NCBI GenBank assembly: GCA_900546145.1
Contig: URBN01000001.1
Span: forward strand, 5,144 to 69,143
Reading direction: 5' to 3'
Length of the DNA stretch: 64,000 bases
From: an uncultured Desulfovibrio sp.
Lineage (GTDB): Bacteria; Desulfobacterota; Desulfovibrionia; Desulfovibrionales; Desulfovibrionaceae
The notes beneath the pieces are model-generated. The model did not search any database, was not told the DNA's origin, and was given only the letters and a program-made list of their open reading frames with translations. A program made the position numbers and the translations under genes. Positions within the stretch are counted from its first letter, which is position 1; the number at the start of each line of letters is the position of its first letter. Below are positions 1-64,000 of this stretch, piece after piece.

Positions 1-1
1 T

Positions 2-469
2 ATTGAAGGCGCCAGCCAGGGGCAGGGACTCGGACTGCGTTTCCTGAAGCACGTTGAGAGGACGCGGTTCCTTGTGCACATCCTGAGCGTTGAGGATGTG
101 GATCGCGACGATCCCTGGGCCGGCTTCAGGCTCATCAACGATGAGCTGGCCTCCTTTGATCCCGAACTCGCGGAACATGAGCAGATTGAGGTCATCAACA
201 AGATTGACCTTCTCACAGACGAGGAACTGACCGCTCTCAGGGAGCGCGCGAAAGCCGACGGCAGGCATATCTTCTTCATTTCCGCGGAGAAGGGCATAGG
301 CCTTGAGGAGCTGGTGGATGAGCTCTGGCGCAGACTGGATAACACCTCCCTGCACGCTCCTCTTGTCCGTCCGGTCAGGGTCGAGTCCGAAGCGGAGGAA
401 GAGGTGGAGGCCGGCGACGACGAGTTTCCGGAAATCGAAGTCATCAGGACGCACGAGCCCAACTATTAG
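2..469 (+). CDS. obg: GTPase Obg/CgtA, C-terminal portion (gene starts upstream of window)
   Basis: Frame-2 translation from nt 2 reads IEGASQGQGLGLRFLKHVERTRFLVHILSV... with the Obg C-terminal domain and an acidic tail. The N-terminus is missing at the window edge. Confidence 0.75.
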   Translation: MEGASQGQGLGLRFLKHVERTRFLVHILSVEDVDRDDPWAGFRLINDELASFDPELAEHEQIEVINKIDLLTDEELTALRERAKADGRHIFFISAEKGIGLEELVDELWRRLDNTSLHAPLVRPVRVESEAEEEVEAGDDEFPEIEVIRTHEPNY

Positions 470-494
470 CGGAGAAGGCGGAAGGAGAGACAGC

Positions 495-1661
495 ATGGCT
501 GACTGGCAGGAAGAGAAACGCAGGGTACTTGAAGAGGCGCACTGTATTGTCTTCAAGGTGGGAAGCGCCGTCATTACCGACGATCAGGGACTGAGCCTGG
601 ATGTCATAGACAGGCTGGCCGATCAGATCGCGGCTGTTTCCAGACTGCCGGGAGGACAAAGGCGCAGGATTGTTCTCGTAACGTCCGGCGCCGTTTCAGC
701 CGGCCGCAGCGTATGCCGCGAGCGGGGCGTGGAACAGGAATCGCACGGCATGTCCGCGCGCCAAGCCTTTGCTGCCATCGGCCAGGGCCGCCTTGTGCGC
801 GCTTGGGATGACGCGTTCCGCAAAAGGGGGCTCTCTACGGCCCTGATCCTGCTGACCCGCGATGATATCCGCTCCCGTGAGCGCCTTCTCAATATCCGCA
901 ATACCTTCGCTGAGCTTTTAAGCTGGGGCGTTGTCCCCATCGTTAACGAAAACGACACGGTGTCAATCCGCGAGCTCAAGTTCGGCGACAATGACACGCT
1001 TGCGAGCCTTCTGGTCAATCTGGTGGGGGCGGAACTCTATGTGAGCGTCACCACGGCTCCCGGGGTCTATGACCGCAATCCCGCCGAGCCGGGAGCGGCC
1101 ATCATGGAGAGCATTCCCAATGTCTTCGCTCTCAATCTCGGGACGCTCTGCGGAGGCAAGACCACGCTGGGCACGGGCGGCATGTATTCGAAGCTTCTGG
1201 CCGCCCGCAGGGCGGCGCAGCTCGGCGTACCGACCTATATCCTCCCGGGACGTGAGCCCGACATTATCGCCAGAGCTTTCGCGTCCGGCCTTAAAGGCAC
1301 AGGCACGTGGGTCTGCCCGCGCCAGCACGCTATCCCGCAGCGCAAGTTCTGGCTGGCCTACAAGACCGAGCCTCTTGGTACGATCGAGGTGGACGACGGT
1401 GCCGCTGAGGCGCTCCTCAACCGCGGAAAGAGCCTCCTCCCCGGAGGCATCGTTTCCGTGGAAGGGACATTCCAGAAAGGCGCGCCCGTGCGTGTCACGC
1501 ACAATGGCGTGAGCATCGGCGTCGGCCTCAGCAATTACAGCTCGGCGGAAATAGAGCGCATCAGGGGACTGAAGCGCATTGAGGTGGCGGCCATCCTCGG
1601 AGACGCGCACTATCCCGAGGTCATCCACAGGGATAACCTTCTCCTCGGGGCCGCCGTTTAG
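495..1661 (+). CDS. proB: glutamate 5-kinase with C-terminal PUA domain
   Basis: The protein MADWQEEKRRVLEEAHCIVFKVGSAVITDD... matches the ProB amino-acid kinase fold with a PUA domain at the end. A GGAGAGA ribosome-binding site lies upstream of ATG 495. The ORF track starts this frame at 303, but that is an upstream extension overlapping obg. The obg-proB linkage is typical. Confidence 0.9.
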   Translation: MADWQEEKRRVLEEAHCIVFKVGSAVITDDQGLSLDVIDRLADQIAAVSRLPGGQRRRIVLVTSGAVSAGRSVCRERGVEQESHGMSARQAFAAIGQGRLVRAWDDAFRKRGLSTALILLTRDDIRSRERLLNIRNTFAELLSWGVVPIVNENDTVSIRELKFGDNDTLASLLVNLVGAELYVSVTTAPGVYDRNPAEPGAAIMESIPNVFALNLGTLCGGKTTLGTGGMYSKLLAARRAAQLGVPTYILPGREPDIIARAFASGLKGTGTWVCPRQHAIPQRKFWLAYKTEPLGTIEVDDGAAEALLNRGKSLLPGGIVSVEGTFQKGAPVRVTHNGVSIGVGLSNYSSAEIERIRGLKRIEVAAILGDAHYPEVIHRDNLLLGAAV

Positions 1662-1671
1662 AAGAGGGGGG

Positions 1672-2358
1672 CTACCTGTTTCCGAGCGCCATGCGGGCGA
1701 GCTCGGAAGCCGGGTATTCCTTCGCCGTGTCCCCGTCCACGATGAGGCATACGGCGCTGTTTCCTTCCTCGCTGGCGTGGCGCAGGGCCGGGCCGTCATT
1801 GAGATCGGGCCCGAGTTTTCCGAGAGCCCAGGCCGCGTAGCCGCGGCAGGCCATATCCGTGTCTGCGAGGCCCTTGAGCAGGAGCGGGCGCACCTCATTC
1901 CCGTACTGGGGCGCAGCCTCGAGCACGCGGCCTATGGCGAAGTAGCAGGAGCGGCGCAGCACGTCGTTGTCCACGTAGTTGTCGTCGAAGCCGAGGTCGA
2001 GGATGGTGGAGAAGAGGATACTGTGGAATTCCTTGCCGAGTTCCGGGCACTGGGCAACGATTTCGCCGAAGGCTTCAGGCACTCCCCAGCCTATGTTGCC
2101 GCTCTCCTCGGACAGACGCCACTTGAGACGGCGCAGCACGTCGCGCGCCAGATCGTTGCGTGTCTTGTTGAGCTCGGCTGTGACGGCGCCTATAGCGATA
2201 GCGGCCCTGAGCCGCATCTGGGGTTCGTACATGAGCAGACCCATGAGCGGTCCCATGGACGACATGCCCTGGGAGACGATCTCCGGGAGATGGCTCCGCC
2301 AGTCAGGAGCGGAAAGCCAGGATTTGATTTGTATTTTCAGAGAACGAAGGTGAGCCAT
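1672..2358 (-). CDS. HEAT/PBS-lyase-like repeat protein
   Basis: The 228-aa protein has repeated helical HEAT-like units (GKLGPD, AAWALGK, ALRHASEEGNS). Confidence 0.45.
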   Translation of the reverse strand: MAHLRSLKIQIKSWLSAPDWRSHLPEIVSQGMSSMGPLMGLLMYEPQMRLRAAIAIGAVTAELNKTRNDLARDVLRRLKWRLSEESGNIGWGVPEAFGEIVAQCPELGKEFHSILFSTILDLGFDDNYVDNDVLRRSCYFAIGRVLEAAPQYGNEVRPLLLKGLADTDMACRGYAAWALGKLGPDLNDGPALRHASEEGNSAVCLIVDGDTAKEYPASELARMALGNR

Positions 2359-2393
2359 GGGTTCCTCCTCGGTGAAAGCCGGGCCCGGCGGGT

Positions 2394-3116
2394 TCAGAAA
2401 TTGAGCTGCCGGCAGGCTTCGTCAATATACCGGCTAATCTGATTCAGACGATTTGTCTCTTCCTGTATGTGAGCAAAGTCCCAGGTAAAGCAGATGACGC
2501 AGCCGTTGGCCCGTATGGTGTTGAGCGGGCGGACGTCGGGGCCTGAAAGGCCTATGGCGTTGCTGGCCGTGGATCCCATGATAATAAGCATTTTGACGCC
2601 GAGTTCACGCAGGCCGGACCAGAAAATATCCGGGTGGGGCGTCAGGCCGGATTCCGGCTCTCCGGGAAGAGCGTAGGGCCAGAAGGTATGTGTGCCTGCG
2701 CGCCTGTGCAGGCTGTGGAGAAGCTGATTGAGGCAGTCCCTGCGTTCCGGGCTGGCGTGACCGGTGAGATCGAGGCCGAGCTCGGGATAGGTCCAGGCGA
2801 CGGGGCCTTTGCGCATGCGGCCAAGAAGAGCCCGCCAGTTTTCCGGCCACGCGTCAGTGGGGATGATGGGGAACCTTCTGCGGAGTTCGGGAACCCGGAC
2901 CTGCGGCGTAGGTCTCTGTGGGACGGGACGCTGGGGAAGGGGACGGCGTGTATCCCGGACCGGATACCGCTGCGGGGCGGGACGGGACGGACGGGGAGCG
3001 GGCACGGCCTCCGCCATCAGGGACAGGGGAGCAGGCACATCCTTATCAGAAAGGATGTACCTGATGCCGGCAGTCTCAAGAACCTGGGCTAACGGAGTTA
3101 CGCGTTCAAAAGACAT
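2394..3116 (-). CDS. hypothetical protein with Pro/Arg/Gln-rich low-complexity linker
   Basis: This 240-aa ORF overlaps the coaBC 3' end by 19 nt. Its central region is PAPRPSRPAPQRYPV...PQRPTPQ. The C-terminal domain (GEPESG...IIMGSTASNAIGL) weakly resembles the uracil-DNA glycosylase superfamily (speculative). Confidence 0.35.
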   Translation of the reverse strand: MSFERVTPLAQVLETAGIRYILSDKDVPAPLSLMAEAVPAPRPSRPAPQRYPVRDTRRPLPQRPVPQRPTPQVRVPELRRRFPIIPTDAWPENWRALLGRMRKGPVAWTYPELGLDLTGHASPERRDCLNQLLHSLHRRAGTHTFWPYALPGEPESGLTPHPDIFWSGLRELGVKMLIIMGSTASNAIGLSGPDVRPLNTIRANGCVICFTWDFAHIQEETNRLNQISRYIDEACRQLNF

Positions 3117-4351
3117 GAGCAGAGATCCCAGGCAACGTCGGCCTTGCTGCGCGTCTCCCAGATTTCACCGGCTTCGCCCGGGCCGGCAACGGCCATGGAA
3201 TTGGTCTCGGAGGCGAAACCCGAACCCTTCCGGCCCACGATATTGGCGGCGATGACGTCGCAGCCCTTGCGCTGCCTCTTTTTCCGGGCGAGGCCGAGGA
3301 GCTCTTCCATGGAGGAGGCTGTTTCCGCGGCGAAACCGAGCATTTTCTGGCCGGGACGGCGCGCAGCGGCGAGGGTGGCCAGAATATCCCTGTTGGGAGC
3401 GAATTCCACGCTGAAGCCGTTCTGCGCGTCTGCCTTCTTGAATTTATGGCTGCCGTAAGGCACCGGGGAGAAGTCCGCCACTGCGGCAGAGAAGAAGCCC
3501 ATGCTGCAGTCAGGCCAGGCCGCGGCCGCGGCGTCGTACATTTCGGCAGCTGTGCCGCAGTCCACGCGGGAAAGGTTCGGGATGCCCTTGGGCAGCAGAT
3601 CCCGGGAGACAGAGGAACCGGTGACGGCCGTAACCTCGGCGCCGCGCATCCAGGCCGCGAAGGCGAGGCAGGCCCCCATGGTGCCGGAAGAGGGATTGGA
3701 CCAGAACCGAACCCCATCCCAGGGTTCCCTGGTCGGGCCGAGGGTCACGAGCACCTTCTGCCCAATCATGTCCTGCGGAGCAAGGGCCTGCAGGGCGTAC
3801 AGGAGGAGCACGGGTACGGGCGCGAGGCGTCCCTGTCCCGTGTCGCCGCAGGCCATGGAACCGGAATCAGGGGTAACAAGGGTGACGCCGCGCGAGGCAA
3901 GGGCCGTACAGTTGGCCTGCGTGGCCGCATTCATCCACATGCGCGGATTCATGGCCGGAGCGGCCAGCACGGGGCCGCTGAAAGCGAGAATCTGCGCATG
4001 AAGCATTTCTCCGGCCAGTCCCGCGGCCATGGCGGCCAGAGTGTTGGCCGTGGCGGGGACCACGAAGAGCGCGTCGGCGTTCTGGCCGGGTTCGAGATGA
4101 CCGAAGGTGGCGTCCCTGTCCGCAAACATGTCCGTATACACGGGAAAAGCGCCGAGGGACTCGAAGAGCAGGGGCGAAATGAAACGCCGTGCCGAGGGCG
4201 TGAGCGTGGCAGAGACATGGATGCCGCAGGAGAGGAGAAGACGCAGGAGTTCGGCTGTTTTGTAGCAGGCCACGGAACCCGTCACGCCGAGATGAAGACG
4301 TCTGTTCTTAAGGCGCCTCAGGAGACGCAGGGAGTTTTCCATGCCGCTCAT
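3098..4351 (-). CDS. coaBC: bifunctional phosphopantothenoylcysteine decarboxylase / phosphopantothenate-cysteine ligase
   Basis: The 417-aa protein has an N-terminal flavoprotein domain (LHLGVTGSVACYKTAELLRLL, PAMNPRMW) and a C-terminal CoaB domain. It matches the Dfp family. Confidence 0.9.
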   Translation of the reverse strand: MSGMENSLRLLRRLKNRRLHLGVTGSVACYKTAELLRLLLSCGIHVSATLTPSARRFISPLLFESLGAFPVYTDMFADRDATFGHLEPGQNADALFVVPATANTLAAMAAGLAGEMLHAQILAFSGPVLAAPAMNPRMWMNAATQANCTALASRGVTLVTPDSGSMACGDTGQGRLAPVPVLLLYALQALAPQDMIGQKVLVTLGPTREPWDGVRFWSNPSSGTMGACLAFAAWMRGAEVTAVTGSSVSRDLLPKGIPNLSRVDCGTAAEMYDAAAAAWPDCSMGFFSAAVADFSPVPYGSHKFKKADAQNGFSVEFAPNRDILATLAAARRPGQKMLGFAAETASSMEELLGLARKKRQRKGCDVIAANIVGRKGSGFASETNSMAVAGPGEAGEIWETRSKADVAWDLCSCLLNA

Positions 4352-4917
4352 ATGTCACGCCCCTGAATGTGGTTTTCGTCCCGGAAGGGTTCTGAGGTGG
4401 ATGAGGGAACCGGCTCGCTCTGCGCGGAGTCTGTGCCGCCCGTGGCGGAAGAGGGCGTTCCCGTATGCTGACTCATGACCGGCAGGGTGACGGTGGCGCC
4501 GTCGGGAAGCTGCGTGCCCGCCGCGATCTGAACGAGAGTCTGCATGGGCGGTGTCTGAATGCTTACGTGCACGATGGCGAGGCGGCCCCCGTTTTCAAAA
4601 ATATAGAAGCCCCTGTTGCCGCTCGTCTGGCTGAGGCGCACCTTCCAGCCCCGCGCCTGAAGGCCGCTCGCGATGGTTCCTGCGCACACGGCCGGACCAG
4701 AGCTGCTGCGCAGGATTTCAACGCCGTCCTGTCCGGAAATACTGCTGTGGGAGGGGAAGTATTCCGTGCCCGCAGGAAGGGCAACACCCAGCAGGACGCT
4801 CGACGGTGTGGGCCTGCCGCCGGAGGCGGTCATGCCTCCGAAGCCTCCCATGCCGGAACAGCCGCTCAGGAAGAACAGCAGGGCAATTATTGGAAGCGTG
4901 ACAAGTGGGCGATGCAT
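4348..4917 (-). CDS. lipoprotein, unknown function
   Basis: The internal start MHRPLVTLPIIALLFFLSGC gives a signal peptide plus lipobox (LSGC). A GGAGGA ribosome-binding site lies upstream. The mature part is Gly/Ser/Thr-rich. The ORF track extends it to 5064. Confidence 0.5.
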   Translation of the reverse strand: MHRPLVTLPIIALLFFLSGCSGMGGFGGMTASGGRPTPSSVLLGVALPAGTEYFPSHSSISGQDGVEILRSSSGPAVCAGTIASGLQARGWKVRLSQTSGNRGFYIFENGGRLAIVHVSIQTPPMQTLVQIAAGTQLPDGATVTLPVMSQHTGTPSSATGGTDSAQSEPVPSSTSEPFRDENHIQGRDI

Positions 4918-5050
4918 ATTGTAGAGTCCTCCCCGTCCTGCGCGCCGCTCTGCCGCGGGACCGGGCCCGTTCAGCGGCTCTGAGACAATGAGAATACCTT
5001 CTCCTCCATGAAGAGGCAAGGTGGCCCCGGGAAGACCGGGAAAAGGAAAG

Positions 5051-6154
5051 ATGATGGCGGACAAGGAAGATTTTCTGCTTGAGAGTTACGATTATGAACT
5101 GCCCGAATCCCAGATCGCCCAGACGCCTCCGGAACACCGCGGCGATTCAAGGCTCATGGTCATCAACAGGAACGGGGATCTCGGTCTTGAGCATCATCAG
5201 TTTTCCGAACTCTGCGATCTTCTGCCCGAGGGAGCCCTCCTGGTTGCCAACAATTCACGCGTTCTGCCGGCCCGCCTCAGGGGCGTGCGTCCCGCTACGG
5301 GCGGCAGGGTGGAATTTCTTCTGCTTACGCCCCTTCCCGTTGTGCTGAAGGACGCGCAGGAGACCGGTGACGGCGGGCACACTGCCCGTGCGGCCGGACT
5401 CATGCGCTGCGGAGGTCATCTGCACGCAGGCGAGACTATTCCTTTCGGGAACGACATCAGCATTGTGCTCAGGGAAAAGGGCGATTTCGGCCGCTGGACC
5501 GTGGATCTTTTCTGGAAGGGCGATCTCGTGGGTGACTACGAGGCAGAGGGAAGCATTCCGCTTCCTCCCTATATCCGGCGTATGCCCGTGGCCGATGATT
5601 CGGACCGCTATCAGACCGTCTACGCGCGCGAGGACAAAATAGGATCCGTGGCCGCGCCCACGGCCGGTCTGCATTTCACCAACGAGCTCAGGCAGCGTCT
5701 TGCGGAGCGGGGGTTCGGCTGGAGCGAGGTGACCCTGTACGTGGGGTATGGCACGTTCAGCCCCGTGCGCAGTGAGGATATCCGCAGTCACTCCATGCAT
5801 CAGGAGCTCATCGAGATGCCCGCGGACACTGCCGCGCGTATCAGGGAGGCAAAGGCTGAGGGGCGTCCCGTTATCGCTGTTGGCACCACGTCTGTCCGCA
5901 CCATGGAGGGCTGCTGGGAAGCCTGCGGGGCTATACAGGAATACAGCGGCTTCACGGGCATTTTCCTTTATCCGGGAAAACCGCTCAACGTGGTGGACGG
6001 GCTCATCACCAATTTTCACCTGCCGAAGTCATCGCTGATTATGCTGGTTTCCGCCATGGCCGGAAGAAAGCGCATTCTTGAGGCCTACAGACAGGCTGTG
6101 GCTGCGGGGTACCGCTTCTTCTCCTACGGTGACGCCATGTTCATCAGGCCATAA
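5051..6154 (+). CDS. queA: S-adenosylmethionine:tRNA ribosyltransferase-isomerase
   Basis: MADKEDFLLESYDYELPESQIAQTPPEHRGDSRLMV... shows the QueA N-terminal signature, and the length matches. The start could be ATG 5051 or 5054 (the ORF track uses GTG 5021). Confidence 0.9.
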   Translation: MMADKEDFLLESYDYELPESQIAQTPPEHRGDSRLMVINRNGDLGLEHHQFSELCDLLPEGALLVANNSRVLPARLRGVRPATGGRVEFLLLTPLPVVLKDAQETGDGGHTARAAGLMRCGGHLHAGETIPFGNDISIVLREKGDFGRWTVDLFWKGDLVGDYEAEGSIPLPPYIRRMPVADDSDRYQTVYAREDKIGSVAAPTAGLHFTNELRQRLAERGFGWSEVTLYVGYGTFSPVRSEDIRSHSMHQELIEMPADTAARIREAKAEGRPVIAVGTTSVRTMEGCWEACGAIQEYSGFTGIFLYPGKPLNVVDGLITNFHLPKSSLIMLVSAMAGRKRILEAYRQAVAAGYRFFSYGDAMFIRP

Positions 6155-6191
6155 GGGCTGACTTCCTCCGGATGCGTCCCCGGAGCCCGGT

Positions 6192-7298
6192 TCACATCTT
6201 GAAAGAGAACCGGCGCATGGACACGTTGAGGACGATGCCGAGGAAGATAAAGTTCACGATGGTGGCCGATCCGCCGTAACTGATGAAGGGGAGAGGAATG
6301 CCAACCACGGGCATGATACCCACTACCATGCCGATATTGATGAAGATTTCCCAGAAAAAGTAGAAGAAGACTCCTGCGCAGAGCATGCAGCCGAACCGGT
6401 CTTTGGCCTGCATGACCGTTGAGAAGATGGAGAGCAGGAACAGGCTGAACAGGGTGATGAGGCAGACGCAGCCGACGAAGCCCCATTCCTCGCCGAAAAC
6501 GGCGACGGCGAAGTCGGAATGCCGTTCCGGCAGGAAACGCAGCTGGGACTGTGTTCCTTCTGTGAAACCCTTGCCCCACATCTGGCCCGAGCCGATTGCG
6601 ATGCGGGACTGCAGAATGTGATAGCCCGTTCCCAGGGGATCGGCGTCGGGGTTGAGGAAGGTCAGGATGCGCTGGCGCTGGTAGTCGTGCATGCCGACGT
6701 TCCACATGAGGAAGAGGATGCAGGGTGCCGCCAGGGCGCATACTTTAAAGATGATTTTCCGGATTCCGTGAAAGAGGATCATGCCGGCCAGGATGAGAAG
6801 GAGCATGAGAGCGGAGCCGAGGTCAGGCTGCTTGATAATGAAAGCCGCGGGCACAAGCCCCATGAGCACGATACTGCCGAACTCCTTCCAGCCGAGCGGC
6901 TCGCCGTTGCGGGAGAGGAGCCGCGCGCTCAGCAGAAAAACGGAGATTTTGGCGAGTTCGGATGGCTGCAGGCTCATGAACCCGAGGGAGATCCAGCGCT
7001 TGGCGCCGTAGACCGTGGTCCCGATGAGGGGAACCAGGGCGAGGAGCACAAGAGTGATGATATAGAAGGGCCAGGCCAGGCTCCGCAGCCTGTGGTAGTC
7101 GATGCTCATGGTGAGGAGCATGCAGCCGAGGCCGCACAGTCCCCAGATGAACTGGCGCTGATAGAAGTCCGACAGCGTGACTCCGGACCCTATGCGCGCG
7201 CCGCTCGCCGAGTACAGGTTGAGTTCGCCCACGCCGAACAGCAGGATGATGCAGACGACGAGGCCCCAGTTGATATAGCTGAAAAGTGGCTTATCCAT
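6192..7298 (-). CDS. rodA: rod shape-determining protein RodA (SEDS family)
   Basis: The 368-aa polytopic membrane protein belongs to the FtsW/RodA/SpoVE family and sits immediately downstream of PBP2. Confidence 0.85.
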   Translation of the reverse strand: MDKPLFSYINWGLVVCIILLFGVGELNLYSASGARIGSGVTLSDFYQRQFIWGLCGLGCMLLTMSIDYHRLRSLAWPFYIITLVLLALVPLIGTTVYGAKRWISLGFMSLQPSELAKISVFLLSARLLSRNGEPLGWKEFGSIVLMGLVPAAFIIKQPDLGSALMLLLILAGMILFHGIRKIIFKVCALAAPCILFLMWNVGMHDYQRQRILTFLNPDADPLGTGYHILQSRIAIGSGQMWGKGFTEGTQSQLRFLPERHSDFAVAVFGEEWGFVGCVCLITLFSLFLLSIFSTVMQAKDRFGCMLCAGVFFYFFWEIFINIGMVVGIMPVVGIPLPFISYGGSATIVNFIFLGIVLNVSMRRFSFKM

Positions 7299-7307
7299 AT
7301 ATGCCTG

Positions 7308-9287
7308 CTAGGGCAGCCAGTTCTGCTGCGCCTTAAGTTTTTTCTTCTGCATTTCGGGCGGAAGCGGCGGTCCGGGAAGCTCGCGCACAGGCGTGTCGCT
7401 TTTTGCCAGGGTGTAGTATTCGGGATTGGCGAAGAGATAATTGTACACCTTGCGGGCGATGGGGCCTGCGGCCTTGGAACCGCCGCCGCCGTGTTCGACC
7501 ATGACAATGACGACATAGGTCTTGTCGTTCTTGTGTCCCCAGGTAGCGATCCAGGCGTGGTCCCTCTCTTTCCAGGCGAGGTTTCTGTGCCCCTTGAGAC
7601 GTACGACCTGAGCCGTGCCGGTCTTGCCGCCCATGATGGCGTCGCCGCGGCCCACCACGCGGGCCGTGCCGCCGGAGGCCGTGCGGCGCATGCATTCAAC
7701 GATGTAGCGCAGGGTCTCGCGCGAGGCGGGAACGTGTCCCGTGACCGTTTTCGGATCCGTATCCACGAGCTGGGGCTTGAGCAGATCGCCGCCGTTCAGG
7801 AGGGCGCTCACATAGACGGCTATCTGCAGCGGCGTGGTCAGCACGTAGCCCTGCCCGATGGATGCGTTGAACGTGTCGCCGCGGGACCAGCCGCGTTTGA
7901 AGCGGCGGTGCTTCCAGGCGCGGGAGGGCACGAGGCCTGTCTTTTCATGGGGCAGGTCGATTCCCGTTCTGCGGCCAAAGCCGCACTGTTTCGCGAAAGC
8001 CTCTATTTTGTCGATGCCGAGCCTGTCGGCCATAATATAGAAATAGCTGTCGCAGGAGTTGTAGATGGCCTGCATCAGGTTCTGCGATCCGTGTCCGCTG
8101 TGGCGCCAGCAGTGAAAAATCTGCTTGCCGAGACGTATGCCGCCGGGACAGTAGACTGTGTCGGTAACGGGAATGCCGTTTTCCATGATGCATGCGGCCA
8201 TGACGAGCTTCCAGACGGAGCCCGGAGGGTAGACGCTCTGAATGGCTCGGTTCTGCAGGGGGAAATGCGGATCGTTTCTGAGGGTTTCCCAGTCGCGGCG
8301 GGAAATGCCTTCGGCGAAGAGGTTGTTGTCGTAGGCGGGTTCCGTAACCAGGGCCCTGAGCTTGCCCGTGTCAGGCTCCATGACCACGATGGATCCTACC
8401 TCAGTGCCGAGGGCATCCCAGCAGGCTTTCTGGATGTCCCTGTCCAGGGACAGCTTGAGTTCCTCGCCGCCCTGGGGTTCCTCGCGCAGGACCTGGCCGA
8501 GCATGCGGCCCGATGCGTCCACTTCGATGTCATAGAGGCCTTTGCGGCCGCGCAGACGTTTGTCCAGCGTGTATTCGATGCCTGACTTGCCCACGAGGTC
8601 GCCCATGGAGAGTTCCGGATTCTTCTCGAGTTCCGTCTCGTTGGCTTCGGCGACGTAGCCGAGGATGTGGGCGAAGAGATCCTTCTCGGGGTAGCTGCGC
8701 TTTGTGAGGATGACGATCTCGAGGCCGGGCCAGGCGTAGAGTTCGGACTCGATGCGGGCCACGAGCTGGAAGTCGAGGTCTGTCACGAGGAGCAGGGGCT
8801 CAAAGGATTTTACTTTGAAGCGGCTCTGCCTGTAGCGTTCCATGACCTGATCAAGAGGCACGCCTGTCCATTCGCTGACCTGGGCCAGGGTGGCGGGCAG
8901 ATCCCGGATATCATCGCGGATGAGGGACAGGCCGTAGGCTGTGCGGTTATCCGCCAGCACGCGGCCCTTGACGTCGAAGATGCGGCCCCGCGGCGCGGAG
9001 ATCTGTTCCTGGCGCCAGTGGTTTTCCTGAGCCTGGCGGGCGAAGTCCTCACCGAGATGCACCTGCAGAAACCAGAAGCGGGGCACGAAGACGAAAAAGA
9101 AGATCAGGATGAGGGCCTGGAGAAGGATGAGTCCGCCTCTCGGAGGCGTAAACCTGTCCGTGTTCTCCTTCCTGATCAGGATTTCGGGAGGCGTTTTATC
9201 CTCTCGCTTCCTGAATTTCCCCAGAAGACCGCGGCCGGCCGGCTGCCGTCCGGCGGCTTCTTCGTCATTGTTCCTGTTGTTGTTCAT
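7308..9287 (-). CDS. mrdA: penicillin-binding protein 2 (peptidoglycan D,D-transpeptidase)
   Basis: The 659-aa protein has an N-terminal TM helix, a PBP dimerisation domain and a transpeptidase domain. Its position is mreD-mrdA-rodA. Confidence 0.9.
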   Translation of the reverse strand: MNNNRNNDEEAAGRQPAGRGLLGKFRKREDKTPPEILIRKENTDRFTPPRGGLILLQALILIFFFVFVPRFWFLQVHLGEDFARQAQENHWRQEQISAPRGRIFDVKGRVLADNRTAYGLSLIRDDIRDLPATLAQVSEWTGVPLDQVMERYRQSRFKVKSFEPLLLVTDLDFQLVARIESELYAWPGLEIVILTKRSYPEKDLFAHILGYVAEANETELEKNPELSMGDLVGKSGIEYTLDKRLRGRKGLYDIEVDASGRMLGQVLREEPQGGEELKLSLDRDIQKACWDALGTEVGSIVVMEPDTGKLRALVTEPAYDNNLFAEGISRRDWETLRNDPHFPLQNRAIQSVYPPGSVWKLVMAACIMENGIPVTDTVYCPGGIRLGKQIFHCWRHSGHGSQNLMQAIYNSCDSYFYIMADRLGIDKIEAFAKQCGFGRRTGIDLPHEKTGLVPSRAWKHRRFKRGWSRGDTFNASIGQGYVLTTPLQIAVYVSALLNGGDLLKPQLVDTDPKTVTGHVPASRETLRYIVECMRRTASGGTARVVGRGDAIMGGKTGTAQVVRLKGHRNLAWKERDHAWIATWGHKNDKTYVVIVMVEHGGGGSKAAGPIARKVYNYLFANPEYYTLAKSDTPVRELPGPPLPPEMQKKKLKAQQNWLP

Positions 9288-9741
9288 GGCGTGCGCGCTG
9301 TCTGCAATACGAAATAACGGCCCAGGCTACGGGGATGTAGAGCGCCTGCAGCAGGCCTTCGTGCAGGGCCTCGACGGAATCAAAGGGGTAGCCCTGCAGC
9401 GTGGAGAAGAGCCAGTTCAGGCTGAGACGCGTGACGCCCAGTCCGAGCGACAGGACCGAGATGAAGAAAAAGGTGGAAGACTGATAGAGCTCCCCAAGCA
9501 GCCTGTAGAGCGCGAAGAACGCGGCCAGGAAAAGGAGGCTCGCACCAAAATGCTGCGTGCCCATGCCCTCCTGGATGAGCAGAATGAGCGGAAGCATGCA
9601 GACGAGGGTCTTGTATTCCCTGTTTTCCAGCAGGAGGAGGACGATGACGATGAGCGTGTCGATCCTCGGAATATACATTTCGAGAGCGATGGAAATGCAG
9701 GTGAGCAGAATCAGGCCCGCGAGGCGCTTGACGTTTTCCAT
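9265..9741 (-). CDS. mreD: rod shape-determining protein MreD
   Basis: The 158-aa protein has multiple TM helices and lies between mreC and mrdA. Confidence 0.7.
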   Translation of the reverse strand: MENVKRLAGLILLTCISIALEMYIPRIDTLIVIVLLLLENREYKTLVCMLPLILLIQEGMGTQHFGASLLFLAAFFALYRLLGELYQSSTFFFISVLSLGLGVTRLSLNWLFSTLQGYPFDSVEALHEGLLQALYIPVAWAVISYCRQRARHEQQQEQ

Positions 9742-9744
9742 GGC

Positions 9745-10695
9745 CTAAAAGCCTCTCTGGTGTCCCTGCGCTGACTGATCCCTGGACGGGGAGGCATCCT
9801 TCTGCTTCGGGAGGAGGGAACTCGGGAGCGGCGGGCCTACGAAGACGGGATCGGGCGTATCCACCATGGGCGGCTTCACGATACCCGTGGGCTCGAGCAG
9901 CATGACTTCTTCGATATGCTGCATGTCCACGAGGGGTTCGGCGTAGATGGTCATGAATTCGGTGTAGTTGGACGGCGCCACGGAAATGACCCTGGCCACG
10001 GGGATGCCCTTGGGGTACTTGCCGTCAAGACCGGAGGTGATGAGGATTTCGCCGGGTTTGGCTTTTGTGTCACGCTGCATGTAGCGTACGGCGAGGGGCT
10101 TGTTTGTGCCTTCGCCGGTGAGGATGCCGGCTGTACGGCTCTCCTGCGTGAAGATGGCGATGCGGCTGCCGGGGTTGGTGAGCAGGAGTGCCGTGGCCGT
10201 GTGCGGGGAAGCTCTGAGCACGCGGCCGATGAGTCCTTTGTGTGTGACGATGGGGGTGCCCGGCCTTGCTCCCGTGGCGTAGCCGCGGTTGATGGTAATG
10301 GAATCGAGCAGGGAGTTGGGGCCGAGGTGGCCGGCGAGCACGCGCGCACCCACAGGGGTCCAGGATTCGTCTATGGGCAGCTGCAGGAGTTCGCGCAGAC
10401 GCGCGAGTTCGGCCATGTCCTCTTTGTGGGCCAGGAGACGGGCCTCGAGGTCACGCACACGGGCCTCGAGCTGCGCGTTCTTTTCGTTCACGTCCACGAG
10501 GTACACGTAACGCTTCCAGACAGCGGTCACTCTGTCCTGCACGTAGCGGATGGGGGTGATGACACCGCCTGTAAGCTCGAGACCCACGTCCGTGGAAAAA
10601 TCGTCGAGCACATGCGTGTTCTTGTTCCACGTGTACATGGACAGAAAGAGGATGAGCAGCACGCCCATCAGGATGAGAAATCGCCGGAATGTCAA
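9745..10695 (-). CDS. mreC: rod shape-determining protein MreC
   Basis: It has an N-terminal TM segment, a coiled coil (LEARVRDLEARLLAHKEDMAELARLREL) and the MreC beta domain, with a Pro-rich tail. Confidence 0.85.
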   Translation of the reverse strand: MTFRRFLILMGVLLILFLSMYTWNKNTHVLDDFSTDVGLELTGGVITPIRYVQDRVTAVWKRYVYLVDVNEKNAQLEARVRDLEARLLAHKEDMAELARLRELLQLPIDESWTPVGARVLAGHLGPNSLLDSITINRGYATGARPGTPIVTHKGLIGRVLRASPHTATALLLTNPGSRIAIFTQESRTAGILTGEGTNKPLAVRYMQRDTKAKPGEILITSGLDGKYPKGIPVARVISVAPSNYTEFMTIYAEPLVDMQHIEEVMLLEPTGIVKPPMVDTPDPVFVGPPLPSSLLPKQKDASPSRDQSAQGHQRGF

Positions 10696-10824
10696 AGCTG
10701 CAGGCCCTGCGGGCGGTTAAGGGGAAGCGCCGCCCCGTCGTTCTCTATTTGAAAGGCGCCGCGCCAGAAAAGGAGGCACGGCGCCTTGGCAGATTCAAAG
10801 ACGCGGAGGACTGTCCGTCCCCGG

Positions 10825-11916
<1,092 letters not shown>

Positions 11917-12152
11917 TCAGCGGCTATTTTTTGCTGAAGTTTCTAGATCCTCTAAAAATCAGCGCAAGTCAAGGGGAAAAAAGGTCAGCACTCCCGCGGA
12001 GGAGAGGCCTCCGCGGCCTTTCCCGGAAGCACGGCGGAGCGCGGTCCGGAGCGCTTCCGGAAGGCCGTCCGGACAGTGCCCTGGGATCCCGTGTCTATTG
12101 CTAAGGAGGCGACAGTCTGTCATAATCAGCCGCCGGGAAAATGGGAGTAATC

Positions 12153-12944
12153 ATGGGGAAAAATCTGCTTTTGTTTGATGTCGGCAACACCACCACCAAG
12201 GTGGGGCTCGATGGCGGCGCCGGGATGCGGCAGTTCTCCTTCCGCACGGATTCCCGCCTCACGCCTGACGACATCGGCATGAAGCTCCTTTTCCTGCTCG
12301 ACAGGGCCGGAGTCTCCCTGGAGAGCGTCGAGGCTGCGGTGGTTTCCTCCGTGGTCCCCGGCGTTGACTACGAGCTCGTTTCGGCCGTCGAACACTACGT
12401 GGGCTGCCCTGTTTTCTTTGTTCCACGGGATATTCCCGTGCCTCTTGAGAACCGTTACCGCAATCCCCGCGAAGTGGGGGCTGACCGCCTGGTCGTGTCC
12501 TGCGCCGCGCGCATGCTTTTCCCTGACGACCCGTCCCTTATCGTTATCGACTCGGGGACGGCGCTCACTTTCGACTGTGTCTCCGGCAGAGCCTATCTCG
12601 GCGGGCTGATTTTCCCCGGTCCCGTGACCGCGCTCGACGCGCTGGCCGGCGCTGCGGCCAAGCTGCCGCACATCAGCCTCGAGACGGACGCTGCCGTTCC
12701 CGAACCCTGCGCGGACACGGCCACGAGCATACGGCATGGCATTGTCTTCGGCTTTGCAAGCCTTGTGGACGGCCTGACCGCCCGGCTGGCCGCCGGCCTT
12801 CCAGGGCCCGTCCGGGTCGTGGGTACGGGCGGCTTTCTGCAGATGCTCTCCGGCAAGGTGAGCTCCATTGACGTCATTCTGCCTGCGCTGCTCCTCGACG
12901 GACTCGCCATGCTGTACAGGCAGTATAAAATAGCTAACAATTAA
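12153..12944 (+). CDS. coaX: type III pantothenate kinase
   Basis: MGKNLLLFDVGNTTTKVGL... carries the CoaX/Bvg accessory factor family signature. A GGGAGTAA ribosome-binding site lies upstream. Confidence 0.85.
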   Translation: MGKNLLLFDVGNTTTKVGLDGGAGMRQFSFRTDSRLTPDDIGMKLLFLLDRAGVSLESVEAAVVSSVVPGVDYELVSAVEHYVGCPVFFVPRDIPVPLENRYRNPREVGADRLVVSCAARMLFPDDPSLIVIDSGTALTFDCVSGRAYLGGLIFPGPVTALDALAGAAAKLPHISLETDAAVPEPCADTATSIRHGIVFGFASLVDGLTARLAAGLPGPVRVVGTGGFLQMLSGKVSSIDVILPALLLDGLAMLYRQYKIANN

Positions 12945-14255
<1,311 letters not shown>

Positions 14256-14264
14256 GTCTGTGAC

Positions 14265-14315
14265 ACGGGCCTGTTCGCCGCTTCTCCGGATGGGACAGGC
14301 CCGCGTTCTGTTTTT
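14265..14315 (+). terminator. putative intrinsic terminator after eno
   Basis: A GC stem (CGGGCCTGT ... ACAGGCCCG) is followed by TCTGTTTTTTCTG. Confidence 0.4.
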
Positions 14316-14372
14316 TCTGATTTCCCGGGGAGCCGCTCCCCTGAAAGCGGTCACATTTTTACATGGCAAAAG

Positions 14373-15248
14373 GTGGGTAACGTGATTCTCATTGATGGAA
14401 AGAAAACGGCCAAGGACATCCGCGCGGAACTGGGCGCCGAAATTACGGAAGCTGCCGCGAAGGGTGTGAGGGCCCCCGGCCTGGCTGTAATTCTGGTCGG
14501 CGAGGACCCGGCCTCCCAGGTGTACGTGCGCAACAAGGAAAAGGCCTGCCGGGAGATCGGCATCAACTCCGTGGCGCACCGCCTGCCCGCTTCGACAACG
14601 CAGGAAGAGCTCCTGTCCCTCATCAGCAGACTCAATGCTGACGGGAACATCGATGGCATTCTGCTCCAGCTTCCCCTTCCGAAGGGCCTCGACGCGAATG
14701 CCTGCCTTCTCGCCATTGATCCCGAAAAGGATGTTGACGGATTTCACCCCGTCAGTGTAGGGAGGCTCGTTCAGAACCTCCCTGGCTTCGTCTCCTGCAC
14801 TCCGGCCGGCATTATCGAGCTCCTGAAGCGCTACGACCTGCCTACGGACGGAAAGAAGGCCGTGGTTATCGGCCGTTCCAACATCGTGGGCAAGCCTCTT
14901 GCCGTGCTTCTCGCGAGGCCCGGCCGCTACGGCAACGCCACGGTGACGCTCTGCCACTCGCATACCCCGGATCTCGCCGCCGAGTGCCGGCAGGCTGACT
15001 TTATTTTCGCCGCTATCGGAAAGCCCCGCTTCGTGACCAGGGACATGGTCAAAAAAGGTGCCGTCATCATAGACGTGGGCATCAACAGGACGGAAGCGGG
15101 CCTGTGCGGCGATGTGGATTTCGACGGTGTCAAGGATATGGTTTCGGCCATCACCCCGGTTCCCGGCGGCGTCGGCCCCATGACCATCGCCATGCTTCTC
15201 AGGAATACCCTGCAGTCATGGCACCAGAGAACTGGCTACGGCCTTTAG
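14373..15248 (+). CDS. folD: bifunctional 5,10-methylene-tetrahydrofolate dehydrogenase / cyclohydrolase
   Basis: The FolD family is clear ([16 protein letters not shown]..., GKPLAVLL). The ORF track uses GTG 14373. An alternative GTG at 14382 has a better AGGTGG ribosome-binding site 5 nt upstream. Confidence 0.9.
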
Positions 15249-15273
15249 CCGGATCCAGAAAGGAACAGAAAAT

Positions 15274-16350
15274 ATGTATCGCAATGCCAAAAACGTTGGT
15301 TATGTGATGATTGGCAGCGGTGCCATCAATCAGCTCGGGGATATTCTCGCCCCCCGCAGAAAGGAAGGCACCCCCGCTGTCTGGTTCTTTGATCACTTCT
15401 TTGAACATAACGATCTGGCCGGACGCCTGCCTGTCGAATCCGGCGATATTGTCATTTACGTGGACACCACAGAGGAGCCCACCACCGACGGCGTGGACGC
15501 CTATACAAAGGACGTGAAGGCCCGGCTTGGCGGAAAACTCCCCTGCGCCATGCTCGCCTTCGGCGGCGGTTCCACCATGGATACCTGCAAATGCGTGGGC
15601 AACCTCCTGACCAACCCCGCCCGCGCCGAGGACTATCAGGGCTGGGAGCTCGTGAAGCACGCTGCTCCCTACAAGATCGGCTGCCCCACCATTTCCGGCA
15701 CGGGTTCCGAATCCTCGCGCACCGGCGTGCTCTGCAACCAGGCCAAGAACCTCAAGCTCGGTATGAACAGTGACTTCACCATGTTCGACCAGCTGGTCCT
15801 TGACCCTGATCTCTCCGGGACGGTTCCGAGAGACAAGTTCTTCTACACCGGCATCGACACGTATATGCACTGCTTCGAAAGCCTGACCGGCCACTACCGC
15901 AACACGGTTGTGGACGCCCTGGCTACGAAGGCCATTGAGCTTTCCCGCGAAATCTTCAATTCCGCGGACATGATGCTCCCCGAAAACAGGGAGAAGCTCA
16001 TGATTGCCTCCTATCTCGGCGGCATGGCTGCCGGCTTCGTGGGCTGCGTGCATCCTCTTTCCGCGGGCCTTTCCATGGTTCTCGACATCCATCACGGCTT
16101 GGCCAACCTGCTGGCGCTCTCCGTGCTCGATGACATTTATCCCAAGCAGCACGCCGAAGTCATGGCAATGATGGAAAAGCAGGGCATCACTCTTCCGAAG
16201 GGCGTGTGCCGTAATCTGACCGACGAGCAGTTCACCAGGCTTTATGAGGGCAGCATTGTCCATGAAAAGCCCCTGACCAACGCTCTCGGCCCCAATTACA
16301 GGGACATCCTGACAAAGGAAAACGTCATCGCCAGGTTCAAGAAGCTTTAA
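15274..16350 (+). CDS. iron-containing alcohol dehydrogenase / DHQ-synthase-like fold oxidoreductase
   Basis: The 358-aa protein has the GGGSTMD nucleotide-binding motif and metal-ligand His residues typical of the Fe-ADH superfamily. It heads a sugar-modification cassette. Confidence 0.6.
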   Translation: MYRNAKNVGYVMIGSGAINQLGDILAPRRKEGTPAVWFFDHFFEHNDLAGRLPVESGDIVIYVDTTEEPTTDGVDAYTKDVKARLGGKLPCAMLAFGGGSTMDTCKCVGNLLTNPARAEDYQGWELVKHAAPYKIGCPTISGTGSESSRTGVLCNQAKNLKLGMNSDFTMFDQLVLDPDLSGTVPRDKFFYTGIDTYMHCFESLTGHYRNTVVDALATKAIELSREIFNSADMMLPENREKLMIASYLGGMAAGFVGCVHPLSAGLSMVLDIHHGLANLLALSVLDDIYPKQHAEVMAMMEKQGITLPKGVCRNLTDEQFTRLYEGSIVHEKPLTNALGPNYRDILTKENVIARFKKL

Positions 16351-16494
16351 GCCGGGCGTCCGTCCGGGGATCCCCGGAAGCCTTTTTCTGCTCCACTTCC
16401 GCCCCCTCCGGGTGCGGGGGTGGAGCAGTCATGTATGGAGTGCCGGCCTTCCGTTCCCGCGGGGAGCGGCGGACCGCACCAGGAGATACTTTTC

Positions 16495-17682
16495 ATGAAA
16501 CTCAGAATTAATTTCAGCGGCCGTTCCATCCGTTACACGGAAGATGAAATCGCCACTGTTGTCGAAGCCATGCGCAACGCCGAACCCCTCACCCAGGGCC
16601 ATTACCTCCAGGAGTTTGAGTCCGCGTTCGCGCGCTATCAGGGCGTGGAAGAAGGCAGCTGCTTCGCTGTCTGCAACGCTACGGCGGCCCTTGAGATGTC
16701 TGCCCAGCTCTGCCGCTTCAAAGATGGCGATGAGCTGGTCATCCCGTCGCATACGTTCACCGCTTCCGCGTATCCGTACGTCAAGAAGGGCGCGAAGATT
16801 AAGTGGTGCGACGTCGATCTGCATACGCACGTGGCCACGCCCGAGACCATAGCCGCTGCCATGACGCCCCGCACCAAGGCCGTCGTGGTCGTGCATCTCT
16901 ACGGCTACGTGGCGGACATGCCTGCCATCGCGAAGCTCTGCCATGACCGCGGCGTCATCCTCATTGAGGACACCGCCCAGGCCATCGGTTCCGAGGTGGA
17001 CGGGAAGAAGGCCGGCTCGTTCGGCGACATGAGCATCTTCTCCTTCCATTCTCACAAGAATCTGACCACGCTCGGCGAAGGCGGCATGCTCTATCTGAAG
17101 GATCCGAAGCTCAGGGCCATCATCCCCATGTTGCGCCACAACGGGCACTGCGCCTACGATTTTGAACGCCCGGATTACTGGAAGCCGGCCATGGGCAATG
17201 TGGACATGCCCATGCTGGACGGCGAATGGCTGCAGCCCAACAACTACAGCCTTGGCGAGGTCGAGTGCGCGCTTGGCACCAAGCTGCTCGAACGTATCGA
17301 TTCCATCAATGACTTCAAGCGCGCGAGGGCCATGCGCTTCATCGACGGGCTGAAGGATTTCCCCGAGCTTGAGTTCCTGCGCGAGAACACGCGCCGCCAT
17401 AACTACCATCTGCTGGTGGCCCGTATGACGAGCGGCGTGGAGAAGCGTGACGCTTTCATGCGCAGAATGTACGAGGACAAGGGCATCAAGTGCGTCGTGC
17501 AGTACATTCCTCTGAACCGCTATGACTATTACAGGCGTCAGGGACTTGGCGAGTCCAACTGTCCCAACGGGGATCTCTTCTACGATACTATGGTGTCTTT
17601 CCCCTTCCAGGCCTGGATGAGCGACGAGGATTTCGAATATATGCTCGTTTCGGCGCGTGAAGTATTGGCCAGTCTGCGCTAG
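16495..17682 (+). CDS. DegT/DnrJ/EryC1/StrS-family PLP-dependent sugar aminotransferase
   Basis: The protein MKLRINFSGRSIRYTEDEIATVVEAMRNAEPLTQGHYLQEFESAFARY... has the conserved Lys in SFHSHKNL. It is SpsC/PseC/FlmB-like. The start was moved to an internal Met with an AGGAGA ribosome-binding site. Confidence 0.8.
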   Translation: MKLRINFSGRSIRYTEDEIATVVEAMRNAEPLTQGHYLQEFESAFARYQGVEEGSCFAVCNATAALEMSAQLCRFKDGDELVIPSHTFTASAYPYVKKGAKIKWCDVDLHTHVATPETIAAAMTPRTKAVVVVHLYGYVADMPAIAKLCHDRGVILIEDTAQAIGSEVDGKKAGSFGDMSIFSFHSHKNLTTLGEGGMLYLKDPKLRAIIPMLRHNGHCAYDFERPDYWKPAMGNVDMPMLDGEWLQPNNYSLGEVECALGTKLLERIDSINDFKRARAMRFIDGLKDFPELEFLRENTRRHNYHLLVARMTSGVEKRDAFMRRMYEDKGIKCVVQYIPLNRYDYYRRQGLGESNCPNGDLFYDTMVSFPFQAWMSDEDFEYMLVSAREVLASLR

Positions 17683-17742
17683 ACTGCAGGGACGGCGCCC
17701 CGTGGCTGCGGGCGCCGTCCGCCACATTTCGGGAGGACCTGC

Positions 17743-19410
17743 ATGGAAAAACGCTGCATCATTATCCCTGCCATCAAGAAAAACGCCGTCATCCCTGATC
17801 AGCTGGTCAAGAAGCTCGCGGGTGTGACGCTGATCGAAAGGGCCATTGAGACAGCCCGCGCCGTGGCGCAGGGCAAGGATATCTATGTCCTCACAGACAG
17901 CCAGGAAATATCCCTTATCTGCGAGCGTCTCGGCGTGCAGTTCAGGCGCAACCGTGAGCTGAAGTTCGAGACGCTCAACATCGTCGCTGAAATGCGCGAC
18001 ATTCTGAGTGAGCTCGCCCCTCTCTACGAGCACTGCATCATCCTGCGCGCCTCCTGTCCCCTGATCACCTGGGTGGACGTGGAAGACGCCTGGCACAAGT
18101 ACACTGATGCCGGCATGGACAGCCTGGTCACGGTGAAGAGCGTGCATCAGCGCATCTGGAGCGTGCAGGGGAAGAATCTTGCCCAGCTTCTTGATGACGA
18201 TGAGGGTGAGCGCGAGGTCGTGGTTGAGAGCCGCGCCATTATTATTCTCCGCTCGAAGCCGCTCATGCGCTGGCTTTCAGAGGGGCACTCCGCCAAGATG
18301 CAGAACGTGATGCCCTATTTTCTCAATGACAGGGCCATCGAGATCCAGTCCTACCAGGACTGGTGGATCTGCGAACACCTGCTCCAGCGCAGGCACGTGG
18401 TCTTTGTGGTTGCGGGCTGGCCCGCCATTGGCATGGGGCATATCTACCGCGCGCTCATGCTGGCTCACGAGATCACGGATCACAAAATTACCTTCGTGTG
18501 CACGCGCGAGTCCGAGCTAGCTGTGGAAAGCATAGCCAGAAAGGATTACCGCAGCGTGCGCCAGGGCGAGGAGGAGCTGTGGCAGACCGTGCTCGGCCTG
18601 CGTCCCGACCTCGTGGTGAACGACATCCTGAACACGGACGCCGACTATATGCAGCATCTCAAGTCCGCAGGCGTCCGCTGCGTCAATTTCGAGGACGAGG
18701 GCGAGGGCGCCGGCTACGCCGATCTCGTTATCAACGCCCTCTACCCGGAGGAAGAAGCCAGTGAGCGCAGGCTCTGCGGGCCGGATTACTTCTGCCTCAG
18801 GGACGAATTCGTGGAGGCGAAGCGCAATGAGTTCCGCCCCGAGCTGAAGACGCTCCTCATCACGTTTGGCGGCACGGATCAGCGCAACTGCACGAAGCGC
18901 GTGCTCGATATCGTTGAGCCGTACTGCCGTGAAAAGGGCATAGCTATCCGCCTGGTGGTCGGTCCGGGCTACGCCCATCGTTTTGACATGGAGCGCTACG
19001 TAAAAGAGCTCGGCAATCCCCTTGTGTCTTTCACCTGGGCCACCAACGTTATGAGCCGCATGATGGAAGGAGCGGATCTGTGCATCTGCTCCGCGGGACG
19101 GACAGTCTACGAGCTGGCGCACATGCGTATCCCTTCCCTCGTCCTTGCCACGCACGAGCGTGAGGCCAGGCATACTTTCGCACGCGCCGCCAACGGCTTC
19201 CTGTTCGTGGGCGTCATGGACAGGGTGTCTGACGAAAAAATACGCCGCTGTTTCATGGCCATGACGGACAGCCGGCTGCGCGAGCGCATGTACCGCCGTA
19301 TGAGCCGTCTGGATTTTTCGGGTAACAAAAAGCATGTTGTCAGCCTGATGCTGGCCCTGCTTAAAGGCGATGGCACTGGAAGCCACACCAATAATGGAGA
19401 AAACGTATGA
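17743..19410 (+). CDS. fusion protein: NeuA-like cytidylyltransferase domain (degenerate P-loop) + PseG/SpsG-like UDP-sugar hydrolase (GT28 C-terminal fold)
   Basis: The N-terminal ~220 aa align to the CMP-NeuAc synthetase family (IIIPAIKKNAVIP, GVTLIERAIETA, DSLVTVKSV), but the GGSK loop is replaced by IKKN. The C-terminal ~330 aa are PseG/SpsG-like (VVFVVAGWPAIGMGHIYRAL...). Confidence 0.6.
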   Translation: MEKRCIIIPAIKKNAVIPDQLVKKLAGVTLIERAIETARAVAQGKDIYVLTDSQEISLICERLGVQFRRNRELKFETLNIVAEMRDILSELAPLYEHCIILRASCPLITWVDVEDAWHKYTDAGMDSLVTVKSVHQRIWSVQGKNLAQLLDDDEGEREVVVESRAIIILRSKPLMRWLSEGHSAKMQNVMPYFLNDRAIEIQSYQDWWICEHLLQRRHVVFVVAGWPAIGMGHIYRALMLAHEITDHKITFVCTRESELAVESIARKDYRSVRQGEEELWQTVLGLRPDLVVNDILNTDADYMQHLKSAGVRCVNFEDEGEGAGYADLVINALYPEEEASERRLCGPDYFCLRDEFVEAKRNEFRPELKTLLITFGGTDQRNCTKRVLDIVEPYCREKGIAIRLVVGPGYAHRFDMERYVKELGNPLVSFTWATNVMSRMMEGADLCICSAGRTVYELAHMRIPSLVLATHEREARHTFARAANGFLFVGVMDRVSDEKIRRCFMAMTDSRLRERMYRRMSRLDFSGNKKHVVSLMLALLKGDGTGSHTNNGENV

Positions 19411-20102
19411 GGACAGTAGCCATTATTCAGGCCCGCCTCGGGTCCACGCGTCTGCCGATGAAGTCACTGCTGTGCCTTCGCGGCCACGCCATCATCGACT
19501 GGGTGGTTGACAGGGTCATGACGGCCTCGCTTCTGGACGAGGTTGTGGTAGCCTGTCCTGACACGGCTCGGGATGCCGTTCTGGCGGATCACCTTGAGAG
19601 ACGGCACGTCCATGTCGTACCCGGTTCGGAGCAGGATGTTCTTTCCCGCTTCGTCCTGGCCGCTGAGGCGAGCCGCGCCGACCGTGTCGTCCGCGTCTGC
19701 GCGGACAACCCGCTCATCTGGGGTGAGGCCATAGACAGGCTTATCCGCCAGTTTGACAGGGGAGGCTGCGATTACTGCTACAATCATATTCCGCGCGCCA
19801 ACAGATGGCCCGATGGCCTGGGCGCTGAGATTGTCAGCCGCGGCCTTCTGGACAGCATTGCCGAAAGGGCCGTGGAGCCTTCGGAGCGGGAGCACTGCCT
19901 GAACTACATCTGGGATCATCAGCAGGATTTCACCATACGTACTTTTGATCCCACGGAGGAATGGCTCTGCCGTCCCGAGGTGAAGCTGGATATTGATACG
20001 GCAGATGATTTCTGCAGACTGGCCCTCATGCCGATTGACCCCGGCATGGACGCCAGACGCATCATAGACGTCGTCGACGCCGGGAAGAAAAAGTCCGCCT
20101 GA
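19407..20102 (+). CDS. SpsF/PseF/FlmC-type cytidylyltransferase
   Basis: VAIIQARLGSTRLPMKSL... carries an intact acylneuraminate-cytidylyltransferase-family motif. The gene overlaps the preceding one by 4 nt. Confidence 0.65.
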   Translation: MRTVAIIQARLGSTRLPMKSLLCLRGHAIIDWVVDRVMTASLLDEVVVACPDTARDAVLADHLERRHVHVVPGSEQDVLSRFVLAAEASRADRVVRVCADNPLIWGEAIDRLIRQFDRGGCDYCYNHIPRANRWPDGLGAEIVSRGLLDSIAERAVEPSEREHCLNYIWDHQQDFTIRTFDPTEEWLCRPEVKLDIDTADDFCRLALMPIDPGMDARRIIDVVDAGKKKSA

Positions 20103-20152
20103 GGCCTGGGGCCCGGCGGCCGCCAACCGAGATAAAGCAAAAGGGAGAGGTT

Positions 20153-20683
20153 ATGCCTGAAGAGCAGGAAAAATTTCAGAAAAACGTGGATGATGTCCTT
20201 GAAGGCGTGATGTTTGAAAACTGGCTGCGCTTCTATTTCCTAAAGGAAACAGAGGAAAAGGACGAGAAGGGCGAACCCAAACTGGTCATGAACATTCCCG
20301 AAAAGGGCATGGCCAAAATCAAGGAACTGTATCCCAGGCTGTATTCCCTGGCCGAAGACGTGAATGGCATGCCCGCGACCTTCGACGTGTCCCGCAACGC
20401 CGTGTGCAATTACGTGCTCACCGAACTGGTGAAGCCCGGAGACGGCGGCGCCAGCGCCATGTCCTCTGTCATCGACTCGCGCGCCTTCCAGGTGAAGAAT
20501 CAGCTCTTCAATATCTGGGTCCAGGGCTATGAGGAAAAGCTTGATCAGCAGTTCCTGGAATTCGGACAGTGGCAGCTCATATTCAGTGAATGGCTCAAGT
20601 CCGATTCCGGCAAGGAAATCAGGGCCAAGCTTGAGATGTCCGCCCCCACCGGCTGCAAGACCGGAGAGAAACCGGCCGACTAG
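20153..20683 (+). CDS. hypothetical protein (176 aa, acidic, no recognisable domain)
   Basis: The ORF is clean, with a ribosome-binding site (AAGGGAGAGG) and a following terminator. I saw no family signature. Confidence 0.4.
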   Translation: MPEEQEKFQKNVDDVLEGVMFENWLRFYFLKETEEKDEKGEPKLVMNIPEKGMAKIKELYPRLYSLAEDVNGMPATFDVSRNAVCNYVLTELVKPGDGGASAMSSVIDSRAFQVKNQLFNIWVQGYEEKLDQQFLEFGQWQLIFSEWLKSDSGKEIRAKLEMSAPTGCKTGEKPAD

Positions 20684-20715
20684 CCTGTCTTTTCCTTTTA
20701 TAATGGATATCGGAG

Positions 20716-20746
20716 ATCCGCGGCCGTCCGCCGGCCGCGGATTTTC
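20716..20746 (+). terminator. putative intrinsic terminator
   Basis: ATCCGCGGCCG-tccg-CCGGCCGCGGAT is followed by TTTTCAG. Confidence 0.4.
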
Positions 20747-20847
20747 AGTCTCTGTCCGGTTTTTTCACGGTTCTTTCACAACTGTGAAGGAACGTGAATT
20801 CCGGCGCTCTATGACAAGGGCACATGCTCTGTGCTAAGGCTCGCTCT

Positions 20848-23214
20848 ATGACAGATTTCAAAGCACTCCTCAACAGCGCCCAGTACGAAGCGGCCAGTAT
20901 GGGCGGCGGCCCAGCTCTGATTGTCGCGGGAGCCGGCACCGGCAAGACCAGAACTATTGTCTACCGGCTGGCCTGGCTCCTGGAGCACGGCGTTGACCCC
21001 TATCAGATTCTCCTTCTGACCTTCACGCGCAAGGCTGCCAGCGAAATGATGCAGCGTGCGGCCTCTCTCATCGCGGCCGATGTTTCGAGGCTTTCCGGAG
21101 GCACCTTTCATTCTTTTGCCTACCGCGTGCTGCGCCAGTACAGACCCCAATGGCTGGGAGACAGTCCCTTCACCGTGATGGACGCCACGGACGCTCTGGC
21201 CGCGGTGAGGCAGTGCCGTTCGGATCTCGGCATCACGAAGGACAGAAGCTTCCCCAAGAGCGAAGCTATCCTTTCCCTGTACAGCACCTCGCGCAACAAG
21301 GAGATTCCTGTTGAGGAAATGCTTGAAAAGTCGAGCCCGCACCTCATGCTTTACGCTGCAGATCTGAAGAAAATCACTGACGGGTATCAGCAGTTCAAGC
21401 ACGACAAGAAGCTCATGGACTATGATGATCTCCTGTTCGAGCTCGAGGCCGTGCTCATGCAGGATGTGGACGCCGCGGAAGCCATCAGGAGCCGTTACCG
21501 CTATATCCTGGTAGACGAGTATCAGGACACCAACCTTGTGCAGGCGAGACTTGTGCGTCTGCTTTCCGGGGCCGACAGCGGGAACCCCGCGTCAGTTATG
21601 GCCGTGGGCGACGAGGCGCAGTCCATTTACTCGTTTCGCGGGGCTACGGTAGAAAACATCCTGGAATTCCCGCGGGAGTATCCGAATACGAAGGTCATCA
21701 AGCTCGAAGAAAATTACCGCTCCACCAAACCCATCCTGGATGTGGCCAATAGTCTGCTCAGGCATGCGGCCGAAGGCTATCGCAAGAATCTCTTTACCCG
21801 CAATGCGGGCGGTGCTCCTGTGCGCGTCATCCGCTGCCTGTCCGACTTCAGCCAGGCCTCGATCGTGGCCCAGGAGGTTTCCCGTCTCCTTCAGATCTAT
21901 CAGCCTTCCGAAATGGCCGTGCTTTTCCGCTCGGGCTACCAGTCCTTTAACCTGGAAATGCAGCTCAACCGCATGGGCATACGTTTTCGCAAGTATGGCG
22001 GTCTCAAGTACAACGAGGCAGCTCACGTTAAGGATCTTACCGCGTATCTCAAGCTCGCCGTGAATCCGAGGGACTACACGTCCTTTCAGCGTATCGGCTC
22101 GTTCTTCAAAGGTATAGGACCCAAGACCTGCCAGAAGCTTTTTGCCGTCTGGGAGGAAGGGGATCCGAAGAAAATGGAGAAGATGCGCTCCCGCTACCGG
22201 CCGTTTTTTGATGAGCTTGATTTCGTCGTTTCCCTGCGCAGTGCCCCGGGCAGGGCCCAGGACAAGGTGCAGATGGCCCTGGATCGCTATGACGGCGTGG
22301 AAGGCTCCATTCTCGAGCGTCTTTATCCCGAAAACTATCCCACGCGCAGGACAGCGCTCGACGAGGTGGTGAGCATCGCGGAAGGCTTCGACGCTCTGGA
22401 CGAATTTCTGGCCGAGTTCACGCTCGAAGTCCCCGAGGCTGCTGAGGATGACACGGACAGGGTCGTCCTTTCCACCATCCATTCTGCCAAAGGGCTGGAG
22501 TGGAGCGCCGTTATGATCATTGATCTCGCGAACGACCGATTCCCTTCGCGCCATGCCCAGCAGAGCGCGGAGGCGTTCGAGGAGGAGCGCAGGCTCATGT
22601 ACGTGGCCTGCACCAGGGCGAGAGAGGAACTTACGCTGTTCGCTCCGGCCAGTGTCCACTGGGGACAGAGCGGACTGGCGCCCGCCAGCCTCAGCCCGTT
22701 TCTTACCGAGCTCGATCCCTCCCTCGTTGAGGAATACAGTGAAGTCGGGAACATGAGGCTTGTGAAAAAGCCGTTCCTGTCCTCTTCGGGGAATGGTCCC
22801 TCAGGATACGCCTACGTGGTTTCCGGCTCCGGGGGACATCTGCCCGCCGACTTCGCCAATGAAGACAGGGAAAGCCAGATGCCCGTTGGCGGAAATCCTG
22901 GCGGGCGCAAATCCTGGAAGGATGATTTCGGAGAGGAGGCGCAGATCCCGGCCGGTGAAACAGCGCCGCGGTCCAGCGGCGCAGGTGTTCCGGACAGCGG
23001 GAACGATGGCGGGGAAGAGGCTGTCTGCGTACCCGCGGACAGCGTGCTGCGCGAACTGGCCGGCGGAGGTATCCGTTACTGCCGGCACCGCATTTTCGGC
23101 CGGGGGCGTGTCCTGGGAGTGAAAAACGGCAATCTTGTGGAACTGGAATTCCCCGGCTACGGTCGCAAAACCATCATTGCTTCGTACCTCATCGCGGAGA
23201 AGGAACATGGCTAA
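20848..23214 (+). CDS. UvrD/PcrA/Rep-family ATP-dependent DNA helicase
   Basis: It has Walker A (AGAGTGKT), DEYQDTN, and helicase motifs IV-VI (STIHSAKGLEW, VACTRARE), plus a long Gly/Ser-rich C-terminal tail. Confidence 0.85.
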   Translation: MTDFKALLNSAQYEAASMGGGPALIVAGAGTGKTRTIVYRLAWLLEHGVDPYQILLLTFTRKAASEMMQRAASLIAADVSRLSGGTFHSFAYRVLRQYRPQWLGDSPFTVMDATDALAAVRQCRSDLGITKDRSFPKSEAILSLYSTSRNKEIPVEEMLEKSSPHLMLYAADLKKITDGYQQFKHDKKLMDYDDLLFELEAVLMQDVDAAEAIRSRYRYILVDEYQDTNLVQARLVRLLSGADSGNPASVMAVGDEAQSIYSFRGATVENILEFPREYPNTKVIKLEENYRSTKPILDVANSLLRHAAEGYRKNLFTRNAGGAPVRVIRCLSDFSQASIVAQEVSRLLQIYQPSEMAVLFRSGYQSFNLEMQLNRMGIRFRKYGGLKYNEAAHVKDLTAYLKLAVNPRDYTSFQRIGSFFKGIGPKTCQKLFAVWEEGDPKKMEKMRSRYRPFFDELDFVVSLRSAPGRAQDKVQMALDRYDGVEGSILERLYPENYPTRRTALDEVVSIAEGFDALDEFLAEFTLEVPEAAEDDTDRVVLSTIHSAKGLEWSAVMIIDLANDRFPSRHAQQSAEAFEEERRLMYVACTRAREELTLFAPASVHWGQSGLAPASLSPFLTELDPSLVEEYSEVGNMRLVKKPFLSSSGNGPSGYAYVVSGSGGHLPADFANEDRESQMPVGGNPGGRKSWKDDFGEEAQIPAGETAPRSSGAGVPDSGNDGGEEAVCVPADSVLRELAGGGIRYCRHRIFGRGRVLGVKNGNLVELEFPGYGRKTIIASYLIAEKEHG

Positions 23215-24235
23215 ACCTGCGGTCATCACGTCCGAGGACAGCATCCTCAATCTCATCGGAAAATATTTTCCCCTGCAGCACAGCGCCCTCGTGCTGGGGC
23301 GCGGCGATGACTGCGCGCTTTTCAGAACAAGGAGCGGCAGCAGCGTGAGCACGGATCTCTTCATCGAGGACGTGCATTTCAGGCGCAGTTATTTCACGCC
23401 TGCGGAAATCGGACACAAGGCCCTCGCCTGCAATATCAGCGATCTCGCGGCCTGCGGCACGCGTCCCGAGGCGTTCACGCTCAGCATGGGCCTGCCTCCG
23501 GATACGGATTATGCCTGGCTGGACGCTTTCTTTTCCGGCATGGGGGCTCTGGCGGAGCGCTTTGGCCTGGCTCTGGCCGGGGGCGACACCACCCGTTCGG
23601 AAAAGCTCGTCATCAGCATTACCGTGTTTGGCTCGGAAATCGGAGAGGGGGCCTTCCTGACGCGCGGCGGTTCCATGCCCGGCGATGTCCTTTTTGTGGT
23701 CGGTCCTCTTGGCCTGGCGCGCGTGGGGCTGCAGGAACTCGAGGCCCATGGCCGGGAGGCTCTGAAAACGTGGCCGCAGGCCTGCCGCGCGCATCTCATG
23801 CCCGAGCCCCTCGTGGATGCCGGACTCATGCTGGCGAGGGCTGGTCTCAACAGCAGGCCGCCGGCGCTTATGGACGTGTCGGACGGTGTGGCCAGGGATC
23901 TGCCCCGCCTGCTCGGACTGACCGGCGAGGCCGGCACGCCGTCCGTGGCCGGGGGCGGCCTCGGAGCGGAACTTGTCCTCCCGGCGGGCATCCTGCCCTC
24001 AGAAGTCACCCGCTGGTGCAGGGAAAACGGCAGGAGCCCCGTGAAGGAAGCGCTTCTGGGTGGCGAGGATTACGCTCTTCTCGGATCCTGCGCCGCGGAC
24101 ATGCTCCCTTCCCTTCACGCGGCCATTCCCGGCCTCTGGGAAATCGGCACCGTCACGGACACGGGAAAGATATACTGCAACCGTGAAAGTCTGGAATCCC
24201 TGCACGGGTTTGATCATTTCGCCGCGGAACGCTGA
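23207..24235 (+). CDS. thiL: thiamine-monophosphate kinase
   Basis: The start MAKPAVITSEDSILNLIGKYF... overlaps the helicase stop. It is AIR-synthase-related, ThiL family (GDDCALF, GGDTT). Confidence 0.85.
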   Translation: MAKPAVITSEDSILNLIGKYFPLQHSALVLGRGDDCALFRTRSGSSVSTDLFIEDVHFRRSYFTPAEIGHKALACNISDLAACGTRPEAFTLSMGLPPDTDYAWLDAFFSGMGALAERFGLALAGGDTTRSEKLVISITVFGSEIGEGAFLTRGGSMPGDVLFVVGPLGLARVGLQELEAHGREALKTWPQACRAHLMPEPLVDAGLMLARAGLNSRPPALMDVSDGVARDLPRLLGLTGEAGTPSVAGGGLGAELVLPAGILPSEVTRWCRENGRSPVKEALLGGEDYALLGSCAADMLPSLHAAIPGLWEIGTVTDTGKIYCNRESLESLHGFDHFAAER

Positions 24236-24296
24236 AGAAGCAGCGCCGGTTCCCCCGGCAGAATACAAAGAACCACGGTAAACGGGAGAGAAGAAT

Positions 24297-24965
24297 ATGG
24301 ACGGCATTGTCAGAGACAGATACGCAGACTGGAAGAACAGATTCGACCTCAGCCCCAATGTGCTTCTGGAAAAAGGCATAGCGGTAGAGGATTTCGTTCA
24401 TGGACTGGATATCGTCATTCATACCTGCCGAGAGGCCTGGCTCGCAGGCATCATGGTTGGATTTAACGGAAATATGAGCATGCGTCTTGGTGAGGAGCTC
24501 CTGCTGGTGACAGGAACCACGGTACCCAAGGGGCATCTGACTGACAATGACGTGGCCCTGATCTCCGTGGACGGCACCCGGATTGCCGGACCGGCCATAT
24601 CGAGTGAGACGGCCATGCATACGGACGTGTATGAAGCTGTCCCTGAAGCCCGTTTCATTCTGCACACCCATCCGACCCACCTGCTGGCGCTTTCCGTGGC
24701 TGTCGGTCCGGAAGAAATGCTTTCCATGCCGCTTTTCGAGTCGCGCATGTGGAAAGAAAAGCTCTCTTTTGCAGACGCCTGCGCTCCGGGGAGCAGAGAG
24801 CTCGCGAGAAGCGTGGGAGAGGCTGCCGTAAAGGGGCAGGCTGTTTTCATGAAGGAGCACGGACTCTGCGTGTACGGCAAAACAGCCGGTGAAGTGCTGG
24901 CCGTTTCCGAGGAAATGGATCATCTCGCCGCCATGCAGCTTCTCGCGGCCGGCTGCAGAAAATAG
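24297..24965 (+). CDS. class II aldolase/adducin-family protein
   Basis: It has the L-fuculose-phosphate aldolase-like fold with metal-binding His (HTHPTHL). Confidence 0.7.
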   Translation: MDGIVRDRYADWKNRFDLSPNVLLEKGIAVEDFVHGLDIVIHTCREAWLAGIMVGFNGNMSMRLGEELLLVTGTTVPKGHLTDNDVALISVDGTRIAGPAISSETAMHTDVYEAVPEARFILHTHPTHLLALSVAVGPEEMLSMPLFESRMWKEKLSFADACAPGSRELARSVGEAAVKGQAVFMKEHGLCVYGKTAGEVLAVSEEMDHLAAMQLLAAGCRK

Positions 24966-24988
24966 TTCTTACTCCGGCTGCCCCTGGC

Positions 24989-26164
24989 TTATTTCCCGTC
25001 CCGCTCCTCGCCGAAAATGCGTCCGGCCCTGTCGAAAAAGCCGGAAAGGATGGCATTGGAGACGAGCATGCCTTCTCTGGTCAGCCGGCAGCCGGTATCG
25101 CCCAGTGTGATGAGTCCCTGTTCCGTCAGCGCTTTCAGATATTCCCCGTAGTCCTTCCGGAAAACCCGGCCGGTCCGGAAGGTGTATTCCTGATAACTGA
25201 GGCCGCGGACAGTCCTCAGACGCAGCATGAGAAGTTCCAGGATACGGTCCAGGGGGCTGAGAATCTCCGGACTGCCTCCAAGGAGACCCTTGGACGTGTT
25301 TTCAAGCCACACACCGAAGTCCTCCGCGTCTGTCCAGCGTTTCCCTCCGATGGTGGAGACGGCGGATGGCCCCATGCCGAGAAAATCCTGTCCCTGCCAG
25401 TATCCGCAGTTATGGCGGCAGGAGTGTCCGAAGCGGGCGAAGTTGGAAATTTCGTACTGGGAGAAGCCATGCTTTTCCAGGAAGCCGATGGCTCCGAGAT
25501 ACATGTCCCGCTGCTCTTCTTCACTGGGCAGGGTGAAGCAGCCATTTCTGAACATGGAGAGGAAGGGAGCGTCCTCCTCAAGGGAAAGACCATAGGCGGA
25601 AATGTGATCCGGTTCCAGCCGCATGGTGTTTTCAAGCGTTTCCATCCAGCTTTGTCCTGTCTGTCCGGGCAGCCCCCACATGAGGTCTGCGGAAAGTGAC
25701 TGGAATCCGATCCTGTGAGCTTCCCCGAAGGTCTGCAGCACATCTTTCGGCGAGTGAATGCGCCCGAGCGTTTTGAGTTCTGAGGCGATCATGCTCTGCA
25801 CACCAACGGAAAGCCGGGTTACTCCGGCATCGCGGAATCCCCGCATGGCCCCAGGCCTGTTCAGGGATTCGGGATTGCCTTCAAGCGTGACTTCAGCGTT
25901 GCCGGTCACGCGGAAAAGCCTGGATATGGTGTCCAGGATGGACCCCACGTCCTCAGGAGAGAGCAGGCTCGGCGTGCCCCCGCCGAAAAAGACTGTGGAA
26001 ACTGTGTTTCCGGTGGAACCGAGTCTGTACGCCCACCAGCGGATTTCCCTGAGAAGGGCGGGAAGATAGCTGGAAGGAACCGGGGTTTTCCCGATGGCAG
26101 AGGAGTGGAAGGCGCAGTACAGGCAGCGGCGGCGGCAGAAGGGGACGTGGATGTAGATCAGCAT
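24989..26164 (-). CDS. hemW: radical SAM heme chaperone HemW (coproporphyrinogen III oxidase-like)
   Basis: MLIYIHVPFCRRRCLYCAF... has the CxxxCxxC radical SAM motif and a HemN C-terminal domain. The protein is 391 aa. Confidence 0.85.
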   Translation of the reverse strand: MLIYIHVPFCRRRCLYCAFHSSAIGKTPVPSSYLPALLREIRWWAYRLGSTGNTVSTVFFGGGTPSLLSPEDVGSILDTISRLFRVTGNAEVTLEGNPESLNRPGAMRGFRDAGVTRLSVGVQSMIASELKTLGRIHSPKDVLQTFGEAHRIGFQSLSADLMWGLPGQTGQSWMETLENTMRLEPDHISAYGLSLEEDAPFLSMFRNGCFTLPSEEEQRDMYLGAIGFLEKHGFSQYEISNFARFGHSCRHNCGYWQGQDFLGMGPSAVSTIGGKRWTDAEDFGVWLENTSKGLLGGSPEILSPLDRILELLMLRLRTVRGLSYQEYTFRTGRVFRKDYGEYLKALTEQGLITLGDTGCRLTREGMLVSNAILSGFFDRAGRIFGEERDGK

Positions 26165-26267
26165 GGCAGCTCGGCGGGTAAAGGGTTAGCTGCAGAGGGG
26201 GAGTGTGAAATGCGCTCTTCCTACTTCCAAAACGCTCGGCTGACAAGCGTGGAAAAGGCTGGAAACG

Positions 26268-26296
26268 CCTCCCTGTCTTGGCAAGGTGAAAGTGTG
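26268..26296 (+). promoter_or_regulatory. candidate sigma70 promoter for pepA (TTGGCA-17-TATACT)
   Basis: The -35-like TTGGCA and -10-like TATACT are separated by 17 nt, about 45 nt upstream of the pepA ATG in the divergent hemW/pepA intergenic region. Confidence 0.35.
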
Positions 26297-26340
26297 CGGG
26301 TATACTCACCGGCCATAGATATTTTTGAAGGAGACATAGC

Positions 26341-27843
26341 ATGGATATACGCTTTCAGGCCGGCGGAGCCGACAAGTGGAAGGCCGATATAGCCCTTATC
26401 CCTATCCGTGAGGGAGAAAAAATAACCGACACCTGCCCGGAACTGGACAGCGCGGCGCCGTATCTTGTCATTGCCCCGGCTATGCGCGACGTGAGCGGAC
26501 GGAAGGATGAGATAAGCCTCATCTACGGGCATCCGGATCTTCCCTATTCGCGCGTCATGCTCATCGGGCTCGGGAGTGAAGCGGTGACCCCGGACAGTCT
26601 TCGCCGTGCGTATGCCCTTGGCACGCGCCGCGCCAGGGCCATGCACCTCAGGTCCCTGCAGATTCCTGTTTTCACACTGCAGCGTTTCGGCGGCGTGGAC
26701 AGGCTTCTCGAGGAAGCCGTCTACGCGTGCAAGCTCGCCGATTACGAAGTTTCCGGGCTGAAGCACAGAAAGCCCGGCGCCCCGGAGCCGATCTCCTTCC
26801 TGTCCGTGAATTTCACGGGCGAGTACGTGCCGGAGAAGGAACAGGCCGCGGCCCGCAGGGGCGAGGATGCGGCTGACACCGTCATTCTCGCACGCAATCT
26901 CATCAATACGCCCGCCAACGTGATGTATCCCGAGGCCTTTGCCGAAGAGGCCCGCAGCCTCGCTGAGGGGACGGCGCTTTCCTGTACGGTGTACGACGAG
27001 AAACAGCTTTCCGATATGGGGTTCAACGCTCACCTCGCTGTGGGGCAGGGAGGGAAGAATCCTCCCCGCCTGGTCGTGCTTGAATACACCCCGAAAGGCC
27101 ATGAAAACGATGATCCGCTCGTCTTCGTGGGAAAGGGCATCACGTTTGACTCGGGCGGTATTTCCCTGAAGCCTGCAGCCAACATGCACACCATGAAGTG
27201 CGACATGACTGGTGCTGCTGCGGTTCTGACCTCGGTCTCCATGCTGGCCCGCGAGGAAGTGCCTCACCGCGTGGTCGGCATCATGGCCCTGGCTGAGAAT
27301 ATGCCCGACGGAGGCGCCGTGCATCCCGGCGACGTGGTGACCGGCCTGAACGGTAGCACCATCGAAATCATCAACACGGATGCGGAAGGACGGCTCGTCC
27401 TTTCCGACGCCCTGACCTATGCCCAGAAGAACTGGCACCCCGCGGCCGTTGTGGATGTGGCCACGCTGACGGGCGCCTGCGCCACGGCGCTGGGCGATCA
27501 GGTGGCAGGCCTCTTCAGCAACGACACGGAGCTTGCCGACCGCATTATCTCGGCCGGCAGCTGCGCAGGCGAAAACTACTGGCGCATGCCGCTCTGGGAA
27601 GGCTACAGAGGCAGACTTGAGAGCACGGTGGCCGACATCTGTCATACCGGAAGCTCTCGTGAGGGGGGCGCCATTGTCGCAGCCCTGTTCCTGGAACACT
27701 TTATCAGCGAAGGCACCAGATGGGCGCATCTCGACATAGCCGGCGAAGACTGGGTGAGCGAGGCGAAGCCCCTCTGCCCCAAAGGCGCTTCGGGGTTTGC
27801 TGCCAGGACGCTGCTTGAGCTTGGCCGCGGAGGTTTTGAATAA
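26341..27843 (+). CDS. pepA: leucyl aminopeptidase (M17 family)
   Basis: It has the NTDAEGRL and VGKGITFDSGG motifs. The protein is 500 aa. Confidence 0.9.
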   Translation: MDIRFQAGGADKWKADIALIPIREGEKITDTCPELDSAAPYLVIAPAMRDVSGRKDEISLIYGHPDLPYSRVMLIGLGSEAVTPDSLRRAYALGTRRARAMHLRSLQIPVFTLQRFGGVDRLLEEAVYACKLADYEVSGLKHRKPGAPEPISFLSVNFTGEYVPEKEQAAARRGEDAADTVILARNLINTPANVMYPEAFAEEARSLAEGTALSCTVYDEKQLSDMGFNAHLAVGQGGKNPPRLVVLEYTPKGHENDDPLVFVGKGITFDSGGISLKPAANMHTMKCDMTGAAAVLTSVSMLAREEVPHRVVGIMALAENMPDGGAVHPGDVVTGLNGSTIEIINTDAEGRLVLSDALTYAQKNWHPAAVVDVATLTGACATALGDQVAGLFSNDTELADRIISAGSCAGENYWRMPLWEGYRGRLESTVADICHTGSSREGGAIVAALFLEHFISEGTRWAHLDIAGEDWVSEAKPLCPKGASGFAARTLLELGRGGFE

Positions 27844-29357
27844 TGAGCAAGGTTTACCTTCTGGGTGCCGGCCCGGGCGATCCCGGCCTTCTGACACTGC
27901 GCGCGAAGGAGATTCTCGAAAAGGCCGACGTCGTGGTCTATGACGCTCTCGCCAACGCTTCCTTCCTTGACTTCGCACGCTCTGACGCGGAAAGGATTTA
28001 CGTCGGCAAGATTGCCGATCAGCACGCCATGAGCCAGGAAAACATCAACAGGCTGCTCGTGGAAAAAGCGAAGGAAGGCAAGGATGTGGCCCGGCTCAAG
28101 GGCGGCGATCCCTACATTTTCGGCCGTGGCGGCGAAGAGGCCCAGGAACTCCTGGCCGCGGGCGTCGAATTCGAGGAGGTGCCGGGCATCACCTCGACCA
28201 TTGCCGCTCCTGCCTATGCGGGCATCCCGCTGACCCACAGGGACTTTTCCTCCTCAGTGACCATCGTGACCGGCCATGAGAACCCTGACAAGAAGGAGAG
28301 CTCCCTTGACTGGCCGAGCCTCGCGCGCAGCGCTTCCACGCTTGTGTTCGTCATGGGCATGAAGAATCTGCCCCTCATCTCGAAGCATCTTATCGATGCG
28401 GGGATGAAGCCGGATACGCCGGCTGCCCTGGTGTACAGGGGGACTACGCCGTTTCAGCGCACGCTCGTCAGCACCATCGGGGAACTGCCGGAGCGCGCCG
28501 TGCAGGAACATTTTACCAACCCCTCGGTCATCGTTGTGGGCGGTGTGTGCCGCCTGCATGCCAGCCTGGACTGGTTCGGGAAGAAGCCTCTCCTTGGCAG
28601 GCGCGTGGTTGTAACCCGTGCCCGCGCCCAGGCCAGCGGTCTCGCAGCGCTTCTCGCGGAGCAGGGGGCCTACGTTCTGCAGTGTCCCACTATCCGCATA
28701 CAGCCTCTCGCTGACCAGTCTGCCCTGGACAGCCGGCTCGGAAGCCTTGATTCCTATGCCTGGGTGGTTTTCACTTCAGTTAACGGTGTGAAGGTGTTCT
28801 GGGATCGTCTGCGCCACGCAGGAAAGGATGCCAGAGCCATCGGCCGGACACGCGTGGCCGCCATCGGACCGGCCACAGCCGGGGAACTCAGAAAGCACGG
28901 CATCTTCCCTGACTTTGTTCCGCCCAAATATATTGCCGAGAGCGTCATTGAAGGCCTGACCGCGCAGGGCGGCCTTAAGGGCACGAAGATTCTTATCCCG
29001 AGAGCGGCCAAAGCCCGGGAGATTCTGCCTGATGCGCTGCGGGCCCAGGGCGCTGAGGTTGACGTGGTACCGGTTTACGAGACCGTTCCCGAATGCAGCG
29101 ACAAAGATGCGTTTCTGACTGCTCTCAGGGCCGGAGAACTCGACTGCATCACCTTTGGCTCCTCCTCCACAGTGGACAATCTGCTGTCCATCGTGAAGGC
29201 GGAGGAACTGAAAGAACATCCGGAAGTGAAATTGGCCTGTATCGGGCCGGTTACAGCCAGAACCCTTGAGGGACACGGCCTCAAATGCGCCGTCATGCCG
29301 GATGAATATACTATTCCTGCTCTTGTGCAGGCTCTGATCGACACCTACCGCTCATAA
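27843..29357 (+). CDS. cobA/hemD: bifunctional uroporphyrinogen-III C-methyltransferase / uroporphyrinogen-III synthase
   Basis: The N-terminal SUMT domain (VYLLGAGPGDPGLLTL) is fused to a HemD-like C-terminal domain, as is typical of Desulfovibrio. Confidence 0.85.
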   Translation: MSKVYLLGAGPGDPGLLTLRAKEILEKADVVVYDALANASFLDFARSDAERIYVGKIADQHAMSQENINRLLVEKAKEGKDVARLKGGDPYIFGRGGEEAQELLAAGVEFEEVPGITSTIAAPAYAGIPLTHRDFSSSVTIVTGHENPDKKESSLDWPSLARSASTLVFVMGMKNLPLISKHLIDAGMKPDTPAALVYRGTTPFQRTLVSTIGELPERAVQEHFTNPSVIVVGGVCRLHASLDWFGKKPLLGRRVVVTRARAQASGLAALLAEQGAYVLQCPTIRIQPLADQSALDSRLGSLDSYAWVVFTSVNGVKVFWDRLRHAGKDARAIGRTRVAAIGPATAGELRKHGIFPDFVPPKYIAESVIEGLTAQGGLKGTKILIPRAAKAREILPDALRAQGAEVDVVPVYETVPECSDKDAFLTALRAGELDCITFGSSSTVDNLLSIVKAEELKEHPEVKLACIGPVTARTLEGHGLKCAVMPDEYTIPALVQALIDTYRS

Positions 29358-29367
29358 GGAGAGCCAT

Positions 29368-30045
29368 ATGTCTCTTCCCATTGCCATCGTCGCTTCCGGC
29401 AACGGAACCAACGCCCAGGCCATGATCGACCTCATGAAGGCCGGCGTGCTCGACGTGGATATCCGTCTCATCTTCTGCAACCGCCCGGGCGCTCCCGTTC
29501 TGGAACGCGCCAGGAAAGCCGGCGTTCCCTCCAGGATGCTGGACCATACAAAATTCCCGGACAGAGCTTCCTTTGACCGGGAGATGGCCTCCATCATCAG
29601 GGAAAGCGGCGCGGAGCTCGTCGTTCTGGCGGGCTACATGCGCCTTCTGACTGACGAGTTCCTGAAGGAATTCCCGCACAGAGTCATCAATATCCATCCC
29701 TCCATTCTGCCCGGATTCGGCGGAAGCATCCATGCCGGTCAGGAAGCCGTGGATTACGGCGTCAAGCTGTCCGGCTGCACTGTGCACGTTGTTGAGATGA
29801 AGGTCGACAGCGGCCCGGTCATCATTCAGGCCGCCGTCCCCTGCAACGCCGGAGACACCGAGGACGATCTTATGACCCGCGTCCACAGGATGGAACACAG
29901 GATCTATCCCCAGGCTGTTGAGTGGTTCGCCGAGAAGCGTCTCCATGTCAAAGGCCGGCACGTCTACCTGGACAAGGCTGACAAGCCCCTCGCGCCTATG
30001 AACGGGGAGAGCTTTGTCTGGCCGCCTCTTGAAAAAGGATTTTAG
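29368..30045 (+). CDS. purN: phosphoribosylglycinamide formyltransferase
   Basis: IAIVASGNGTNAQAM, HPSILPGFGG and the formyl-transferase motif are present. Confidence 0.9.
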   Translation: MSLPIAIVASGNGTNAQAMIDLMKAGVLDVDIRLIFCNRPGAPVLERARKAGVPSRMLDHTKFPDRASFDREMASIIRESGAELVVLAGYMRLLTDEFLKEFPHRVINIHPSILPGFGGSIHAGQEAVDYGVKLSGCTVHVVEMKVDSGPVIIQAAVPCNAGDTEDDLMTRVHRMEHRIYPQAVEWFAEKRLHVKGRHVYLDKADKPLAPMNGESFVWPPLEKGF

Positions 30046-30071
30046 CGTTCTTTTCCCCATACTGTGAGGTA

Positions 30072-30575
30072 ATGCCTATGTTGAGATTGCGTTTACCTTC
30101 TTCGGCCGTCACAGCGGCCCTGGCATCATGCGCTCTTGCCGGTTTTCTGCTCCTGGGCGCGTCCATGCCCACGCCTGCCGGCGCAGCCGCCGATGTGGCT
30201 GGTCTCTACACGGATGCCCTCATTAGCGGGGATGCGAAGGCTCTGGAGAGGCTTCTGGCGCCGAACTTTATCTTCATCGCCCCTAACGGCCATATTGAAG
30301 ATGGCAGTCACTTCCTTGATTCCATCCGCAGCAGGCACTTCGTCGTTTCCGACATGACTCTCAAGAACATGAGAGAGACGAGAACCGGCGATGTCCGCCT
30401 CATTACCGGCAATGGCACCTTCATGGCACGCTCGGATAACCCGCTTCCCGGTGGACTTATGCGTCTGACTATGGTGACGGACAGGAGCAGCGGAAGCGAG
30501 AAGATTCTTCTCGTGCAGGTGACGCCGGTCATCCCCACACGCGACTGTACGGACGGCAACTGCCGCATCCGGTAG
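30072..30575 (+). CDS. secreted NTF2-like/DUF4440-like protein
   Basis: It has a signal peptide (AGFLLLGASMPTPAGAAA) followed by a SnoaL-like fold. Confidence 0.45.
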   Translation: MPMLRLRLPSSAVTAALASCALAGFLLLGASMPTPAGAAADVAGLYTDALISGDAKALERLLAPNFIFIAPNGHIEDGSHFLDSIRSRHFVVSDMTLKNMRETRTGDVRLITGNGTFMARSDNPLPGGLMRLTMVTDRSSGSEKILLVQVTPVIPTRDCTDGNCRIR

Positions 30576-30597
30576 TGTCCGTCCTTCTTCGGATGTC

Positions 30598-30629
30598 AGG
30601 GCAGGAAGAGTTTTTCTTCCTGCCCTTTC
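30598..30629 (+). terminator. intrinsic terminator (plus strand)
   Basis: GGGCAGGAAGA-gttttt-TCTTCCTGCCC is followed by TTTCTG. Confidence 0.45.
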
Positions 30630-30638
30630 TGCTGTACG

Positions 30639-30675
30639 AAAAAAAGAGGCCCGCGGCGTAAGCCACGGGCCTCTT
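30639..30675 (-). terminator. intrinsic terminator for flxA (minus strand)
   Basis: On the minus strand, the stem GAGGCCCGTGGC...GCCGCGGGCCTC is followed by TTTTTTT. Confidence 0.45.
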
Positions 30676-30692
30676 TCGTTCAGGAGGGAATA

Positions 30693-31970
30693 CTACATTT
30701 CGGGCGGAAGCTCATCGAGCTGCTTCTGCGAAAATACCGGGCCATCGAGGCAGACGTATTTGCCGCCGATGCCGCAGCGGCCGCAGATGCCGATACCGCA
30801 CTTCATTCTCTTTTCAAGGGAGGTGAAGACGTTTTCGTGCGAGAAGCCAAGTTCATCGAGAGCCTGCAGGGTGAACTTGATCATGATGGGCGGTCCGACG
30901 AGAACAGCCACGGTATTGTCCGGGCTGGGTTTCAGCTCGCGCAGCACGTTGGGGATGAGTCCCACATTGTGCGTCCAGCCTTCAGCTTCCCGGTCGATGG
31001 TAAGCGTGCAGTCCAGATCCGGATTATTCATCCAGCCTTCCAGCTCGTAGCTGTAAGCCAGATCCTGGGGGGACTTGCCGCCATACAGGAGGCTGATCTT
31101 GCCGTAGTCTTCCTTATGTTCGAGCAGGTGGAGCATGACAGTGCGGATAGGCGCCATGCCGATGCCGCCGCCAATGAAGAACACGTTCTTGCCCTTCCAG
31201 TCCTTGAAAGGCCACGGACGTCCGAGAGGAGCCCTGACGCCGACCTTGTCGCCCTTGCAGAGCTCATGGACAGCGGTGGTCACTTCGCCGGCCTGCATGA
31301 CGGAGAACTGGATGTAGTCCTTCATGGAAGGCGGGTTGTTGATGACGAAGGTGGATTCGCCCACACCGAAGACAGAGAGCTGACCGACCTGCCCGGGTTC
31401 GAAGGTGAAGTTCTTCATTTCCTCGGGATCATCGAGGACAACGCGAATCGTCTTGATGTTGTGCGTTTCGCGGATGACATCGACGACAGTGGCAGCCATG
31501 GGTTTGTATGGATTGCCCTTAATCATCGGGCGGGGAGCAACGGGCGTCAGCTTGCTGCCGTCCGGATTAGGCTTGAGAACAGTCTGTGTTGTCACGGTTT
31601 TCTCCGCCTCTTTTTTACTTTCAGGGGATGTTGCAGCGGCCTCGCGGGCGGGCTCTTCAGCCTTTGGCGCCTCGGCAGGGATCTCAGCCTCGGAGGCGGG
31701 AGCGGCCTCCTTCGCAGCCTCGGCCTCTTCCTTCTCAGGCTGGGCTTCGGCTTTGGCAGCCTCGGCGGGAGCCTTGGCTTCTTCCTTCACGGCAGGAGCT
31801 TCAGCTTTGACAGCTTCGGCGGGAGCCTTGGCTTCTTCCTTCACGGCAGGAGCTTCAGCTTTGACAGCCTCGGCAGGAGCGGCCGTCAGAGTCTTTTTGC
31901 TTCTGCGCGTGGTGTTCTTTTTGGCTGAGGCCGTCTTTTTATTTTTTCCGGATGTTTTCTTTGTAGCCAT
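30693..31970 (-). CDS. flxA: FlxA: FAD/NAD(P)-binding ferredoxin-reductase-like subunit with C-terminal Fe-S cluster and a 150-aa Lys/Ala/Glu-rich repetitive N-terminal extension
   Basis: The C-terminal 275 aa have an AsrB/HydG/PyrK-like fold (GGGIGMAPI, with Cys motif CGIGICGRCGIGG...C). The N-terminus is AKAPAEAVKAEAPAVKEE repeats. The gene is translationally coupled to flxB (10-nt gap). Confidence 0.7.
   Translation of the reverse strand: MATKKTSGKNKKTASAKKNTTRRSKKTLTAAPAEAVKAEAPAVKEEAKAPAEAVKAEAPAVKEEAKAPAEAAKAEAQPEKEEAEAAKEAAPASEAEIPAEAPKAEEPAREAAATSPESKKEAEKTVTTQTVLKPNPDGSKLTPVAPRPMIKGNPYKPMAATVVDVIRETHNIKTIRVVLDDPEEMKNFTFEPGQVGQLSVFGVGESTFVINNPPSMKDYIQFSVMQAGEVTTAVHELCKGDKVGVRAPLGRPWPFKDWKGKNVFFIGGGIGMAPIRTVMLHLLEHKEDYGKISLLYGGKSPQDLAYSYELEGWMNNPDLDCTLTIDREAEGWTHNVGLIPNVLRELKPSPDNTVAVLVGPPIMIKFTLQALDELGFSHENVFTSLEKRMKCGIGICGRCGIGGKYVCLDGPVFSQKQLDELPPEM
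31757..31880. repeat. 54-bp tandem repeat (about 2.3 copies) inside the flxA 5' region
   Basis: The unit CAGCCTCGGCGGGAGCCTTGGCTTCTTCCTTCACGGCAGGAGCTTCAGCTTTGA is repeated with one mismatch. It encodes the 18-aa peptide repeats. Confidence 0.7.
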
Positions 31971-31982
31971 TATGAACCCTCA

Positions 31983-33053
31983 TTACTTTGAGCTTTCAGC
32001 AGGCTCTTCGGCGATGGCATCCAGAACGATCTGACGGATATCAATGCGTGCGGGGCAGTTGCTGATGCAGCGGCCGCAGCCCATGCAGGAGAAGGCGCCC
32101 CAGTTTTCCGGATAGGTGGAGAACTTGTGAGTGACGCGCTGGCGCATGTGCGTGGCCTTTGTGGGACGCGGATTGTAGCCGCTGGCTTCCTGTGTAAACA
32201 GGGCGCTCATGCAGTTATCCCAGGAACGGATACGGCGGCCGGGCTTGCCGACGCCGGTACCTTCGTCCGTGATGTTGAAGCAGTAGCAGCTCGGGCAGAA
32301 GTACGTGCAGGCGCCGCAGCTGAGGCATCTGTCGGACTCTCTGGTCCAGAAGTCGAGATCCCGGAACTTGGCGAGAACGCGGGCGGGAGCCTGGGAAAGG
32401 TCGGGCTTCTTGCTCAGAGTGGCCCAGGCAGCCTTGCGTACATCCATAAGTTCCTTTTCTCTGTCCGCGGCGTCGGGAAGCTGGCAGGCTTCGAGGACGG
32501 CCTTGCCCTTTTCGGACACGGCCTGCAGGATGTAGCCGTCAGGCATCTCGGTCATGAGGACATCGGAGCCCTCCGGTGAGGAGGGACCGCCGCCGACCCA
32601 GTGACAGAAGCAGGTGTTGCAGCCGGTATTACAGGTCAGGGTAAAGACTGTGAGAGCCTTGCGCCTGGCCTCATAATAGGGGTCTTTGTAGAGGCCGTTC
32701 ATGTAGGGACGGTCGAGGGTGGCGTAGCCTCTGGCATCGCATGCCCTGCAGCCGAACACAACGGTGGGTTCTGCTTCGATAGTGTCGTTGATGGTCAGGT
32801 TGTATTCTCCGGGCTGGTCCGGATTGGGTTTCTTCTCGTAGGTCAGAAGAGTCTCACTGTGGGGGAGGACGGCGTCCTTGGCGGGCACAGTCGCTTTGGC
32901 CAGGGTGAACTCAAGTCCTTCATGCCACGGTTCGAAGACGATGGACTTTTTGACGGCGGGTTTCTCGACGGGAACCAGAACACGGTTTTCCTTGGCCAGG
33001 AAAGCGAGGAGGGCCGGGAGATCCGATTTTTTTGCGAAACGATAGATAGGCAT
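31983..33053 (-). CDS. flxB: FlxB: AsrA-like polyferredoxin iron-sulfur subunit
   Basis: The 356-aa protein has several CxxCxxCxxxCP clusters (CLSCGACTYFCPSC, CMGCGRCISNCP). Confidence 0.6.
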   Translation of the reverse strand: MPIYRFAKKSDLPALLAFLAKENRVLVPVEKPAVKKSIVFEPWHEGLEFTLAKATVPAKDAVLPHSETLLTYEKKPNPDQPGEYNLTINDTIEAEPTVVFGCRACDARGYATLDRPYMNGLYKDPYYEARRKALTVFTLTCNTGCNTCFCHWVGGGPSSPEGSDVLMTEMPDGYILQAVSEKGKAVLEACQLPDAADREKELMDVRKAAWATLSKKPDLSQAPARVLAKFRDLDFWTRESDRCLSCGACTYFCPSCYCFNITDEGTGVGKPGRRIRSWDNCMSALFTQEASGYNPRPTKATHMRQRVTHKFSTYPENWGAFSCMGCGRCISNCPARIDIRQIVLDAIAEEPAESSK

Positions 33054-33056
33054 CTT

Positions 33057-34529
33057 TTACAGCTCCCTCTGCTTAATATGCGCTTCCTCTTTCTGGTACG
33101 TGAGGAGCGGCGGTTCGGCTTCGGCATCCATGCCGCTCTGATAGCCGTCAAAAAGCCCGGCTATCACGCGGGCGATCTGCTGGCGCAGGGCCAGAATCGG
33201 GATGCCCATCGGGCAGGCCCTCTGGCATTCGCCGCAGAGCGTGCAGCGGCCGGCAAGGTGCATGGTGTGGATGCACTGGAAGTACAGTTTCTCGCGGGTC
33301 GTGTTTTCCTGTGTAATGAAGTGCGGCTCGCGGGAATCGGCGATGCAGTAATCCTTGCACACGCACATGGGGCAGGCGTTGCGGCATGCGTAGCAGCGGA
33401 TGCAGCGTTCCATTTCGCCTTTCCAGAAGGCGAAGCGCTGTTCCAGCGTCATGGCGTCGAGCATAGCCAGCTCAGGAGGAGTTCCGGGCTGTTTTTCAAT
33501 GGCCGGAGCTTCACCGAAGGACACATCGGACACCTTGGCCTTGGGCATGGCGCAGTTGTAGCACTTGCCCTGGGCGCAGTCGGTGATGCAGAAGCGGTGC
33601 TCCTTGCCATCGGCGGTGATGGTCACACCGGCCTCGTCATAGACGACCTTGTCGATGGTCCTGTAGCGGCCGAGTTCCTGGTCGATGCGGGCCATGTCGA
33701 AGGTGCCTTCGCAGGGCAGGGAGAAGATGGTGATGTTTTCTCTCGGGATGAGGTTTTCCTGGAGGAGCTCAACCACGGAGCGGGAGTCGCAGCCCTTTAC
33801 CACCACGCCGACTTTGGGGAGCTTGTCCTGCGGCAGCGTACGGCCGATGAGGCCGGTGAGATAGGTGGCGGGGTTGTTCACGTTGAAGGGACCCCACACC
33901 AGTTTGTCCACGTCTTCAGCCCTGCGCATGAAGAGCGGCACGGTATGGGCCGCGTCGTCGCCCTGCTGCCAGCCGATGACGATATCGAGGCCGTTGCCGA
34001 GCTTTTCTTTGATGGCGGCCTTGAGCTCGTCGAGCTTCGCCTTCTGGCCGGTGCCGAGAGGACGCAGGGGCTGCAGGGCCATATCGGCAACCTCAAGCAG
34101 CTTGTCCGCGTTCTCGAGACGGGGCGCGGGTCCGAGCTTGTGCACTCTTTCGGTGAAGGCGGTCACCACGTGCTGCCAGCGCTGGCCTTCCGAAGCGGAA
34201 ACCCAGGTGTACTCGAAGCGCCTGTCGTCGATGCCGAGGATGGGGAGGAACTGCTTCAGGACTTCGAGCCTGCGGCGGGCGTAGAAGTTGCCTGCAGAAT
34301 AATGGCAGTCATTGGGATGGCAGCCGGAGACGAGCACGCCGTCGGCGCCATTGACGAGGGCCCTCAGAATGAAAAGGGGATCAATGCGTCCCGAGCAGGG
34401 GACGCGGATAATCCTGAGGTCAGTGGGCTGCTTCGCGCGCGCGACGCCAGCCGTATCGGCGCCCCCGTAGGAGCACCAGTTGCACAGGAAAGCGACAATC
34501 CTGAGCTCTTTGCCTTCTAGAACTGGCAT
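33057..34529 (-). CDS. flxDC: FlxD-FlxC-like: MvhD-like domain fused to iron-sulfur (F420-non-reducing hydrogenase beta-like) domain
   Basis: The N-terminal 140 aa are MvhD-like (IVAFLCNWCSYGGAD...IRVPCSGR). The C-terminus carries CIRCYACRNACPMC and CTLCGECQRACPMG clusters. Confidence 0.6.
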   Translation of the reverse strand: MPVLEGKELRIVAFLCNWCSYGGADTAGVARAKQPTDLRIIRVPCSGRIDPLFILRALVNGADGVLVSGCHPNDCHYSAGNFYARRRLEVLKQFLPILGIDDRRFEYTWVSASEGQRWQHVVTAFTERVHKLGPAPRLENADKLLEVADMALQPLRPLGTGQKAKLDELKAAIKEKLGNGLDIVIGWQQGDDAAHTVPLFMRRAEDVDKLVWGPFNVNNPATYLTGLIGRTLPQDKLPKVGVVVKGCDSRSVVELLQENLIPRENITIFSLPCEGTFDMARIDQELGRYRTIDKVVYDEAGVTITADGKEHRFCITDCAQGKCYNCAMPKAKVSDVSFGEAPAIEKQPGTPPELAMLDAMTLEQRFAFWKGEMERCIRCYACRNACPMCVCKDYCIADSREPHFITQENTTREKLYFQCIHTMHLAGRCTLCGECQRACPMGIPILALRQQIARVIAGLFDGYQSGMDAEAEPPLLTYQKEEAHIKQREL

Positions 34530-36478
34530 AACGTGTTAACCTCCGCGAGAATCTCATTGTCGGTAGCGTGCGAGAGCTGGATGGCACCCTGCGGGCACGT
34601 GGACGTGCACACGCCGCAGCCCTGGCAGACAGTGTCGATGACCTTGGCCTTGAGCTGTCCGCGGAAGGCTTCTTCCTTGATGGCTCCGAAGGGGCAGCAC
34701 TTGATGCACTTGCCGCAGTCGACGCATCTCTTCACGTCAACGTGGGCAATCTGCGGATCGTTCTGCAGCTTGTCGCGGCTGAACAGGGAAAGAACCTTGG
34801 CCGCGGCTGCGGAACCCTGGGCGACGGAATTCGGGATATCCTTGGTGCCCTGGCAGACGCCGGCGAGGAACACGCCGGCCGTATTGGTTTCCACGGGGCG
34901 CAGCTTCGGATGGCTTTCCATGAAGAATCCGTAGTGGTCGTAGGAAATGCGCAGTTTTTCGGCCAGGGCGGCAGCGCCGTGGCTGGCTTCGATGCCGACC
35001 GCAAGGACGACCATGTCAACGGTCACCTGGACCTGGGTGCCGAGAAGGGTGTCGGCGCCCATGACCACGTACTGACCGTTTCCGTCAGGGTAGATCTTGG
35101 AAACACGGCCGCGGATGTACTCTGTGCCGTATTCCTCGACAGCCCTGCGGGTAAACTCGTCATAGCCTTTGCCCACAGCGCGGATGTCCATGTAGAAGAC
35201 ATAGGACTGGGAATCCGGGATGTGGTCCTTGGTCAGAACGGCCTGCTTCGCGGTGTACATGCAGCAGAAGCCGGAGCAGAGGTTCCTGCCACGTGAGGGA
35301 TCACGGGAGCCGACGCACTGGATGAAGGCGATCTTCTTGGGCTCCTTGCCGTCGGAGGGGCGCACGATGTGGCCGCCGGTGGGGCCGGAGGCGTTGAGCA
35401 GACGTTCGTACTGCAGTGAGGTAATGACGTCGGGGTATTTGCCTCCGCCGTACTGCTCGTACACGGTCCAGTCCATGAGGTCATAACCGGTGGCGGCGAT
35501 GATGCAGCCGACCTTTTCCGTGATGAGCTCGTCCTTCATTTCATAATTGATGGCCTTTGTGGGGCACACCTTGGCGCAGACGCCGCATTTGCCCGTGGTC
35601 AGCTTTTTGCAGTACTGCGGGTTGATGCTGGCGCGTTTGGGAATGGCCTGGGGGAACGGGATGTTGATGGCAGTGGTTTTGCCGACGTTCTCATTGAAGT
35701 GGTCCGGCACGTTCTTGGTGGGGCACTTTTCCGTACACGTGCCGCAGCCGGTGCACTTGGACCAGTCAACGTAGGTAGCGCGCTTCTTGATGGTGACGTC
35801 AAAGTTGCCGACATAGCCGGACACGTCCTGAACCTCGGAGCACGCGTAGAGGGTGATGTTGGGGTTCTGGGACACGTCCACCATCTTGGGACCGAGAATG
35901 CAGGCGGCGCAGTCCACGGTGGGGAAGGTCTTGTCGAGCTTGGCCATCTTGCCGCCGATGGTGGGCTCGCGCTCCACGAGCAGGACCTTGATGCCGGCAT
36001 CAGCGCAGTCGAGAGCAGCCTGAATGCCGGCGACGCCGCCGCCGATAATCAGGACGCGCTTGTTGATGTCAAAGCTCTGAGCCTGGAGGGGACGGTTGTG
36101 GCGCAGTTTGGCCACGGCGATGCTGACGAGTTCGGTGGCCTTGTTGGTGTTGGCTTCCTTGTCCTTGCCGATCCAGGAGACGTGCTCGCGGATGTTGGCC
36201 ATTTCGAACATGTAGCGGTTCAGTCCGGCACGTTCGACAGTGCGGCGGAAGGTGGGCTCGTGCATGCGCGGGGAACAGGAAGCGACGACCACGCCCGTGA
36301 GGTTGTGCTCGTGAATGGCCTTTTCGATGGCCGCCTGGCCGGGCTCGGCGCAGGTGTACATTAAGTCTGTGGCGTAAACGACGTCGGCAAAACCGAGGGC
36401 GTTCTTGGCAACCTGGGCACAGTCAACGGTGCCGCCGATGTTGCTGCCACAGTGGCAGACAAAAACTCCTATCCTCAT
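34517..36478 (-). CDS. hdrA: heterodisulfide reductase subunit A-like flavoprotein
   Basis: It has the HdrA N-terminal Cys cluster (IGVFVCHCGSNIGG), an FAD site (VLIIGGGVAGIQAAL) and a C-terminal ferredoxin domain. A GGAGG ribosome-binding site is present. Confidence 0.9.
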   Translation of the reverse strand: MRIGVFVCHCGSNIGGTVDCAQVAKNALGFADVVYATDLMYTCAEPGQAAIEKAIHEHNLTGVVVASCSPRMHEPTFRRTVERAGLNRYMFEMANIREHVSWIGKDKEANTNKATELVSIAVAKLRHNRPLQAQSFDINKRVLIIGGGVAGIQAALDCADAGIKVLLVEREPTIGGKMAKLDKTFPTVDCAACILGPKMVDVSQNPNITLYACSEVQDVSGYVGNFDVTIKKRATYVDWSKCTGCGTCTEKCPTKNVPDHFNENVGKTTAINIPFPQAIPKRASINPQYCKKLTTGKCGVCAKVCPTKAINYEMKDELITEKVGCIIAATGYDLMDWTVYEQYGGGKYPDVITSLQYERLLNASGPTGGHIVRPSDGKEPKKIAFIQCVGSRDPSRGRNLCSGFCCMYTAKQAVLTKDHIPDSQSYVFYMDIRAVGKGYDEFTRRAVEEYGTEYIRGRVSKIYPDGNGQYVVMGADTLLGTQVQVTVDMVVLAVGIEASHGAAALAEKLRISYDHYGFFMESHPKLRPVETNTAGVFLAGVCQGTKDIPNSVAQGSAAAAKVLSLFSRDKLQNDPQIAHVDVKRCVDCGKCIKCCPFGAIKEEAFRGQLKAKVIDTVCQGCGVCTSTCPQGAIQLSHATDNEILAEVNTLCQF

Positions 36479-37392
36479 GCGTTGCCTCCTTTGGCGGCCT
36501 TGTCTCTGGCCGCGGTGCTCAGCGCCCTGATTTTGTCAATGACGCGATCGGGGCTGACACAGAGCTTCTTCAGTCCGAGTTCGTCGGCGCTGCATCCGAA
36601 AGCGATACCCATCAGCTGGGTATAGTAGAGGACAGGAATGTTGAACTTGGTGCCTTCGGCCTTGGCGGCCTGCTTCTGGCGCAGGTCAAGGTTCATCTGG
36701 CAGAGCGGGCAGCACACGGCGACGCAGTCGGCGCCCATACGCACGGCGAGCTCAAGGATGCGCCCGGAGTTGCGGGCCGTGAGCGGGCGGTGCGGGATGC
36801 CGGAGGAAGCGCCGCAGCATTCCGTCTTCAGGGGGAAGTCGAGGATGCTGTCAGCGCCGCAGGCAGCGAGCAGGCTTTCCATGAGGCTCGGATTCTCGGG
36901 ATCGCCGAAATTCATGAGTTCCGGCGGACGGCTCATGAGGCAGCCGTAGTAGGGAGCGATCTTGATGCCGGCGAGGGGGCTGGTCACGTGTTTCCTGATC
37001 GCGTCAGCGTCCCTCAGGCGGCCGATGCACTGCATGACGGAAATGGTTTCGGGAAGCTTCTCCGGAGCGGGCTCGTCGAGGAGTCCGTTCACCCTGTCCC
37101 TGAACTCGGGGTTCTCCATGCGCTGGCGGGCGTGGAGAAGGTTGGAGAGGCAGCTCGGGCAGGGGGTGACCACCGTGTCCGCACCCTGTTTGGCAGCCAG
37201 GGAGAGATTGCGGGTGCAGAGGGCCGCGGAAAGTTCCGTGCTTACCGCGTGAGCGGGGGTGGAGCCGCAGCAGTTCCAGTCTTTGATTTCTTCCGCCTGG
37301 ATCCCGAGGACCTTGCAGACGGCCTGAGAGGAGAGCTCGTAGTCAAGAGAGGACCCCTTGGCCGAGCATCCGGGGTAATATGCTAACTTCAT
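36475..37392 (-). CDS. hdrB: heterodisulfide reductase subunit B-like (CCG domains)
   Basis: The CCG-domain cysteine clusters are present (WNCCGST, PCPSC, ECCGASSG). It overlaps hdrA and hdrC by 4 nt each. Confidence 0.85.
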   Translation of the reverse strand: MKLAYYPGCSAKGSSLDYELSSQAVCKVLGIQAEEIKDWNCCGSTPAHAVSTELSAALCTRNLSLAAKQGADTVVTPCPSCLSNLLHARQRMENPEFRDRVNGLLDEPAPEKLPETISVMQCIGRLRDADAIRKHVTSPLAGIKIAPYYGCLMSRPPELMNFGDPENPSLMESLLAACGADSILDFPLKTECCGASSGIPHRPLTARNSGRILELAVRMGADCVAVCCPLCQMNLDLRQKQAAKAEGTKFNIPVLYYTQLMGIAFGCSADELGLKKLCVSPDRVIDKIRALSTAARDKAAKGGNA

Positions 37393-37976
37393 GGACGGAC
37401 CCCTTCCTTCTTGGCACGTTCCTTATAACGTTTGAAAATGCGCGCCACGGATTCCGCAGCCGCCTTGTCGGGAATGACATGGGGCTTGATGCTGAGCTTG
37501 TTCTTCATAAGGGCCATGGGCGCAAGATCGAGATCGGTGTACAGGCGCAGGGAACGCAGCATGTACAGGGCCATGGTGCCGATTTCATAGCTGCGTCCGA
37601 ACGCCCTGACGGTGTCCAGGAACGAAAACCAGAATTTTTCCATACGGCGGACGCTGACCACGTTCTTGCGGCGGGCCATATGACGGAGCGTCTCCATAAC
37701 CCCGGCCACGTCGATGTCGTTGGGGCAGCGCAGGGAGCAGGTGGAGCAGGACAGGCACATCCAGATGGATTTGGAGCTCAGTACTTTTTCCTTCAGGCCG
37801 AGCTGAATGCCCCGCATGATCTGGTTGGGCTGCATGTCGTAGTCTGGCGATGCAGGACAGCCGGCCGTGCAGTTGCCGCACTGGTAACAGTTGCTGATGT
37901 TTTGCCCGCTTTCGGTCTCAACCTCTTTCTGGAAGGCCGGGTCCTTTGAGCGGACGAGATCAACGGTCTCTCTCAT
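37389..37976 (-). CDS. hdrC: heterodisulfide reductase subunit C-like (2x[4Fe-4S])
   Basis: It carries CYQCGNCTAGCP and CLSCSTCSLRCP. It is the first gene of the operon, with a GGAGGG ribosome-binding site. Confidence 0.85.
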   Translation of the reverse strand: MRETVDLVRSKDPAFQKEVETESGQNISNCYQCGNCTAGCPASPDYDMQPNQIMRGIQLGLKEKVLSSKSIWMCLSCSTCSLRCPNDIDVAGVMETLRHMARRKNVVSVRRMEKFWFSFLDTVRAFGRSYEIGTMALYMLRSLRLYTDLDLAPMALMKNKLSIKPHVIPDKAAAESVARIFKRYKERAKKEGVRP

Positions 37977-38184
37977 TTTTCCCTCCGACGCGCTTCCTGG
38001 CAGACAGGAAACGCTCTACAGGCGTTTATCTAACGGCCGAGTTGTTGCAGTGATCCCGAAAGGATGCAGATGGCAGGAGGTGCTGCATCGGCTTTTCAGG
38101 CAGGCGTCTCTGCCCCGGCTGATAAAAGCGTAGTATATAACAGGAATCAAATTTATCCAGTTCTATGGGAAATTGCTACTTTTT

Positions 38185-38200
38185 TCACGATTTTTCGTGA
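38185..38200. promoter_or_regulatory. inverted repeat TCACGA-N4-TCGTGA, candidate operator upstream of hdrCBA-flxDCBA
   Basis: A perfect 6-bp inverted repeat with a TTTT spacer sits about 210 nt upstream of the hdrC start, in the 256-bp intergenic region. Confidence 0.3.
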
Positions 38201-38232
38201 CAGCCGGAAAAAATACACAGACCGGGGCCGGT

Positions 38233-38721
38233 TTATTCCGTTTTCCCGTCCTGCGCTCCGGCTGTTCCGGCCTCCCGTTCCCGTACGGCGTGATCGAGGG
38301 CCATGAGGCCGAGGAGGTAGCTGTTTGACCCGAAGCCCTCGATGCAGCCGCAGCAGGCCGGCGCGATGACGGACTGGTGGCGGAATGATTCCCTTCCCTG
38401 CACGTGGGACATGTGCACTTCGACCACGGGACAGTGCAGGATGTCGAGAGCATCAAGCAGAGCGTAGCTGTAGTGGGTCCAGGCGCCTGCATTGATGACG
38501 ACGCCTCTGGTTCCGTCCGTGAGGGCTTTATGAATTCTGTCCACGAGCGCGCCCTCGTAGTTGCTCTGATAGAAATCGAGAGTGACGCCCATCTGGGAGG
38601 CCAGGTGTCTGAGCGCATTATTGATGTCATCCAGGGTGGCTGTGCCGTAGACGGCGGGATCCCGCCTGCCGAACATGTTCAGATTGACACCGTGGAGAAT
38701 AAGATAGTCATGCTGGGTCAT
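38233..38721 (-). CDS. aroQ: type II 3-dehydroquinate dehydratase
   Basis: MTQHDYLILHGVNLNMFGRRDPAVYG... has the AroQ signature. The start was moved to an internal Met (ORF track 38787). Confidence 0.85.
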   Translation of the reverse strand: MTQHDYLILHGVNLNMFGRRDPAVYGTATLDDINNALRHLASQMGVTLDFYQSNYEGALVDRIHKALTDGTRGVVINAGAWTHYSYALLDALDILHCPVVEVHMSHVQGRESFRHQSVIAPACCGCIEGFGSNSYLLGLMALDHAVREREAGTAGAQDGKTE

Positions 38722-38799
38722 GTTGTCTTCCGTCTTCAGGGACAGACACCGGCCGGGATCGAGGGGACACCGGCCGGCCTGGTTCATGGAATTTGGGAA

Positions 38800-39990
38800 C
38801 TAGGCGAATTTTCTGCGGGCGGCGGCGAAACCGTCGGCTGCATTGCGTATGACCTTCTCGTCCACACAGAAGGCGAGGCGGAAGTAGCCGGGGCAGCCGA
38901 AGCCCGTGCCGGGCACACCGAGCACGCATTCCTTGGTGAGTTCGGCGATGAAGGCCTGATCGTCTCCGCCGGGGGCCTTGGGGAAGAAGTAGAAGGCGCC
39001 GCGGGGCATGGTGAACTCGTAGCCGGCTTCGGTAAGAACCTCGGCCATGGCGTTGCGGCGGCGCAGGTAGATATTGCTGTCCACGGTGCTGCCGAGGCCT
39101 GCGACCATGATGTGCTGGCCGACAATGGGGGCGTTGACGTAGCCGAGTATGCGGTTGGTGAGCGTGATGGCAGCGATAAATTCGTCGCGGCGGTCAAGAA
39201 GCGGGGACGGTACGGCATAGCCGATCCGCTCCCCGGGGAGAGACATGTTCTTGGAGAAGGAGCTCAGGAGTACGGCGTAAGGGTAGAGCGGCAGCACAGA
39301 GGGAACGACGGCTCCGTCGTAGGCCAGGAAGCGGTAGGGTTCGTCGCTGAGCAGCCAGATGGGATGGCCGACCTCGCGGCTCTTCTTTTCGAGGACGGAG
39401 ACGATATCTTTCAGGATGTCCAGACTGTAGATGGCGCCGGTGGGGTTGTTCGGGGAATTGATGATGACGGCCCTGGTCTTTTTGGAAATAGCGGCCTCAA
39501 GGGCGTTCACATCGGGTTCCCACGTGTCTTTTTTCGTATTGACACGGGTGAGGTAGCCGCCGTGGTTGGCGACGTAGAAATTGTATTCGACGAAGTAGGG
39601 GGCAAAGGTGATCAGTTCCTCTCCGGGATTGAATATGGCCCGGAGGACGGCGTTGAGGGCGCTGGCCGCTCCGACGCTGATGATGAGACCGTTGCCGTCA
39701 ATCTGCACGCCCTGTTCCTTTGAGACCCATTTCGCGAGAGCTTCTCTCGCCCAGGGGGCACCGGCGTTGGGCGTATAGCCGAACGCGAAAGGCTGGTCGC
39801 ATTTGGCGGCGAAGTCCTGCAGTCCCTTCACGACCGCTTTGGGGGCGGGGAGATCCGGGTTGCCCAGGGAAAAGTCGTAAACCTTGTCGTTGCCGTACTT
39901 CTTCCTCAGCTCGATGCCCGCCTCGAACATGCGGCGGATCATGGAGGAGTGGGCCATATATCCTTCTACAGCTTTAGAGAGCAGTTCCAT
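38800..39990 (-). CDS. class I/II PLP-dependent aminotransferase (aspartate/aromatic aminotransferase-like)
   Basis: SFSKNMSLPGERIG contains the PLP lysine. An AGGAGG ribosome-binding site lies before MELLSKAVEG. It neighbours aro genes. Confidence 0.8.
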   Translation of the reverse strand: MELLSKAVEGYMAHSSMIRRMFEAGIELRKKYGNDKVYDFSLGNPDLPAPKAVVKGLQDFAAKCDQPFAFGYTPNAGAPWAREALAKWVSKEQGVQIDGNGLIISVGAASALNAVLRAIFNPGEELITFAPYFVEYNFYVANHGGYLTRVNTKKDTWEPDVNALEAAISKKTRAVIINSPNNPTGAIYSLDILKDIVSVLEKKSREVGHPIWLLSDEPYRFLAYDGAVVPSVLPLYPYAVLLSSFSKNMSLPGERIGYAVPSPLLDRRDEFIAAITLTNRILGYVNAPIVGQHIMVAGLGSTVDSNIYLRRRNAMAEVLTEAGYEFTMPRGAFYFFPKAPGGDDQAFIAELTKECVLGVPGTGFGCPGYFRLAFCVDEKVIRNAADGFAAARRKFA

Positions 39991-40067
39991 GGAGACCTCC
40001 TGTCTTGTCATTGGCCATTGTATAAGCTATTACTTGGGGTAATACACTTTTTCGGTGGAGGTTTTCA

Positions 40068-40511
40068 ATGGCTCGGTTTTCCCCTACCTGTTTTGTGGCT
40101 CCTGCCCTTCTTTTCTGCGGCATGTTTTTTATTTCCGGCTGCGGGCTGTGGCAGGACGCGCCCGAGGAAAAGGGCATGAAGGTGACGGCCGCAGTGCGTG
40201 GGGTTCACTACTGCTCGAGGCTTTCTCCGGAACTCTCCATAGCCAATCCTCCCAAGGGAACTGACCGCTACGAGGTAAAACTCGAGCGTCTTGATGACGG
40301 GCAGTTCTATGGCGGCGGCACGTGGGCGTTTGACGGCCTTGACGGAGATGGAATGGATTCCATTCCCGAAGGCGCTCTGACCAGCCATTACCGCGGCCCC
40401 TGTCCGGGTGTGGGCAGGAGCGAGAGGTTCAGGTTCACGGTTTCGGCCATGGGCAGGGACTCCAAAGTGCCGCTTGAGGTCAGAACCTATGACTTCACCG
40501 CTGAAAAGTAG
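40068..40511 (+). CDS. lipoprotein, unknown function
   Basis: It has a signal peptide and lipobox (FFISGC) and is 147 aa. Confidence 0.45.
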   Translation: MARFSPTCFVAPALLFCGMFFISGCGLWQDAPEEKGMKVTAAVRGVHYCSRLSPELSIANPPKGTDRYEVKLERLDDGQFYGGGTWAFDGLDGDGMDSIPEGALTSHYRGPCPGVGRSERFRFTVSAMGRDSKVPLEVRTYDFTAEK

Positions 40512-40530
40512 CAGAGCGTTATCTTTCGCG

Positions 40531-40585
40531 AAATAACAGAGCCTCCGCGCGGTCCTGCCGCGCGGAGGCTCTGTTATTTTTTTTC
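40531..40585. terminator. bidirectional intrinsic terminator
   Basis: AAATAACAGAGCCTCCGCGCGG-tcctg-CCGCGCGGAGGCTCTGTTATTTTTTTT forms a perfect 18-bp stem flanked by an A-run and a T-run. It sits between convergent genes. Confidence 0.55.
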
Positions 40586-40598
40586 TGTGGAAGAGAGG

Positions 40599-42290
40599 CT
40601 ACAGGTCGTCTTCGTCGATCTCGGGAAGAACGGCGGCCACATTTGTCCTGATGCGGCGGTGTTTGTGCACCTCTTCTTCCTTCACGGGGCGGAAGGAAGG
40701 CAGGTTATTGTACCCGTTCCAGAATCCGGGACAGAGTCCGCTCATGATGTAGGGGTTTCCAAGACGGAAGCCGAGCTTTCCCGGCCTCGCGCAGGCGGCT
40801 ATGGCCAGAGCGGCCGCCCAGGGTGCCGAAGGGGCGATCCAGATGGAGTGAGAGGCTTCGAGAGGCTCTTCGTCCTCCTTTCTGCGGCGGGGATGGCTTT
40901 CCCTGCGCTCCACGATGTTCCCGTCATCGTCAATATCCAGGCCGCAGGCCCGTGCGAAGCTTTCCGCAGCCACCCAGGTACCCCGGCACGGATCGTAGCT
41001 GCTGGGCATACGGGCGGGCTGTCCCGCGAGCGCCGGAAGCATGCTCAGCAGAACGGGCAGGCAGAGCCAGTCGCCGGGAAGATCCCCGGGAATCACGATG
41101 CCGCCTTCGGGAAGCTTCGTCAGTTTCTCTCCCTTCAGGGAGACGCTGCCGTCAGCAGAGGTGTCCGGTTTCAGGCCGCACTGGGTGAATACCTGAAGTG
41201 CGGCTTCCGCCTCGGGGGTGTCCGGCCAGTTTCCTCTGAGGGTTACGCTTCCGGAAAGAGCAGGAACCAGGGCCAGCAGGAAGATGGCCAGTTCCGGCTC
41301 CATCGGGAGGGAAAAATCTTCCGGAATGATGATTTTTGAGGGGGATATGTGAATTTTTTCACCATCTAACTCTGCTTTTGCCTGAACACTCTGCAGGAGG
41401 GGAAGAATCCGGCTGATGATGCGGCCGCGCTGCGGAGCTGCCGAGAGATCGAAGGTGACGGAGATATCGTAGAAGGGGGCGGCGAGCAGCATGCCTTCAA
41501 TGAATTCAAAGGGCACGTCCGCAGGAAAAACGATGCAGTCCGGCAGAAGGCCGGAGCATTCCACGCGCACGGGGAGTCCGGCACCCCCCGGGATGGTGTG
41601 CACGAGCCTCGCGCCGAGCTTTGGCAGGAAAGCGTCCACGGCGTCGAGCCCGCAGAGGGGAAGTGTGGAGTCGCTGGTGAATTTTGCGCGGCTCGGATGG
41701 CCGAGATAGTGCCCCAGGGCGAGGTAGAAATTGTAGGAACTGCTGCCCGTGACAATGACCTTGTCTGGTGTGCCGCAGCGTTTTGCAGAGGGAGCCGTGA
41801 TGGTGCCGTGTCCGTCGTCAGAGAGCTCGGCGCCCATGGCGTTGAAGGCCTGCATGCAGTCGTAAACAGGGGTGTTCATGAGCGTGGGGCCCAGGCGCAG
41901 AGGCTGGCCGGACGCTGCTGCGAGGGCAATAAGCGAGCGCGTGTAGCGGCAGGCAAGAGGAGCCTTTATGTCAATGCTGACAGGCTCCTGCCGGGGAGAA
42001 AGGCCGAACGCCTGGCGCTTCTCAGCGCCTTCGGCCGGCTTCGGGAAGAAGGAGGCTTCTTCCATGAGGGTGAAGAAAAGGCCGGCCAGCCTGGGATCGC
42101 TGCTTACCTTCGCAACGCGCGCCTCCCAGTCCTCGCGGATCATCTTTTCATCCTGGGATCCCGGATTCTTTTTCCTGCCGGCCATGCGCGCCAGCATGTT
42201 GTGACGGCGCATGATGAGGTTGATGATGTCAGCGTCGATATCGCAGACAGTATCCCTGAGAGGACGTTTGCGCGTCTCAAAATCACTCAT
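40599..42290 (-). CDS. chorismate-mutase-like N-terminal domain fused to a divergent EPSP-synthase (AroA)-like enolpyruvyl-transferase domain
   Basis: The N-terminal 90 aa (RPLRDTVCDIDADIINLIMRRHNMLARMAG...) follow the AroQ-class chorismate mutase pattern. The remaining ~470 aa show distant EPSPS-like blocks (PLACRYTRSLIALAAASG, ...ALSGSVTLRGN). The start was moved to an internal Met with a GGGAGG ribosome-binding site. It overlaps the upstream gene's stop (ATGAGTGA). Confidence 0.5.
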   Translation of the reverse strand: MSDFETRKRPLRDTVCDIDADIINLIMRRHNMLARMAGRKKNPGSQDEKMIREDWEARVAKVSSDPRLAGLFFTLMEEASFFPKPAEGAEKRQAFGLSPRQEPVSIDIKAPLACRYTRSLIALAAASGQPLRLGPTLMNTPVYDCMQAFNAMGAELSDDGHGTITAPSAKRCGTPDKVIVTGSSSYNFYLALGHYLGHPSRAKFTSDSTLPLCGLDAVDAFLPKLGARLVHTIPGGAGLPVRVECSGLLPDCIVFPADVPFEFIEGMLLAAPFYDISVTFDLSAAPQRGRIISRILPLLQSVQAKAELDGEKIHISPSKIIIPEDFSLPMEPELAIFLLALVPALSGSVTLRGNWPDTPEAEAALQVFTQCGLKPDTSADGSVSLKGEKLTKLPEGGIVIPGDLPGDWLCLPVLLSMLPALAGQPARMPSSYDPCRGTWVAAESFARACGLDIDDDGNIVERRESHPRRRKEDEEPLEASHSIWIAPSAPWAAALAIAACARPGKLGFRLGNPYIMSGLCPGFWNGYNNLPSFRPVKEEEVHKHRRIRTNVAAVLPEIDEDDL

Positions 42291-42540
42291 TGAAGGAAAC
42301 CTCCCGCATGAGGGCGTAAAGGCTGCTGTACAGCGCCGGGTCATTGCTCACTTTGGAGACATGGTCCTCCCATGACTCGCGGATTTTCTTTTCTTCCCAG
42401 GGGGCAAGGCTGTCGTGATCGCCCTGCATCTTCTTAATGAAGGCGCTGCGGCGCTTGACGAGCCTGAGAATATCCCTGTCAATGTCACAGACTGTTTCCC
42501 TGAGGGGCGGGCGAGGTCTGTCGCGGAAGGGTTCGCTCAT
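42283..42540 (-). CDS. stand-alone chorismate-mutase-like protein (85 aa)
   Basis: PLRETVCDIDRDILRLVKRRSAFIKKMQG...IRESWEDHV fits the AroQ CM pattern. It is a paralogue of the N-domain of the next gene. Confidence 0.5.
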   Translation of the reverse strand: MSEPFRDRPRPPLRETVCDIDRDILRLVKRRSAFIKKMQGDHDSLAPWEEKKIRESWEDHVSKVSNDPALYSSLYALMREVSFNE

Positions 42541-42981
42541 CGCAAGATTTTCCTTATGTAATTGTAGGTTGGGCTGGGTGCTGCCCGACGGACGGATGCG
42601 GCCGGGGGCCGGGCCGGGGCGGAAGAGGCAGAGAAAGAAGGGGCCCGCGGGAGATGCGCGGGGTTCCCCTTCGTACCTTAGGGGGCCTCTGAATGCAAGT
42701 TTCCCGGCTCAACGGACCCAATATTTTCTGTAAAAATTTTTGAATGTTAATATATTGAATTTACACGATAATTTACTTTACGAGGGCGGAAAATACGAGA
42801 ACGGGCTTGACCAATCGGGAAGAGCTTGTTACGAAATTCTCAAGCCAAGTGAGAAAGAGCTGATTGTGAAATCTTGATCTTTCTCCGCAGATTAGTTTAT
42901 TATGAACCGGATATCGGTACTGGCCCGAGTGTCCAGTTTCCGGTTATCAATAACCTTATTCTCTAGAGCTGGAGGAAACGT
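42541..42981 (+). promoter_or_regulatory. apr promoter / long 5' leader region
   Basis: This 440-bp non-coding region is partly AT-rich (TTGAATGTTAATATATTGAATTTACA, TTGACC...), precedes the highly expressed aprBA genes, and ends in a GGAGGAAACGT ribosome-binding site. Confidence 0.4.
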
Positions 42982-43461
42982 ATGCCTACGTTTGTTGATC
43001 CGTCTAAATGCGACGGTTGCAAGGGCGGCGAAAAGACGGCCTGCATGTACATCTGCCCCAACGATCTTATGGTCCTGGATCCGGATGCCATGAGGGCTTA
43101 CAACCAGGAACCCGATGCCTGCTGGGAATGCTACTCCTGTGTTAAGATTTGCCCCCAGGGCGCCATTACCGCCCGTCCCTACGCCGACTTTGCTCCTCTC
43201 GGCGGCACCTGTATCCCCATGCGTTCTGCTGACTCCATCATGTGGACCGTCAACTTCCGTGATGGCAGCACCAAGCGTTTCAAATTCCCCATCCGTACTA
43301 CTCCTGAAGGCTCCATCGAGCCCTACAAGGGCTGGGACAAGGAAGGCAATCTGGACGACGAGTACTTCTACACTGAAAGCGAACTCAAAGAGCCTGAACA
43401 GCCCATCATGGAAAAGGCTACCGTCGAAGACGCCGACGCTTCCCTTACCTTCAAGCTTTAA
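42982..43461 (+). CDS. aprB: adenylylsulfate (APS) reductase beta subunit
   Basis: MPTFVDPSKCDGCKGGEKTACMYICPNDLM... with two [4Fe-4S] motifs is diagnostic. Confidence 0.95.
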   Translation: MPTFVDPSKCDGCKGGEKTACMYICPNDLMVLDPDAMRAYNQEPDACWECYSCVKICPQGAITARPYADFAPLGGTCIPMRSADSIMWTVNFRDGSTKRFKFPIRTTPEGSIEPYKGWDKEGNLDDEYFYTESELKEPEQPIMEKATVEDADASLTFKL

Positions 43462-43519
43462 AATTCGTTTTCCTGAGTATAGACAAATCTGTCACCAGAA
43501 TATTTAGGAGTAAGCTACT

Positions 43520-45520
43520 ATGCCTATGATCCCTGTTAAGGAAGCGCCGCGCGGCGTTCGTATTTCCGAACCGACTTATAAAGAACATGAGACCGACCTG
43601 CTGATCGTGGGCGGCGGCATGGGCGCCACCGGCGCCGCTGTCGAAGCTGTCCGCTGGGCCAAACCCCTCGGCATCAAAGTGTTCCTCTGCGATAAGGCCG
43701 CCCTCGAGCGTTCCGGCGCTGTGGCCCAGGGCCTTTCCGCCATCAACACCTTCCTTGAAAACAACACTCCTGACGACTACGTGCGCATGGTCCGCAACGA
43801 CCTTATGCACATCGTCCGCGATGACCTCATCTTCGACGTAGGCCGTCACGTTGACGACTCCGTCAAGCTCTTCCAGGATTGGGGCCTCCCGATCTGGGCC
43901 AAGGCTGACGATGGCGTCCACAACCTCAACGGCGCTGAAGCTCTTGCCGCTGGCAAGACCATGCGTTCCGGTGCCAAGCCCGTCCGTTCCGGCCGCTGGC
44001 AGATCATGATCAACGGTGAGTCCTACAAGTGCATCGTTGCTGAAGCTGCCAAGAAAGCCCTCGGCGACGACGGCTACATGGAACGCTGCTTCATCGTGAA
44101 GCTGCTCCTCGACAAGAACACCCCCAACCGCATCGCCGGTGCCGTGGGCTTCAGCACCCGTGAGAACGTCGTGCACATCTTCAAGACCAACGCCATGATC
44201 GTGTGCTGCGGCGGCGCCGTTAACATTTACCGTCCCCGCTCCACCGGTGAAGGTATGGGCCGCGCCTGGTATCCTGTTTGGAATGCCGGTTCCACCTACA
44301 CGCTCTGCGCTCAGGTTGGCGCCGAGATGACCATGATGGAAAACCGCTTCGTGCCCGCCCGCTTCAAGGACGGCTACGGCCCCGTCGGCGCTTGGTTCCT
44401 GCTCTTCAAGGCTAAGGCCACCAACGCTGCTGGTGAGGATTACTGCAAGACCCTCGACCACAAGATGCTCGACATCTACCGCAAGCTCGGCTACGCCACC
44501 GGTAAGGTCGTTCCCACCTGCCTCCGCAACCATCAGATGCTCCACGAAATGCGTGCCGGCCACGGCCCCATCTACATGGACACCAAGACCGCTCTTCTGA
44601 ACACCTTCGCCACCCTCGACGAGAAGGAACAGAAGGACCTCGAAGCTGAAGCTTGGGAAGACTTCCTCGACATGTGCGTTGGTCAGGCCAACCTCTGGGC
44701 TGCCACCAACACCCAGCCTGAGAACCGCGGTTCCGAAATCATGCCGACCGAGCCTTACCTCCTCGGCTCTCACTCCGGCTGCTGCGGCATCTGGGCTTCC
44801 GGTCCTGACGAAAAGTGGGTTCCTGAAGAATACAAAGTCCGTGCTGCCAACGGCAAGGTCTACAACCGTATGACCACCGTCGACGGCCTGTTCACCTGCG
44901 CTGACGGCGTGGGCGCTTCCGGCCACAAGTTCTCCTCCGGCTCTCACGCTGAAGGCCGTATCGCTGGTAAGGCGGCTGTCCGCTACATCCGCGACCACAA
45001 GGACTTCAAGCCTGAGCTCGCTGAGAAGCCTGAAGATCTGGTCAAGGAGATCTACGCTCCTTACTACACCTTTGAGCAGTACAAGGATAAGTCCACTGAC
45101 TCTGTGGTGAACCCGAACTTCATCTCCCCCCGCAACTTCATGATGCGCCTCATCAAGTGCACCGATGAATACGCTGCTGGCGTGGGCACCTACTACACCA
45201 CCTCCAAGAAGCTCCTCGACACTGGCTTCTGGCTGCTCGGCATGCTGGAAGAAGACTCCAAGAAGCTCGCCGCCCGTGACCTCCACGAGCTGCTCCGCTG
45301 CTGGGAGAACTACCATCGTCTGTGGACCGTCCGTCTGCACATGCAGCACATCGCCTTCCGCGAAGAAACCCGTTATCCTGGTTTCTACTACCGTGCTGAC
45401 TTCCCGGCCATCGACGACAAGAAGTGGAAGTGCTTCGTCAACTCCAAGTACGATCCGAAGACCGGCGAAACCAAGGTCTTCAAGAGGACTTACTACAAGC
45501 TCATCCCGGATGCTGAATAG
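43520..45520 (+). CDS. aprA: adenylylsulfate (APS) reductase alpha subunit
   Basis: The 666-aa FAD flavoprotein (LLIVGGGMGATGAAVEA...) immediately follows aprB. Confidence 0.97.
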   Translation: MPMIPVKEAPRGVRISEPTYKEHETDLLIVGGGMGATGAAVEAVRWAKPLGIKVFLCDKAALERSGAVAQGLSAINTFLENNTPDDYVRMVRNDLMHIVRDDLIFDVGRHVDDSVKLFQDWGLPIWAKADDGVHNLNGAEALAAGKTMRSGAKPVRSGRWQIMINGESYKCIVAEAAKKALGDDGYMERCFIVKLLLDKNTPNRIAGAVGFSTRENVVHIFKTNAMIVCCGGAVNIYRPRSTGEGMGRAWYPVWNAGSTYTLCAQVGAEMTMMENRFVPARFKDGYGPVGAWFLLFKAKATNAAGEDYCKTLDHKMLDIYRKLGYATGKVVPTCLRNHQMLHEMRAGHGPIYMDTKTALLNTFATLDEKEQKDLEAEAWEDFLDMCVGQANLWAATNTQPENRGSEIMPTEPYLLGSHSGCCGIWASGPDEKWVPEEYKVRAANGKVYNRMTTVDGLFTCADGVGASGHKFSSGSHAEGRIAGKAAVRYIRDHKDFKPELAEKPEDLVKEIYAPYYTFEQYKDKSTDSVVNPNFISPRNFMMRLIKCTDEYAAGVGTYYTTSKKLLDTGFWLLGMLEEDSKKLAARDLHELLRCWENYHRLWTVRLHMQHIAFREETRYPGFYYRADFPAIDDKKWKCFVNSKYDPKTGETKVFKRTYYKLIPDAE

Positions 45521-45540
45521 TATATACTGAAGGTTTTGAT

Positions 45541-45582
45541 GGGGGAGACCCACCCTTTTCAAGGGGGGGTCTCCCTCTTTTA
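45541..45582 (+). terminator. hairpin/partial terminator between aprA and qmoA
   Basis: GGGGGAGACCC-acccttttcaag-GGGGGGTCTCCC is followed by TCTTTT, in an 88-nt gap. Confidence 0.5.
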
Positions 45583-45608
45583 ATACCGAACGTAGGAGGA
45601 TAATCAGG

Positions 45609-46844
45609 ATGTCCAATGCCATTCTCGTCGTCGGTGGCGGCTTTTCGGGTCTGACTGCTGCCATAGAAGCGGCGGAACTGGGGCATGATGTCTATATCGT
45701 CGAGAAAACACCATTCCTTGGCGGTCGTGTCGCCCAGCTCAACAAATACTTCCCCAAACTTTGCCCGCCCTCCTGCGGTTTGGAAATCCAGTTCCAGCGC
45801 ATCAGGAATAATCCACATATCAAATTTTTCACGCTCGCTCAGGTCACGGCTCTCTCGGGAACCAAGGGAGATTACAAGGTCCAGGTGACTGTGCAGCCCC
45901 GTTACACGGCTCCGCACAACGTGGATCTCGGTCTGACCGCCTCTGCCCTCGAGGGCGAGGTAGCCAATGAGTTCGATTTTGGATTGTCCAAGCGCAAGGC
46001 TCTCTACAAAACCATGCCTTTCGCTTTCCCTGGCCGTTACGTGCTGGATCCCAAATCGCTCACCCCCTCTGACACCGCTAAGATCGCAGCCTGCAAGTTC
46101 ATCGATACGAAGGAACAGCCCAGGACTGTCGAGCTGAACGTCGGAGCCATTGTTGTCGCCACCGGCTGGAAGCCGTACGACGTCACCAGGCTCGCCAACC
46201 TCGGCGCCGGCAGCGTCAAGAACTGCATCACCAATATGCAGATGGAACGCCTCGCCTCGCCCTTTGGCCCCACCGGCGGCCGCATCGTGCGCCCCTCCGA
46301 TGGCATCGCCCCCAGGCGCGTCTGCTTCGTGCAGTGCGCTGGCTCCCGTGATCAGAACCACCTCAACTACTGCTCCTACATCTGCTGCATGGCTTCCATT
46401 AAGCAGAGCCTCTATCTTGCCGAGAAGCTTCCGGACGCCACGGCCGATATCTATTATATCGACCTGCGTACTCCCGGCCGCTATGTGAACTTCCTCGACA
46501 AGGCCAAGGCCACTGGCAAAGTGCACTTCATCAAGGGCAAGGTTGCCAATGTCGAGCAGGCTGAAGGTGATAAGGTAAGCGTTCAGGTTGAGGACGCCAT
46601 CCGTGGCGAAAAACTCACTCTTACCTATGATCTGGTAGTCCTGGCCACCGGCATGCAGCCTTCCCTGGCCGGGGAAAAGTTCCCCCTGCCCGTGCCGCTT
46701 GATGAAGATGGCTTTGTCACCGGCGGCGAAGATGCAGGCATTTTTGCTGCCGGCTGCGCTGTCATGCCGCTTGACGTGACTCGTTCCGCGCAGACCGGTA
46801 CTGCCGCCGCCCTCAAGGCGGTTCAGGCTGTTCAAGGGAGGTAG
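45609..46844 (+). CDS. qmoA: quinone-interacting membrane-bound oxidoreductase subunit A (HdrA-like flavoprotein)
   Basis: It has the FAD motif VVGGGFSGLTAAIEAA and is 411 aa. It sits downstream of aprBA. Confidence 0.9.
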   Translation: MSNAILVVGGGFSGLTAAIEAAELGHDVYIVEKTPFLGGRVAQLNKYFPKLCPPSCGLEIQFQRIRNNPHIKFFTLAQVTALSGTKGDYKVQVTVQPRYTAPHNVDLGLTASALEGEVANEFDFGLSKRKALYKTMPFAFPGRYVLDPKSLTPSDTAKIAACKFIDTKEQPRTVELNVGAIVVATGWKPYDVTRLANLGAGSVKNCITNMQMERLASPFGPTGGRIVRPSDGIAPRRVCFVQCAGSRDQNHLNYCSYICCMASIKQSLYLAEKLPDATADIYYIDLRTPGRYVNFLDKAKATGKVHFIKGKVANVEQAEGDKVSVQVEDAIRGEKLTLTYDLVVLATGMQPSLAGEKFPLPVPLDEDGFVTGGEDAGIFAAGCAVMPLDVTRSAQTGTAAALKAVQAVQGR

Positions 46845-46849
46845 GCAGC

Positions 46850-49144
46850 ATGGCCAGCAAAATTGGCGTTTATTTTGACGCTTCCAATATCGGTGGGGGC
46901 CTTGATGTCGAGGCTCTCGCTGCAGGCGTGACGGCCAAATGGGGCACTCTTGCTCCCGTTGTGAAGGTTTTCCCCGTCCTCGCCGATAACGTGGAGGCCA
47001 TCAAAGCCGACATTACTGCCGAGCAACTTGATGGTGTTCTCCTCTGCGGTGCCAGCCCCCGCGCTGACGCCGAAATCTTCCGTTTCCCTGTCCTCACCGA
47101 ACATGTGAACCTGCGTGAGCAGTGCGTCATGTGCTTCCAGGACAAGGACGGCAATCCGCTCAAGGAAGGGCAGGCCGCTCCTGAACTGCTCACCATGATG
47201 GCCACTGACTATGTCAATATGGGCGTCGTGAAGATGCAGAAGGGCAACCTTCCCGATTCCGCGGCTCTCCCCGAGGGGGGCACCCAGCGCATCCTTGTTG
47301 TTGGCGGTGGCTTCACCGGCCTTACCGCCGCTCTTGAAGGCGCCCGCAGCGGCTACGAAGTCGTGCTCGTCGAAAAGACCGGCGAACTCGGCGGCGCTGC
47401 CAAGAACATTCCTGTCGGCTCCCCGCTTTCCGCTCCGTGGGACGACAAGGAACCCCTCAAACTTGACGAGAAGATCGCCGCTGTCAAAGCCGAGAAGGCC
47501 ATCACCGTGTATATGAACACGACGGTCGCCAAACTGGCCGGACAGCCCGGTGCGTACGAGTGCACCCTTGCTACCCCGAATGGCGAGAAGGTCGAGAAGA
47601 TCGGCTCCGCTGTCGTGGCCTGCGGCTGGGTGCCCATGGACGACAAGTACCTCGCTCCGCTTGGTCTCGGCTCTTCCGATAAGATCGTGACCGCCGCTGC
47701 CTTCCAGAAGATGGTGGCTCAGGGCCGCGTTGACGCCAAGCGTATCGCCTTTGTGCTCGACACCACCGTTGCTGAAGAGGAATTCAGGAAGCAGGCCGAA
47801 GAGGCCGAAGCTGCCAGGAAGGCCGCCGAAGAGGCTGCCGCCAAGGAAGGCGCTGACGAGAAGAAGGAAGAGGGCACCGAGAAAATCTTCGTGAAGGAAG
47901 ACCTCGAGTCCATCAAGCACCTGCGCTATTCCAACGTGGTCAACTCCGTGGGCATGCTCCGCCTGGCCAACACTGTTGCCGAGCAGACCAATGACAAGAC
48001 CCAGTGCTATGTCATCTACCGCAACATGACCATGCCCGGCATCTTCGAGCGCTTCTACAAGACCATGCAGAACCGCCTCGGTCTCATGATGACCAAGGCC
48101 GATGTCACCTCAGTTAAGGAAGACGGCGACCATGTCGTCGTGTCCTGCGCCAACACCCTGCTTGGCATGGACTTCGACCTTGACTGCGACCTCGTTGTTC
48201 TGCCCACGGGTATTGTTCCCGTGACCGCCAAGGATGCCGTGATGCAGTTCGAGTACAGGCAGGGACCTGACTTCCCCGACTTGGATCATTTCGACGGCTA
48301 CGTCGACTCCAACTACATCTGCTTCCCCTACGAAACCCGCCGTACCGGTGTGTACGCCGCCGGCTGTGTGCGTCAGCCCATGACCCTCGACGGCTGCGTC
48401 GAGGACGCCCGCGGTGCCGTGCTCAAGGCCATTCAGGCCATCGAGTGCGCTGAACGCGGCGTTGCCGTGCATCCCCGCTCCGGTGATAAAACCTACCCGG
48501 TGTTCAACTTCGCCCGCTGCACGCAGTGCAAGCGCTGCACCGAAGAATGCCCGTTCGGCGCTCTTGATGACGATGAAAAGGGTACGCCCAAACCGAATCC
48601 CGGCCGCTGCCGCCGCTGCGGTACCTGCTTCGGTGCCTGCCCCGAACGCGTTATCTCCTTCGCCAACTACAATATCGATATGATCGGCTCCATGATCGGT
48701 CAGGTCGCCGTTCCCAAGGACTTCAAGAATGACGGACCCCGTGTCCTCCTCCTCGCCTGCGAGAACGACGCGTATCCTGCCCTCGACATGGCTGCCCAGC
48801 GCCACGAAACCTGGAGCCCCTACGTACGCATTATCCCCGTGCGCTGCCTCGGTTCCGTCAACGCCATCTGGATCTCCGATGCCATGAGCAAGGGCTACGA
48901 TGGTGTCATGCTTCTTGGCTGCAAGTACGGTGACGATTATCAGTGCCACTTCATCAAGGGTTCCGAACTCTGCTCCAGACGTATGCAGAACATCGCTGAA
49001 ACCCTGAACCGCCTGGGCGTTGAGCCCGAGCGTGTTGAGCAGTTCGAAGTCGCCATCGACGAGTATGACAAGGTGCCTGGCATGATCAACGACTTTGTCA
49101 AGCGCATCGAGAAGATCGGCGCCAACCCGTTCAAGGCCATGTAG
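46850..49144 (+). CDS. qmoB: quinone-interacting membrane-bound oxidoreductase subunit B (HdrA-like + MvhD-like + Fe-S)
   Basis: The 764-aa protein has FAD motifs, CTQCKRCTEECP ferredoxin motifs and a C-terminal MvhD-like domain. Confidence 0.9.
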   Translation: MASKIGVYFDASNIGGGLDVEALAAGVTAKWGTLAPVVKVFPVLADNVEAIKADITAEQLDGVLLCGASPRADAEIFRFPVLTEHVNLREQCVMCFQDKDGNPLKEGQAAPELLTMMATDYVNMGVVKMQKGNLPDSAALPEGGTQRILVVGGGFTGLTAALEGARSGYEVVLVEKTGELGGAAKNIPVGSPLSAPWDDKEPLKLDEKIAAVKAEKAITVYMNTTVAKLAGQPGAYECTLATPNGEKVEKIGSAVVACGWVPMDDKYLAPLGLGSSDKIVTAAAFQKMVAQGRVDAKRIAFVLDTTVAEEEFRKQAEEAEAARKAAEEAAAKEGADEKKEEGTEKIFVKEDLESIKHLRYSNVVNSVGMLRLANTVAEQTNDKTQCYVIYRNMTMPGIFERFYKTMQNRLGLMMTKADVTSVKEDGDHVVVSCANTLLGMDFDLDCDLVVLPTGIVPVTAKDAVMQFEYRQGPDFPDLDHFDGYVDSNYICFPYETRRTGVYAAGCVRQPMTLDGCVEDARGAVLKAIQAIECAERGVAVHPRSGDKTYPVFNFARCTQCKRCTEECPFGALDDDEKGTPKPNPGRCRRCGTCFGACPERVISFANYNIDMIGSMIGQVAVPKDFKNDGPRVLLLACENDAYPALDMAAQRHETWSPYVRIIPVRCLGSVNAIWISDAMSKGYDGVMLLGCKYGDDYQCHFIKGSELCSRRMQNIAETLNRLGVEPERVEQFEVAIDEYDKVPGMINDFVKRIEKIGANPFKAM

Positions 49145-49156
49145 GAGGAAGGCAGA

Positions 49157-50338
49157 ATGGCTAAAGTTACTCTTACGCCTGACTCTGGCTTTGCCAGAGA
49201 ACTTATGGATGCGGGCGGGGAATCACTCAAGAAGTGCTATCAGTGCGCTACTTGTGCGGTCGCCTGCCCGATGGCCCCTGCCAACCATCCGTATCCCCGC
49301 AAGGAGATGGTTTGGGCTTCTTGGGGTCTGAAAGACAAAATCACGGCCGATCCTGATATCTGGCTGTGCCACAACTGCGGCAACTGCGCTGAGCTCTGCC
49401 CGCGCGGTGCCAACCCCGCTGACGTGATGGCTGCCGCCCGCAACCTCATGTACAGGGATCTGTGCAAGCCCGCCAAGATTGGCAAGCTTATGAGCAAGCG
49501 CTCCGGCCTGCCCATCCTGTTCGCCATTCCGGCCCTGCTCTGGCTCATCGTGTGGGCTATCCGTGCGGCCTGTGTTGGCTCCTGGTTCCCCAGGACCGCG
49601 GACGGCAGGATCGTGTTCGGCCAGATCTTCTATGGCGACTACACCATCGACCCCATCTTCATGCTTACGTTCTTCGGAGCCATCTACATCCTCTACAAAG
49701 GCTGCAGCAAACTCTGGAACATGTTTAAGAACAACGACGGCAAGCTTCTTGTCGTCGGTCCGACCAAACCCTGGTACTGGCATCTTGGCATGCTTCTCTG
49801 GGAAGAAATCGGCTCGCACAAGAAGTTCGACACCTGCACGACCGGCCCCAAGACCGGACAGCCCGAAAACTCCCGCAAGCTCGGACATATGTGCACGGTT
49901 TGGGCCTTTATCTGCCTTATGGTGGTAACGGCCGTTGTGGCAGGCGGTCACTGGGTAGGCAAGGTTTTCCCCTGCATCTCCATCGCCACGCCCATGCCCA
50001 CGCTGTTCCCTGTTAAGATCCTGGCCAACTTTGGCGCTATTCTGCTCCTTGTCGGCCTCTTCCTGCTTACGATCCGCCGCAAGCGTCAGAATCCCAAATA
50101 TTTCTCCTCCAGCTATCAGGACTGGTATCTGCTGGGTCTTATTTGGTGTATCGCGCTTACGGGCTGCTTCTCTCAGTTCTTCAGACTGATTGACGCCGTC
50201 CACTGTGCCTACTTCATTTACTATCTGCACCTCGTGTTTGTGTGGATGCTCTTTGCCTATCTTCCTTGGTCGAAGCTCGGGCATCTCGTGTACCGTACCG
50301 CCGCTCTGCTTTATGTGCGCATGTACGGCCGCGGCTAA
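49157..50338 (+). CDS. qmoC: quinone-interacting membrane-bound oxidoreductase subunit C (HdrC-like Fe-S + HdrE-like heme b membrane domain)
   Basis: The N-terminus has CYQCATCAVACP / CHNCGNCAELCP. The C-terminus has 6 TM helices. Confidence 0.9.
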   Translation: MAKVTLTPDSGFARELMDAGGESLKKCYQCATCAVACPMAPANHPYPRKEMVWASWGLKDKITADPDIWLCHNCGNCAELCPRGANPADVMAAARNLMYRDLCKPAKIGKLMSKRSGLPILFAIPALLWLIVWAIRAACVGSWFPRTADGRIVFGQIFYGDYTIDPIFMLTFFGAIYILYKGCSKLWNMFKNNDGKLLVVGPTKPWYWHLGMLLWEEIGSHKKFDTCTTGPKTGQPENSRKLGHMCTVWAFICLMVVTAVVAGGHWVGKVFPCISIATPMPTLFPVKILANFGAILLLVGLFLLTIRRKRQNPKYFSSSYQDWYLLGLIWCIALTGCFSQFFRLIDAVHCAYFIYYLHLVFVWMLFAYLPWSKLGHLVYRTAALLYVRMYGRG

Positions 50339-50390
50339 GCTGGACATCTAAACAACAACGAAAATGAGCACTCCGAGGAGGAGATGTAAA

Positions 50391-51131
50391 ATGTCTGATT
50401 CTGAACGTAAAATCTTTCCGGTCGAGACTGTGCTTGCCCTCGTCTCTGGCAAGGAAGACGCTGATGTAAGAGAGATCGCTGGTTATATCACTGGCCGTTC
50501 CATGGTCTGCCCCAAGATGGCCAAGAGCGTCGCCGTTTTCGCTGGCGCCTGGCTTGCCCGTCTGTATCCCAAATTTGCGGATATGGTCTACGACGGCAGT
50601 GAAGCCTGGGAACTTTTTGTCAACCGCTGCGCCGCGCAGCTTGGCGACAAGATTTCCCTGCCTCCCATGGACGGACGCATCAAGGAATCCTGCCTTGCTG
50701 CTCTCGATGCCATGGATAAGGCTTTTGCCGAAGTTGATGCCCTCAAGGCCGAGGTCGCCAAGCAGGCTGCCGAAATCGAGGCTCTGAAGCCCCTCGAGGG
50801 CGCTCTTGAAGCCGCGAAGAAGCAGGCTGACCAGCTTGATGCCCAGCTCAAGGCCCAGAAGAAGGACATGGGTGCCCTTCGCCGTCAGGCCGCCGGTTTC
50901 GAAGGCAAGATTGCCCTCGACGAGGAAGAGCTGCTTGATACCATCAAGCGCACCATCAAGGACAACCTCAAGAACATCACCGTCGCTGCCGGCGGTGCTG
51001 CCGCTGCTGGCGCCGTGGCCGGTGAGGCCGCTGCTGAAGGCGGCGAGGCTGCTGCCGAGGAAGCTCCCGCTGAAGACGATTCCATGGGATTCGGTTTCGG
51101 TGATGAGGATTCCACCGGTTTTGGCTTCTAG
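50391..51131 (+). CDS. conserved hypothetical protein encoded downstream of qmoABC (DVU0851-like position)
   Basis: A GAGGAGGAG ribosome-binding site precedes it. It has a central coiled coil, an Ala/Gly/Glu-rich segment and a C-terminal acidic GFGFGDEDSTGFGF tail. It shares a terminator with the qmo operon. Confidence 0.6.
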   Translation: MSDSERKIFPVETVLALVSGKEDADVREIAGYITGRSMVCPKMAKSVAVFAGAWLARLYPKFADMVYDGSEAWELFVNRCAAQLGDKISLPPMDGRIKESCLAALDAMDKAFAEVDALKAEVAKQAAEIEALKPLEGALEAAKKQADQLDAQLKAQKKDMGALRRQAAGFEGKIALDEEELLDTIKRTIKDNLKNITVAAGGAAAAGAVAGEAAAEGGEAAAEEAPAEDDSMGFGFGDEDSTGFGF

Positions 51132-51154
51132 TCTCTCAGACTGATTCGTAGTAA

Positions 51155-51202
51155 AAGAAGGGGCCGGAGAATGTTTCTCCGGCCCCTTCTTTCTTTTTTT
51201 TT
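51155..51202 (+). terminator. strong intrinsic terminator ending the apr-qmo transcription unit
   Basis: AAGAAGGGGCCGGAGAA-tgt-TTCTCCGGCCCCTTCTT is followed by TCTTTTTTTTT. Confidence 0.6.
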
Positions 51203-51227
51203 AACCACGCCCTGCAGGAGGTGCACC

Positions 51228-51509
51228 ATGGATATGAGCAAAGCAAAATCGATTGTTGTTCCCGGTGAACTCGCCCGCGGCTGCATGGATCGCATGAAGA
51301 TGAGCGAGCCGCAGTTCGCGCGTCTGCTCAATCTCAGCGAGGAAGAACTTCAATCGTTCTTCAGCGGCAGACTGCCCATCACGAAGGAACTCGCTTTTGC
51401 CCTGAAGGAAGCCACAGGCCTCACGGCCAGCTTCTGGATCGGATTCGAGCGCACTTACCGTCACCGCCTCGCGAAACTGGAGGAGGCGAAGACCTCGGGT
51501 AAAGCCTAG
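51228..51509 (+). CDS. HigA/VapI-like XRE-family HTH protein (antitoxin-like), no partner toxin
   Basis: MDMSKAKSIVVPGELARGCMDRMKMSEPQFARLLNLSEEEL... resembles the plasmid-maintenance antidote HTH family. A GGAGG ribosome-binding site is present. Confidence 0.6.
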   Translation: MDMSKAKSIVVPGELARGCMDRMKMSEPQFARLLNLSEEELQSFFSGRLPITKELAFALKEATGLTASFWIGFERTYRHRLAKLEEAKTSGKA

Positions 51510-51513
51510 AGAC

Positions 51514-51750
51514 TTACCATTTGCCGTAATGGGGAGGTACCTCGAGTTCCTGTGCGTTCTTGCCGGAAGAGAGTTCCTCCATGCTGGCTCTGAGCCGGCC
51601 GATGGCGCTGATTGCTTCTTCAAGGGCCTTCTCCAGCCTGTCGATCTGTTTCTGCTGACTGACAAGGACGTCATCGAGCTCCCGGAGTTTTTCCGACAGG
51701 AAGTAGTTGTCTCCTTCCAGACTTTCAAGACGCTCTTCTGCTGTTTTCAC
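51514..51750 (-). CDS. slyX: SlyX-family coiled-coil protein
   Basis: The 78-aa protein (ERLESLEGDNYFLSEKLRELDDVLVSQQKQIDRLEKAL) follows the SlyX pattern. Confidence 0.6.
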   Translation of the reverse strand: MKTAEERLESLEGDNYFLSEKLRELDDVLVSQQKQIDRLEKALEEAISAIGRLRASMEELSSGKNAQELEVPPHYGKW

Positions 51751-51775
51751 GCGACTCTCCTTTTCTTATGCTGAG

Positions 51776-51818
51776 AAAAAGCCGCCCGTCCCGGCTCACG
51801 CGGGAGGGGCGGCTTTTT
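51776..51818 (-). terminator. intrinsic terminator (symmetric, A-run/T-run flanked)
   Basis: GCCGCCCGTCCCGGctcacgCGGGAGGGGCGGC is flanked by AAAAA and TTTTT. It terminates the minus-strand paaK-like operon. Confidence 0.45.
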
Positions 51819-51841
51819 GTAATCAGTGCCGTGTGCGGTGT

Positions 51842-52279
51842 CTACTTTCCCTGAGGGGGCATGACCATAGGCATTTCACCTGAAGGAGGCATGCTGCCGG
51901 ATTGGGGCATGCCTGCCGGCGGCATGCCCATACCGCCCATGGGAGAGCCTCCCTGGCCGCCGCCCATGCTGGAATGACCGACCATGAACTGTCCCCATTC
52001 TTCAGAGGTGATGACCTTGTCTCCGTTCTTGTCGATGCGGGCGAAGGCTTCGGGCTTCATTCCGGGATGGGCCTTCAGAAATTCTTCCTGGCTCACCTTC
52101 CCGTCCTTATCAGCGTCCATTTTGTCAAAGCTGGCCTGACCGGCTTTGCTCATGTCCATGCCACCCTGCATGCCGCCCATGGGCGGCATGGCCTGATCCG
52201 CGGCGCCTGCTTCCTGTCCGGCAGCGAAGCCGAGGCAGAGGGCACAGGCGATGGCCGGAAGCATTGTATGCAGTTTCAT
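51842..52279 (-). CDS. secreted Met/Gly-rich protein with a pair of EF-hand calcium-binding loops
   Basis: It has a signal peptide, DADKDGKVSQEEF and DKNGDKVITSEEW loops, and flanking MGGMQGGMDM / MGGMGMPPAGMP... Met-rich tracts. Confidence 0.55.
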   Translation of the reverse strand: MKLHTMLPAIACALCLGFAAGQEAGAADQAMPPMGGMQGGMDMSKAGQASFDKMDADKDGKVSQEEFLKAHPGMKPEAFARIDKNGDKVITSEEWGQFMVGHSSMGGGQGGSPMGGMGMPPAGMPQSGSMPPSGEMPMVMPPQGK

Positions 52280-52318
52280 TGTTTTCCTCTTTGTGCAAAA
52301 AAGTTTTGACCCGACAGG

Positions 52319-52681
52319 CTAGTCATCGGGGATATCATTGATGAAGAGCTGGAAATTGTCCGTGTCTCCGGTCTTGTAGTCATCATTCCAGAGGAGGGCT
52401 GACCAGTAGAAAGGCGAATTAAGCCTCAGCCCGTTGTTCGCGGAAGCATAGAATCGGTGCAGGGCGTGTCCGTACTCTTCCTGCTGTTCTCCAGGGAGTT
52501 TTTTCAGGTAAGGTTCAGCGATCCCGTACAGATCACGCATCTTCTCGGCTTTTTTCTTCATGAATTCCGTGTAGACGTCGCTTTTGCCTTCACTGAGAGC
52601 TGCGTTGGCCTTTGCCTCGCAGTCCATGACCCCGTCATGGTATTCCTGCAGGAAGGCTTTGAAGTCACTCATTGCTGACAT
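52319..52681 (-). CDS. hypothetical protein (120 aa)
   Basis: The ORF is clean, sits between the PaaK-like and EF-hand genes, and has no recognisable family. Confidence 0.35.
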   Translation of the reverse strand: MSAMSDFKAFLQEYHDGVMDCEAKANAALSEGKSDVYTEFMKKKAEKMRDLYGIAEPYLKKLPGEQQEEYGHALHRFYASANNGLRLNSPFYWSALLWNDDYKTGDTDNFQLFINDIPDD

Positions 52682-52768
52682 GGCTGTTCCTCTGCTTTTC
52701 TGGTGTCCCGTACAAAGAAAGCCTGCGCGGGCGAACCGCGCAAGCTTCTGAGTACATGATATTCCGGT

Positions 52769-54034
52769 TTAATCCCAGTGGCGCTTATCGTCGATGGGTC
52801 TGACCTGGGGCGGCAGCGATCCGGGGGCGAGGACCTTCAGCTCGGAACGCAGCTTAATCTTCTCACGGAACTGCTGCAGGAGCTCATCGCGGCGCTTGAA
52901 TTCGCTGGCCTCAATATTGAGGGTCATCTCATCTATGCCGTCGGGGTTGGTGACCACGATCTGCCAGCGCTTGATTTCCTCAAAGCGGCTCATGACCTGC
53001 TCAACCTGATGCGGATACACGAACATGCCGCTGATACGCGCGGTGGTGTCCACGCGGCCGACGATGCTGCCGAGACGCGGGCTGGTGCGTCCGCAGGGGC
53101 ACGGGCTTCTGTCAATGTAGGAAAGGTCGCCAGTGGCCAGGCGGATGAGGGGATAGGTTTTATTGAAGGACGTAACGACGATTTCGCCAACTTCGCCGTC
53201 CTTCAGCGGAATGCCGGTGTCGGGATGGCAGATTTCGACGTAACAGCGGTTGGCGATGTGCAGACCGGTGCGGTGGAAGCATTCATAGCCGATGCAGCCC
53301 ACGTCCGCGGTGCCATAGCCCTGACGCATGATGATGTCGAATTTCTTTTCGAGCTGGTTGCGCATCTTTTCGGAAAGGCGTTCGCCGGTAACGAAGGCGA
53401 CTTCCAGGAACAGATCCTTGCGCAGGTTGAGACCCTTTTCCTCTGCCTTCTGGGCCAGATGCATAAGGAAGCTCGGGGTGCCCACGTAACCGGAGACACG
53501 GAGCTTCTGCATGATGTCGAGCTGCGTGGAAGCTTCGGTGGGGCCTGCGGGAATGACGGAGCAGCCGAGATTGCGCAGGGGTTCTTCGAACATCAGTCCG
53601 GCTGGCGTGAGCTGGTAGTTGAAGGCATTCTGCACAATGTCACCGGGGCGGAAGCCGACGGAATAAAAGGCCTCTGTGTATCCCCAGTAGTCCTGGGCCC
53701 TGTCCTCGGGATCAAAGATGGGGCCGGGGGACAGGAAAATACGCTTCAGATCCCCGATATCCTTCGTCAGCAGGCCGCCCAGGCGGGGACCCATGGACTG
53801 CAGGAAGATGAGCTCTTTCTTCTTGAGAATCGGAATGTGCTTGATATCGGAAAGGGTCTTGAATTTTTCGACGTTGAACTGAGCACGATCAAAACGTTTT
53901 TTAACATCTTCAGAATAACGGTAGGCGTACGTGAGCAGTTCTTTCAGCTGAATGAGGTAATATTGCTTGCGCTCATTGGCATCAAGAACTTCGCGGCGGC
54001 TGAAGATACCCTCAGTGCGATCCTTGCGAGTCAT
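52769..54034 (-). CDS. phenylacetate-CoA ligase (PaaK)/F390-synthetase-family adenylate-forming enzyme
   Basis: It has the PaaK-family N- and C-domains (GYVGTPSF, MRQGYGTADVG). The start was moved to MTRKDRT with a CAGGAG ribosome-binding site. Confidence 0.75.
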   Translation of the reverse strand: MTRKDRTEGIFSRREVLDANERKQYYLIQLKELLTYAYRYSEDVKKRFDRAQFNVEKFKTLSDIKHIPILKKKELIFLQSMGPRLGGLLTKDIGDLKRIFLSPGPIFDPEDRAQDYWGYTEAFYSVGFRPGDIVQNAFNYQLTPAGLMFEEPLRNLGCSVIPAGPTEASTQLDIMQKLRVSGYVGTPSFLMHLAQKAEEKGLNLRKDLFLEVAFVTGERLSEKMRNQLEKKFDIIMRQGYGTADVGCIGYECFHRTGLHIANRCYVEICHPDTGIPLKDGEVGEIVVTSFNKTYPLIRLATGDLSYIDRSPCPCGRTSPRLGSIVGRVDTTARISGMFVYPHQVEQVMSRFEEIKRWQIVVTNPDGIDEMTLNIEASEFKRRDELLQQFREKIKLRSELKVLAPGSLPPQVRPIDDKRHWD

Positions 54035-54069
54035 CCAAAAGCTCCTGTCTAAATTGCAAATGACCAAAA

Positions 54070-54098
54070 TATTTAGGGAAAAAAATGCGGAATTGCAA
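54070..54098 (-). promoter_or_regulatory. candidate sigma70 promoter (TTGCAA-17-TAAATA) for the paaK-like operon
   Basis: On the minus strand it reads TTGCAAttccgcatttttttcccTAAATA, about 35 nt upstream of the start, inside an unusually AT-rich 190-bp island. Confidence 0.35.
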
Positions 54099-54290
54099 GT
54101 GTTTTTTTATTTATGGTGTAAAATCAGTATGTTGAACTTAAAAAATGTGTTACGAATATATAATAAAATAGCAATATTTGAAAAATGCGCCGCATTCCCG
54201 TGACTTGAGTCCTGAGTAAGGCGCCGCCAATATATGTCATAATAAAAGCGGCTATAACAGCCTGCAGTTCCGGGTCCTCTTTCTGGCGGG

Positions 54291-55643
54291 TCACTTCAGG
54301 TTTTCAGGTGATGATTCCCAGCCGGGATGGGCCTTGCGGAAATTGCGCAGCTGGCGGTCGCGCAGGGAGTTGTAAACAGGAGCAGATCCGAGAAAGTTTG
54401 CCAGCAGACTGGCGATGACGGACGTGCACAGCACGGCCGGGAGAAGAAGCCAGGCCCCTGTCATTTCGGTAATCAGAAAGGCACCCGTCAGAGGAGCGCG
54501 GACTGTCCCGGAGAAAAGCCCTGCCATGCACAGGATGACCAGGAGAACTGTATGACTCTGCGCGGGATCGGCGTATCCGATGAGGCAGGAAAGAAGGGCT
54601 CCCGTGAGGCCTCCCGCCAGCAGCATGGGCATGAGAATGCCGCCCGAGACGCCGGAAGCAAAGGAGAACCAGTTGAAGCATATCTTCACGGCCCAGAGCA
54701 GAAGAATGGTTTTGATGGGCAGCGTTCCGTGCGCGAGATTGGGGATGCCAGGACCGAGACCGGTCATGACATCCGGAAAAATGTAAACAAGGGCGAAGCT
54801 CGCGAGGAAGGCGATGCTGAGACGCCATGGCTGCTTTATACCGGTTCTGTCAGCTCCGTTGGTAAGGGAGACGAGGCACCAGTTGTAGAGACAGGAGAAG
54901 AGGCCGCAGGCCACGCCGGCCAGGGGAGAAAGCCAGAAAAGCGCCATTGAGGGTTCTGTGGTGCTCAGCGGGAACACGAGGCCGAGCTTCAGAATCATAT
55001 CGACAACGAACCATGCGGAGGCTGCCGTGATAGCTGTAAAGATGAGCATGGGCAGAGTGAGCACGGTGTGCAGTTCTTCAAAGGAGAAGAACATGCCCGC
55101 GAGGGGGGCGCCGAACGCGGCGGTCATGCCGGCCGTGCTCCCGCCGGCGAGAAAACGGGGGCGTATCTTGGTGTCGTGCCACAGGCGGCCTACGCCGCAG
55201 CCGACTGCTGCCCCCATCTGGATGCACGGGCCCTCACGGCCAACGGAAAGACCGCCCGACAGACTTGCCAGCGTACCGATGAATTTTGTCCAGAGAATAC
55301 GCCTCCAGGGCATTGGCATCTTGCCTCGCAGGACAAGCTCGACATGGGGAATGCCACTGCCGGAAATGAGAGGCTCGTGCCTGACCATAAGCCAGGCGAT
55401 GATGGCGCAGAGAAGGATGGCCCCGCCGGTCAGGACCATGCCTTCCGGTGTGCCCACGTGCAGGCGGAACTCCCGCACCAGCGTGGCGTTCACAAAATTA
55501 TAGGCCATGCGGAAAACACCGATGATAAAGCCAGAGATAAGACCCGTGGCCAGGGCTTCCAGCAAAAGGCGGCCAACGCCGGCAGTCTGTATTTCCTGAA
55601 GATCAAACAGCGTTGGGGAAAGGTTTTTTTTGAAGAGAGGCAT
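54291..55643 (-). CDS. ClC-family H+/Cl- antiporter / chloride channel
   Basis: The GREGP, GxFxP and Y-gate motifs are present with 10+ TM helices. The start was moved to MPLFKKN. Confidence 0.85.
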   Translation of the reverse strand: MPLFKKNLSPTLFDLQEIQTAGVGRLLLEALATGLISGFIIGVFRMAYNFVNATLVREFRLHVGTPEGMVLTGGAILLCAIIAWLMVRHEPLISGSGIPHVELVLRGKMPMPWRRILWTKFIGTLASLSGGLSVGREGPCIQMGAAVGCGVGRLWHDTKIRPRFLAGGSTAGMTAAFGAPLAGMFFSFEELHTVLTLPMLIFTAITAASAWFVVDMILKLGLVFPLSTTEPSMALFWLSPLAGVACGLFSCLYNWCLVSLTNGADRTGIKQPWRLSIAFLASFALVYIFPDVMTGLGPGIPNLAHGTLPIKTILLLWAVKICFNWFSFASGVSGGILMPMLLAGGLTGALLSCLIGYADPAQSHTVLLVILCMAGLFSGTVRAPLTGAFLITEMTGAWLLLPAVLCTSVIASLLANFLGSAPVYNSLRDRQLRNFRKAHPGWESSPENLK

Positions 55644-55656
55644 GTCCTGTTCCAGA

Positions 55657-57942
55657 TTAGGGGAGGGGTGCAGTGCGGAGTACGCGCTGGGACGTTCTGC
55701 CTGCGCTGTCAACAACGCGGATGAGCGTTCTTCTGGTCTGCGGAGAAAAGAGAAGAACCTCGCCCGGGAGGCTGGTGCCTATAAAACGGCTGTCAGCAAA
55801 CCAGTAGAGCAGATCCGCCCCGGAGGCGGAGTTAGCCAGAAGCGGCACCGTTCCGCCCGTACCGAGGCTGTAGGTGATTCCGGCTCTGGGGAGCTCGATG
55901 GAGGGAGCTGGTCCGTCAGATAGACCTTCCCTTCCACGGCATTCAGGAAGATAGGGTGGAGGAGACGGTTTGTTAATCCCCGCGCTGCGGAACATGCGTT
56001 CAAGATCACTGGGCCAGAACTCCCAGGGAACCTCTTCGGTACCTCCTTCCTGAGGCGTGCAGGCCCGGAGTCCCGTTTTTTTGTCGATGAGGATTTTCCG
56101 CAGTATGCCTGTCGGACTGATGGGGGATACGCCGGGAATGAACCAGGTTTCTGTCGTATCCTGGCATAACGAAATGTCGAGATCGCCGGTGGCGGTGCAC
56201 ACGGGGATGCGGACCAGATTGGTGCCGCGGGAGGGTGTGGACAGCATGTCGGACATGGCCTCGCTGGCAGCCAGTCTCCTGGTTATGGCCAGGAAAAGAG
56301 GTTTTGCCGTGCGTCCTCCCACGAAGAGAGGATGCGGATCGTTATTAAAGTTGCCGACCCACACCACGAGGACATAAGGACCAGCGATGCCGGCAGTCCA
56401 GGCATCACGAAAACCATTGGATGTGCCGGTCTTGCACCGTACGTGTATGTTTTTCCCCTCCCGGCTGGGGATGTTTTCGTCCGAAGCGTCTGAAACAAGC
56501 ATATCCAGCGTAATGAAGCTCGCCTCAGGGGAAAGTCTCTGCTGGCCGGCGGCCTGAGGCTCATCGAGAGTCAGCCGGAGAGGTTTCCATATTCCCCTGT
56601 TTGCAAGCATACAATACAGGGCAGCGAGTTCCCGCGGAGTGACTTCGGCGCCGCCGAGTACGAGGCTGAGTCCGTAGTGATCCCTGTCCCGCAGGAAATC
56701 GACGTGACAGGACCGGAGAAAGTCGTAAAGATCAGGGTTTCTGAGCTGAGAGGCGAGGGTGATGGCAGGAACGTTGCGGGAAAGGCGCAGAGCCTCACAG
56801 GCAGGCAGGGGCCCCCGGAAATCCCCGTCGAAATTTTCCGGCGTGTAGCCGGCGAAGCTTTTGGGCAGATCCCTGAGAAGGGTCATGGGATGGATGAGTC
56901 CCTGTTCAAGCCCCAGAGCGTAAATAAATGGCTTGAGAGTTGAACCCGGCGAACGGCGTGCCAGGGTTCCGTCTATCTGGCCGGAAATGGACGAGTCAAA
57001 GAAATTGGCGGAGCCGGCGAGGGCCCGGACCTCCATGGTTGGCCAGTGCACGAGCAGGGCGCAGGCGTTATGCAGGCCAGACTGTCTGCCGAGCCGTACG
57101 AAATCCTTCAGCTGTTTTTCAAGAAGTCCTTGGAGCCGTAAATCTATGGCTGTTCTGACTGTGCCGGGGGCGTTGGGTTCGGCCAGGATCTCAGTGACAA
57201 GATGAGGACAGCGGAAAGGCATGTCGGCCGGTGAGTGCACTCTGAGTCTGGCCGTTTCCCTGCCGTACCATTCCCTGATGAGGCGCTGCTCTGCTGCATG
57301 GAAATCCGAACCTGCCGATGCCGGACTGCGCCGGCCCGGGTTCTGCGGGACGAGCATGAGGGCAAGGCTTTCATCCGGCGTGAGCTCGGAAGCGTTTTTG
57401 CGGAAATAGACCAGGGCCGCGGCCCCGAGGCCTTCAACATTGCCGCCATAAGGGGCCAGATTGAAATAGGCTTCCAGAATTCTGGCTTTGCTGTAATGAC
57501 GTTCGAGCCTGAGAGCGAGCCAGATCTGCCGGAGTTTATCCTTCAGGCTGCCGGTTTTGAGACCGGAAGAAAGACGGGCCACCTGCATGGTGATGGTGGA
57601 GCCGCCCATAATTCTGCCGCCGGAGAGCATAGCCAGGCCGGCCCGGAAAAGGGACAGCACGTTGATGCCGGGATGGTGCCAGAAATACCTGTCCTCGTAG
57701 CGGATGACGCTGGCGATGGCTTCCGGGGGGATATCTTCGAGCCTCGTGAGGCGGCGGTATTTGTGATCCGGAGTGAGCCCCATGCGCAGAAGACCGCCAT
57801 TCCGGTCCAGAATGACGCGCGAGAAGGTGATGTCCTGCATAAGCGGAGGACGCGGGGAAAGGCGGAGTATGCACCAGAACAGGATGATGGCGAGGAGCAG
57901 AACGCAGCATCCCTTTGCCGCCACCCGCATACTTTTTTTCAT
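55657..57942 (-). CDS. pbpC: penicillin-binding protein 1C (transglycosylase + transpeptidase)
   Basis: It has GT51 motifs (EDRYFWHHPGINV, GGSTITMQ) and a transpeptidase domain, and lies adjacent to alpha-2-macroglobulin. The start is uncertain: Met at 57963, 57942 or 57930. The ORF track's 58023 would overlap a hairpin. Confidence 0.75.
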   Translation of the reverse strand: MKKSMRVAAKGCCVLLLAIILFWCILRLSPRPPLMQDITFSRVILDRNGGLLRMGLTPDHKYRRLTRLEDIPPEAIASVIRYEDRYFWHHPGINVLSLFRAGLAMLSGGRIMGGSTITMQVARLSSGLKTGSLKDKLRQIWLALRLERHYSKARILEAYFNLAPYGGNVEGLGAAALVYFRKNASELTPDESLALMLVPQNPGRRSPASAGSDFHAAEQRLIREWYGRETARLRVHSPADMPFRCPHLVTEILAEPNAPGTVRTAIDLRLQGLLEKQLKDFVRLGRQSGLHNACALLVHWPTMEVRALAGSANFFDSSISGQIDGTLARRSPGSTLKPFIYALGLEQGLIHPMTLLRDLPKSFAGYTPENFDGDFRGPLPACEALRLSRNVPAITLASQLRNPDLYDFLRSCHVDFLRDRDHYGLSLVLGGAEVTPRELAALYCMLANRGIWKPLRLTLDEPQAAGQQRLSPEASFITLDMLVSDASDENIPSREGKNIHVRCKTGTSNGFRDAWTAGIAGPYVLVVWVGNFNNDPHPLFVGGRTAKPLFLAITRRLAASEAMSDMLSTPSRGTNLVRIPVCTATGDLDISLCQDTTETWFIPGVSPISPTGILRKILIDKKTGLRACTPQEGGTEEVPWEFWPSDLERMFRSAGINKPSPPPYLPECRGREGLSDGPAPSIELPRAGITYSLGTGGTVPLLANSASGADLLYWFADSRFIGTSLPGEVLLFSPQTRRTLIRVVDSAGRTSQRVLRTAPLP

Positions 57943-57967
57943 GAGAAGCGTCTTTACGGACATAAAC

Positions 57968-58005
57968 ACAAAAAATTGCGGCGGGTGTCTGCACAGCCCG
58001 CCGCA
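57968..58005 (-). terminator. hairpin + T-tract between alpha-2-macroglobulin and pbpC (attenuator/partial terminator)
   Basis: On the minus strand TGCGGCGGG-ctgtgcagaca-CCCGCCGCA is followed by ATTTTTTGTGTTT, immediately after the a2M stop. Confidence 0.4.
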
Positions 58006-58012
58006 CGGAAAC

Positions 58013-61000
58013 TTACTTTTCAATTACGATGTACCCGCCGCCGGATGTGCCATTCAGCTCGGGCTGATACATGGCTTCTGCCGACAGGGAGGGGATGAGG
58101 AAGCGTCCGGCTGTCACGGCGCGCACGCGGTACGTATAGACGCACTCATTTGTGTCGAGATTCGTGAAAAGAAGCGTCCTGTCCTCGCGGCGCTCCGCAT
58201 GATCAGGAGAGCTTCCCTGAGAAACAGGTCTGCCCCTCTCATCGAGAATCTGCTCGAAGCCGCCGGGGAGAAGATCAACCATGGCCGCATTTCTGATGCT
58301 CTTGGAAGCGCGGGCCCTGATCTCAACCGTAATGACATCGCCGACCCTGGCCTTTTCGATGGGTTCGCCGACCGTATTCAGATAACGGCGGCTCACGGAG
58401 ATTCCGTGTTCCGAGTTCACGGGCGGAGTCCTGTCAAACCCGGAAGTAGTGAGATGCCAGAACAGCTTTCCGAGGCTGCCCGGGGCGTCAATGCGGAACT
58501 TCCGACAGAGCGGGGCATTGAGTTCAGCGAGGATATCGCTGCTCTGCATGGAGGTACTGCTGTCCCCGTCCACGCATGAAAGTCTGATATTGGACGCTCC
58601 TTCTGAGGGGAGAGTTTGCACGGACAGGGCCCTGGCCGTGAGGGCAAGGGCCGTTGTGGTGCAGGAAGGCGAAAGAGCCCTGGCAAGCAGGTCATCGAAA
58701 GGTGCCCCTCCAAACGCATTCCAGGGCGCCGCACCGCGTACGGCGGTGGTAATGGCCAGGGCTACGGCAGGAGTGAAGAGCTCAGAGAGATCGTAATTCT
58801 GAAGACGGATCTTCTTCGGCATAAGAGTCTGTGCGTCCCTGAAGAGGCGCAGCTTCCAGAGACAGTCCGCCAGCAGGACGGCGGTGACGTCATCCTTCCA
58901 TTGCGGCGCGTACTGATTGAGCCATGTCCGCAGCCGCGAGATTTCCTGAGTCATGATCCGGCCGCTGCGCAGGAGAACCCAGCATGCGTATGCTTTGATC
59001 CGGGCATCCTGCAAATCGTTGCTTTCCCGGCCTGCCAGATGTTCCAGACAGTCGAGAACGGATTCCGTCAGCCCGGGAACCTCTCTTCCATGATCTCTGA
59101 GCGAGATCAGAAAGTCGCCGGCATAGACCGTTACGAAATCGTTGGGCGGCATGTTGGGCCAGAGTGAGACGCCGCTTCCGGACTCAAATGAACGCCGTAT
59201 GGCCTGCACGGCAGACTGGATTTCCTTTTCCATAGCCTTCCGGGTGCTTGCCGGATCTGAGTCCCGGGACGGCAGAAGTGCTGTCAGTCTTGGGCTGCCC
59301 AGAGCTGAAACATAGGGGAAGGCCCTGCTGATGAGCTGTTCCGTGCAGGAATAGGGATAGCCGTTCAGCTTGCTGACCACGGCACGGAACGCGGCGACAG
59401 GCCCCTGAGAGACCGTCAGTGTGTTGGCGGCATCAAAGGGGTAGATGCTGCGGCTGACTTGTATATCCATGGATCCCTGAGGCTTTCCCGTACTTTCCGT
59501 GATGCGGCGTACGGTTCCGGGACGCACAGAGAGTTCTTGCCGGCGCACGGCTTCAGGATGTCCGCTGCCTGTGGCAGAGGCTTTGAATGTGATGCCGGTC
59601 GGGCCGAGAATGTCAGCGGCCTGTGCTTCAAACGGTACGACTGCTTCTCCGTTTTCGGGGATAGTGAGATCGGCTTCCGTTTGTCCGTTCAGGGTCAGAC
59701 CTTTTTCGGGCGCGATTGTGACGTGTACACGCGCGTTTCCGCTGCCAGGCAGGGTGTTGCTCACGATCACGGCACCCTTGAACGCGTCTCCGGGCGCGGC
59801 AGCCAGAGGCAGGACGGGATGCATGATGAGAGAGCCCCGGACTGCGGATTCCGATCGTGCCGAACCGGCCAGCAGCCGTTTTTCAGGCGTGCAGGCGGAA
59901 CCCACGGCCATGACGCGGATGCGTCCGGAAAGGTAAGCCGGCACGGGGACATTTACGACGGTGCCATCAGGAGAAACATCAGCTATTCCCTGCCAGAAAG
60001 CGAAGGGCGGTTCGCTGCGCCGGCGGAAAGGATTCAGGAAACGTCCGCCGGGGCTGGCCATGCCACCGCCGAAGGCCGGGATACGTCCCTGCAGGCGGGC
60101 GTGATCGGGCATGAGAAGGTCGAAAGCCTGAGCGGTGACGGTGTCAAGGCTGCGGTCGGCAAGAAGATCGTTCAGCGGGTTGGGAGAAGCGAATCCGGTG
60201 AGCGAGAGAATGCCTTCGTCCACAGCGAAAAGGACCACTCTCCCAGGATGGGCAGCCTTAACCCTGATGCCGAGCGTGCTGCCCGGCAGCACTGTTTCGG
60301 GAACGCTGAGGCTGAGCCCCATGTCCCGGGCGGCCATGCCGCACAGGAAAGGTGCTGCCGCGTAGACCATGGGCTTCATGGCGAGAGCGCTGCTGGACTG
60401 CGATCTGTTGAAGAGTACGCTGACGTAGCCGCGACCCTCAAAGTTTTCAGGAACCGTGATTTCCTGGATTGTTTCTCCTGCCTTTGCCTGGAACCATTTG
60501 TGCGCCAGAACGGTATCCCTTTCAATGGTGATGAGTCCCGTGCCTTCATAAGGCAGGGAAAGATGCATTTTCAGTGTTTCTCCGGGGCGGCAGTCTTTTT
60601 TGTCAAGAATGAGCCTGAGATCACTTTTCGCCAGACCAGCTGTTCCCGTTTCACCCTGGGGAAGAGTGAGGTCATTTCCTGCGACTGTATATGGAACACT
60701 GGCCAGAATGGTGCCGTTTTTGTCTTTGAGAGTGAGCAGGAAATCTCCGGGCTTGGATGTGTCCAGGGCGACATCAAGTCCGTTTTCTGTCACGGCTGCA
60801 GTCTTTGAAGAAATAGGACTGTCCACAGGAGTGTCGTCGTAATGGTATTCGCCACGCGCGTCGACGACGAGAGAATTGACATAGCGCCGGTTGGCTAAGG
60901 CAACAGTGACGTCCTGGAGGGCGACATTACTGAGGTTATTGTCGAGGGCGATGAAGTGCAGTCCGGCCTCGGCATTCTGCATGAGACAGCCAAGATTATT

Positions 61001-63655
61001 GGCCGACTTCACGGGCCTGTAGCCGAGGATCACAGCGAGCGGAGAGAAGAGGGAGTCTATGCGGCGGGTGACACCGCGTCCTCCGGCTGCTTCAAACCCT
61101 TCGAGCTGTACTGAGCCTGAGAAGGTGCCGCGGTAGCCGCTGACGGGCAGGGAAATGCTGACTTTGCCATCGCTGTCGGTGACCGCAGCGGCAAGTTCCT
61201 GTGTGCGGGTCTCAGAGAGTGGCGGTGTTGCATCAAAAAAGGTGTAGTTTTCAAATCCTTTGAAGTGCAGGCGTGCCGGAGTGGCAGTCAGGGACGTGTG
61301 CACGCTGTGTCCGGCAGCCGCTGTCCCATAAAGAGTGGAAAGGCGGACGCTGACGCTGCTCTTGGGAGCGCTGCTGTCCGTGCGCACCCATCCTTTTGGT
61401 CTTGATGGCGCAAACTCGGTCTGCATGGCCAGGGTGTCTGGCTCGAATTCCTCAATGCGGGTAGAGCAGGAGCCGAGAATTTTTCCATCTTCGCCGCTCC
61501 CTCTGCCGGAGGGGAGCTGAATGTCGAGCCGGTAAGTTCCGGTGGCGCAGTCCGATGGAGAATCCCAGGAAATTTCAGCCAGCCCGTCGGTTCCGGGTAC
61601 AATCTTGGTTTTCTGCAGAACAATTCCCGTGGGACTGGTCAGTACGGCCTCAAGAGGCAGTTCCGCAGGCAGGGGCTGCCAGTCAAAGCGCCGGATGACG
61701 GTGCCGAAATGCAGGGTCTCGCCGGGCATGTACATACCGCGCTGCGTAAAGACGGAGGCAATAAGGCCGTCTCCGACTGCGTGGCGCCCCGACGTTTCAA
61801 AAGCGCTCATATCCAGTGTGCGGGATTTGTCCCTGAGAGAAAGCCAGGCCAGATCCGAGCCATTTTCGGCAGTGACGGCAGCAGGACTGCCGGCGTCAGG
61901 ACCAGAGGGAACCTTGGGAAAAACGGCGAGGCCCGTGCTGTTGGTTTTTGCCGTGGCCAGAGCCGTGCCGTTGGCAGCCAGAAGGGAGACGGTAGCACCC
62001 TGGCAGGCGGTGCCGTTTGAAAGCTGCTGGCAGAAAACCTGATATGAACCGTCTGCCGTGCGCTTTGCGACAAGTCCGATGTCCGAAACGAGAACAAAGC
62101 GGGACACGGAAGCTTCCTTCCGGCCGGAGCGGTATCCCTCGAGAGCGATCTGCATCACGCCGCGGACGTCATCGTTTGGTCCGCCTATGAGAGGAGCGAG
62201 GTCAAGGCTGGGGAAGGCTGCCCGGCCCTGAGGTCCTACGGGAACGGAGATGCGTCCCTCTACTGTCTCGCTCAGAGCCGTGATATCTTCAGCATCGGAG
62301 GCCCCGTTTTCTTCCAGGAAGATGTTTTTTGTCAGCATGGCAAGGAAAGGCAGGCGGACACGCCTGGCTTTCCACCTGATTTCATCGAGGCCCATGGCAT
62401 AGATATCGAGTTTTTTGGAGCCGCTGAGAGTCAGAATGCTGCCAGGCTGCAGGAAGGAGAGCCCGGATCCCATGTCAGGAGCCTGAATCACTCTCAGATA
62501 GGGCGCCGCGAGAGTGAGTCCGCTCGTGGAAGGCAGTCCGTTTTTCAGGAGAATGGCAATGTACCGGCCTGATTCGGCCGGGATGGTGTAGACAAAACGG
62601 CTGGACGGTTCGCTGGAAGTCAGGAGAACAGGGCTGAGTTTCTTGCCGTTTTTGAAGTCGTTTGCGGAGAGACTGGGCATTTTGCTCCAGTCCGTGTCAG
62701 AGACGGCGCTACTGTCGATGCGGGCGGGAAGTTCGGTGATATCAAGAAATTTTTCAAGATCTGCAGGGCGCACGTGCAGGCTGGTTTTTAATTCAAGGAC
62801 ATATCTGGTGTTGAGGCCGCTGTCGAAATCTTTGCGCAGAGTGATGTCTTTGATCTGCATGAGACGGGAGGAACCGCTGACTGTGAAGGAGCGGGATGCG
62901 GCTTTGGCGGCGACGTCGGGGAAATTACGCGTGCCGTTGTTTTTCATAATAAATGCGGGCATCCCGCTGATTTTCAGAACAGCTGGGGTGTTCTCTTCGG
63001 AGAGGCTCGCAATCGGGGCGGAAATGACCGCCTGATCCCTGTTTTCATTCCAGACGAAGCGCAGGGGACCAAAGGCCAGACCTGTCGCGGCGCCGGAAGG
63101 GGTCAGGGTCGTCCGCCTTTCAATATCGGACGTGTCGACGGGCCATACGAACTGAACGGGGATGGAAACCGCGTGTGTCCCCCTGGCTGCGGGATCAATC
63201 CAGATGGTTTCACGCTGGAAGGACACACCCTGGGGCTGGGTCTGGTACCTCAGTCTGAGCGGAGCCGCGCTGATGCGCTGGGGAATTCTGAGCCCGCTCA
63301 GATCAATGCTGTACACCGTACCGGGCTGCAGCTGCTTCTGTGGAGAAAAATGCAGGCTCGTGGGCCCAATCCAGCGCCACGATCCTGGGACGGACGGAGT
63401 CATGACGACACCATCGGCCGCTGCGTTGATTTCCCCGAAAGCAGGGGCATCGCACATCTGCGGCCATTCTTCTCCATATTTTTTTTCGCACTGTTTTGTG
63501 TCCAGATTAAAGAAGACGGAAAGTCCGTTATCCCACATGTCTGAAGCAGGATTGCTCGTACTTACCTTCCAGTAGGACGTGGCGGCATGGGGTGACAGGG
63601 GGGAAAGGAGGGATAGAACCAGGACGCAGGCAAAGAAAAAAGCGTGTCCGAGCAT
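58013..63655 (-). CDS. bacterial alpha-2-macroglobulin (YfhM/ECAM family) with intact CTEQ thioester
   Basis: The 1880-aa protein has a signal peptide, MG domains, the thioester motif GYPYSCTEQ and a C-terminal receptor-binding-like domain. It is paired with pbpC. Confidence 0.9.
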   Translation of the reverse strand: MLGHAFFFACVLVLSLLSPLSPHAATSYWKVSTSNPASDMWDNGLSVFFNLDTKQCEKKYGEEWPQMCDAPAFGEINAAADGVVMTPSVPGSWRWIGPTSLHFSPQKQLQPGTVYSIDLSGLRIPQRISAAPLRLRYQTQPQGVSFQRETIWIDPAARGTHAVSIPVQFVWPVDTSDIERRTTLTPSGAATGLAFGPLRFVWNENRDQAVISAPIASLSEENTPAVLKISGMPAFIMKNNGTRNFPDVAAKAASRSFTVSGSSRLMQIKDITLRKDFDSGLNTRYVLELKTSLHVRPADLEKFLDITELPARIDSSAVSDTDWSKMPSLSANDFKNGKKLSPVLLTSSEPSSRFVYTIPAESGRYIAILLKNGLPSTSGLTLAAPYLRVIQAPDMGSGLSFLQPGSILTLSGSKKLDIYAMGLDEIRWKARRVRLPFLAMLTKNIFLEENGASDAEDITALSETVEGRISVPVGPQGRAAFPSLDLAPLIGGPNDDVRGVMQIALEGYRSGRKEASVSRFVLVSDIGLVAKRTADGSYQVFCQQLSNGTACQGATVSLLAANGTALATAKTNSTGLAVFPKVPSGPDAGSPAAVTAENGSDLAWLSLRDKSRTLDMSAFETSGRHAVGDGLIASVFTQRGMYMPGETLHFGTVIRRFDWQPLPAELPLEAVLTSPTGIVLQKTKIVPGTDGLAEISWDSPSDCATGTYRLDIQLPSGRGSGEDGKILGSCSTRIEEFEPDTLAMQTEFAPSRPKGWVRTDSSAPKSSVSVRLSTLYGTAAAGHSVHTSLTATPARLHFKGFENYTFFDATPPLSETRTQELAAAVTDSDGKVSISLPVSGYRGTFSGSVQLEGFEAAGGRGVTRRIDSLFSPLAVILGYRPVKSANNLGCLMQNAEAGLHFIALDNNLSNVALQDVTVALANRRYVNSLVVDARGEYHYDDTPVDSPISSKTAAVTENGLDVALDTSKPGDFLLTLKDKNGTILASVPYTVAGNDLTLPQGETGTAGLAKSDLRLILDKKDCRPGETLKMHLSLPYEGTGLITIERDTVLAHKWFQAKAGETIQEITVPENFEGRGYVSVLFNRSQSSSALAMKPMVYAAAPFLCGMAARDMGLSLSVPETVLPGSTLGIRVKAAHPGRVVLFAVDEGILSLTGFASPNPLNDLLADRSLDTVTAQAFDLLMPDHARLQGRIPAFGGGMASPGGRFLNPFRRRSEPPFAFWQGIADVSPDGTVVNVPVPAYLSGRIRVMAVGSACTPEKRLLAGSARSESAVRGSLIMHPVLPLAAAPGDAFKGAVIVSNTLPGSGNARVHVTIAPEKGLTLNGQTEADLTIPENGEAVVPFEAQAADILGPTGITFKASATGSGHPEAVRRQELSVRPGTVRRITESTGKPQGSMDIQVSRSIYPFDAANTLTVSQGPVAAFRAVVSKLNGYPYSCTEQLISRAFPYVSALGSPRLTALLPSRDSDPASTRKAMEKEIQSAVQAIRRSFESGSGVSLWPNMPPNDFVTVYAGDFLISLRDHGREVPGLTESVLDCLEHLAGRESNDLQDARIKAYACWVLLRSGRIMTQEISRLRTWLNQYAPQWKDDVTAVLLADCLWKLRLFRDAQTLMPKKIRLQNYDLSELFTPAVALAITTAVRGAAPWNAFGGAPFDDLLARALSPSCTTTALALTARALSVQTLPSEGASNIRLSCVDGDSSTSMQSSDILAELNAPLCRKFRIDAPGSLGKLFWHLTTSGFDRTPPVNSEHGISVSRRYLNTVGEPIEKARVGDVITVEIRARASKSIRNAAMVDLLPGGFEQILDERGRPVSQGSSPDHAERREDRTLLFTNLDTNECVYTYRVRAVTAGRFLIPSLSAEAMYQPELNGTSGGGYIVIEK

Positions 63656-64000
63656 GATGCGAATTCCTCCCGGAGTATTTCAGGTATAGTTGCTTCAGTT
63701 TTACAGGATGTTCTAACCCCTGTCATCATCTATTTATTTGTTTGTTTCTTGATGAAATTCGGGTACAGAAACACGTTTTTTTCTTTTTTCCCTCTCTTAA
63801 AGCACGAAAAATTTTCCGGCCTGCAGAATGAAGATAATTTTGTGAAGCCCGTATGGCGCCCGATTCTGGCATACGCTGTAAGAAAGAGCCTGGGAGTCCT
63901 GCTTTTTATCTTTTTTGGGCAGGGTAAAACCGTGACCTGACGAGAGGAAAATAACTGTTTTTTCGTGACTGAATTTTTGTTTTTTACATGTTTTCGTGAG

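Follow-up and report, generated by a model that had tools for sequence, protein, structure and literature searches.

The window, a 64-kb stretch of DNA from a gut Desulfovibrio, carries four co-directional open reading frames at positions 15274-20102. The list of open reading frames together with Pfam and NCBIfam domain scans confirmed the genes, coordinates and domain assignments of a preliminary description of this DNA. The cassette comprises the following features:

15274..16350, + strand: iron-containing alcohol dehydrogenase (Fe-ADH), predicted KdnB family, 358 aa (Pfam Fe-ADH and ADH_Fe_C)
16363..16429, + strand: two stable hairpins between the Fe-ADH and DegT genes (terminator-like scan, fold z-score)
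16495..17682, + strand: DegT-family PLP aminotransferase (DegT), 395 aa (Pfam DegT_DnrJ_EryC1, 284 bits)
17743..18387, + strand: CT1, approximately residues 1-215 of a 555-aa fusion protein (weak Pfam CTP_transf_3, 29 bits)
18388..19410, + strand: PseG-like GT-B domain, approximately residues 216-555 of the fusion protein (TIGR03590, 127 bits)
19407..20102, + strand: CT2, SpsF-type cytidylyltransferase, 231 aa (Pfam CTP_transf_3, 83 bits)

The Fe-ADH gene follows folD after 25 nt, 60 nt separate the DegT and fusion genes, and the fusion and CT2 genes overlap by 4 nt. The setting between folD and a helicase gene described earlier was borne out by housekeeping flanks, with coaX-eno-folD on the 5′ side and a 176-aa open reading frame, uvrD/pcrA and thiL on the 3′ side. 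Pfam scans of the main remaining open reading frames revealed no NeuB, 4,6-dehydratase or N-acetyltransferase genes in the 64-kb window, and tblastn searches of the window with module NeuB, NeuC and PseB-like proteins (the modules are described below) found no such gene, in agreement with the reported lack of PseB, PseH and NeuB in cis. No cassette protein attained the NCBIfam equivalog cutoff of any characterised pathway. As the cutoffs of PseC, PseG and PseF were all missed, the earlier term 'Pse-like' holds for a resemblance but not for an identity.

The Fe-ADH matched PDB 5k8c, the Kdo 8-oxidase KdnB of Shewanella oneidensis, over its full length (E 9.8e-89, 302 bits; 43% identity). Both proteins share GGGSTMD and the conserved Asp/His positions (YTGxDxxxH; H...HH), interpreted here as the NAD and metal sites. 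Judged by sequence, the Fe-ADH is a member of the KdnB family, which is small: a search of 1.84 billion representatives at E<=1e-30 yielded 88 clusters. The Desulfovibrio clade is distinct from Shewanella KdnB, as the two grouped together in 0/300 bootstraps; the true Shewanella-type KdnB clade received 97% bootstrap support. Rather than the non-canonical outlier for which it had been taken, the protein is a KdnB-family enzyme and module partner of DegT and a CT2-type gene. Its proposed reaction is the oxidation of a hydroxyl group to a carbonyl, on either an ulosonic acid or the precursor of that acid. JGI labels the Fe-ADH orthologs 'Kdo 8-oxidase'.

The DegT reading frame is open from GTG 16420, as first called (16420-17682), but its start is most likely ATG 16495, which is preceded by AGGAGA and agrees with public gene calls. 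With this start, the gap between the Fe-ADH and DegT genes is 144 nt and contains two strong hairpins, the first of which is followed by a T-run. A terminator-like scan matched at 16363-16378 and the fold of 16345-16500 gave a z-score of -3.2; the nine terminator-like matches in the region are not above the shuffled expectation of 7.3. The hairpins may act as a terminator or attenuator, and Fe-ADH may therefore share a transcript with folD and not with DegT. Independent transcription of Fe-ADH had been named as an argument against a common cassette; the hairpins speak weakly for it, yet the adjacency of both genes is strongly conserved (see below). DegT contains SFHSHK at residue 183, presumably the PLP-lysine motif. 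Its best NCBIfam match was PseC (232 bits, under the cutoff of 423.5), it reached merely 101 bits with KdnA (5k8b), and its closest solved relatives are TlmJ, ArnB and also QdtB, which act on NDP-4-keto sugars. Its proposed role is the transamination of the carbonyl made by Fe-ADH.

The AlphaFold model of CT1 (pLDDT 84) resembles the CMP-Kdn/CMP-Neu5Ac synthetases 9t4z, 6ifd and 1eyr (TM ~0.74), and ortholog comparison indicated strong purifying selection. Where PAR.GS.R.P.K is canonical, CT1 carries IPAIKKNAVIPDQLV, which is invariant among orthologs; the canonical Arg/Lys motif, present in every standalone cytidylyltransferase of the NeuB modules, is missing. CT1 may therefore not be catalytic; rather than being a second synthetase, it more probably binds nucleotides or CMP-sugars in a regulatory or scaffolding role. 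Thus, the two cytidylyltransferase homologs noted earlier are both present but not equivalent.

The PseG-like domain scored 127 bits with the PseG model TIGR03590 (cutoff 153.55) and was matched to 3hbm by Foldseek (TM 0.74); in the structure search, the GT-B domain was as close to MurG-type transferases as to PseG. Its IGMGHIYR aligns with IGFGHIKR of C. jejuni PseG, in which we take the histidine to be catalytic, and GxGH is invariant among orthologs. A standalone homolog, encoded between DegT and NeuB in locus L091, matched positions 212-534 of the fusion profile with 206 bits. We propose that the domain is a nucleotide-sugar hydrolase which frees the sugar used by NeuB. Some public annotations name the fusion protein 'glycosyltransferase', and JGI names it 'SpsG/CMP-NeuAc synthetase'. 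CT2, the proposed CMP-sugar synthetase of the pathway, has canonical motifs (QARLGSTRLPMK, CADNPL and LDIDTADD). Its best PDB match was 6oew (E 1.7e-17), which we believe to be a Leptospira cytidylyltransferase, and weak KdsB-subfamily matches were found in NCBIfam.

Among 80 surveyed Desulfovibrionaceae species loci, 62 had enough sequence on both sides and 66 had enough upstream. Because 51 of the 62 informative loci keep Fe-ADH–DegT–CT1::PseG-like–CT2 in the same order, the arrangement is far from chance. Fe-ADH adjoins DegT in 63/66 loci; it is absent upstream in three loci, and CT2 is absent downstream in six. The four genes are conserved together in more than 50 related species, and their predicted products are relatives of known enzymes. 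Bilophila and D. piger, which are not known to be motile, have the cassette as well.

In other phyla, six unrelated loci (L087-L092) contain Fe-ADH and DegT in one co-directional run with NeuB and a cytidylyltransferase, which is CT2-type in L087-L091 (97-148 bits to CT2) and NeuA-type, with no match to CT2, in L092. The slot beside NeuB is filled by a small GT2 protein in L087-L090, by a PseG-like protein in L091 and by a true NeuC in L092 (380 bits vs a cutoff of 236); the position of the small GT2 proteins suggests that they are hydrolases. The order Fe-ADH-DegT-hydrolase-NeuB-CT was found in L087, L088, L090 and L091, and in L087 and L090 the module comes with a LIC12162-family protein. 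For the module NeuB, the best model was NeuB_NnaB with 316-329 bits, below the equivalog cutoff of 399.65. Fe-ADH and DegT of the window are 49% and 51.5% identical to their L087 counterparts, DegT aligned with that of L091 with 450 bits, and the nearest relatives of Fe-ADH, DegT and CT2 all lie in NeuB modules. Locus L086 encodes a true KdnB/KdnA-type pair, whose KdnA ortholog reached 574 bits with 5k8b.

In Desulfovibrionaceae, NeuB sits apart from the cassette and shares its operon with genes for a Sel1-repeat protein and a LIC12162-family transferase. On a D. falkowii-like scaffold of 520 kb, this operon is located ~390 kb from the cassette; in two deep lineages, L068 and L075, it lies within 0.5–5 kb, with a module-type NeuB that adjoins the cassette and is followed in both by LIC12162-like and Sel1-repeat proteins. 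The NeuB-LIC12162-Sel1 operon (TIGR04331, 395 bits vs a cutoff of 225) is present in two gut species, D. falkowii and D. legallii; in the latter it is found ~2 kb from flgI. The partner NeuB scored higher with the NeuB model (316 bits) than with the PseI model (232 bits), both below cutoff. Neither the cassette nor the NeuB locus contained a PseB- or PseH-type gene in the window and in the D. falkowii-like and D. legallii loci. The separate operon in the D. falkowii-like and D. legallii genomes bears out the possibility, raised earlier, that the pathway is divided between loci. This split was observed in congeners, whose cassette proteins are ~69% identical to those of the window, and the window's own genome presumably contains the NeuB locus as well. 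The LIC12162 family (TIGR04331 / PF27859) was named by NCBI after a Leptospira gene and is tagged 'o_ant'. With a partner transferase of this type, and with the cassette in Bilophila and D. piger, the suggested link to flagellin or S-layer was not borne out.

Most likely, the cassette supplies the cis half of a nonulosonic-acid pathway that is split between loci and includes KdnB-type oxidise-then-transaminate tailoring. We consider it rather probable that this two-locus pathway yields a CMP-activated nonulosonic sugar with an extra amino group, and the earlier suggestion of a variant sugar activated with CMP is thereby judged right. The NeuB module context and the split layout argue against classing the cassette as an ordinary Pse/Leg cluster or as a Kdo8N pair. 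From the observed homologies, motif conservation and gene co-occurrence and the split-locus layout of congeners, we infer every catalytic step, the step order, the aminated carbon, the starting sugar and the acceptor. The PseG-like domain would release a free sugar from a nucleotide-hexose(amine) by hydrolysis, and a NeuB-family synthase from elsewhere in the genome would condense this sugar with PEP to a 3-deoxy-2-ulosonic acid. Fe-ADH would then form a carbonyl by oxidising a side-chain hydroxyl, for which the terminal CH2OH is the most likely site, and DegT would turn this carbonyl into an amine by the chemistry with which KdnB/KdnA make Kdo8N from Kdo. CT2 would activate the product with CTP, and the LIC12162-family transferase encoded beside NeuB would put the sugar on a surface glycan. 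The proposed surface sugar itself has not been described before, though the cassette parts resemble known enzymes; natural amino precedents are Kdo8N and the 8-amino-pentadeoxynonulosonic acid of the Flexibacter maritimus O-antigen.

Several observations count against this tailoring pathway. The model enzyme KdnB bears the name of an oxidase, and the host is anaerobic; the hairpins may uncouple transcription of Fe-ADH and DegT; the 64-kb window yielded no NeuB; no cassette protein attained an equivalog cutoff; and six Desulfovibrionaceae loci are without CT2 and three without Fe-ADH. The 6-deoxy sugar for which a PseG-type hydrolase is known would offer no terminal CH2OH for oxidation. Nucleotide-linked keto-sugars are the usual substrates of DegT enzymes, and given the kinship of DegT with TlmJ and ArnB, amination could therefore occur on an NDP-hexose and not on the free ulosonic acid. 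It is conceivable, but unlikely, that Fe-ADH and DegT act on a nucleotide-hexosamine (e.g. at C4) and replace the 4,6-dehydratase, after which PseG-like hydrolysis and NeuB condensation would give a 5,7-diamino nonulosonic acid with its 9-OH kept. This route would supply the keto group that, with no dehydratase present, must come from elsewhere, and it also suits the NDP-4-keto sugars used by TlmJ, ArnB and QdtB and the top rank of the PseC model; the gene order of L087, L088, L090 and L091 would then mirror the reaction order. However, KdnB, the sole characterised family member, takes a free ulosonic acid as its substrate and oxidises a primary alcohol of it, Fe-ADH enzymes are not known to use nucleotide sugars, and the true NeuC of the L092 module belongs to a type that uses plain UDP-GlcNAc. 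Synthesis of 8-amino-Kdo for the LPS inner core, with CT2 as CMP-Kdo8N synthetase and the fusion protein as an accessory, is more doubtful still. The cassette shares with KdnB/KdnA (5k8c/5k8b) the adjacency of a KdnB-family Fe-ADH, aligned over its full length including the Asp/His positions taken as metal ligands, and a DegT-family aminotransferase, as well as the predicted alcohol-carbonyl-amine conversion on a 3-deoxy-2-ulosonic acid. The JGI label and the weak KdsB-subfamily matches of CT2 fit this route, Kdo is on hand in any Gram-negative cell, and Shewanella without Kdo8N is more sensitive to bile salts and polymyxin, which would matter to a gut organism. In contrast, the Fe-ADH, only 43% identical to KdnB, belongs to a separate, well-supported clade that no bootstrap joined to the Shewanella type, the aminotransferase is not KdnA-type (101 vs 574 bits for the true ortholog of L086), the closest kin of three cassette proteins (Fe-ADH, DegT and CT2) lie in NeuB modules, and the Desulfovibrio host is anaerobic. 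Moreover, Kdo8N formation requires neither a nucleotide-sugar hydrolase nor an extra cytidylyltransferase, the pair does not stand alone here but is linked to NeuB and set among a PseG-like hydrolase and two cytidylyltransferase-like domains, and NeuB adjoins the cassette in L068 and L075.

A fusion protein that both activates and transfers, with CT1 as the source of a CMP-sugar, the GT-B domain as the glycosyltransferase that passes it to an acceptor and CT2 left for a second sugar, is very unlikely. It would account for the likeness to MurG-type transferases, the 'glycosyltransferase' annotations and the purifying selection on CT1, but not for the missing Arg and Lys of CT1 or the invariant GxGH aligned to the PseG catalytic-His motif; in addition, the standalone L091 homolog fills the slot that NeuC holds in L092, and a dedicated LIC12162-family transferase accompanies NeuB. 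We regard as extremely improbable an ordinary Pse/Leg flagellin pathway with pseB, pseH and pseI elsewhere and an unrelated Fe-ADH co-transcribed with folD. The Pse pathway of Campylobacter and Helicobacter (PseB/C/H/G/I/F) also employs a DegT protein, a PseG-fold domain with GxGH, a CMP-synthetase-fold protein and a NeuB-family synthase, the last found here in the genomes of congeners; PseC, PseG and PseF are top or near-top NCBIfam names, a terminator-like hairpin parts Fe-ADH from DegT, and flgI is close to NeuB in D. legallii. Nevertheless, all Pse models (PseC, PseG, PseF, PseI) scored under their cutoffs, the partner NeuB favours the NeuB over the PseI model, the cassette and NeuB locus lack the PseB dehydratase and PseH acetyltransferase, the cassette occurs in relatives that are not known to be motile, and Fe-ADH stays beside DegT in the six unrelated modules as in the Desulfovibrionaceae. 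Pseudaminic acid is 9-deoxy and therefore has no primary alcohol left for a KdnB-like step.

The legionaminic-acid genes of Bacillus subtilis, which we take to be SpsC/D/E/F/G/M, have counterparts in an SpsC-, SpsG- and SpsF-like trio; in contrast to that set, SpsM- and SpsD-type genes are absent, SpsE (NeuB) is at the other locus, and the cassette contains an extra Fe-ADH and an extra cytidylyltransferase-like domain. Similarity to the NeuC/NeuB/NeuA system lies in the best score of the module NeuB with NeuB_NnaB, the bona fide NeuC of L092 and the CT1 fold; differences are the NeuB score under the equivalog cutoff, the PseG-like protein in place of NeuC in Desulfovibrio and the added oxidise/transaminate pair. 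A likeness to the LIC12162-family transferase loci of Leptospira-type O-antigen regions is seen in the LIC12162-family protein that occurs with NeuB in Desulfovibrio and with the module in L087 and L090, and 6oew, the best solved relative of CT2, presumably stems from Leptospira. Unlike those regions, the Desulfovibrio genes form no O-antigen island but are split between two loci amid housekeeping genes, and a Sel1-repeat protein follows the transferase.

The four co-directional genes with named domains proposed in the preliminary description were all recovered by ORF calling, and their families were assigned by Pfam and NCBIfam searches:

15274-16350, plus strand: iron-containing alcohol dehydrogenase (Fe-ADH) ORF
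16420-17682, plus strand: DegT-type aminotransferase ORF
17743-19410, plus strand: fusion ORF of 555 aa with a weak cytidylyltransferase N-terminus (CT1) and a PseG/GT28-like C-terminal part
19407-20102, plus strand: CTP_transf_3 protein of 231 aa (CT2)

The DegT gene most likely starts at the ATG at 16495, which is preceded by AGGAGA and yields a 395-aa protein, rather than at 16420; public gene calls also give a DegT of 395 aa. The gap between the Fe-ADH stop codon and this ATG amounts to 144 nt, and the genes of the fusion protein and CT2 overlap by 4 nt. The Fe-ADH/DegT gap contains two strong hairpins (16363-16429). The first, on a GC stem of 6 bp, precedes a T-run, and the stem of the second measures ~18 bp; they may function as terminator or attenuator, or may be a REP-like element. 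The gap was also considered as the site of a riboswitch or another known RNA, and this was dropped, as Rfam gave no match in the window including these 144 nt; tRNA genes were likewise absent from the window.

The cassette is neighboured upstream by coaX, eno and folD, and downstream by a 176-aa ORF without family, a UvrD/PcrA helicase gene and thiL. Outside this region, Pfam assigned the main ORFs of the window to core genes only, namely coaBC, queA, rodA, PBP2, mreBCD, haem genes, a Flx/Hdr-like cluster, aprBA-qmoABC and PBP1C with alpha-2-macroglobulin. As the Flx/Hdr-like electron-transfer cluster (30693-37976, minus strand) and the sulfate-reduction core genes aprBA-qmoABC (42982-51131, plus strand) lie within 25 kb, the cassette is part of the core chromosome and not of an island. 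The claimed absence of NeuB, dehydratase and acetyltransferase extends over the whole 64 kb: none was found in the window by Pfam scans of the main ORFs, and tblastn searches of the window with NeuB, NeuC and PseB-like proteins of the modules described below gave no match.

The acidic 176-aa ORF (20153-20683), located directly after CT2, has no Pfam or NCBIfam family; its conservation is limited to the closest Desulfovibrio clade (30-61% identity), and the loci of D. desulfuricans, D. piger and Bilophila lack it. A 581-aa ORF without Pfam match is located at 40599-42344 (minus strand) between an aminotransferase gene and aprB. At 55657-63655 (minus strand), the gene of a PBP1C-like transglycosylase/transpeptidase overlaps the start of the gene of a 1880-aa bacterial alpha-2-macroglobulin, a known pairing of the pbpC-yfhM type.

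Conservation of the gene neighbourhood in Desulfovibrionaceae had been suggested as a check and was found to be high. Scanning one genome per species with the fusion protein yielded 80 Desulfovibrionaceae loci, 62 of them with enough sequence on both sides, and the order Fe-ADH, DegT, fusion, CT2 is kept in 51 of these 62 at 55-80% identity. The cassette-bearing loci include those of D. desulfuricans, D. piger and Bilophila, and their flanking genes differ. Many gut metagenome assemblies encode the identical fusion protein, and the fusion is kept even in the 1.4-Mb endosymbiont Candidatus D. trichonymphae. The cassette is a selected module and did not come together by chance. The tailoring pair of Fe-ADH and DegT is separable from the core genes, because the deep locus L068 has neither within 10 kb (5317-12330: NeuB, a LIC12162-like gene and Sel1, divergent from fusion and CT2), and two further loci (L047 and L070) contain DegT and lack the upstream Fe-ADH; no replacement oxidoreductase was found in the latter two.

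The best solved relative of the Fe-ADH is KdnB, the Kdo 8-oxidase of Shewanella oneidensis (PDB code 5k8c; E 9.8e-89, residues 2-357, 43% identity), with the next solved Fe-ADH in the PDB ~200-220 bits lower. Both proteins share the GGGSTMD, D/H and H...HH motifs, and we interpret the glycine-rich GGGS and the Asp/His residues conserved between them as the NAD and metal sites. The KdnB family is small, comprising 88 clusters at E<=1e-30 in an exhaustive search of 1.84 billion representatives. Judged by its sequence, the cassette Fe-ADH is a KdnB-family enzyme. The nearest solved relatives of the DegT protein are TlmJ and ArnB, and its SFHSHK motif presumably contains the PLP-binding lysine.

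Several known pathways had to be weighed against these results. KdnB together with KdnA converts free Kdo into Kdo8N prior to incorporation, and loss of the Kdo8N genes renders cells sensitive to polymyxin and bile salts, as far as a review of the original work describes it. The cassette shares with this pair the full-length KdnB homology with retained sites, but neither the clade nor a KdnA-type partner. In bootstrapped neighbour-joining trees, the Shewanella-type clade (97%) and the Desulfovibrio clade (100%) were united in 0 of 300 replicates, and the DegT protein matched KdnA (PDB code 5k8b) with only 101 bits at about rank 29. The Shewanella-type clade member that was looked up (L086) is a bare DegT/Fe-ADH pair amid housekeeping genes, and its DegT scores 574 bits against KdnA as a true ortholog. 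Because the Fe-ADH belongs to another clade and its partner is not of the KdnA type, the cassette is not the Shewanella Kdo8N system; no report of Kdo8N in a Desulfovibrio LPS core was found in the literature searched. Phosphonate, CDP-alcohol and aminocyclitol pathways were considered because the Fe-ADH is located next to an aminotransferase and a cytidylyltransferase, and were rejected, as its match to KdnB exceeds those to the other solved Fe-ADHs by ~200 bits; the phosphonate Fe-ADH model in addition scores only 67 bits.

A pseudaminic acid pathway, which shares with the cassette a DegT-type aminotransferase, a PseG-fold domain and a protein with CMP-synthetase fold, does not agree with the scores either. 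The DegT protein reaches 231.9 bits on TIGR03588 (PseC; cutoff 423.5), and the fusion and CT2 reach 34.8 and 23.3 bits, respectively, on TIGR03584 (PseF; cutoff 205.7). The NeuB of the congeners described below scores 232.5 bits on PseI, below the cutoff of 340.25, and higher (316) on NeuB_NnaB. The 4,6-dehydratase PseB and the acetyltransferase PseH are absent from the window and from the NeuB loci of the congeners.

A match was found with uncharacterised gene modules in other lineages. Six further KdnB-family members from unrelated metagenomic and genomic contigs (L087-L092) all lie inside NeuB operons, from which we defined a module of Fe-ADH, DegT, hydrolase, NeuB and cytidylyltransferase:

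L087, L088 and L090: Fe-ADH, DegT, small GT2, NeuB, cytidylyltransferase, with two extra genes between the last two in L087
L089: genes of the L087 type, with DegT following the cytidylyltransferase and Fe-ADH followed by a 356-aa protein of unknown family
L091: Fe-ADH, DegT, PseG-like protein, NeuB, unknown protein, cytidylyltransferase
L092: Fe-ADH, DegT, cytidylyltransferase, NeuB, NeuC

Fe-ADH adjoins DegT in five of the six loci, and both belong to one gene run in all of them. On the NeuB model, those of the modules reach 316-329 NeuB bits, and on PseI they reach ~235, in each case less than the cutoff; the NeuC of L092 passes its equivalog cutoff (380 versus 236 bits). Compared with L087, the window pair (15274-17682) is 49% (Fe-ADH) and 51.5% (DegT) identical; the DegT protein matches that of L091 with 450 bits. 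The PseG-like part of the fusion, a predicted hydrolase, matches the standalone protein of L091 with 206 bits (positions 212-534), and CT2, which is of the SpsF type and has canonical motifs, matches the cytidylyltransferases of L087-L091 with 97-148 bits. The cytidylyltransferase of L092 is of the NeuA type and gave no match to CT2. By homology, the Desulfovibrio cassette proteins are the counterparts of the module members. Because three different proteins (small GT2, PseG-like and NeuC) share the slot beside NeuB, and NeuC is a known hydrolysing epimerase, we infer that the enzyme in this slot supplies NeuB with sugar released from its nucleotide. Immediately upstream of the L092 module (2099-6651), genes of a B12-radical SAM protein, a MaoC dehydratase, an FkbH-like protein and a hexapeptide acyltransferase were observed, which are candidates for N-acylation of the new amine.

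The cassette matches the NeuB module of Leptospira-type O-antigen loci and elsewhere, but differs from it in that synthase and transferase are encoded, in congeners, at a second locus, a degenerate synthetase-like domain is fused to the hydrolase, and the genes are set among housekeeping genes. Public annotations name the parts "iron-containing alcohol dehydrogenase", "Kdo 8-oxidase", "CMP-NeuAc synthetase" and "SpsG"; no paper describing the system was found in the literature searched.

The AlphaFold model of the fusion (pLDDT 84) consists of two domains: CMP-Kdn and CMP-Neu5Ac synthetases are matched by that at the N-terminus, PseG and MurG by that at the C-terminus (TM ~0.74 each). An additional C-terminal domain, e.g. 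an acetyltransferase, was ruled out by this two-domain model and by the PseG-like protein of L091, which spans profile positions 212-534. The PseG-like domain scores 127 bits on TIGR03590 (cutoff 153.55) and has the fold and GxGH motif of PseG; this motif is invariant among orthologs and aligns with that of Campylobacter jejuni PseG, which holds the catalytic histidine. In CT1, the motif PAR.GS.(R/K).P.K is replaced by IPAIKKNAVIPDQLV, with Arg changed to Ile and Lys to Gln, and this variant is invariant in all orthologs examined from Desulfovibrio to Bilophila, with the fold retained. CT2 and every standalone cytidylyltransferase of the modules contain PAR.GS.R.P.K. Because the Arg/Lys motif is canonical in CT2 and replaced in CT1, CT2 is regarded as the working CMP-sugar synthetase and CT1 as a conserved, probably non-catalytic nucleotide-binding domain; a role of CT1 as feedback sensor is speculation.

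NeuB is absent in cis from the window and from 78 of the 80 Desulfovibrionaceae loci. The two remaining, deep loci have a module-type NeuB gene near the cassette: in L068 it is encoded on the opposite strand, ~0.5 kb upstream of the fusion, and in L075 ~5 kb downstream of CT2. In both it is followed by genes of a ~575-aa LIC12162-related protein (E 1e-27) and a Sel1-repeat protein. This NeuB has orthologs of 71-77% identity in D. falkowii and D. legallii, in Nitratidesulfovibrio and in many uncultured Desulfovibrio. On a 520-kb D. falkowii-like scaffold, the NeuB-LIC12162-Sel1 operon lies ~390 kb from the cassette, and its LIC12162-family protein scores 395 bits on TIGR04331 (cutoff 225); a search by sequence found no solved relative of this protein. 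As the operon, also present in D. legallii, lies apart from the cassette in these congeners, the previously offered alternative of a pathway split across loci applies to them. In D. legallii (L096, 1-4016), an EamA transporter gene and a Ham1-like gene separate the operon from flagellar genes ~2 kb away, namely flgI, that of a rod-binding protein, and flgN; on the D. falkowii-like scaffold it has the same EamA and Ham1-like neighbours, with no flagellar genes nearby.

We infer all catalytic steps of the following proposal from homology and gene association. The PseG-like domain would release a hexose or hexosamine from its nucleotide, and a NeuB presumably encoded in trans would condense the released sugar with PEP. 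The KdnB-like enzyme and DegT would then exchange a side-chain hydroxyl for an amine, CT2 would form the CMP-sugar, and the LIC12162-family transferase would attach the sugar to a surface glycan. The position of amination is the weakest point: the terminal carbon is favoured by the analogy to KdnB and by the NeuC-containing module, and a ring ketone linked to a nucleotide by the relatives of DegT. KdnB carries the name of an oxidase, and in an anaerobic host the cassette reaction would have to be driven by some means. Examples of natural 8-amino ulosonic acids are Kdo8N and the 8-amino-pentadeoxynonulosonic acid of the Flexibacter maritimus O-antigen.

Taken as a whole, it is a tentative and rather doubtful reading that gut Desulfovibrionaceae display an undescribed amino-nonulosonic acid made with an oxygen-free KdnB-type step, that the module leads to related sugars elsewhere, and that CT1 senses the CMP-sugar. 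The organisms would be Desulfovibrio and Bilophila, and the KdnB-type step would be a dehydrogenase/transaminase reaction. Candidate products are a 9-amino-9-deoxy sialic-acid-like sugar or an 8-amino derivative as in the Flexibacter O-antigen, and the related sugars would be made by the module in Leptospira-type O-antigen loci and in other phyla. One can speculate that CT1 would exert feedback control on the hydrolase as the first committed step, by analogy to animal GNE, which is inhibited by CMP-Neu5Ac.

Desulfovibrio and Bilophila are prominent gut pathobionts with poorly known surface glycans. If they make a positively charged, sialic-acid-like sugar by a conserved pathway, this could alter their resistance to bile and cationic peptides, comparable to Kdo8N in Shewanella, and could also affect immune recognition and phage adsorption. 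The cassette is a concrete candidate, open to testing, for the biosynthesis of natural 8- or 9-amino nonulosonic acids; to our knowledge no such route has been described, and none was found in the literature searched. The KdnB family can also be reread, as true Kdo 8-oxidase appears confined to one small clade. Because most members are located in NeuB modules, the substrate implied by the automatic label "Kdo 8-oxidase" is probably incorrect in Desulfovibrio, Leptospira and others.

Individual loci showed further variation. The intergenic spacing is far looser in some species, up to ~1.2 kb. In a deep Desulfovibrionaceae lineage (L084, 7633-16115), CT2 is missing after the fusion, and its place is taken by an ABC transporter (ATPase, fused permease and binding protein), a protein of 988 aa whose N-terminus is YidC-like and which has a weak sulfatase-like match, and a TagF-like CDP-glycerol glycerophosphotransferase homolog. 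At the cassette of the D. falkowii-like scaffold (L095), a DUF805 gene (5239-5886) is inserted between folD and Fe-ADH, and an 80-aa ORF (10488-10730) separates fusion and CT2. Desulfovibrio-type cassettes were also found in contigs labelled Odoribacter splanchnicus and Bulleidia sp. (L010 and L042), both with coaX and folD upstream (41-79% identity), and a Desulfovibrio-type cassette protein (P0442) is labelled Atopobiaceae; these are probably mis-binned MAG contigs.

Follow-up and report, generated by a model that had tools for sequence, protein, structure and literature searches.

A lineage-wide N-terminal tail, predicted to be disordered, on FlxA of Desulfovibrionaceae, with in-frame repeats of apparently variable number

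Introduction

In Desulfovibrionaceae, the recycling of NADH and the use of ethanol depend centrally on the hdrCBA-flxDCBA gene cluster, named here as in PMC12125255. Bilophila wadsworthia is a relative in which the cluster proved essential for colonising the gut (PMC12125255). The copy considered here lies within 64,000 nucleotides of an uncultured gut or rumen Desulfovibrio sp. (contig URBN01000001.1 of assembly GCA_900546145.1), the whole of which is referred to below as the window. Its last gene, flxA, encodes a flavoprotein subunit preceded by about 150 residues of repetitive Lys/Ala/Glu-rich sequence. The locus therefore raises the question of whether this stretch is part of the protein and, if so, how widely it occurs and what it could contribute to a soluble electron-bifurcating enzyme. 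No description of an N-terminal or disordered extension of FlxA was found in the open-access literature.

Results and Discussion

Identity of the gene and its catalytic core

The flxA ORF (30693..31970, 425 aa) is the last gene of an operon read entirely from the reverse strand, as are all the flxA features described below. Upstream of it are hdrC (37389-37976, Pfam Fer4_17), hdrB (36475-37392, Pfam CCG), hdrA (34517-36478, Pfam FAD plus 4Fe-4S domains), a fused flxD-flxC assigned by Pfam as an MvhD/FlpD-FlxC fusion (33057-34529) and, directly preceding flxA, flxB (31983-33053, Pfam Fer4_22). From hdrC to flxA, the upstream part spanning 31983..37976, neighbouring genes either overlap at their ends or are separated by 3-12 nt. 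About 30 nt past the flxA stop a hairpin followed by a T-run (30648..30664) resembles a terminator, by consensus match only. An Rfam scan of 30400-32300 recovered no RNA family near threshold, the sub-threshold matches corresponding to this hairpin.

The catalytic core comprises residues 152-425 (30693..31517 with the stop codon) and consists of an FNR-like FAD/NAD(P)-binding domain with a C-terminal Fe-S binding motif, Pfam placing NAD_binding_1 at residues 265-367 (E = 4e-16) and DHODB_Fe-S_bind at 386-418. Its closest solved relative is the gamma subunit of Pyrococcus furiosus sulfhydrogenase I (9nez_C, E = 5.8e-52), of which residues 10-282 align with residues 150-416 of FlxA. Also, confidence in the AlphaFold2 monomer begins only at about residue 157. 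All three lines agree with the first-pass annotation, which had the catalytic domain begin at about residue 150. NCBIfam holds no FlxA-specific model and returned HydG/AsrB-type matches only, every one below cut-off. By its domains and synteny the product is nonetheless FlxA, the putative NADH-binding subunit of the FlxABCD-HdrABC NADH dehydrogenase/heterodisulfide reductase, and the original naming of the ORF stands.

Architecture of the extension

Residues 1-151, encoded by the 5' 453 nt of the gene, form the extension ahead of the HydG/AsrB-type flavoprotein core. The protein starts with MATKKTSGKNKKTASAKKNTTRRSKKTLTA, continues with two copies of (K/A)APAEAVKAEAPAVKEEA and then with a diverged third unit, KAPAEAAKAEAQPEKEEA. 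Three parts can be distinguished. The first is a polycationic tip, residues 1-27 (31890..31970; MATKKTSGKNKKTASAKKNTTRRSKKT), with a net charge of +11 and a pI of 12, which contains no acidic residue and, after Met1, no large hydrophobic one. It is followed by a polyampholytic Ala/Glu/Pro/Lys spacer, defined by composition, at residues 28-125 (31596..31889), and by a junction at residues 126-151 (31518..31595; VTTQTVLKPNPDGSKLTPVAPRPMIK) that is conserved in orthologue alignments and of low confidence in the monomer model.

The spacer carries three in-frame 54-bp units (31722..31883; individually 31830-31883, 31776-31829 and 31722-31775), delimited by Tandem Repeats Finder and by unit-by-unit comparison of the DNA. 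Each encodes 18 residues (KAPAEAVKAEAPAVKEEA) made of two 9-residue sub-units, and the motif PAVKE occurs in two of the units. The program reports period 54, 3.1 copies, 90% matches and a score of 258 at 31716-31880; the near-perfect repeat noticed earlier at 31757-31880 is part of this array.

AlphaFold2 assigns residues 1-150 no secondary structure, with a mean pLDDT of at most 52 in every 10-residue block, and the tail is therefore predicted to be intrinsically disordered. Together with the Pro-punctuated, Ala-rich composition, this is what is expected of a flexible linker. FlxA is the only protein with an A/P/E/K or polybasic segment in the 64-kb window; one acidic helical segment was also seen, at 47765-47884. 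A bacterial microcompartment encapsulation peptide was ruled out, as the tip has no hydrophobic face and no helix is predicted for it by AlphaFold2; in the orthologue survey described below, positions 2-25 hold a mean of 0.23 large hydrophobic residues. A SUMO-like psi-K-x-E consensus was likewise discarded, the invariant Glu of the motif being at K+1 and not K+2. The opposite-strand ORF at 31405-32034 (209 aa) was treated as a by-product of the GCN-rich composition of the repeats.

The repeats had initially been likened to the basic, KAAP-type tails of histone H1 and AlgP, and a reading in which they are an H1/AlgP/PhaF-like polyanion-binding domain, the KA(P)-type repeats themselves contacting nucleoid or polyphosphate, was considered. 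The tail is indeed rich in Lys, Ala and Pro, the first 40-50 residues are KAAPK-like in some orthologues (e.g. MATKKTSGKAKTASKTAAKAAPKTAPKEAPK) and the repeat number of AlgP also differs between strains (PMC9239181). However, the repeat unit contains three Lys and four Glu, for a net charge of -1, and residues 28-148 (31% Ala, 20% Glu, 13% Pro, 12% Lys) have a net charge of -8 and a pI of 4.8. Tandem KPAA/AAKP-type tetrapeptides are absent, the Glu of the conserved motif is invariant, and no similarity to a described family was detected: Pfam searches with the isolated tail up to E = 10 gave only meaningless matches. What is polycationic in FlxA is confined to the 27 non-repetitive residues of the tip. 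The likeness drawn for the repeats was thus abandoned, and we regard such a role for them as most improbable.

Translation from the upstream start

The arrangement at the 5' end of flxA is one of translational coupling (31968..31985), as the first-pass annotation had recognised: the flxB stop codon TAA (31983-31985) is followed by a Shine-Dalgarno sequence GAGGG (31977-31981) and by the flxA ATG (31968-31970), with 12 nt between stop and ATG. The same layout of stop codon, GGAG-type site and ATG is common to 54 of 56 species, GGAG, GAGG or AGGA occurring 4-13 nt upstream of the long-start ATG. In each of the 60 species whose tail measures 58-219 residues, no stop codon interrupts the frame between this ATG and the core, despite many indels.

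The alternative is that the upstream 450 nt are non-coding and that translation starts at an internal Met close to the core (MIKGNPYKP in the window) or, in a variant, that both forms are made, as in cyanobacterial FNR. In-frame Met149 (31524-31526) and Met158 are available in the window, and the short form alone is given in three NCBI-sourced entries: P0298 and P0299 (286 aa each; the latter is WP_303900248.1, a D. piger RefSeq entry) and P0284 (277 aa), which begins at the equivalent of Met149. P0298 is, however, the C-terminal 286 residues of a 430-aa ORF (P0301), and P0299 is nearly identical to it; the tail is left out of the annotation in at least some NCBI records. Counted from the upstream start, D. 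piger has a tail of about 106-144 residues. Neither Met149 nor Met158 is preceded by a Shine-Dalgarno site in the window, and Met149 is not conserved among orthologues, while a protein begun at Met158 would lack G152, N153 and Y155, all of them invariant. An in-frame ATG within the last 25 codons before the core is missing in 20 of the 56 species, and in the 36 having such ATGs a Shine-Dalgarno-like site accompanies them in two, against a background of 12%; a conserved internal start with a ribosome-binding site was thus not found in the 56 species. Nor did a promoter scan of 30400-32300 detect a promoter-like site within the tail.

Substitution patterns point the same way. The dN/dS ratio of the tail is below 1 in all 16 species pairs (0.06-0.78; core 0.006-0.125), which speaks against a non-coding tail. 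Codons 2-5 of the initial MATKK vary synonymously among orthologues, and in an allele with five repeat units the four units of the AV type differ at four sites, all of them synonymous. Judged by this comparative evidence, the tail is coding and under selection, and it is translated from the upstream ATG, as had been thought probable when the extension was first noticed; exclusive or additional internal initiation is highly improbable.

Occurrence in Desulfovibrionaceae

A survey of 74 species recovered a tail of 58-219 residues in 60 and only 6-30 residues before the core in the other 14. As far as these genomes go, the tail is a lineage-wide feature of Desulfovibrionaceae FlxA and not a peculiarity of the source genome, and the proposed comparison of orthologues upheld the extension for 60 of the 74 species. 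The latter either never had the spacer or lost it, which indicates that the spacer is dispensable for catalysis.

Where present, the tail has a recognisable order. The tip is conserved as MATKKT, MSTKK or MAVKK and is always at the extreme N-terminus, expansions being located downstream of it only. Over the 60 species the first 25 residues have a mean net charge of +5.7, and the acid-free basic block reaches residue 22 in the median (interquartile range 16-31). Behind it, 35 of the 60 species carry the motif P-[AV]-[VIL]-[KR]-E, in 96 occurrences where shuffling would give 0.8, counts that are inflated by duplication within species and by shared ancestry and that concern a motif defined after viewing the data. 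It is spaced by 8, 9 or 18 residues, giving a recurring unit of 8-9 residues, and is kept between species whose cores are merely 68-70% identical. The junction has the consensus LKPNxDGSKLTPVxPRP and is retained in orthologues devoid of spacer (e.g. MATQSKKEGMLRELTPRPLPQ). Net charge of the spacer varies from -9 to +12 and is positive in 41 of the 60 species.

These data bear on two further explanations. The first takes the tail as a tolerated low-complexity expansion with no specific function, at a solvent-exposed and permissive N-terminus where repeats prone to slippage are gained and lost, that at most aids solubility; the A/K-rich first codons would then reflect selection for unstructured mRNA at the coupled start and not for a peptide. 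The range of lengths (6 to 219 residues, with almost no tail in 14 species), the variable charge of the spacer and a dN/dS 1.5- to more than 20-fold above that of the core (15 pairs with a defined core ratio) are consistent with it. So is codon usage: GC3 of the tail is 0.52-0.59, lower than in the rest of the operon (0.74-0.82), and GCT and CCT are used to excess, which fits weaker translational selection, and at codon 2 GCA/GCT are preferred, unlike in the rest of the genome. Also, unrelated proteins such as a GlgB-like enzyme of other gut bacteria carry K-rich PAVKE tails. A search of metagenomes for the PAVKE repeat gave 21 matches, comprising three FlxA, two C-terminal tails of GlgB-like proteins, one TonB-like and one SPOR-like protein, with the repeats in linker regions of the last two, and several short or unclear ORFs. 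The sole named relative of the GlgB-like tail in a protein search is from Faecalibacterium, so that this is not a Desulfovibrionaceae module and has little bearing on FlxA.

Against a purely tolerated expansion stand the dN/dS below 1 in every pair, the exclusively synonymous differences between repeat units, the persistence of the motif in diverged species and the fixed position of the tip with growth behind it only. Initiation is influenced by roughly the first 12 codons, and the acid-free block extends well past these. Selection on the mRNA could nevertheless add to the picture, the A-rich first codons possibly being favoured as an aid to initiation. On balance, absence of any specific function appears rather unlikely.

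The second explanation is self-association of a block polyampholyte, in which the tip would bind the acidic spacer of a neighbouring molecule and so gather Flx-Hdr complexes in a condensate or metabolon, with repeat number tuning valency. Charge segregation is strong in the window's lineage (+11 over 27 residues, then -8 over 121) and the PAVKE motif is multivalent; there is also a bacterial precedent in RhlB of P. aeruginosa, whose disordered N-terminal extension, rich in Pro and Arg/Lys, drives phase separation (PMC13462270). Yet with a net positive spacer in most species, attraction between tip and spacer cannot be the conserved function, and this explanation is considered quite improbable.

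Variation in repeat number

Within the lineage of the window, alleles composed of units u1-u5, u1-u2-u5 (the window), u1-u4-u5 and u1-u2-u3-u4-u5 are embedded in flanks that are 99.8-100% identical, and FlxA lengths of 393, 407, 425, 443 and 461 aa occur. The unit counts are thus two, three (in two different unit sets) and five, although they derive mostly from short-read assemblies, in which repeats can collapse, and the shorter alleles are possibly collapsed ones. In a sister lineage, among the 15 members listed, lengths follow 391+18n up to 517 aa, equivalent to one to eight units, each length being found on 2-18 contigs and the differences being exact multiples of 18 residues. Copy-number change without frameshift, which had been anticipated from the divisibility of 54 by 3, is therefore borne out in public assemblies, subject to the same caveat: the length of the tail seems to differ between near-identical strains by whole in-frame units.

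This property extends beyond the two lineages. A tandem repeat is present in the tail of 36 of 59 species, its best period being a multiple of 3 in 35 of the 36 and most commonly 24 or 27 nt; counting all tandem-repeat periods in tails, 82 of 85 are multiples of 3. Such a pattern, like the 18-residue steps of the sister lineage, is a further argument against a non-coding upstream region.

A possible role for the tail

The reading we lean towards, with moderate confidence, is that the translated, probably disordered tail consists of a cationic anchor carried by a spacer that is extensible and punctuated by Pro, the tethering itself being an inference. The spacer, built of 8-9-residue units, would grow or shrink in frame by slippage or unequal recombination, the 54 bp of the window's repeat corresponding to two sub-units. 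At its end the tip would attach electrostatically to a polyanion; nucleic acid is the default candidate, the alternatives being polyphosphate, acidic lipid or an acidic protein, for instance ferredoxin. The spacer would then serve as an extended, flexible tether for the NADH-oxidising Flx-Hdr complex, and its length may set the distance between complex and partner, the estimated r.m.s. end-to-end distance being roughly 8 nm at 148 residues and about 10 nm at 222.

A bolder version is that the tail is a localisation device, the tip docking the bifurcating Flx-Hdr complex onto the nucleoid, ribosomal RNA or polyphosphate, or capturing acidic ferredoxin, while the PAVKE spacer, differing between strains, tunes reach or valency. 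This is put forward as a speculative and unlikely possibility. Were the tip to anchor the complex, this would be a case of a soluble bifurcating enzyme that is organised in space, and if the localisation version were true, the spatial organisation of NADH-dependent bifurcation in gut sulfate reducers would be open to selection and would evolve rapidly. Should the tail instead be neutral, it would still show clearly how a permissive terminus tolerates a disordered region that evolves fast.

Some consequences are practical. In most Desulfovibrio species of gut and rumen, FlxA appears to exceed the length given in some NCBI-sourced records by 60-220 residues. Gene models of FlxA may accordingly be wrong, as may predicted masses, antibodies and expression constructs; the 425-residue protein of the window would have a mass of about 46 kDa, as against about 31 kDa for the core by itself. 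In addition, the repeat locus could serve as a simple strain-typing marker.

Comparison with known systems

AlgP, PhaF and other histone-H1-like KPAA tails, and the PAKKA tails of mycobacterial Ku and HupB, are likewise low-complexity, disordered, Lys/Ala/Pro-containing segments on bacterial proteins. Such tails are electrostatic anchors to DNA or polyphosphate, and the 27-residue tip of FlxA, together with the first 40-50 residues of some orthologues, is similar in character. In contrast, the FlxA repeats are polyampholytic to slightly acidic, have an invariant Glu and a period of 8-9 or 18 residues instead of 4-5, and the tail as a whole lies at the N-terminus of a redox enzyme, with no homology to these proteins that could be detected.

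The interdomain linkers of 2-oxo-acid dehydrogenase E2 subunits are Ala/Pro-rich and TonB-type spacers are Pro-rich. The FlxA spacer resembles them in its Ala/Pro plus Glu/Lys composition, its predicted extended and flexible form and its species-variable length, and the PAVKE-type repeats seen in metagenomic TonB-like and SPOR-like linker regions favour the analogy. E2 and TonB linkers, however, join two folded domains, whereas the distal element in FlxA is only a short cationic peptide, and neither swinging-arm chemistry nor an envelope-spanning role is apparent for the tail.

Within the FNR family, cyanobacterial ferredoxin-NADP reductase (PetH) exists as a long and a short isoform, and a CpcD-like domain at its N-terminus ties it to the phycobilisome. 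It is thus also a flavoprotein with an N-terminal extension for localisation and not for catalysis, and its shorter form can arise from an internal start. Yet in PetH the extension is a folded domain whose partner is known, while the FlxA tail is predicted to be disordered and internal initiation is unsupported by its sequence.

By its core, FlxA belongs with the sulfhydrogenase gamma subunit HydG, AsrB and the NfnA/PyrK family. Solved and typical members of this wider family have no tail and measure 265-295 residues, with the core beginning at residue 2-20, as compared to 425 residues for FlxA in the window. Two archaeal HydG homologues carry Lys-rich or low-complexity N-terminal tails of their own, independently acquired; if the tail of FlxA does serve in localisation, the Lys-rich tails of archaeal HydG subunits would be a convergent case.

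Gene identity and genomic context

The flxA gene (30693-31970, - strand) encodes 425 residues; Pfam assigns residues 265-367 to NAD_binding_1 and residues 386-418 to a DHODB_Fe-S_bind motif. Its closest solved relative is 9nez_C (292 aa), the gamma subunit of P. furiosus sulfhydrogenase I, residues 10-282 of which align with FlxA residues 150-416. Five same-strand genes lie upstream, with ends overlapping or 3-12 nt apart: flxB (Fer4_22), a fused FlxD-FlxC, hdrA, hdrB (CCG) and hdrC. The fusion is a single 490-residue ORF (33057-34529, -) that joins an MvhD/FlpD domain to a FrhB-C/4Fe-4S part and has a 13-nt overlap with the hdrA stop. The gene order matches the cluster name hdrCBA-flxDCBA used in PMC12125255, where six locus tags stand for seven gene names in Bilophila, a listing that is suggestive, though no proof, of the same fusion in that cluster. 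Gene identity has no curated FlxA model to be tested against, and the name flxA, already used in the first-pass annotation, is justified because the domains and the synteny fit.

A terminator-like hairpin with T-runs (30595-30729) separates the convergent flxA and DUF4440 (30072-30575, +) genes. All sub-threshold Rfam matches pile up on this hairpin, which is probably a bidirectional terminator.

Among species representatives the closest comes from an uncultured rumen Desulfovibrio (RUG514). The related loci number 80, and almost all bear a Desulfovibrionaceae label; two are assigned to different genera (Odoribacter, Bulleidia) and a few have generic labels. Some of the sample names indicate a gut or rumen origin.

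Sequence and predicted structure of the tail

FlxA residues 1-151 precede the flavoprotein core, which bears out the extension described in the first-pass annotation. The protein begins with MATKKTSGKNKKTASAKKNTTRRSKKTLTA, followed by 18-residue units, two identical and a third diverged. Tandem Repeats Finder recovers the in-frame array expected from that annotation at 31716-31880 (period 54, 3.1 copies, 90% matches, score 258). The repeats had also been likened to basic, KAAP-like histone-H1/AlgP sequences, but only the tip is basic (residues 1-27, net charge +11, pI 12); the repeats are not, as the unit has 3 Lys against 4 Glu and residues 28-148 carry a net charge of -8 (pI 4.8). The charge count thus contradicts H1/AlgP-like repeats. 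Membership of the AlgP/H1 family was also rejected, since three defining features were tested and not found in the tail.

AlphaFold2, run on a 31-sequence alignment, predicts no secondary structure in residues 1-150 (mean pLDDT at most 52 in each 10-residue block) and models the core with confidence between about residues 157 and 385.

Antisense to the tail runs a 209-residue ORF (31405-32034, +) with no evidence of being a gene; its frame is probably open as a by-product of the GCN-rich repeat composition. The sole other strongly charged low-complexity stretch in the window (47765-47884, +; EEFRKQAEEAEAARKAAEEAAAKEGADEKKEE) is acidic and probably helical.

Translation and selection

The possibility that the tail DNA is a non-coding spacer, or that translation starts at an internal Met near the core, is raised by NCBI-sourced records of relatives, which list only short FlxA forms of 277-286 residues with internal Met starts (P0298, P0299, P0284), the 277-residue entry beginning at the equivalent of Met149. 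Other gene callers give 430-481 residues at the same or near-identical loci (P0301, P0019), and P0299 (WP_303900248.1, D. piger, 286 residues) is nearly identical to the C-terminal part of a 430-residue ORF from other pipelines, so that the tail is un-annotated in the short records. On sequence grounds these short models are judged wrong.

The comparative evidence contradicts both a non-coding tail and an internal start. Untruncated loci from 74 species representatives were compared, and in 60 of them the frame stays open for 58-219 codons from an upstream ATG to the core. In the window the flxA ATG stands 12 nt from the flxB stop with GAGGG in between, in agreement with the ribosome-binding site and coupling noted earlier, and GGAG, GAGG or AGGA occurs 4-13 nt before the upstream ATG in 54 of 56 species, usually overlapping the flxB stop. 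No Shine-Dalgarno-type site precedes Met149 or Met158. An in-frame ATG is missing from the last 25 codons before the core in 20 of the 56 species, and in just 2 of the other 36 is the internal ATG preceded by a Shine-Dalgarno-like site, against a background of 12%. No promoter-like site was found within the tail. The conserved MATKK start varies synonymously at codons 2-5, and the four AV-type units of a five-unit allele differ at four sites, all synonymous. Over 16 pairs of related species, dN/dS is 0.06-0.78 for the tail, always below 1 though rough because low-complexity sequence was aligned, and 0.006-0.125 for the core. Overall, it is highly probable that the tail is at once translated, selected and disordered.

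Copy-number variation

FlxA proteins whose cores are identical, or 99% so, come in lengths of 393, 407, 425, 443 and 461 residues. Synonymous differences tell the units apart at the DNA level: a five-unit allele (u1-u2-u3-u4-u5) occurs in three independent samples (L081-L083), the window has u1-u2-u5, two contigs (L087, L088) encode the same protein as the window with u1-u4-u5, and a two-unit allele (u1-u5) is found in L084-L086. The flanks of the two-, three- and five-unit alleles are 99.8-100% identical over 1-1.6 kb, so the in-frame variation thought plausible in the first-pass annotation does occur in these mostly short-read assemblies. The units share exact stretches longer than small k-mers, and some short alleles could therefore be collapsed longer arrays; collapse cannot explain the longest alleles or the differences in unit sequence between lineages.

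A sister lineage shows lengths of 391, 409, 445, 463, 481, 499 or 517 residues (391+18n) among its 15 listed cluster members, each on 2-18 contigs, with 12 of the 15 on contigs >100 kb. Tails of 36 of 59 species contain a tandem repeat, with best periods of 9-108 nt (24 and 27 being commonest); 35 of these 36 periods are multiples of three, which indicates that in-frame expansion happened many times.

Conserved anatomy and distribution

The tip (MATKKT.GK, MSTKK, MAVKKSK and similar) has a mean charge of +5.7 over 25 residues, reaching +5 or more in 77% of species; large hydrophobic residues are almost absent and the first acidic residue has a median position of 22. The spacer is rich in Ala, Pro, Glu and Lys, and PAVKE is its most widely shared 5-mer. 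The motif (E/K)-A-(K/E)-A-P-[AV]-[VIL]-[KR]-E-(E/K)-A, spaced 8, 9 or 18 residues, was counted 96 times, in 35 of 60 species, where composition-preserving shuffles predict 0.8; the motif was defined post hoc, and both duplication and shared ancestry inflate the count. That it persists in species with cores only 68-70% identical nevertheless argues for constraint. The junction, LKPNxDGSKLTPVxPRP or GxMLRExxPRP, is kept even where only about 20 residues precede the core (e.g. MATQSKKEGMLRELTPRPLPQ). The spacer thus resembles an insertion placed ahead of the junction and after a basic N-terminus that would be ancestral.

Tail and junction are absent from the orthologues of seven loci (L055, L063, L065, L072, L074, L075, L080), several labelled Mailhella and the rest uncultured Desulfovibrionaceae. 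These open with a short Cys-containing peptide (MSEHNCGCS, MSHSCSCN, MSNCSC) directly ahead of GNPY, which may provide an extra metal or cluster ligand.

FlxA was scored against a set of 1.84 billion representative proteins, in which members of the wider HydG/AsrB/FlxA family overwhelmingly measure 265-295 residues, with a core that starts at residue 2-20; most longer members are fusions with FlxB-like or other domains. Low-complexity N-terminal tails were seen in the Desulfovibrionaceae cluster and in two HydG homologues in hydB-hydG-hydD-hydA hydrogenase clusters: P0269 (L089, 5001-6341; about 190 residues of KKKSxKPKTLKKK-type repeats), on a contig with archaeal marker genes, and P0253 (L091, 4789-5850; 90 residues rich in Gly/Ala/Ser/Lys), on a contig with an ABCE1/RLI-like gene. 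Both are independent acquisitions on the same subunit. The 119 closest database proteins whose N-terminal region is intact include 98 with a low-complexity tail 50 or more residues long, and 93 of these start M-[AS]-..-K/R.

PAVKE-type repeats also occur in a Lys-rich C-terminal tail (KPAVKE/KPAVRE) of GlgB-like branching enzymes on metagenome contigs L100 and L102, a separate case in gut Firmicutes judging by the sole named relative, from Faecalibacterium. On contigs L107/L106 they lie in the Pro-rich spacer of a TonB-like protein and in a linker before a C-terminal region judged by eye to be SPOR-like.

Proposed function and comparison with known systems

The FlxA segment is coding, under purifying selection, predicted to be disordered and variable in length by whole units, with a conserved cationic tip. 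We tentatively propose, at even or slightly lower confidence, a tethering role, in which the tip would act as an electrostatic anchor and the Pro-punctuated spacer would hold it at a distance as an extended tether. By the usual scaling for disordered chains, the r.m.s. end-to-end distance would be about 8 nm at 148 residues and about 10 nm at 222 (contour length 53-80 nm). That PAVKE-type repeats also lie in TonB-like and SPOR-like linkers is more in keeping with a spacer than with a specific docking motif. By analogy with the bacterial Lys-rich tails of AlgP, PhaF and Ku (PAKKA repeats), nucleic acid is the default candidate partner of the tip, although sequence alone does not distinguish it from polyphosphate, anionic lipid or acidic ferredoxin.

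The main alternative, which we consider unlikely, is that the expansion is neutral and tolerated, and that mRNA-level selection shaped the first codons. It would account for the loss of tails, for a relaxed dN/dS and for the unusual choice of codons (GC3 is 0.52-0.59 in the tail, 31527-31970, -, against 0.76 in the core and 0.74-0.82 in other operon genes, with GCT and CCT strongly over-used: Ala GCT 0.43 vs 0.20, Pro CCT 0.44 vs 0.10), but leaves unexplained the long acid-free tip, the synonymous-only differences between units and the motif conservation. Self-association as a block polyampholyte matches the charge pattern of the window's lineage but not that of the family, where spacer net charge is unconserved and ranges from -9 to +12, the window's being among the most acidic.

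No description of the tail was found in the searchable open-access literature. The tail matters for gene models and for purification or imaging of Flx-Hdr, and offers a testable case of putative spatial tethering. As a tether with an anchoring tip it would work like known disordered Lys/Ala/Pro tails and Ala/Pro linkers, and its array like other in-frame variable-number repeats.
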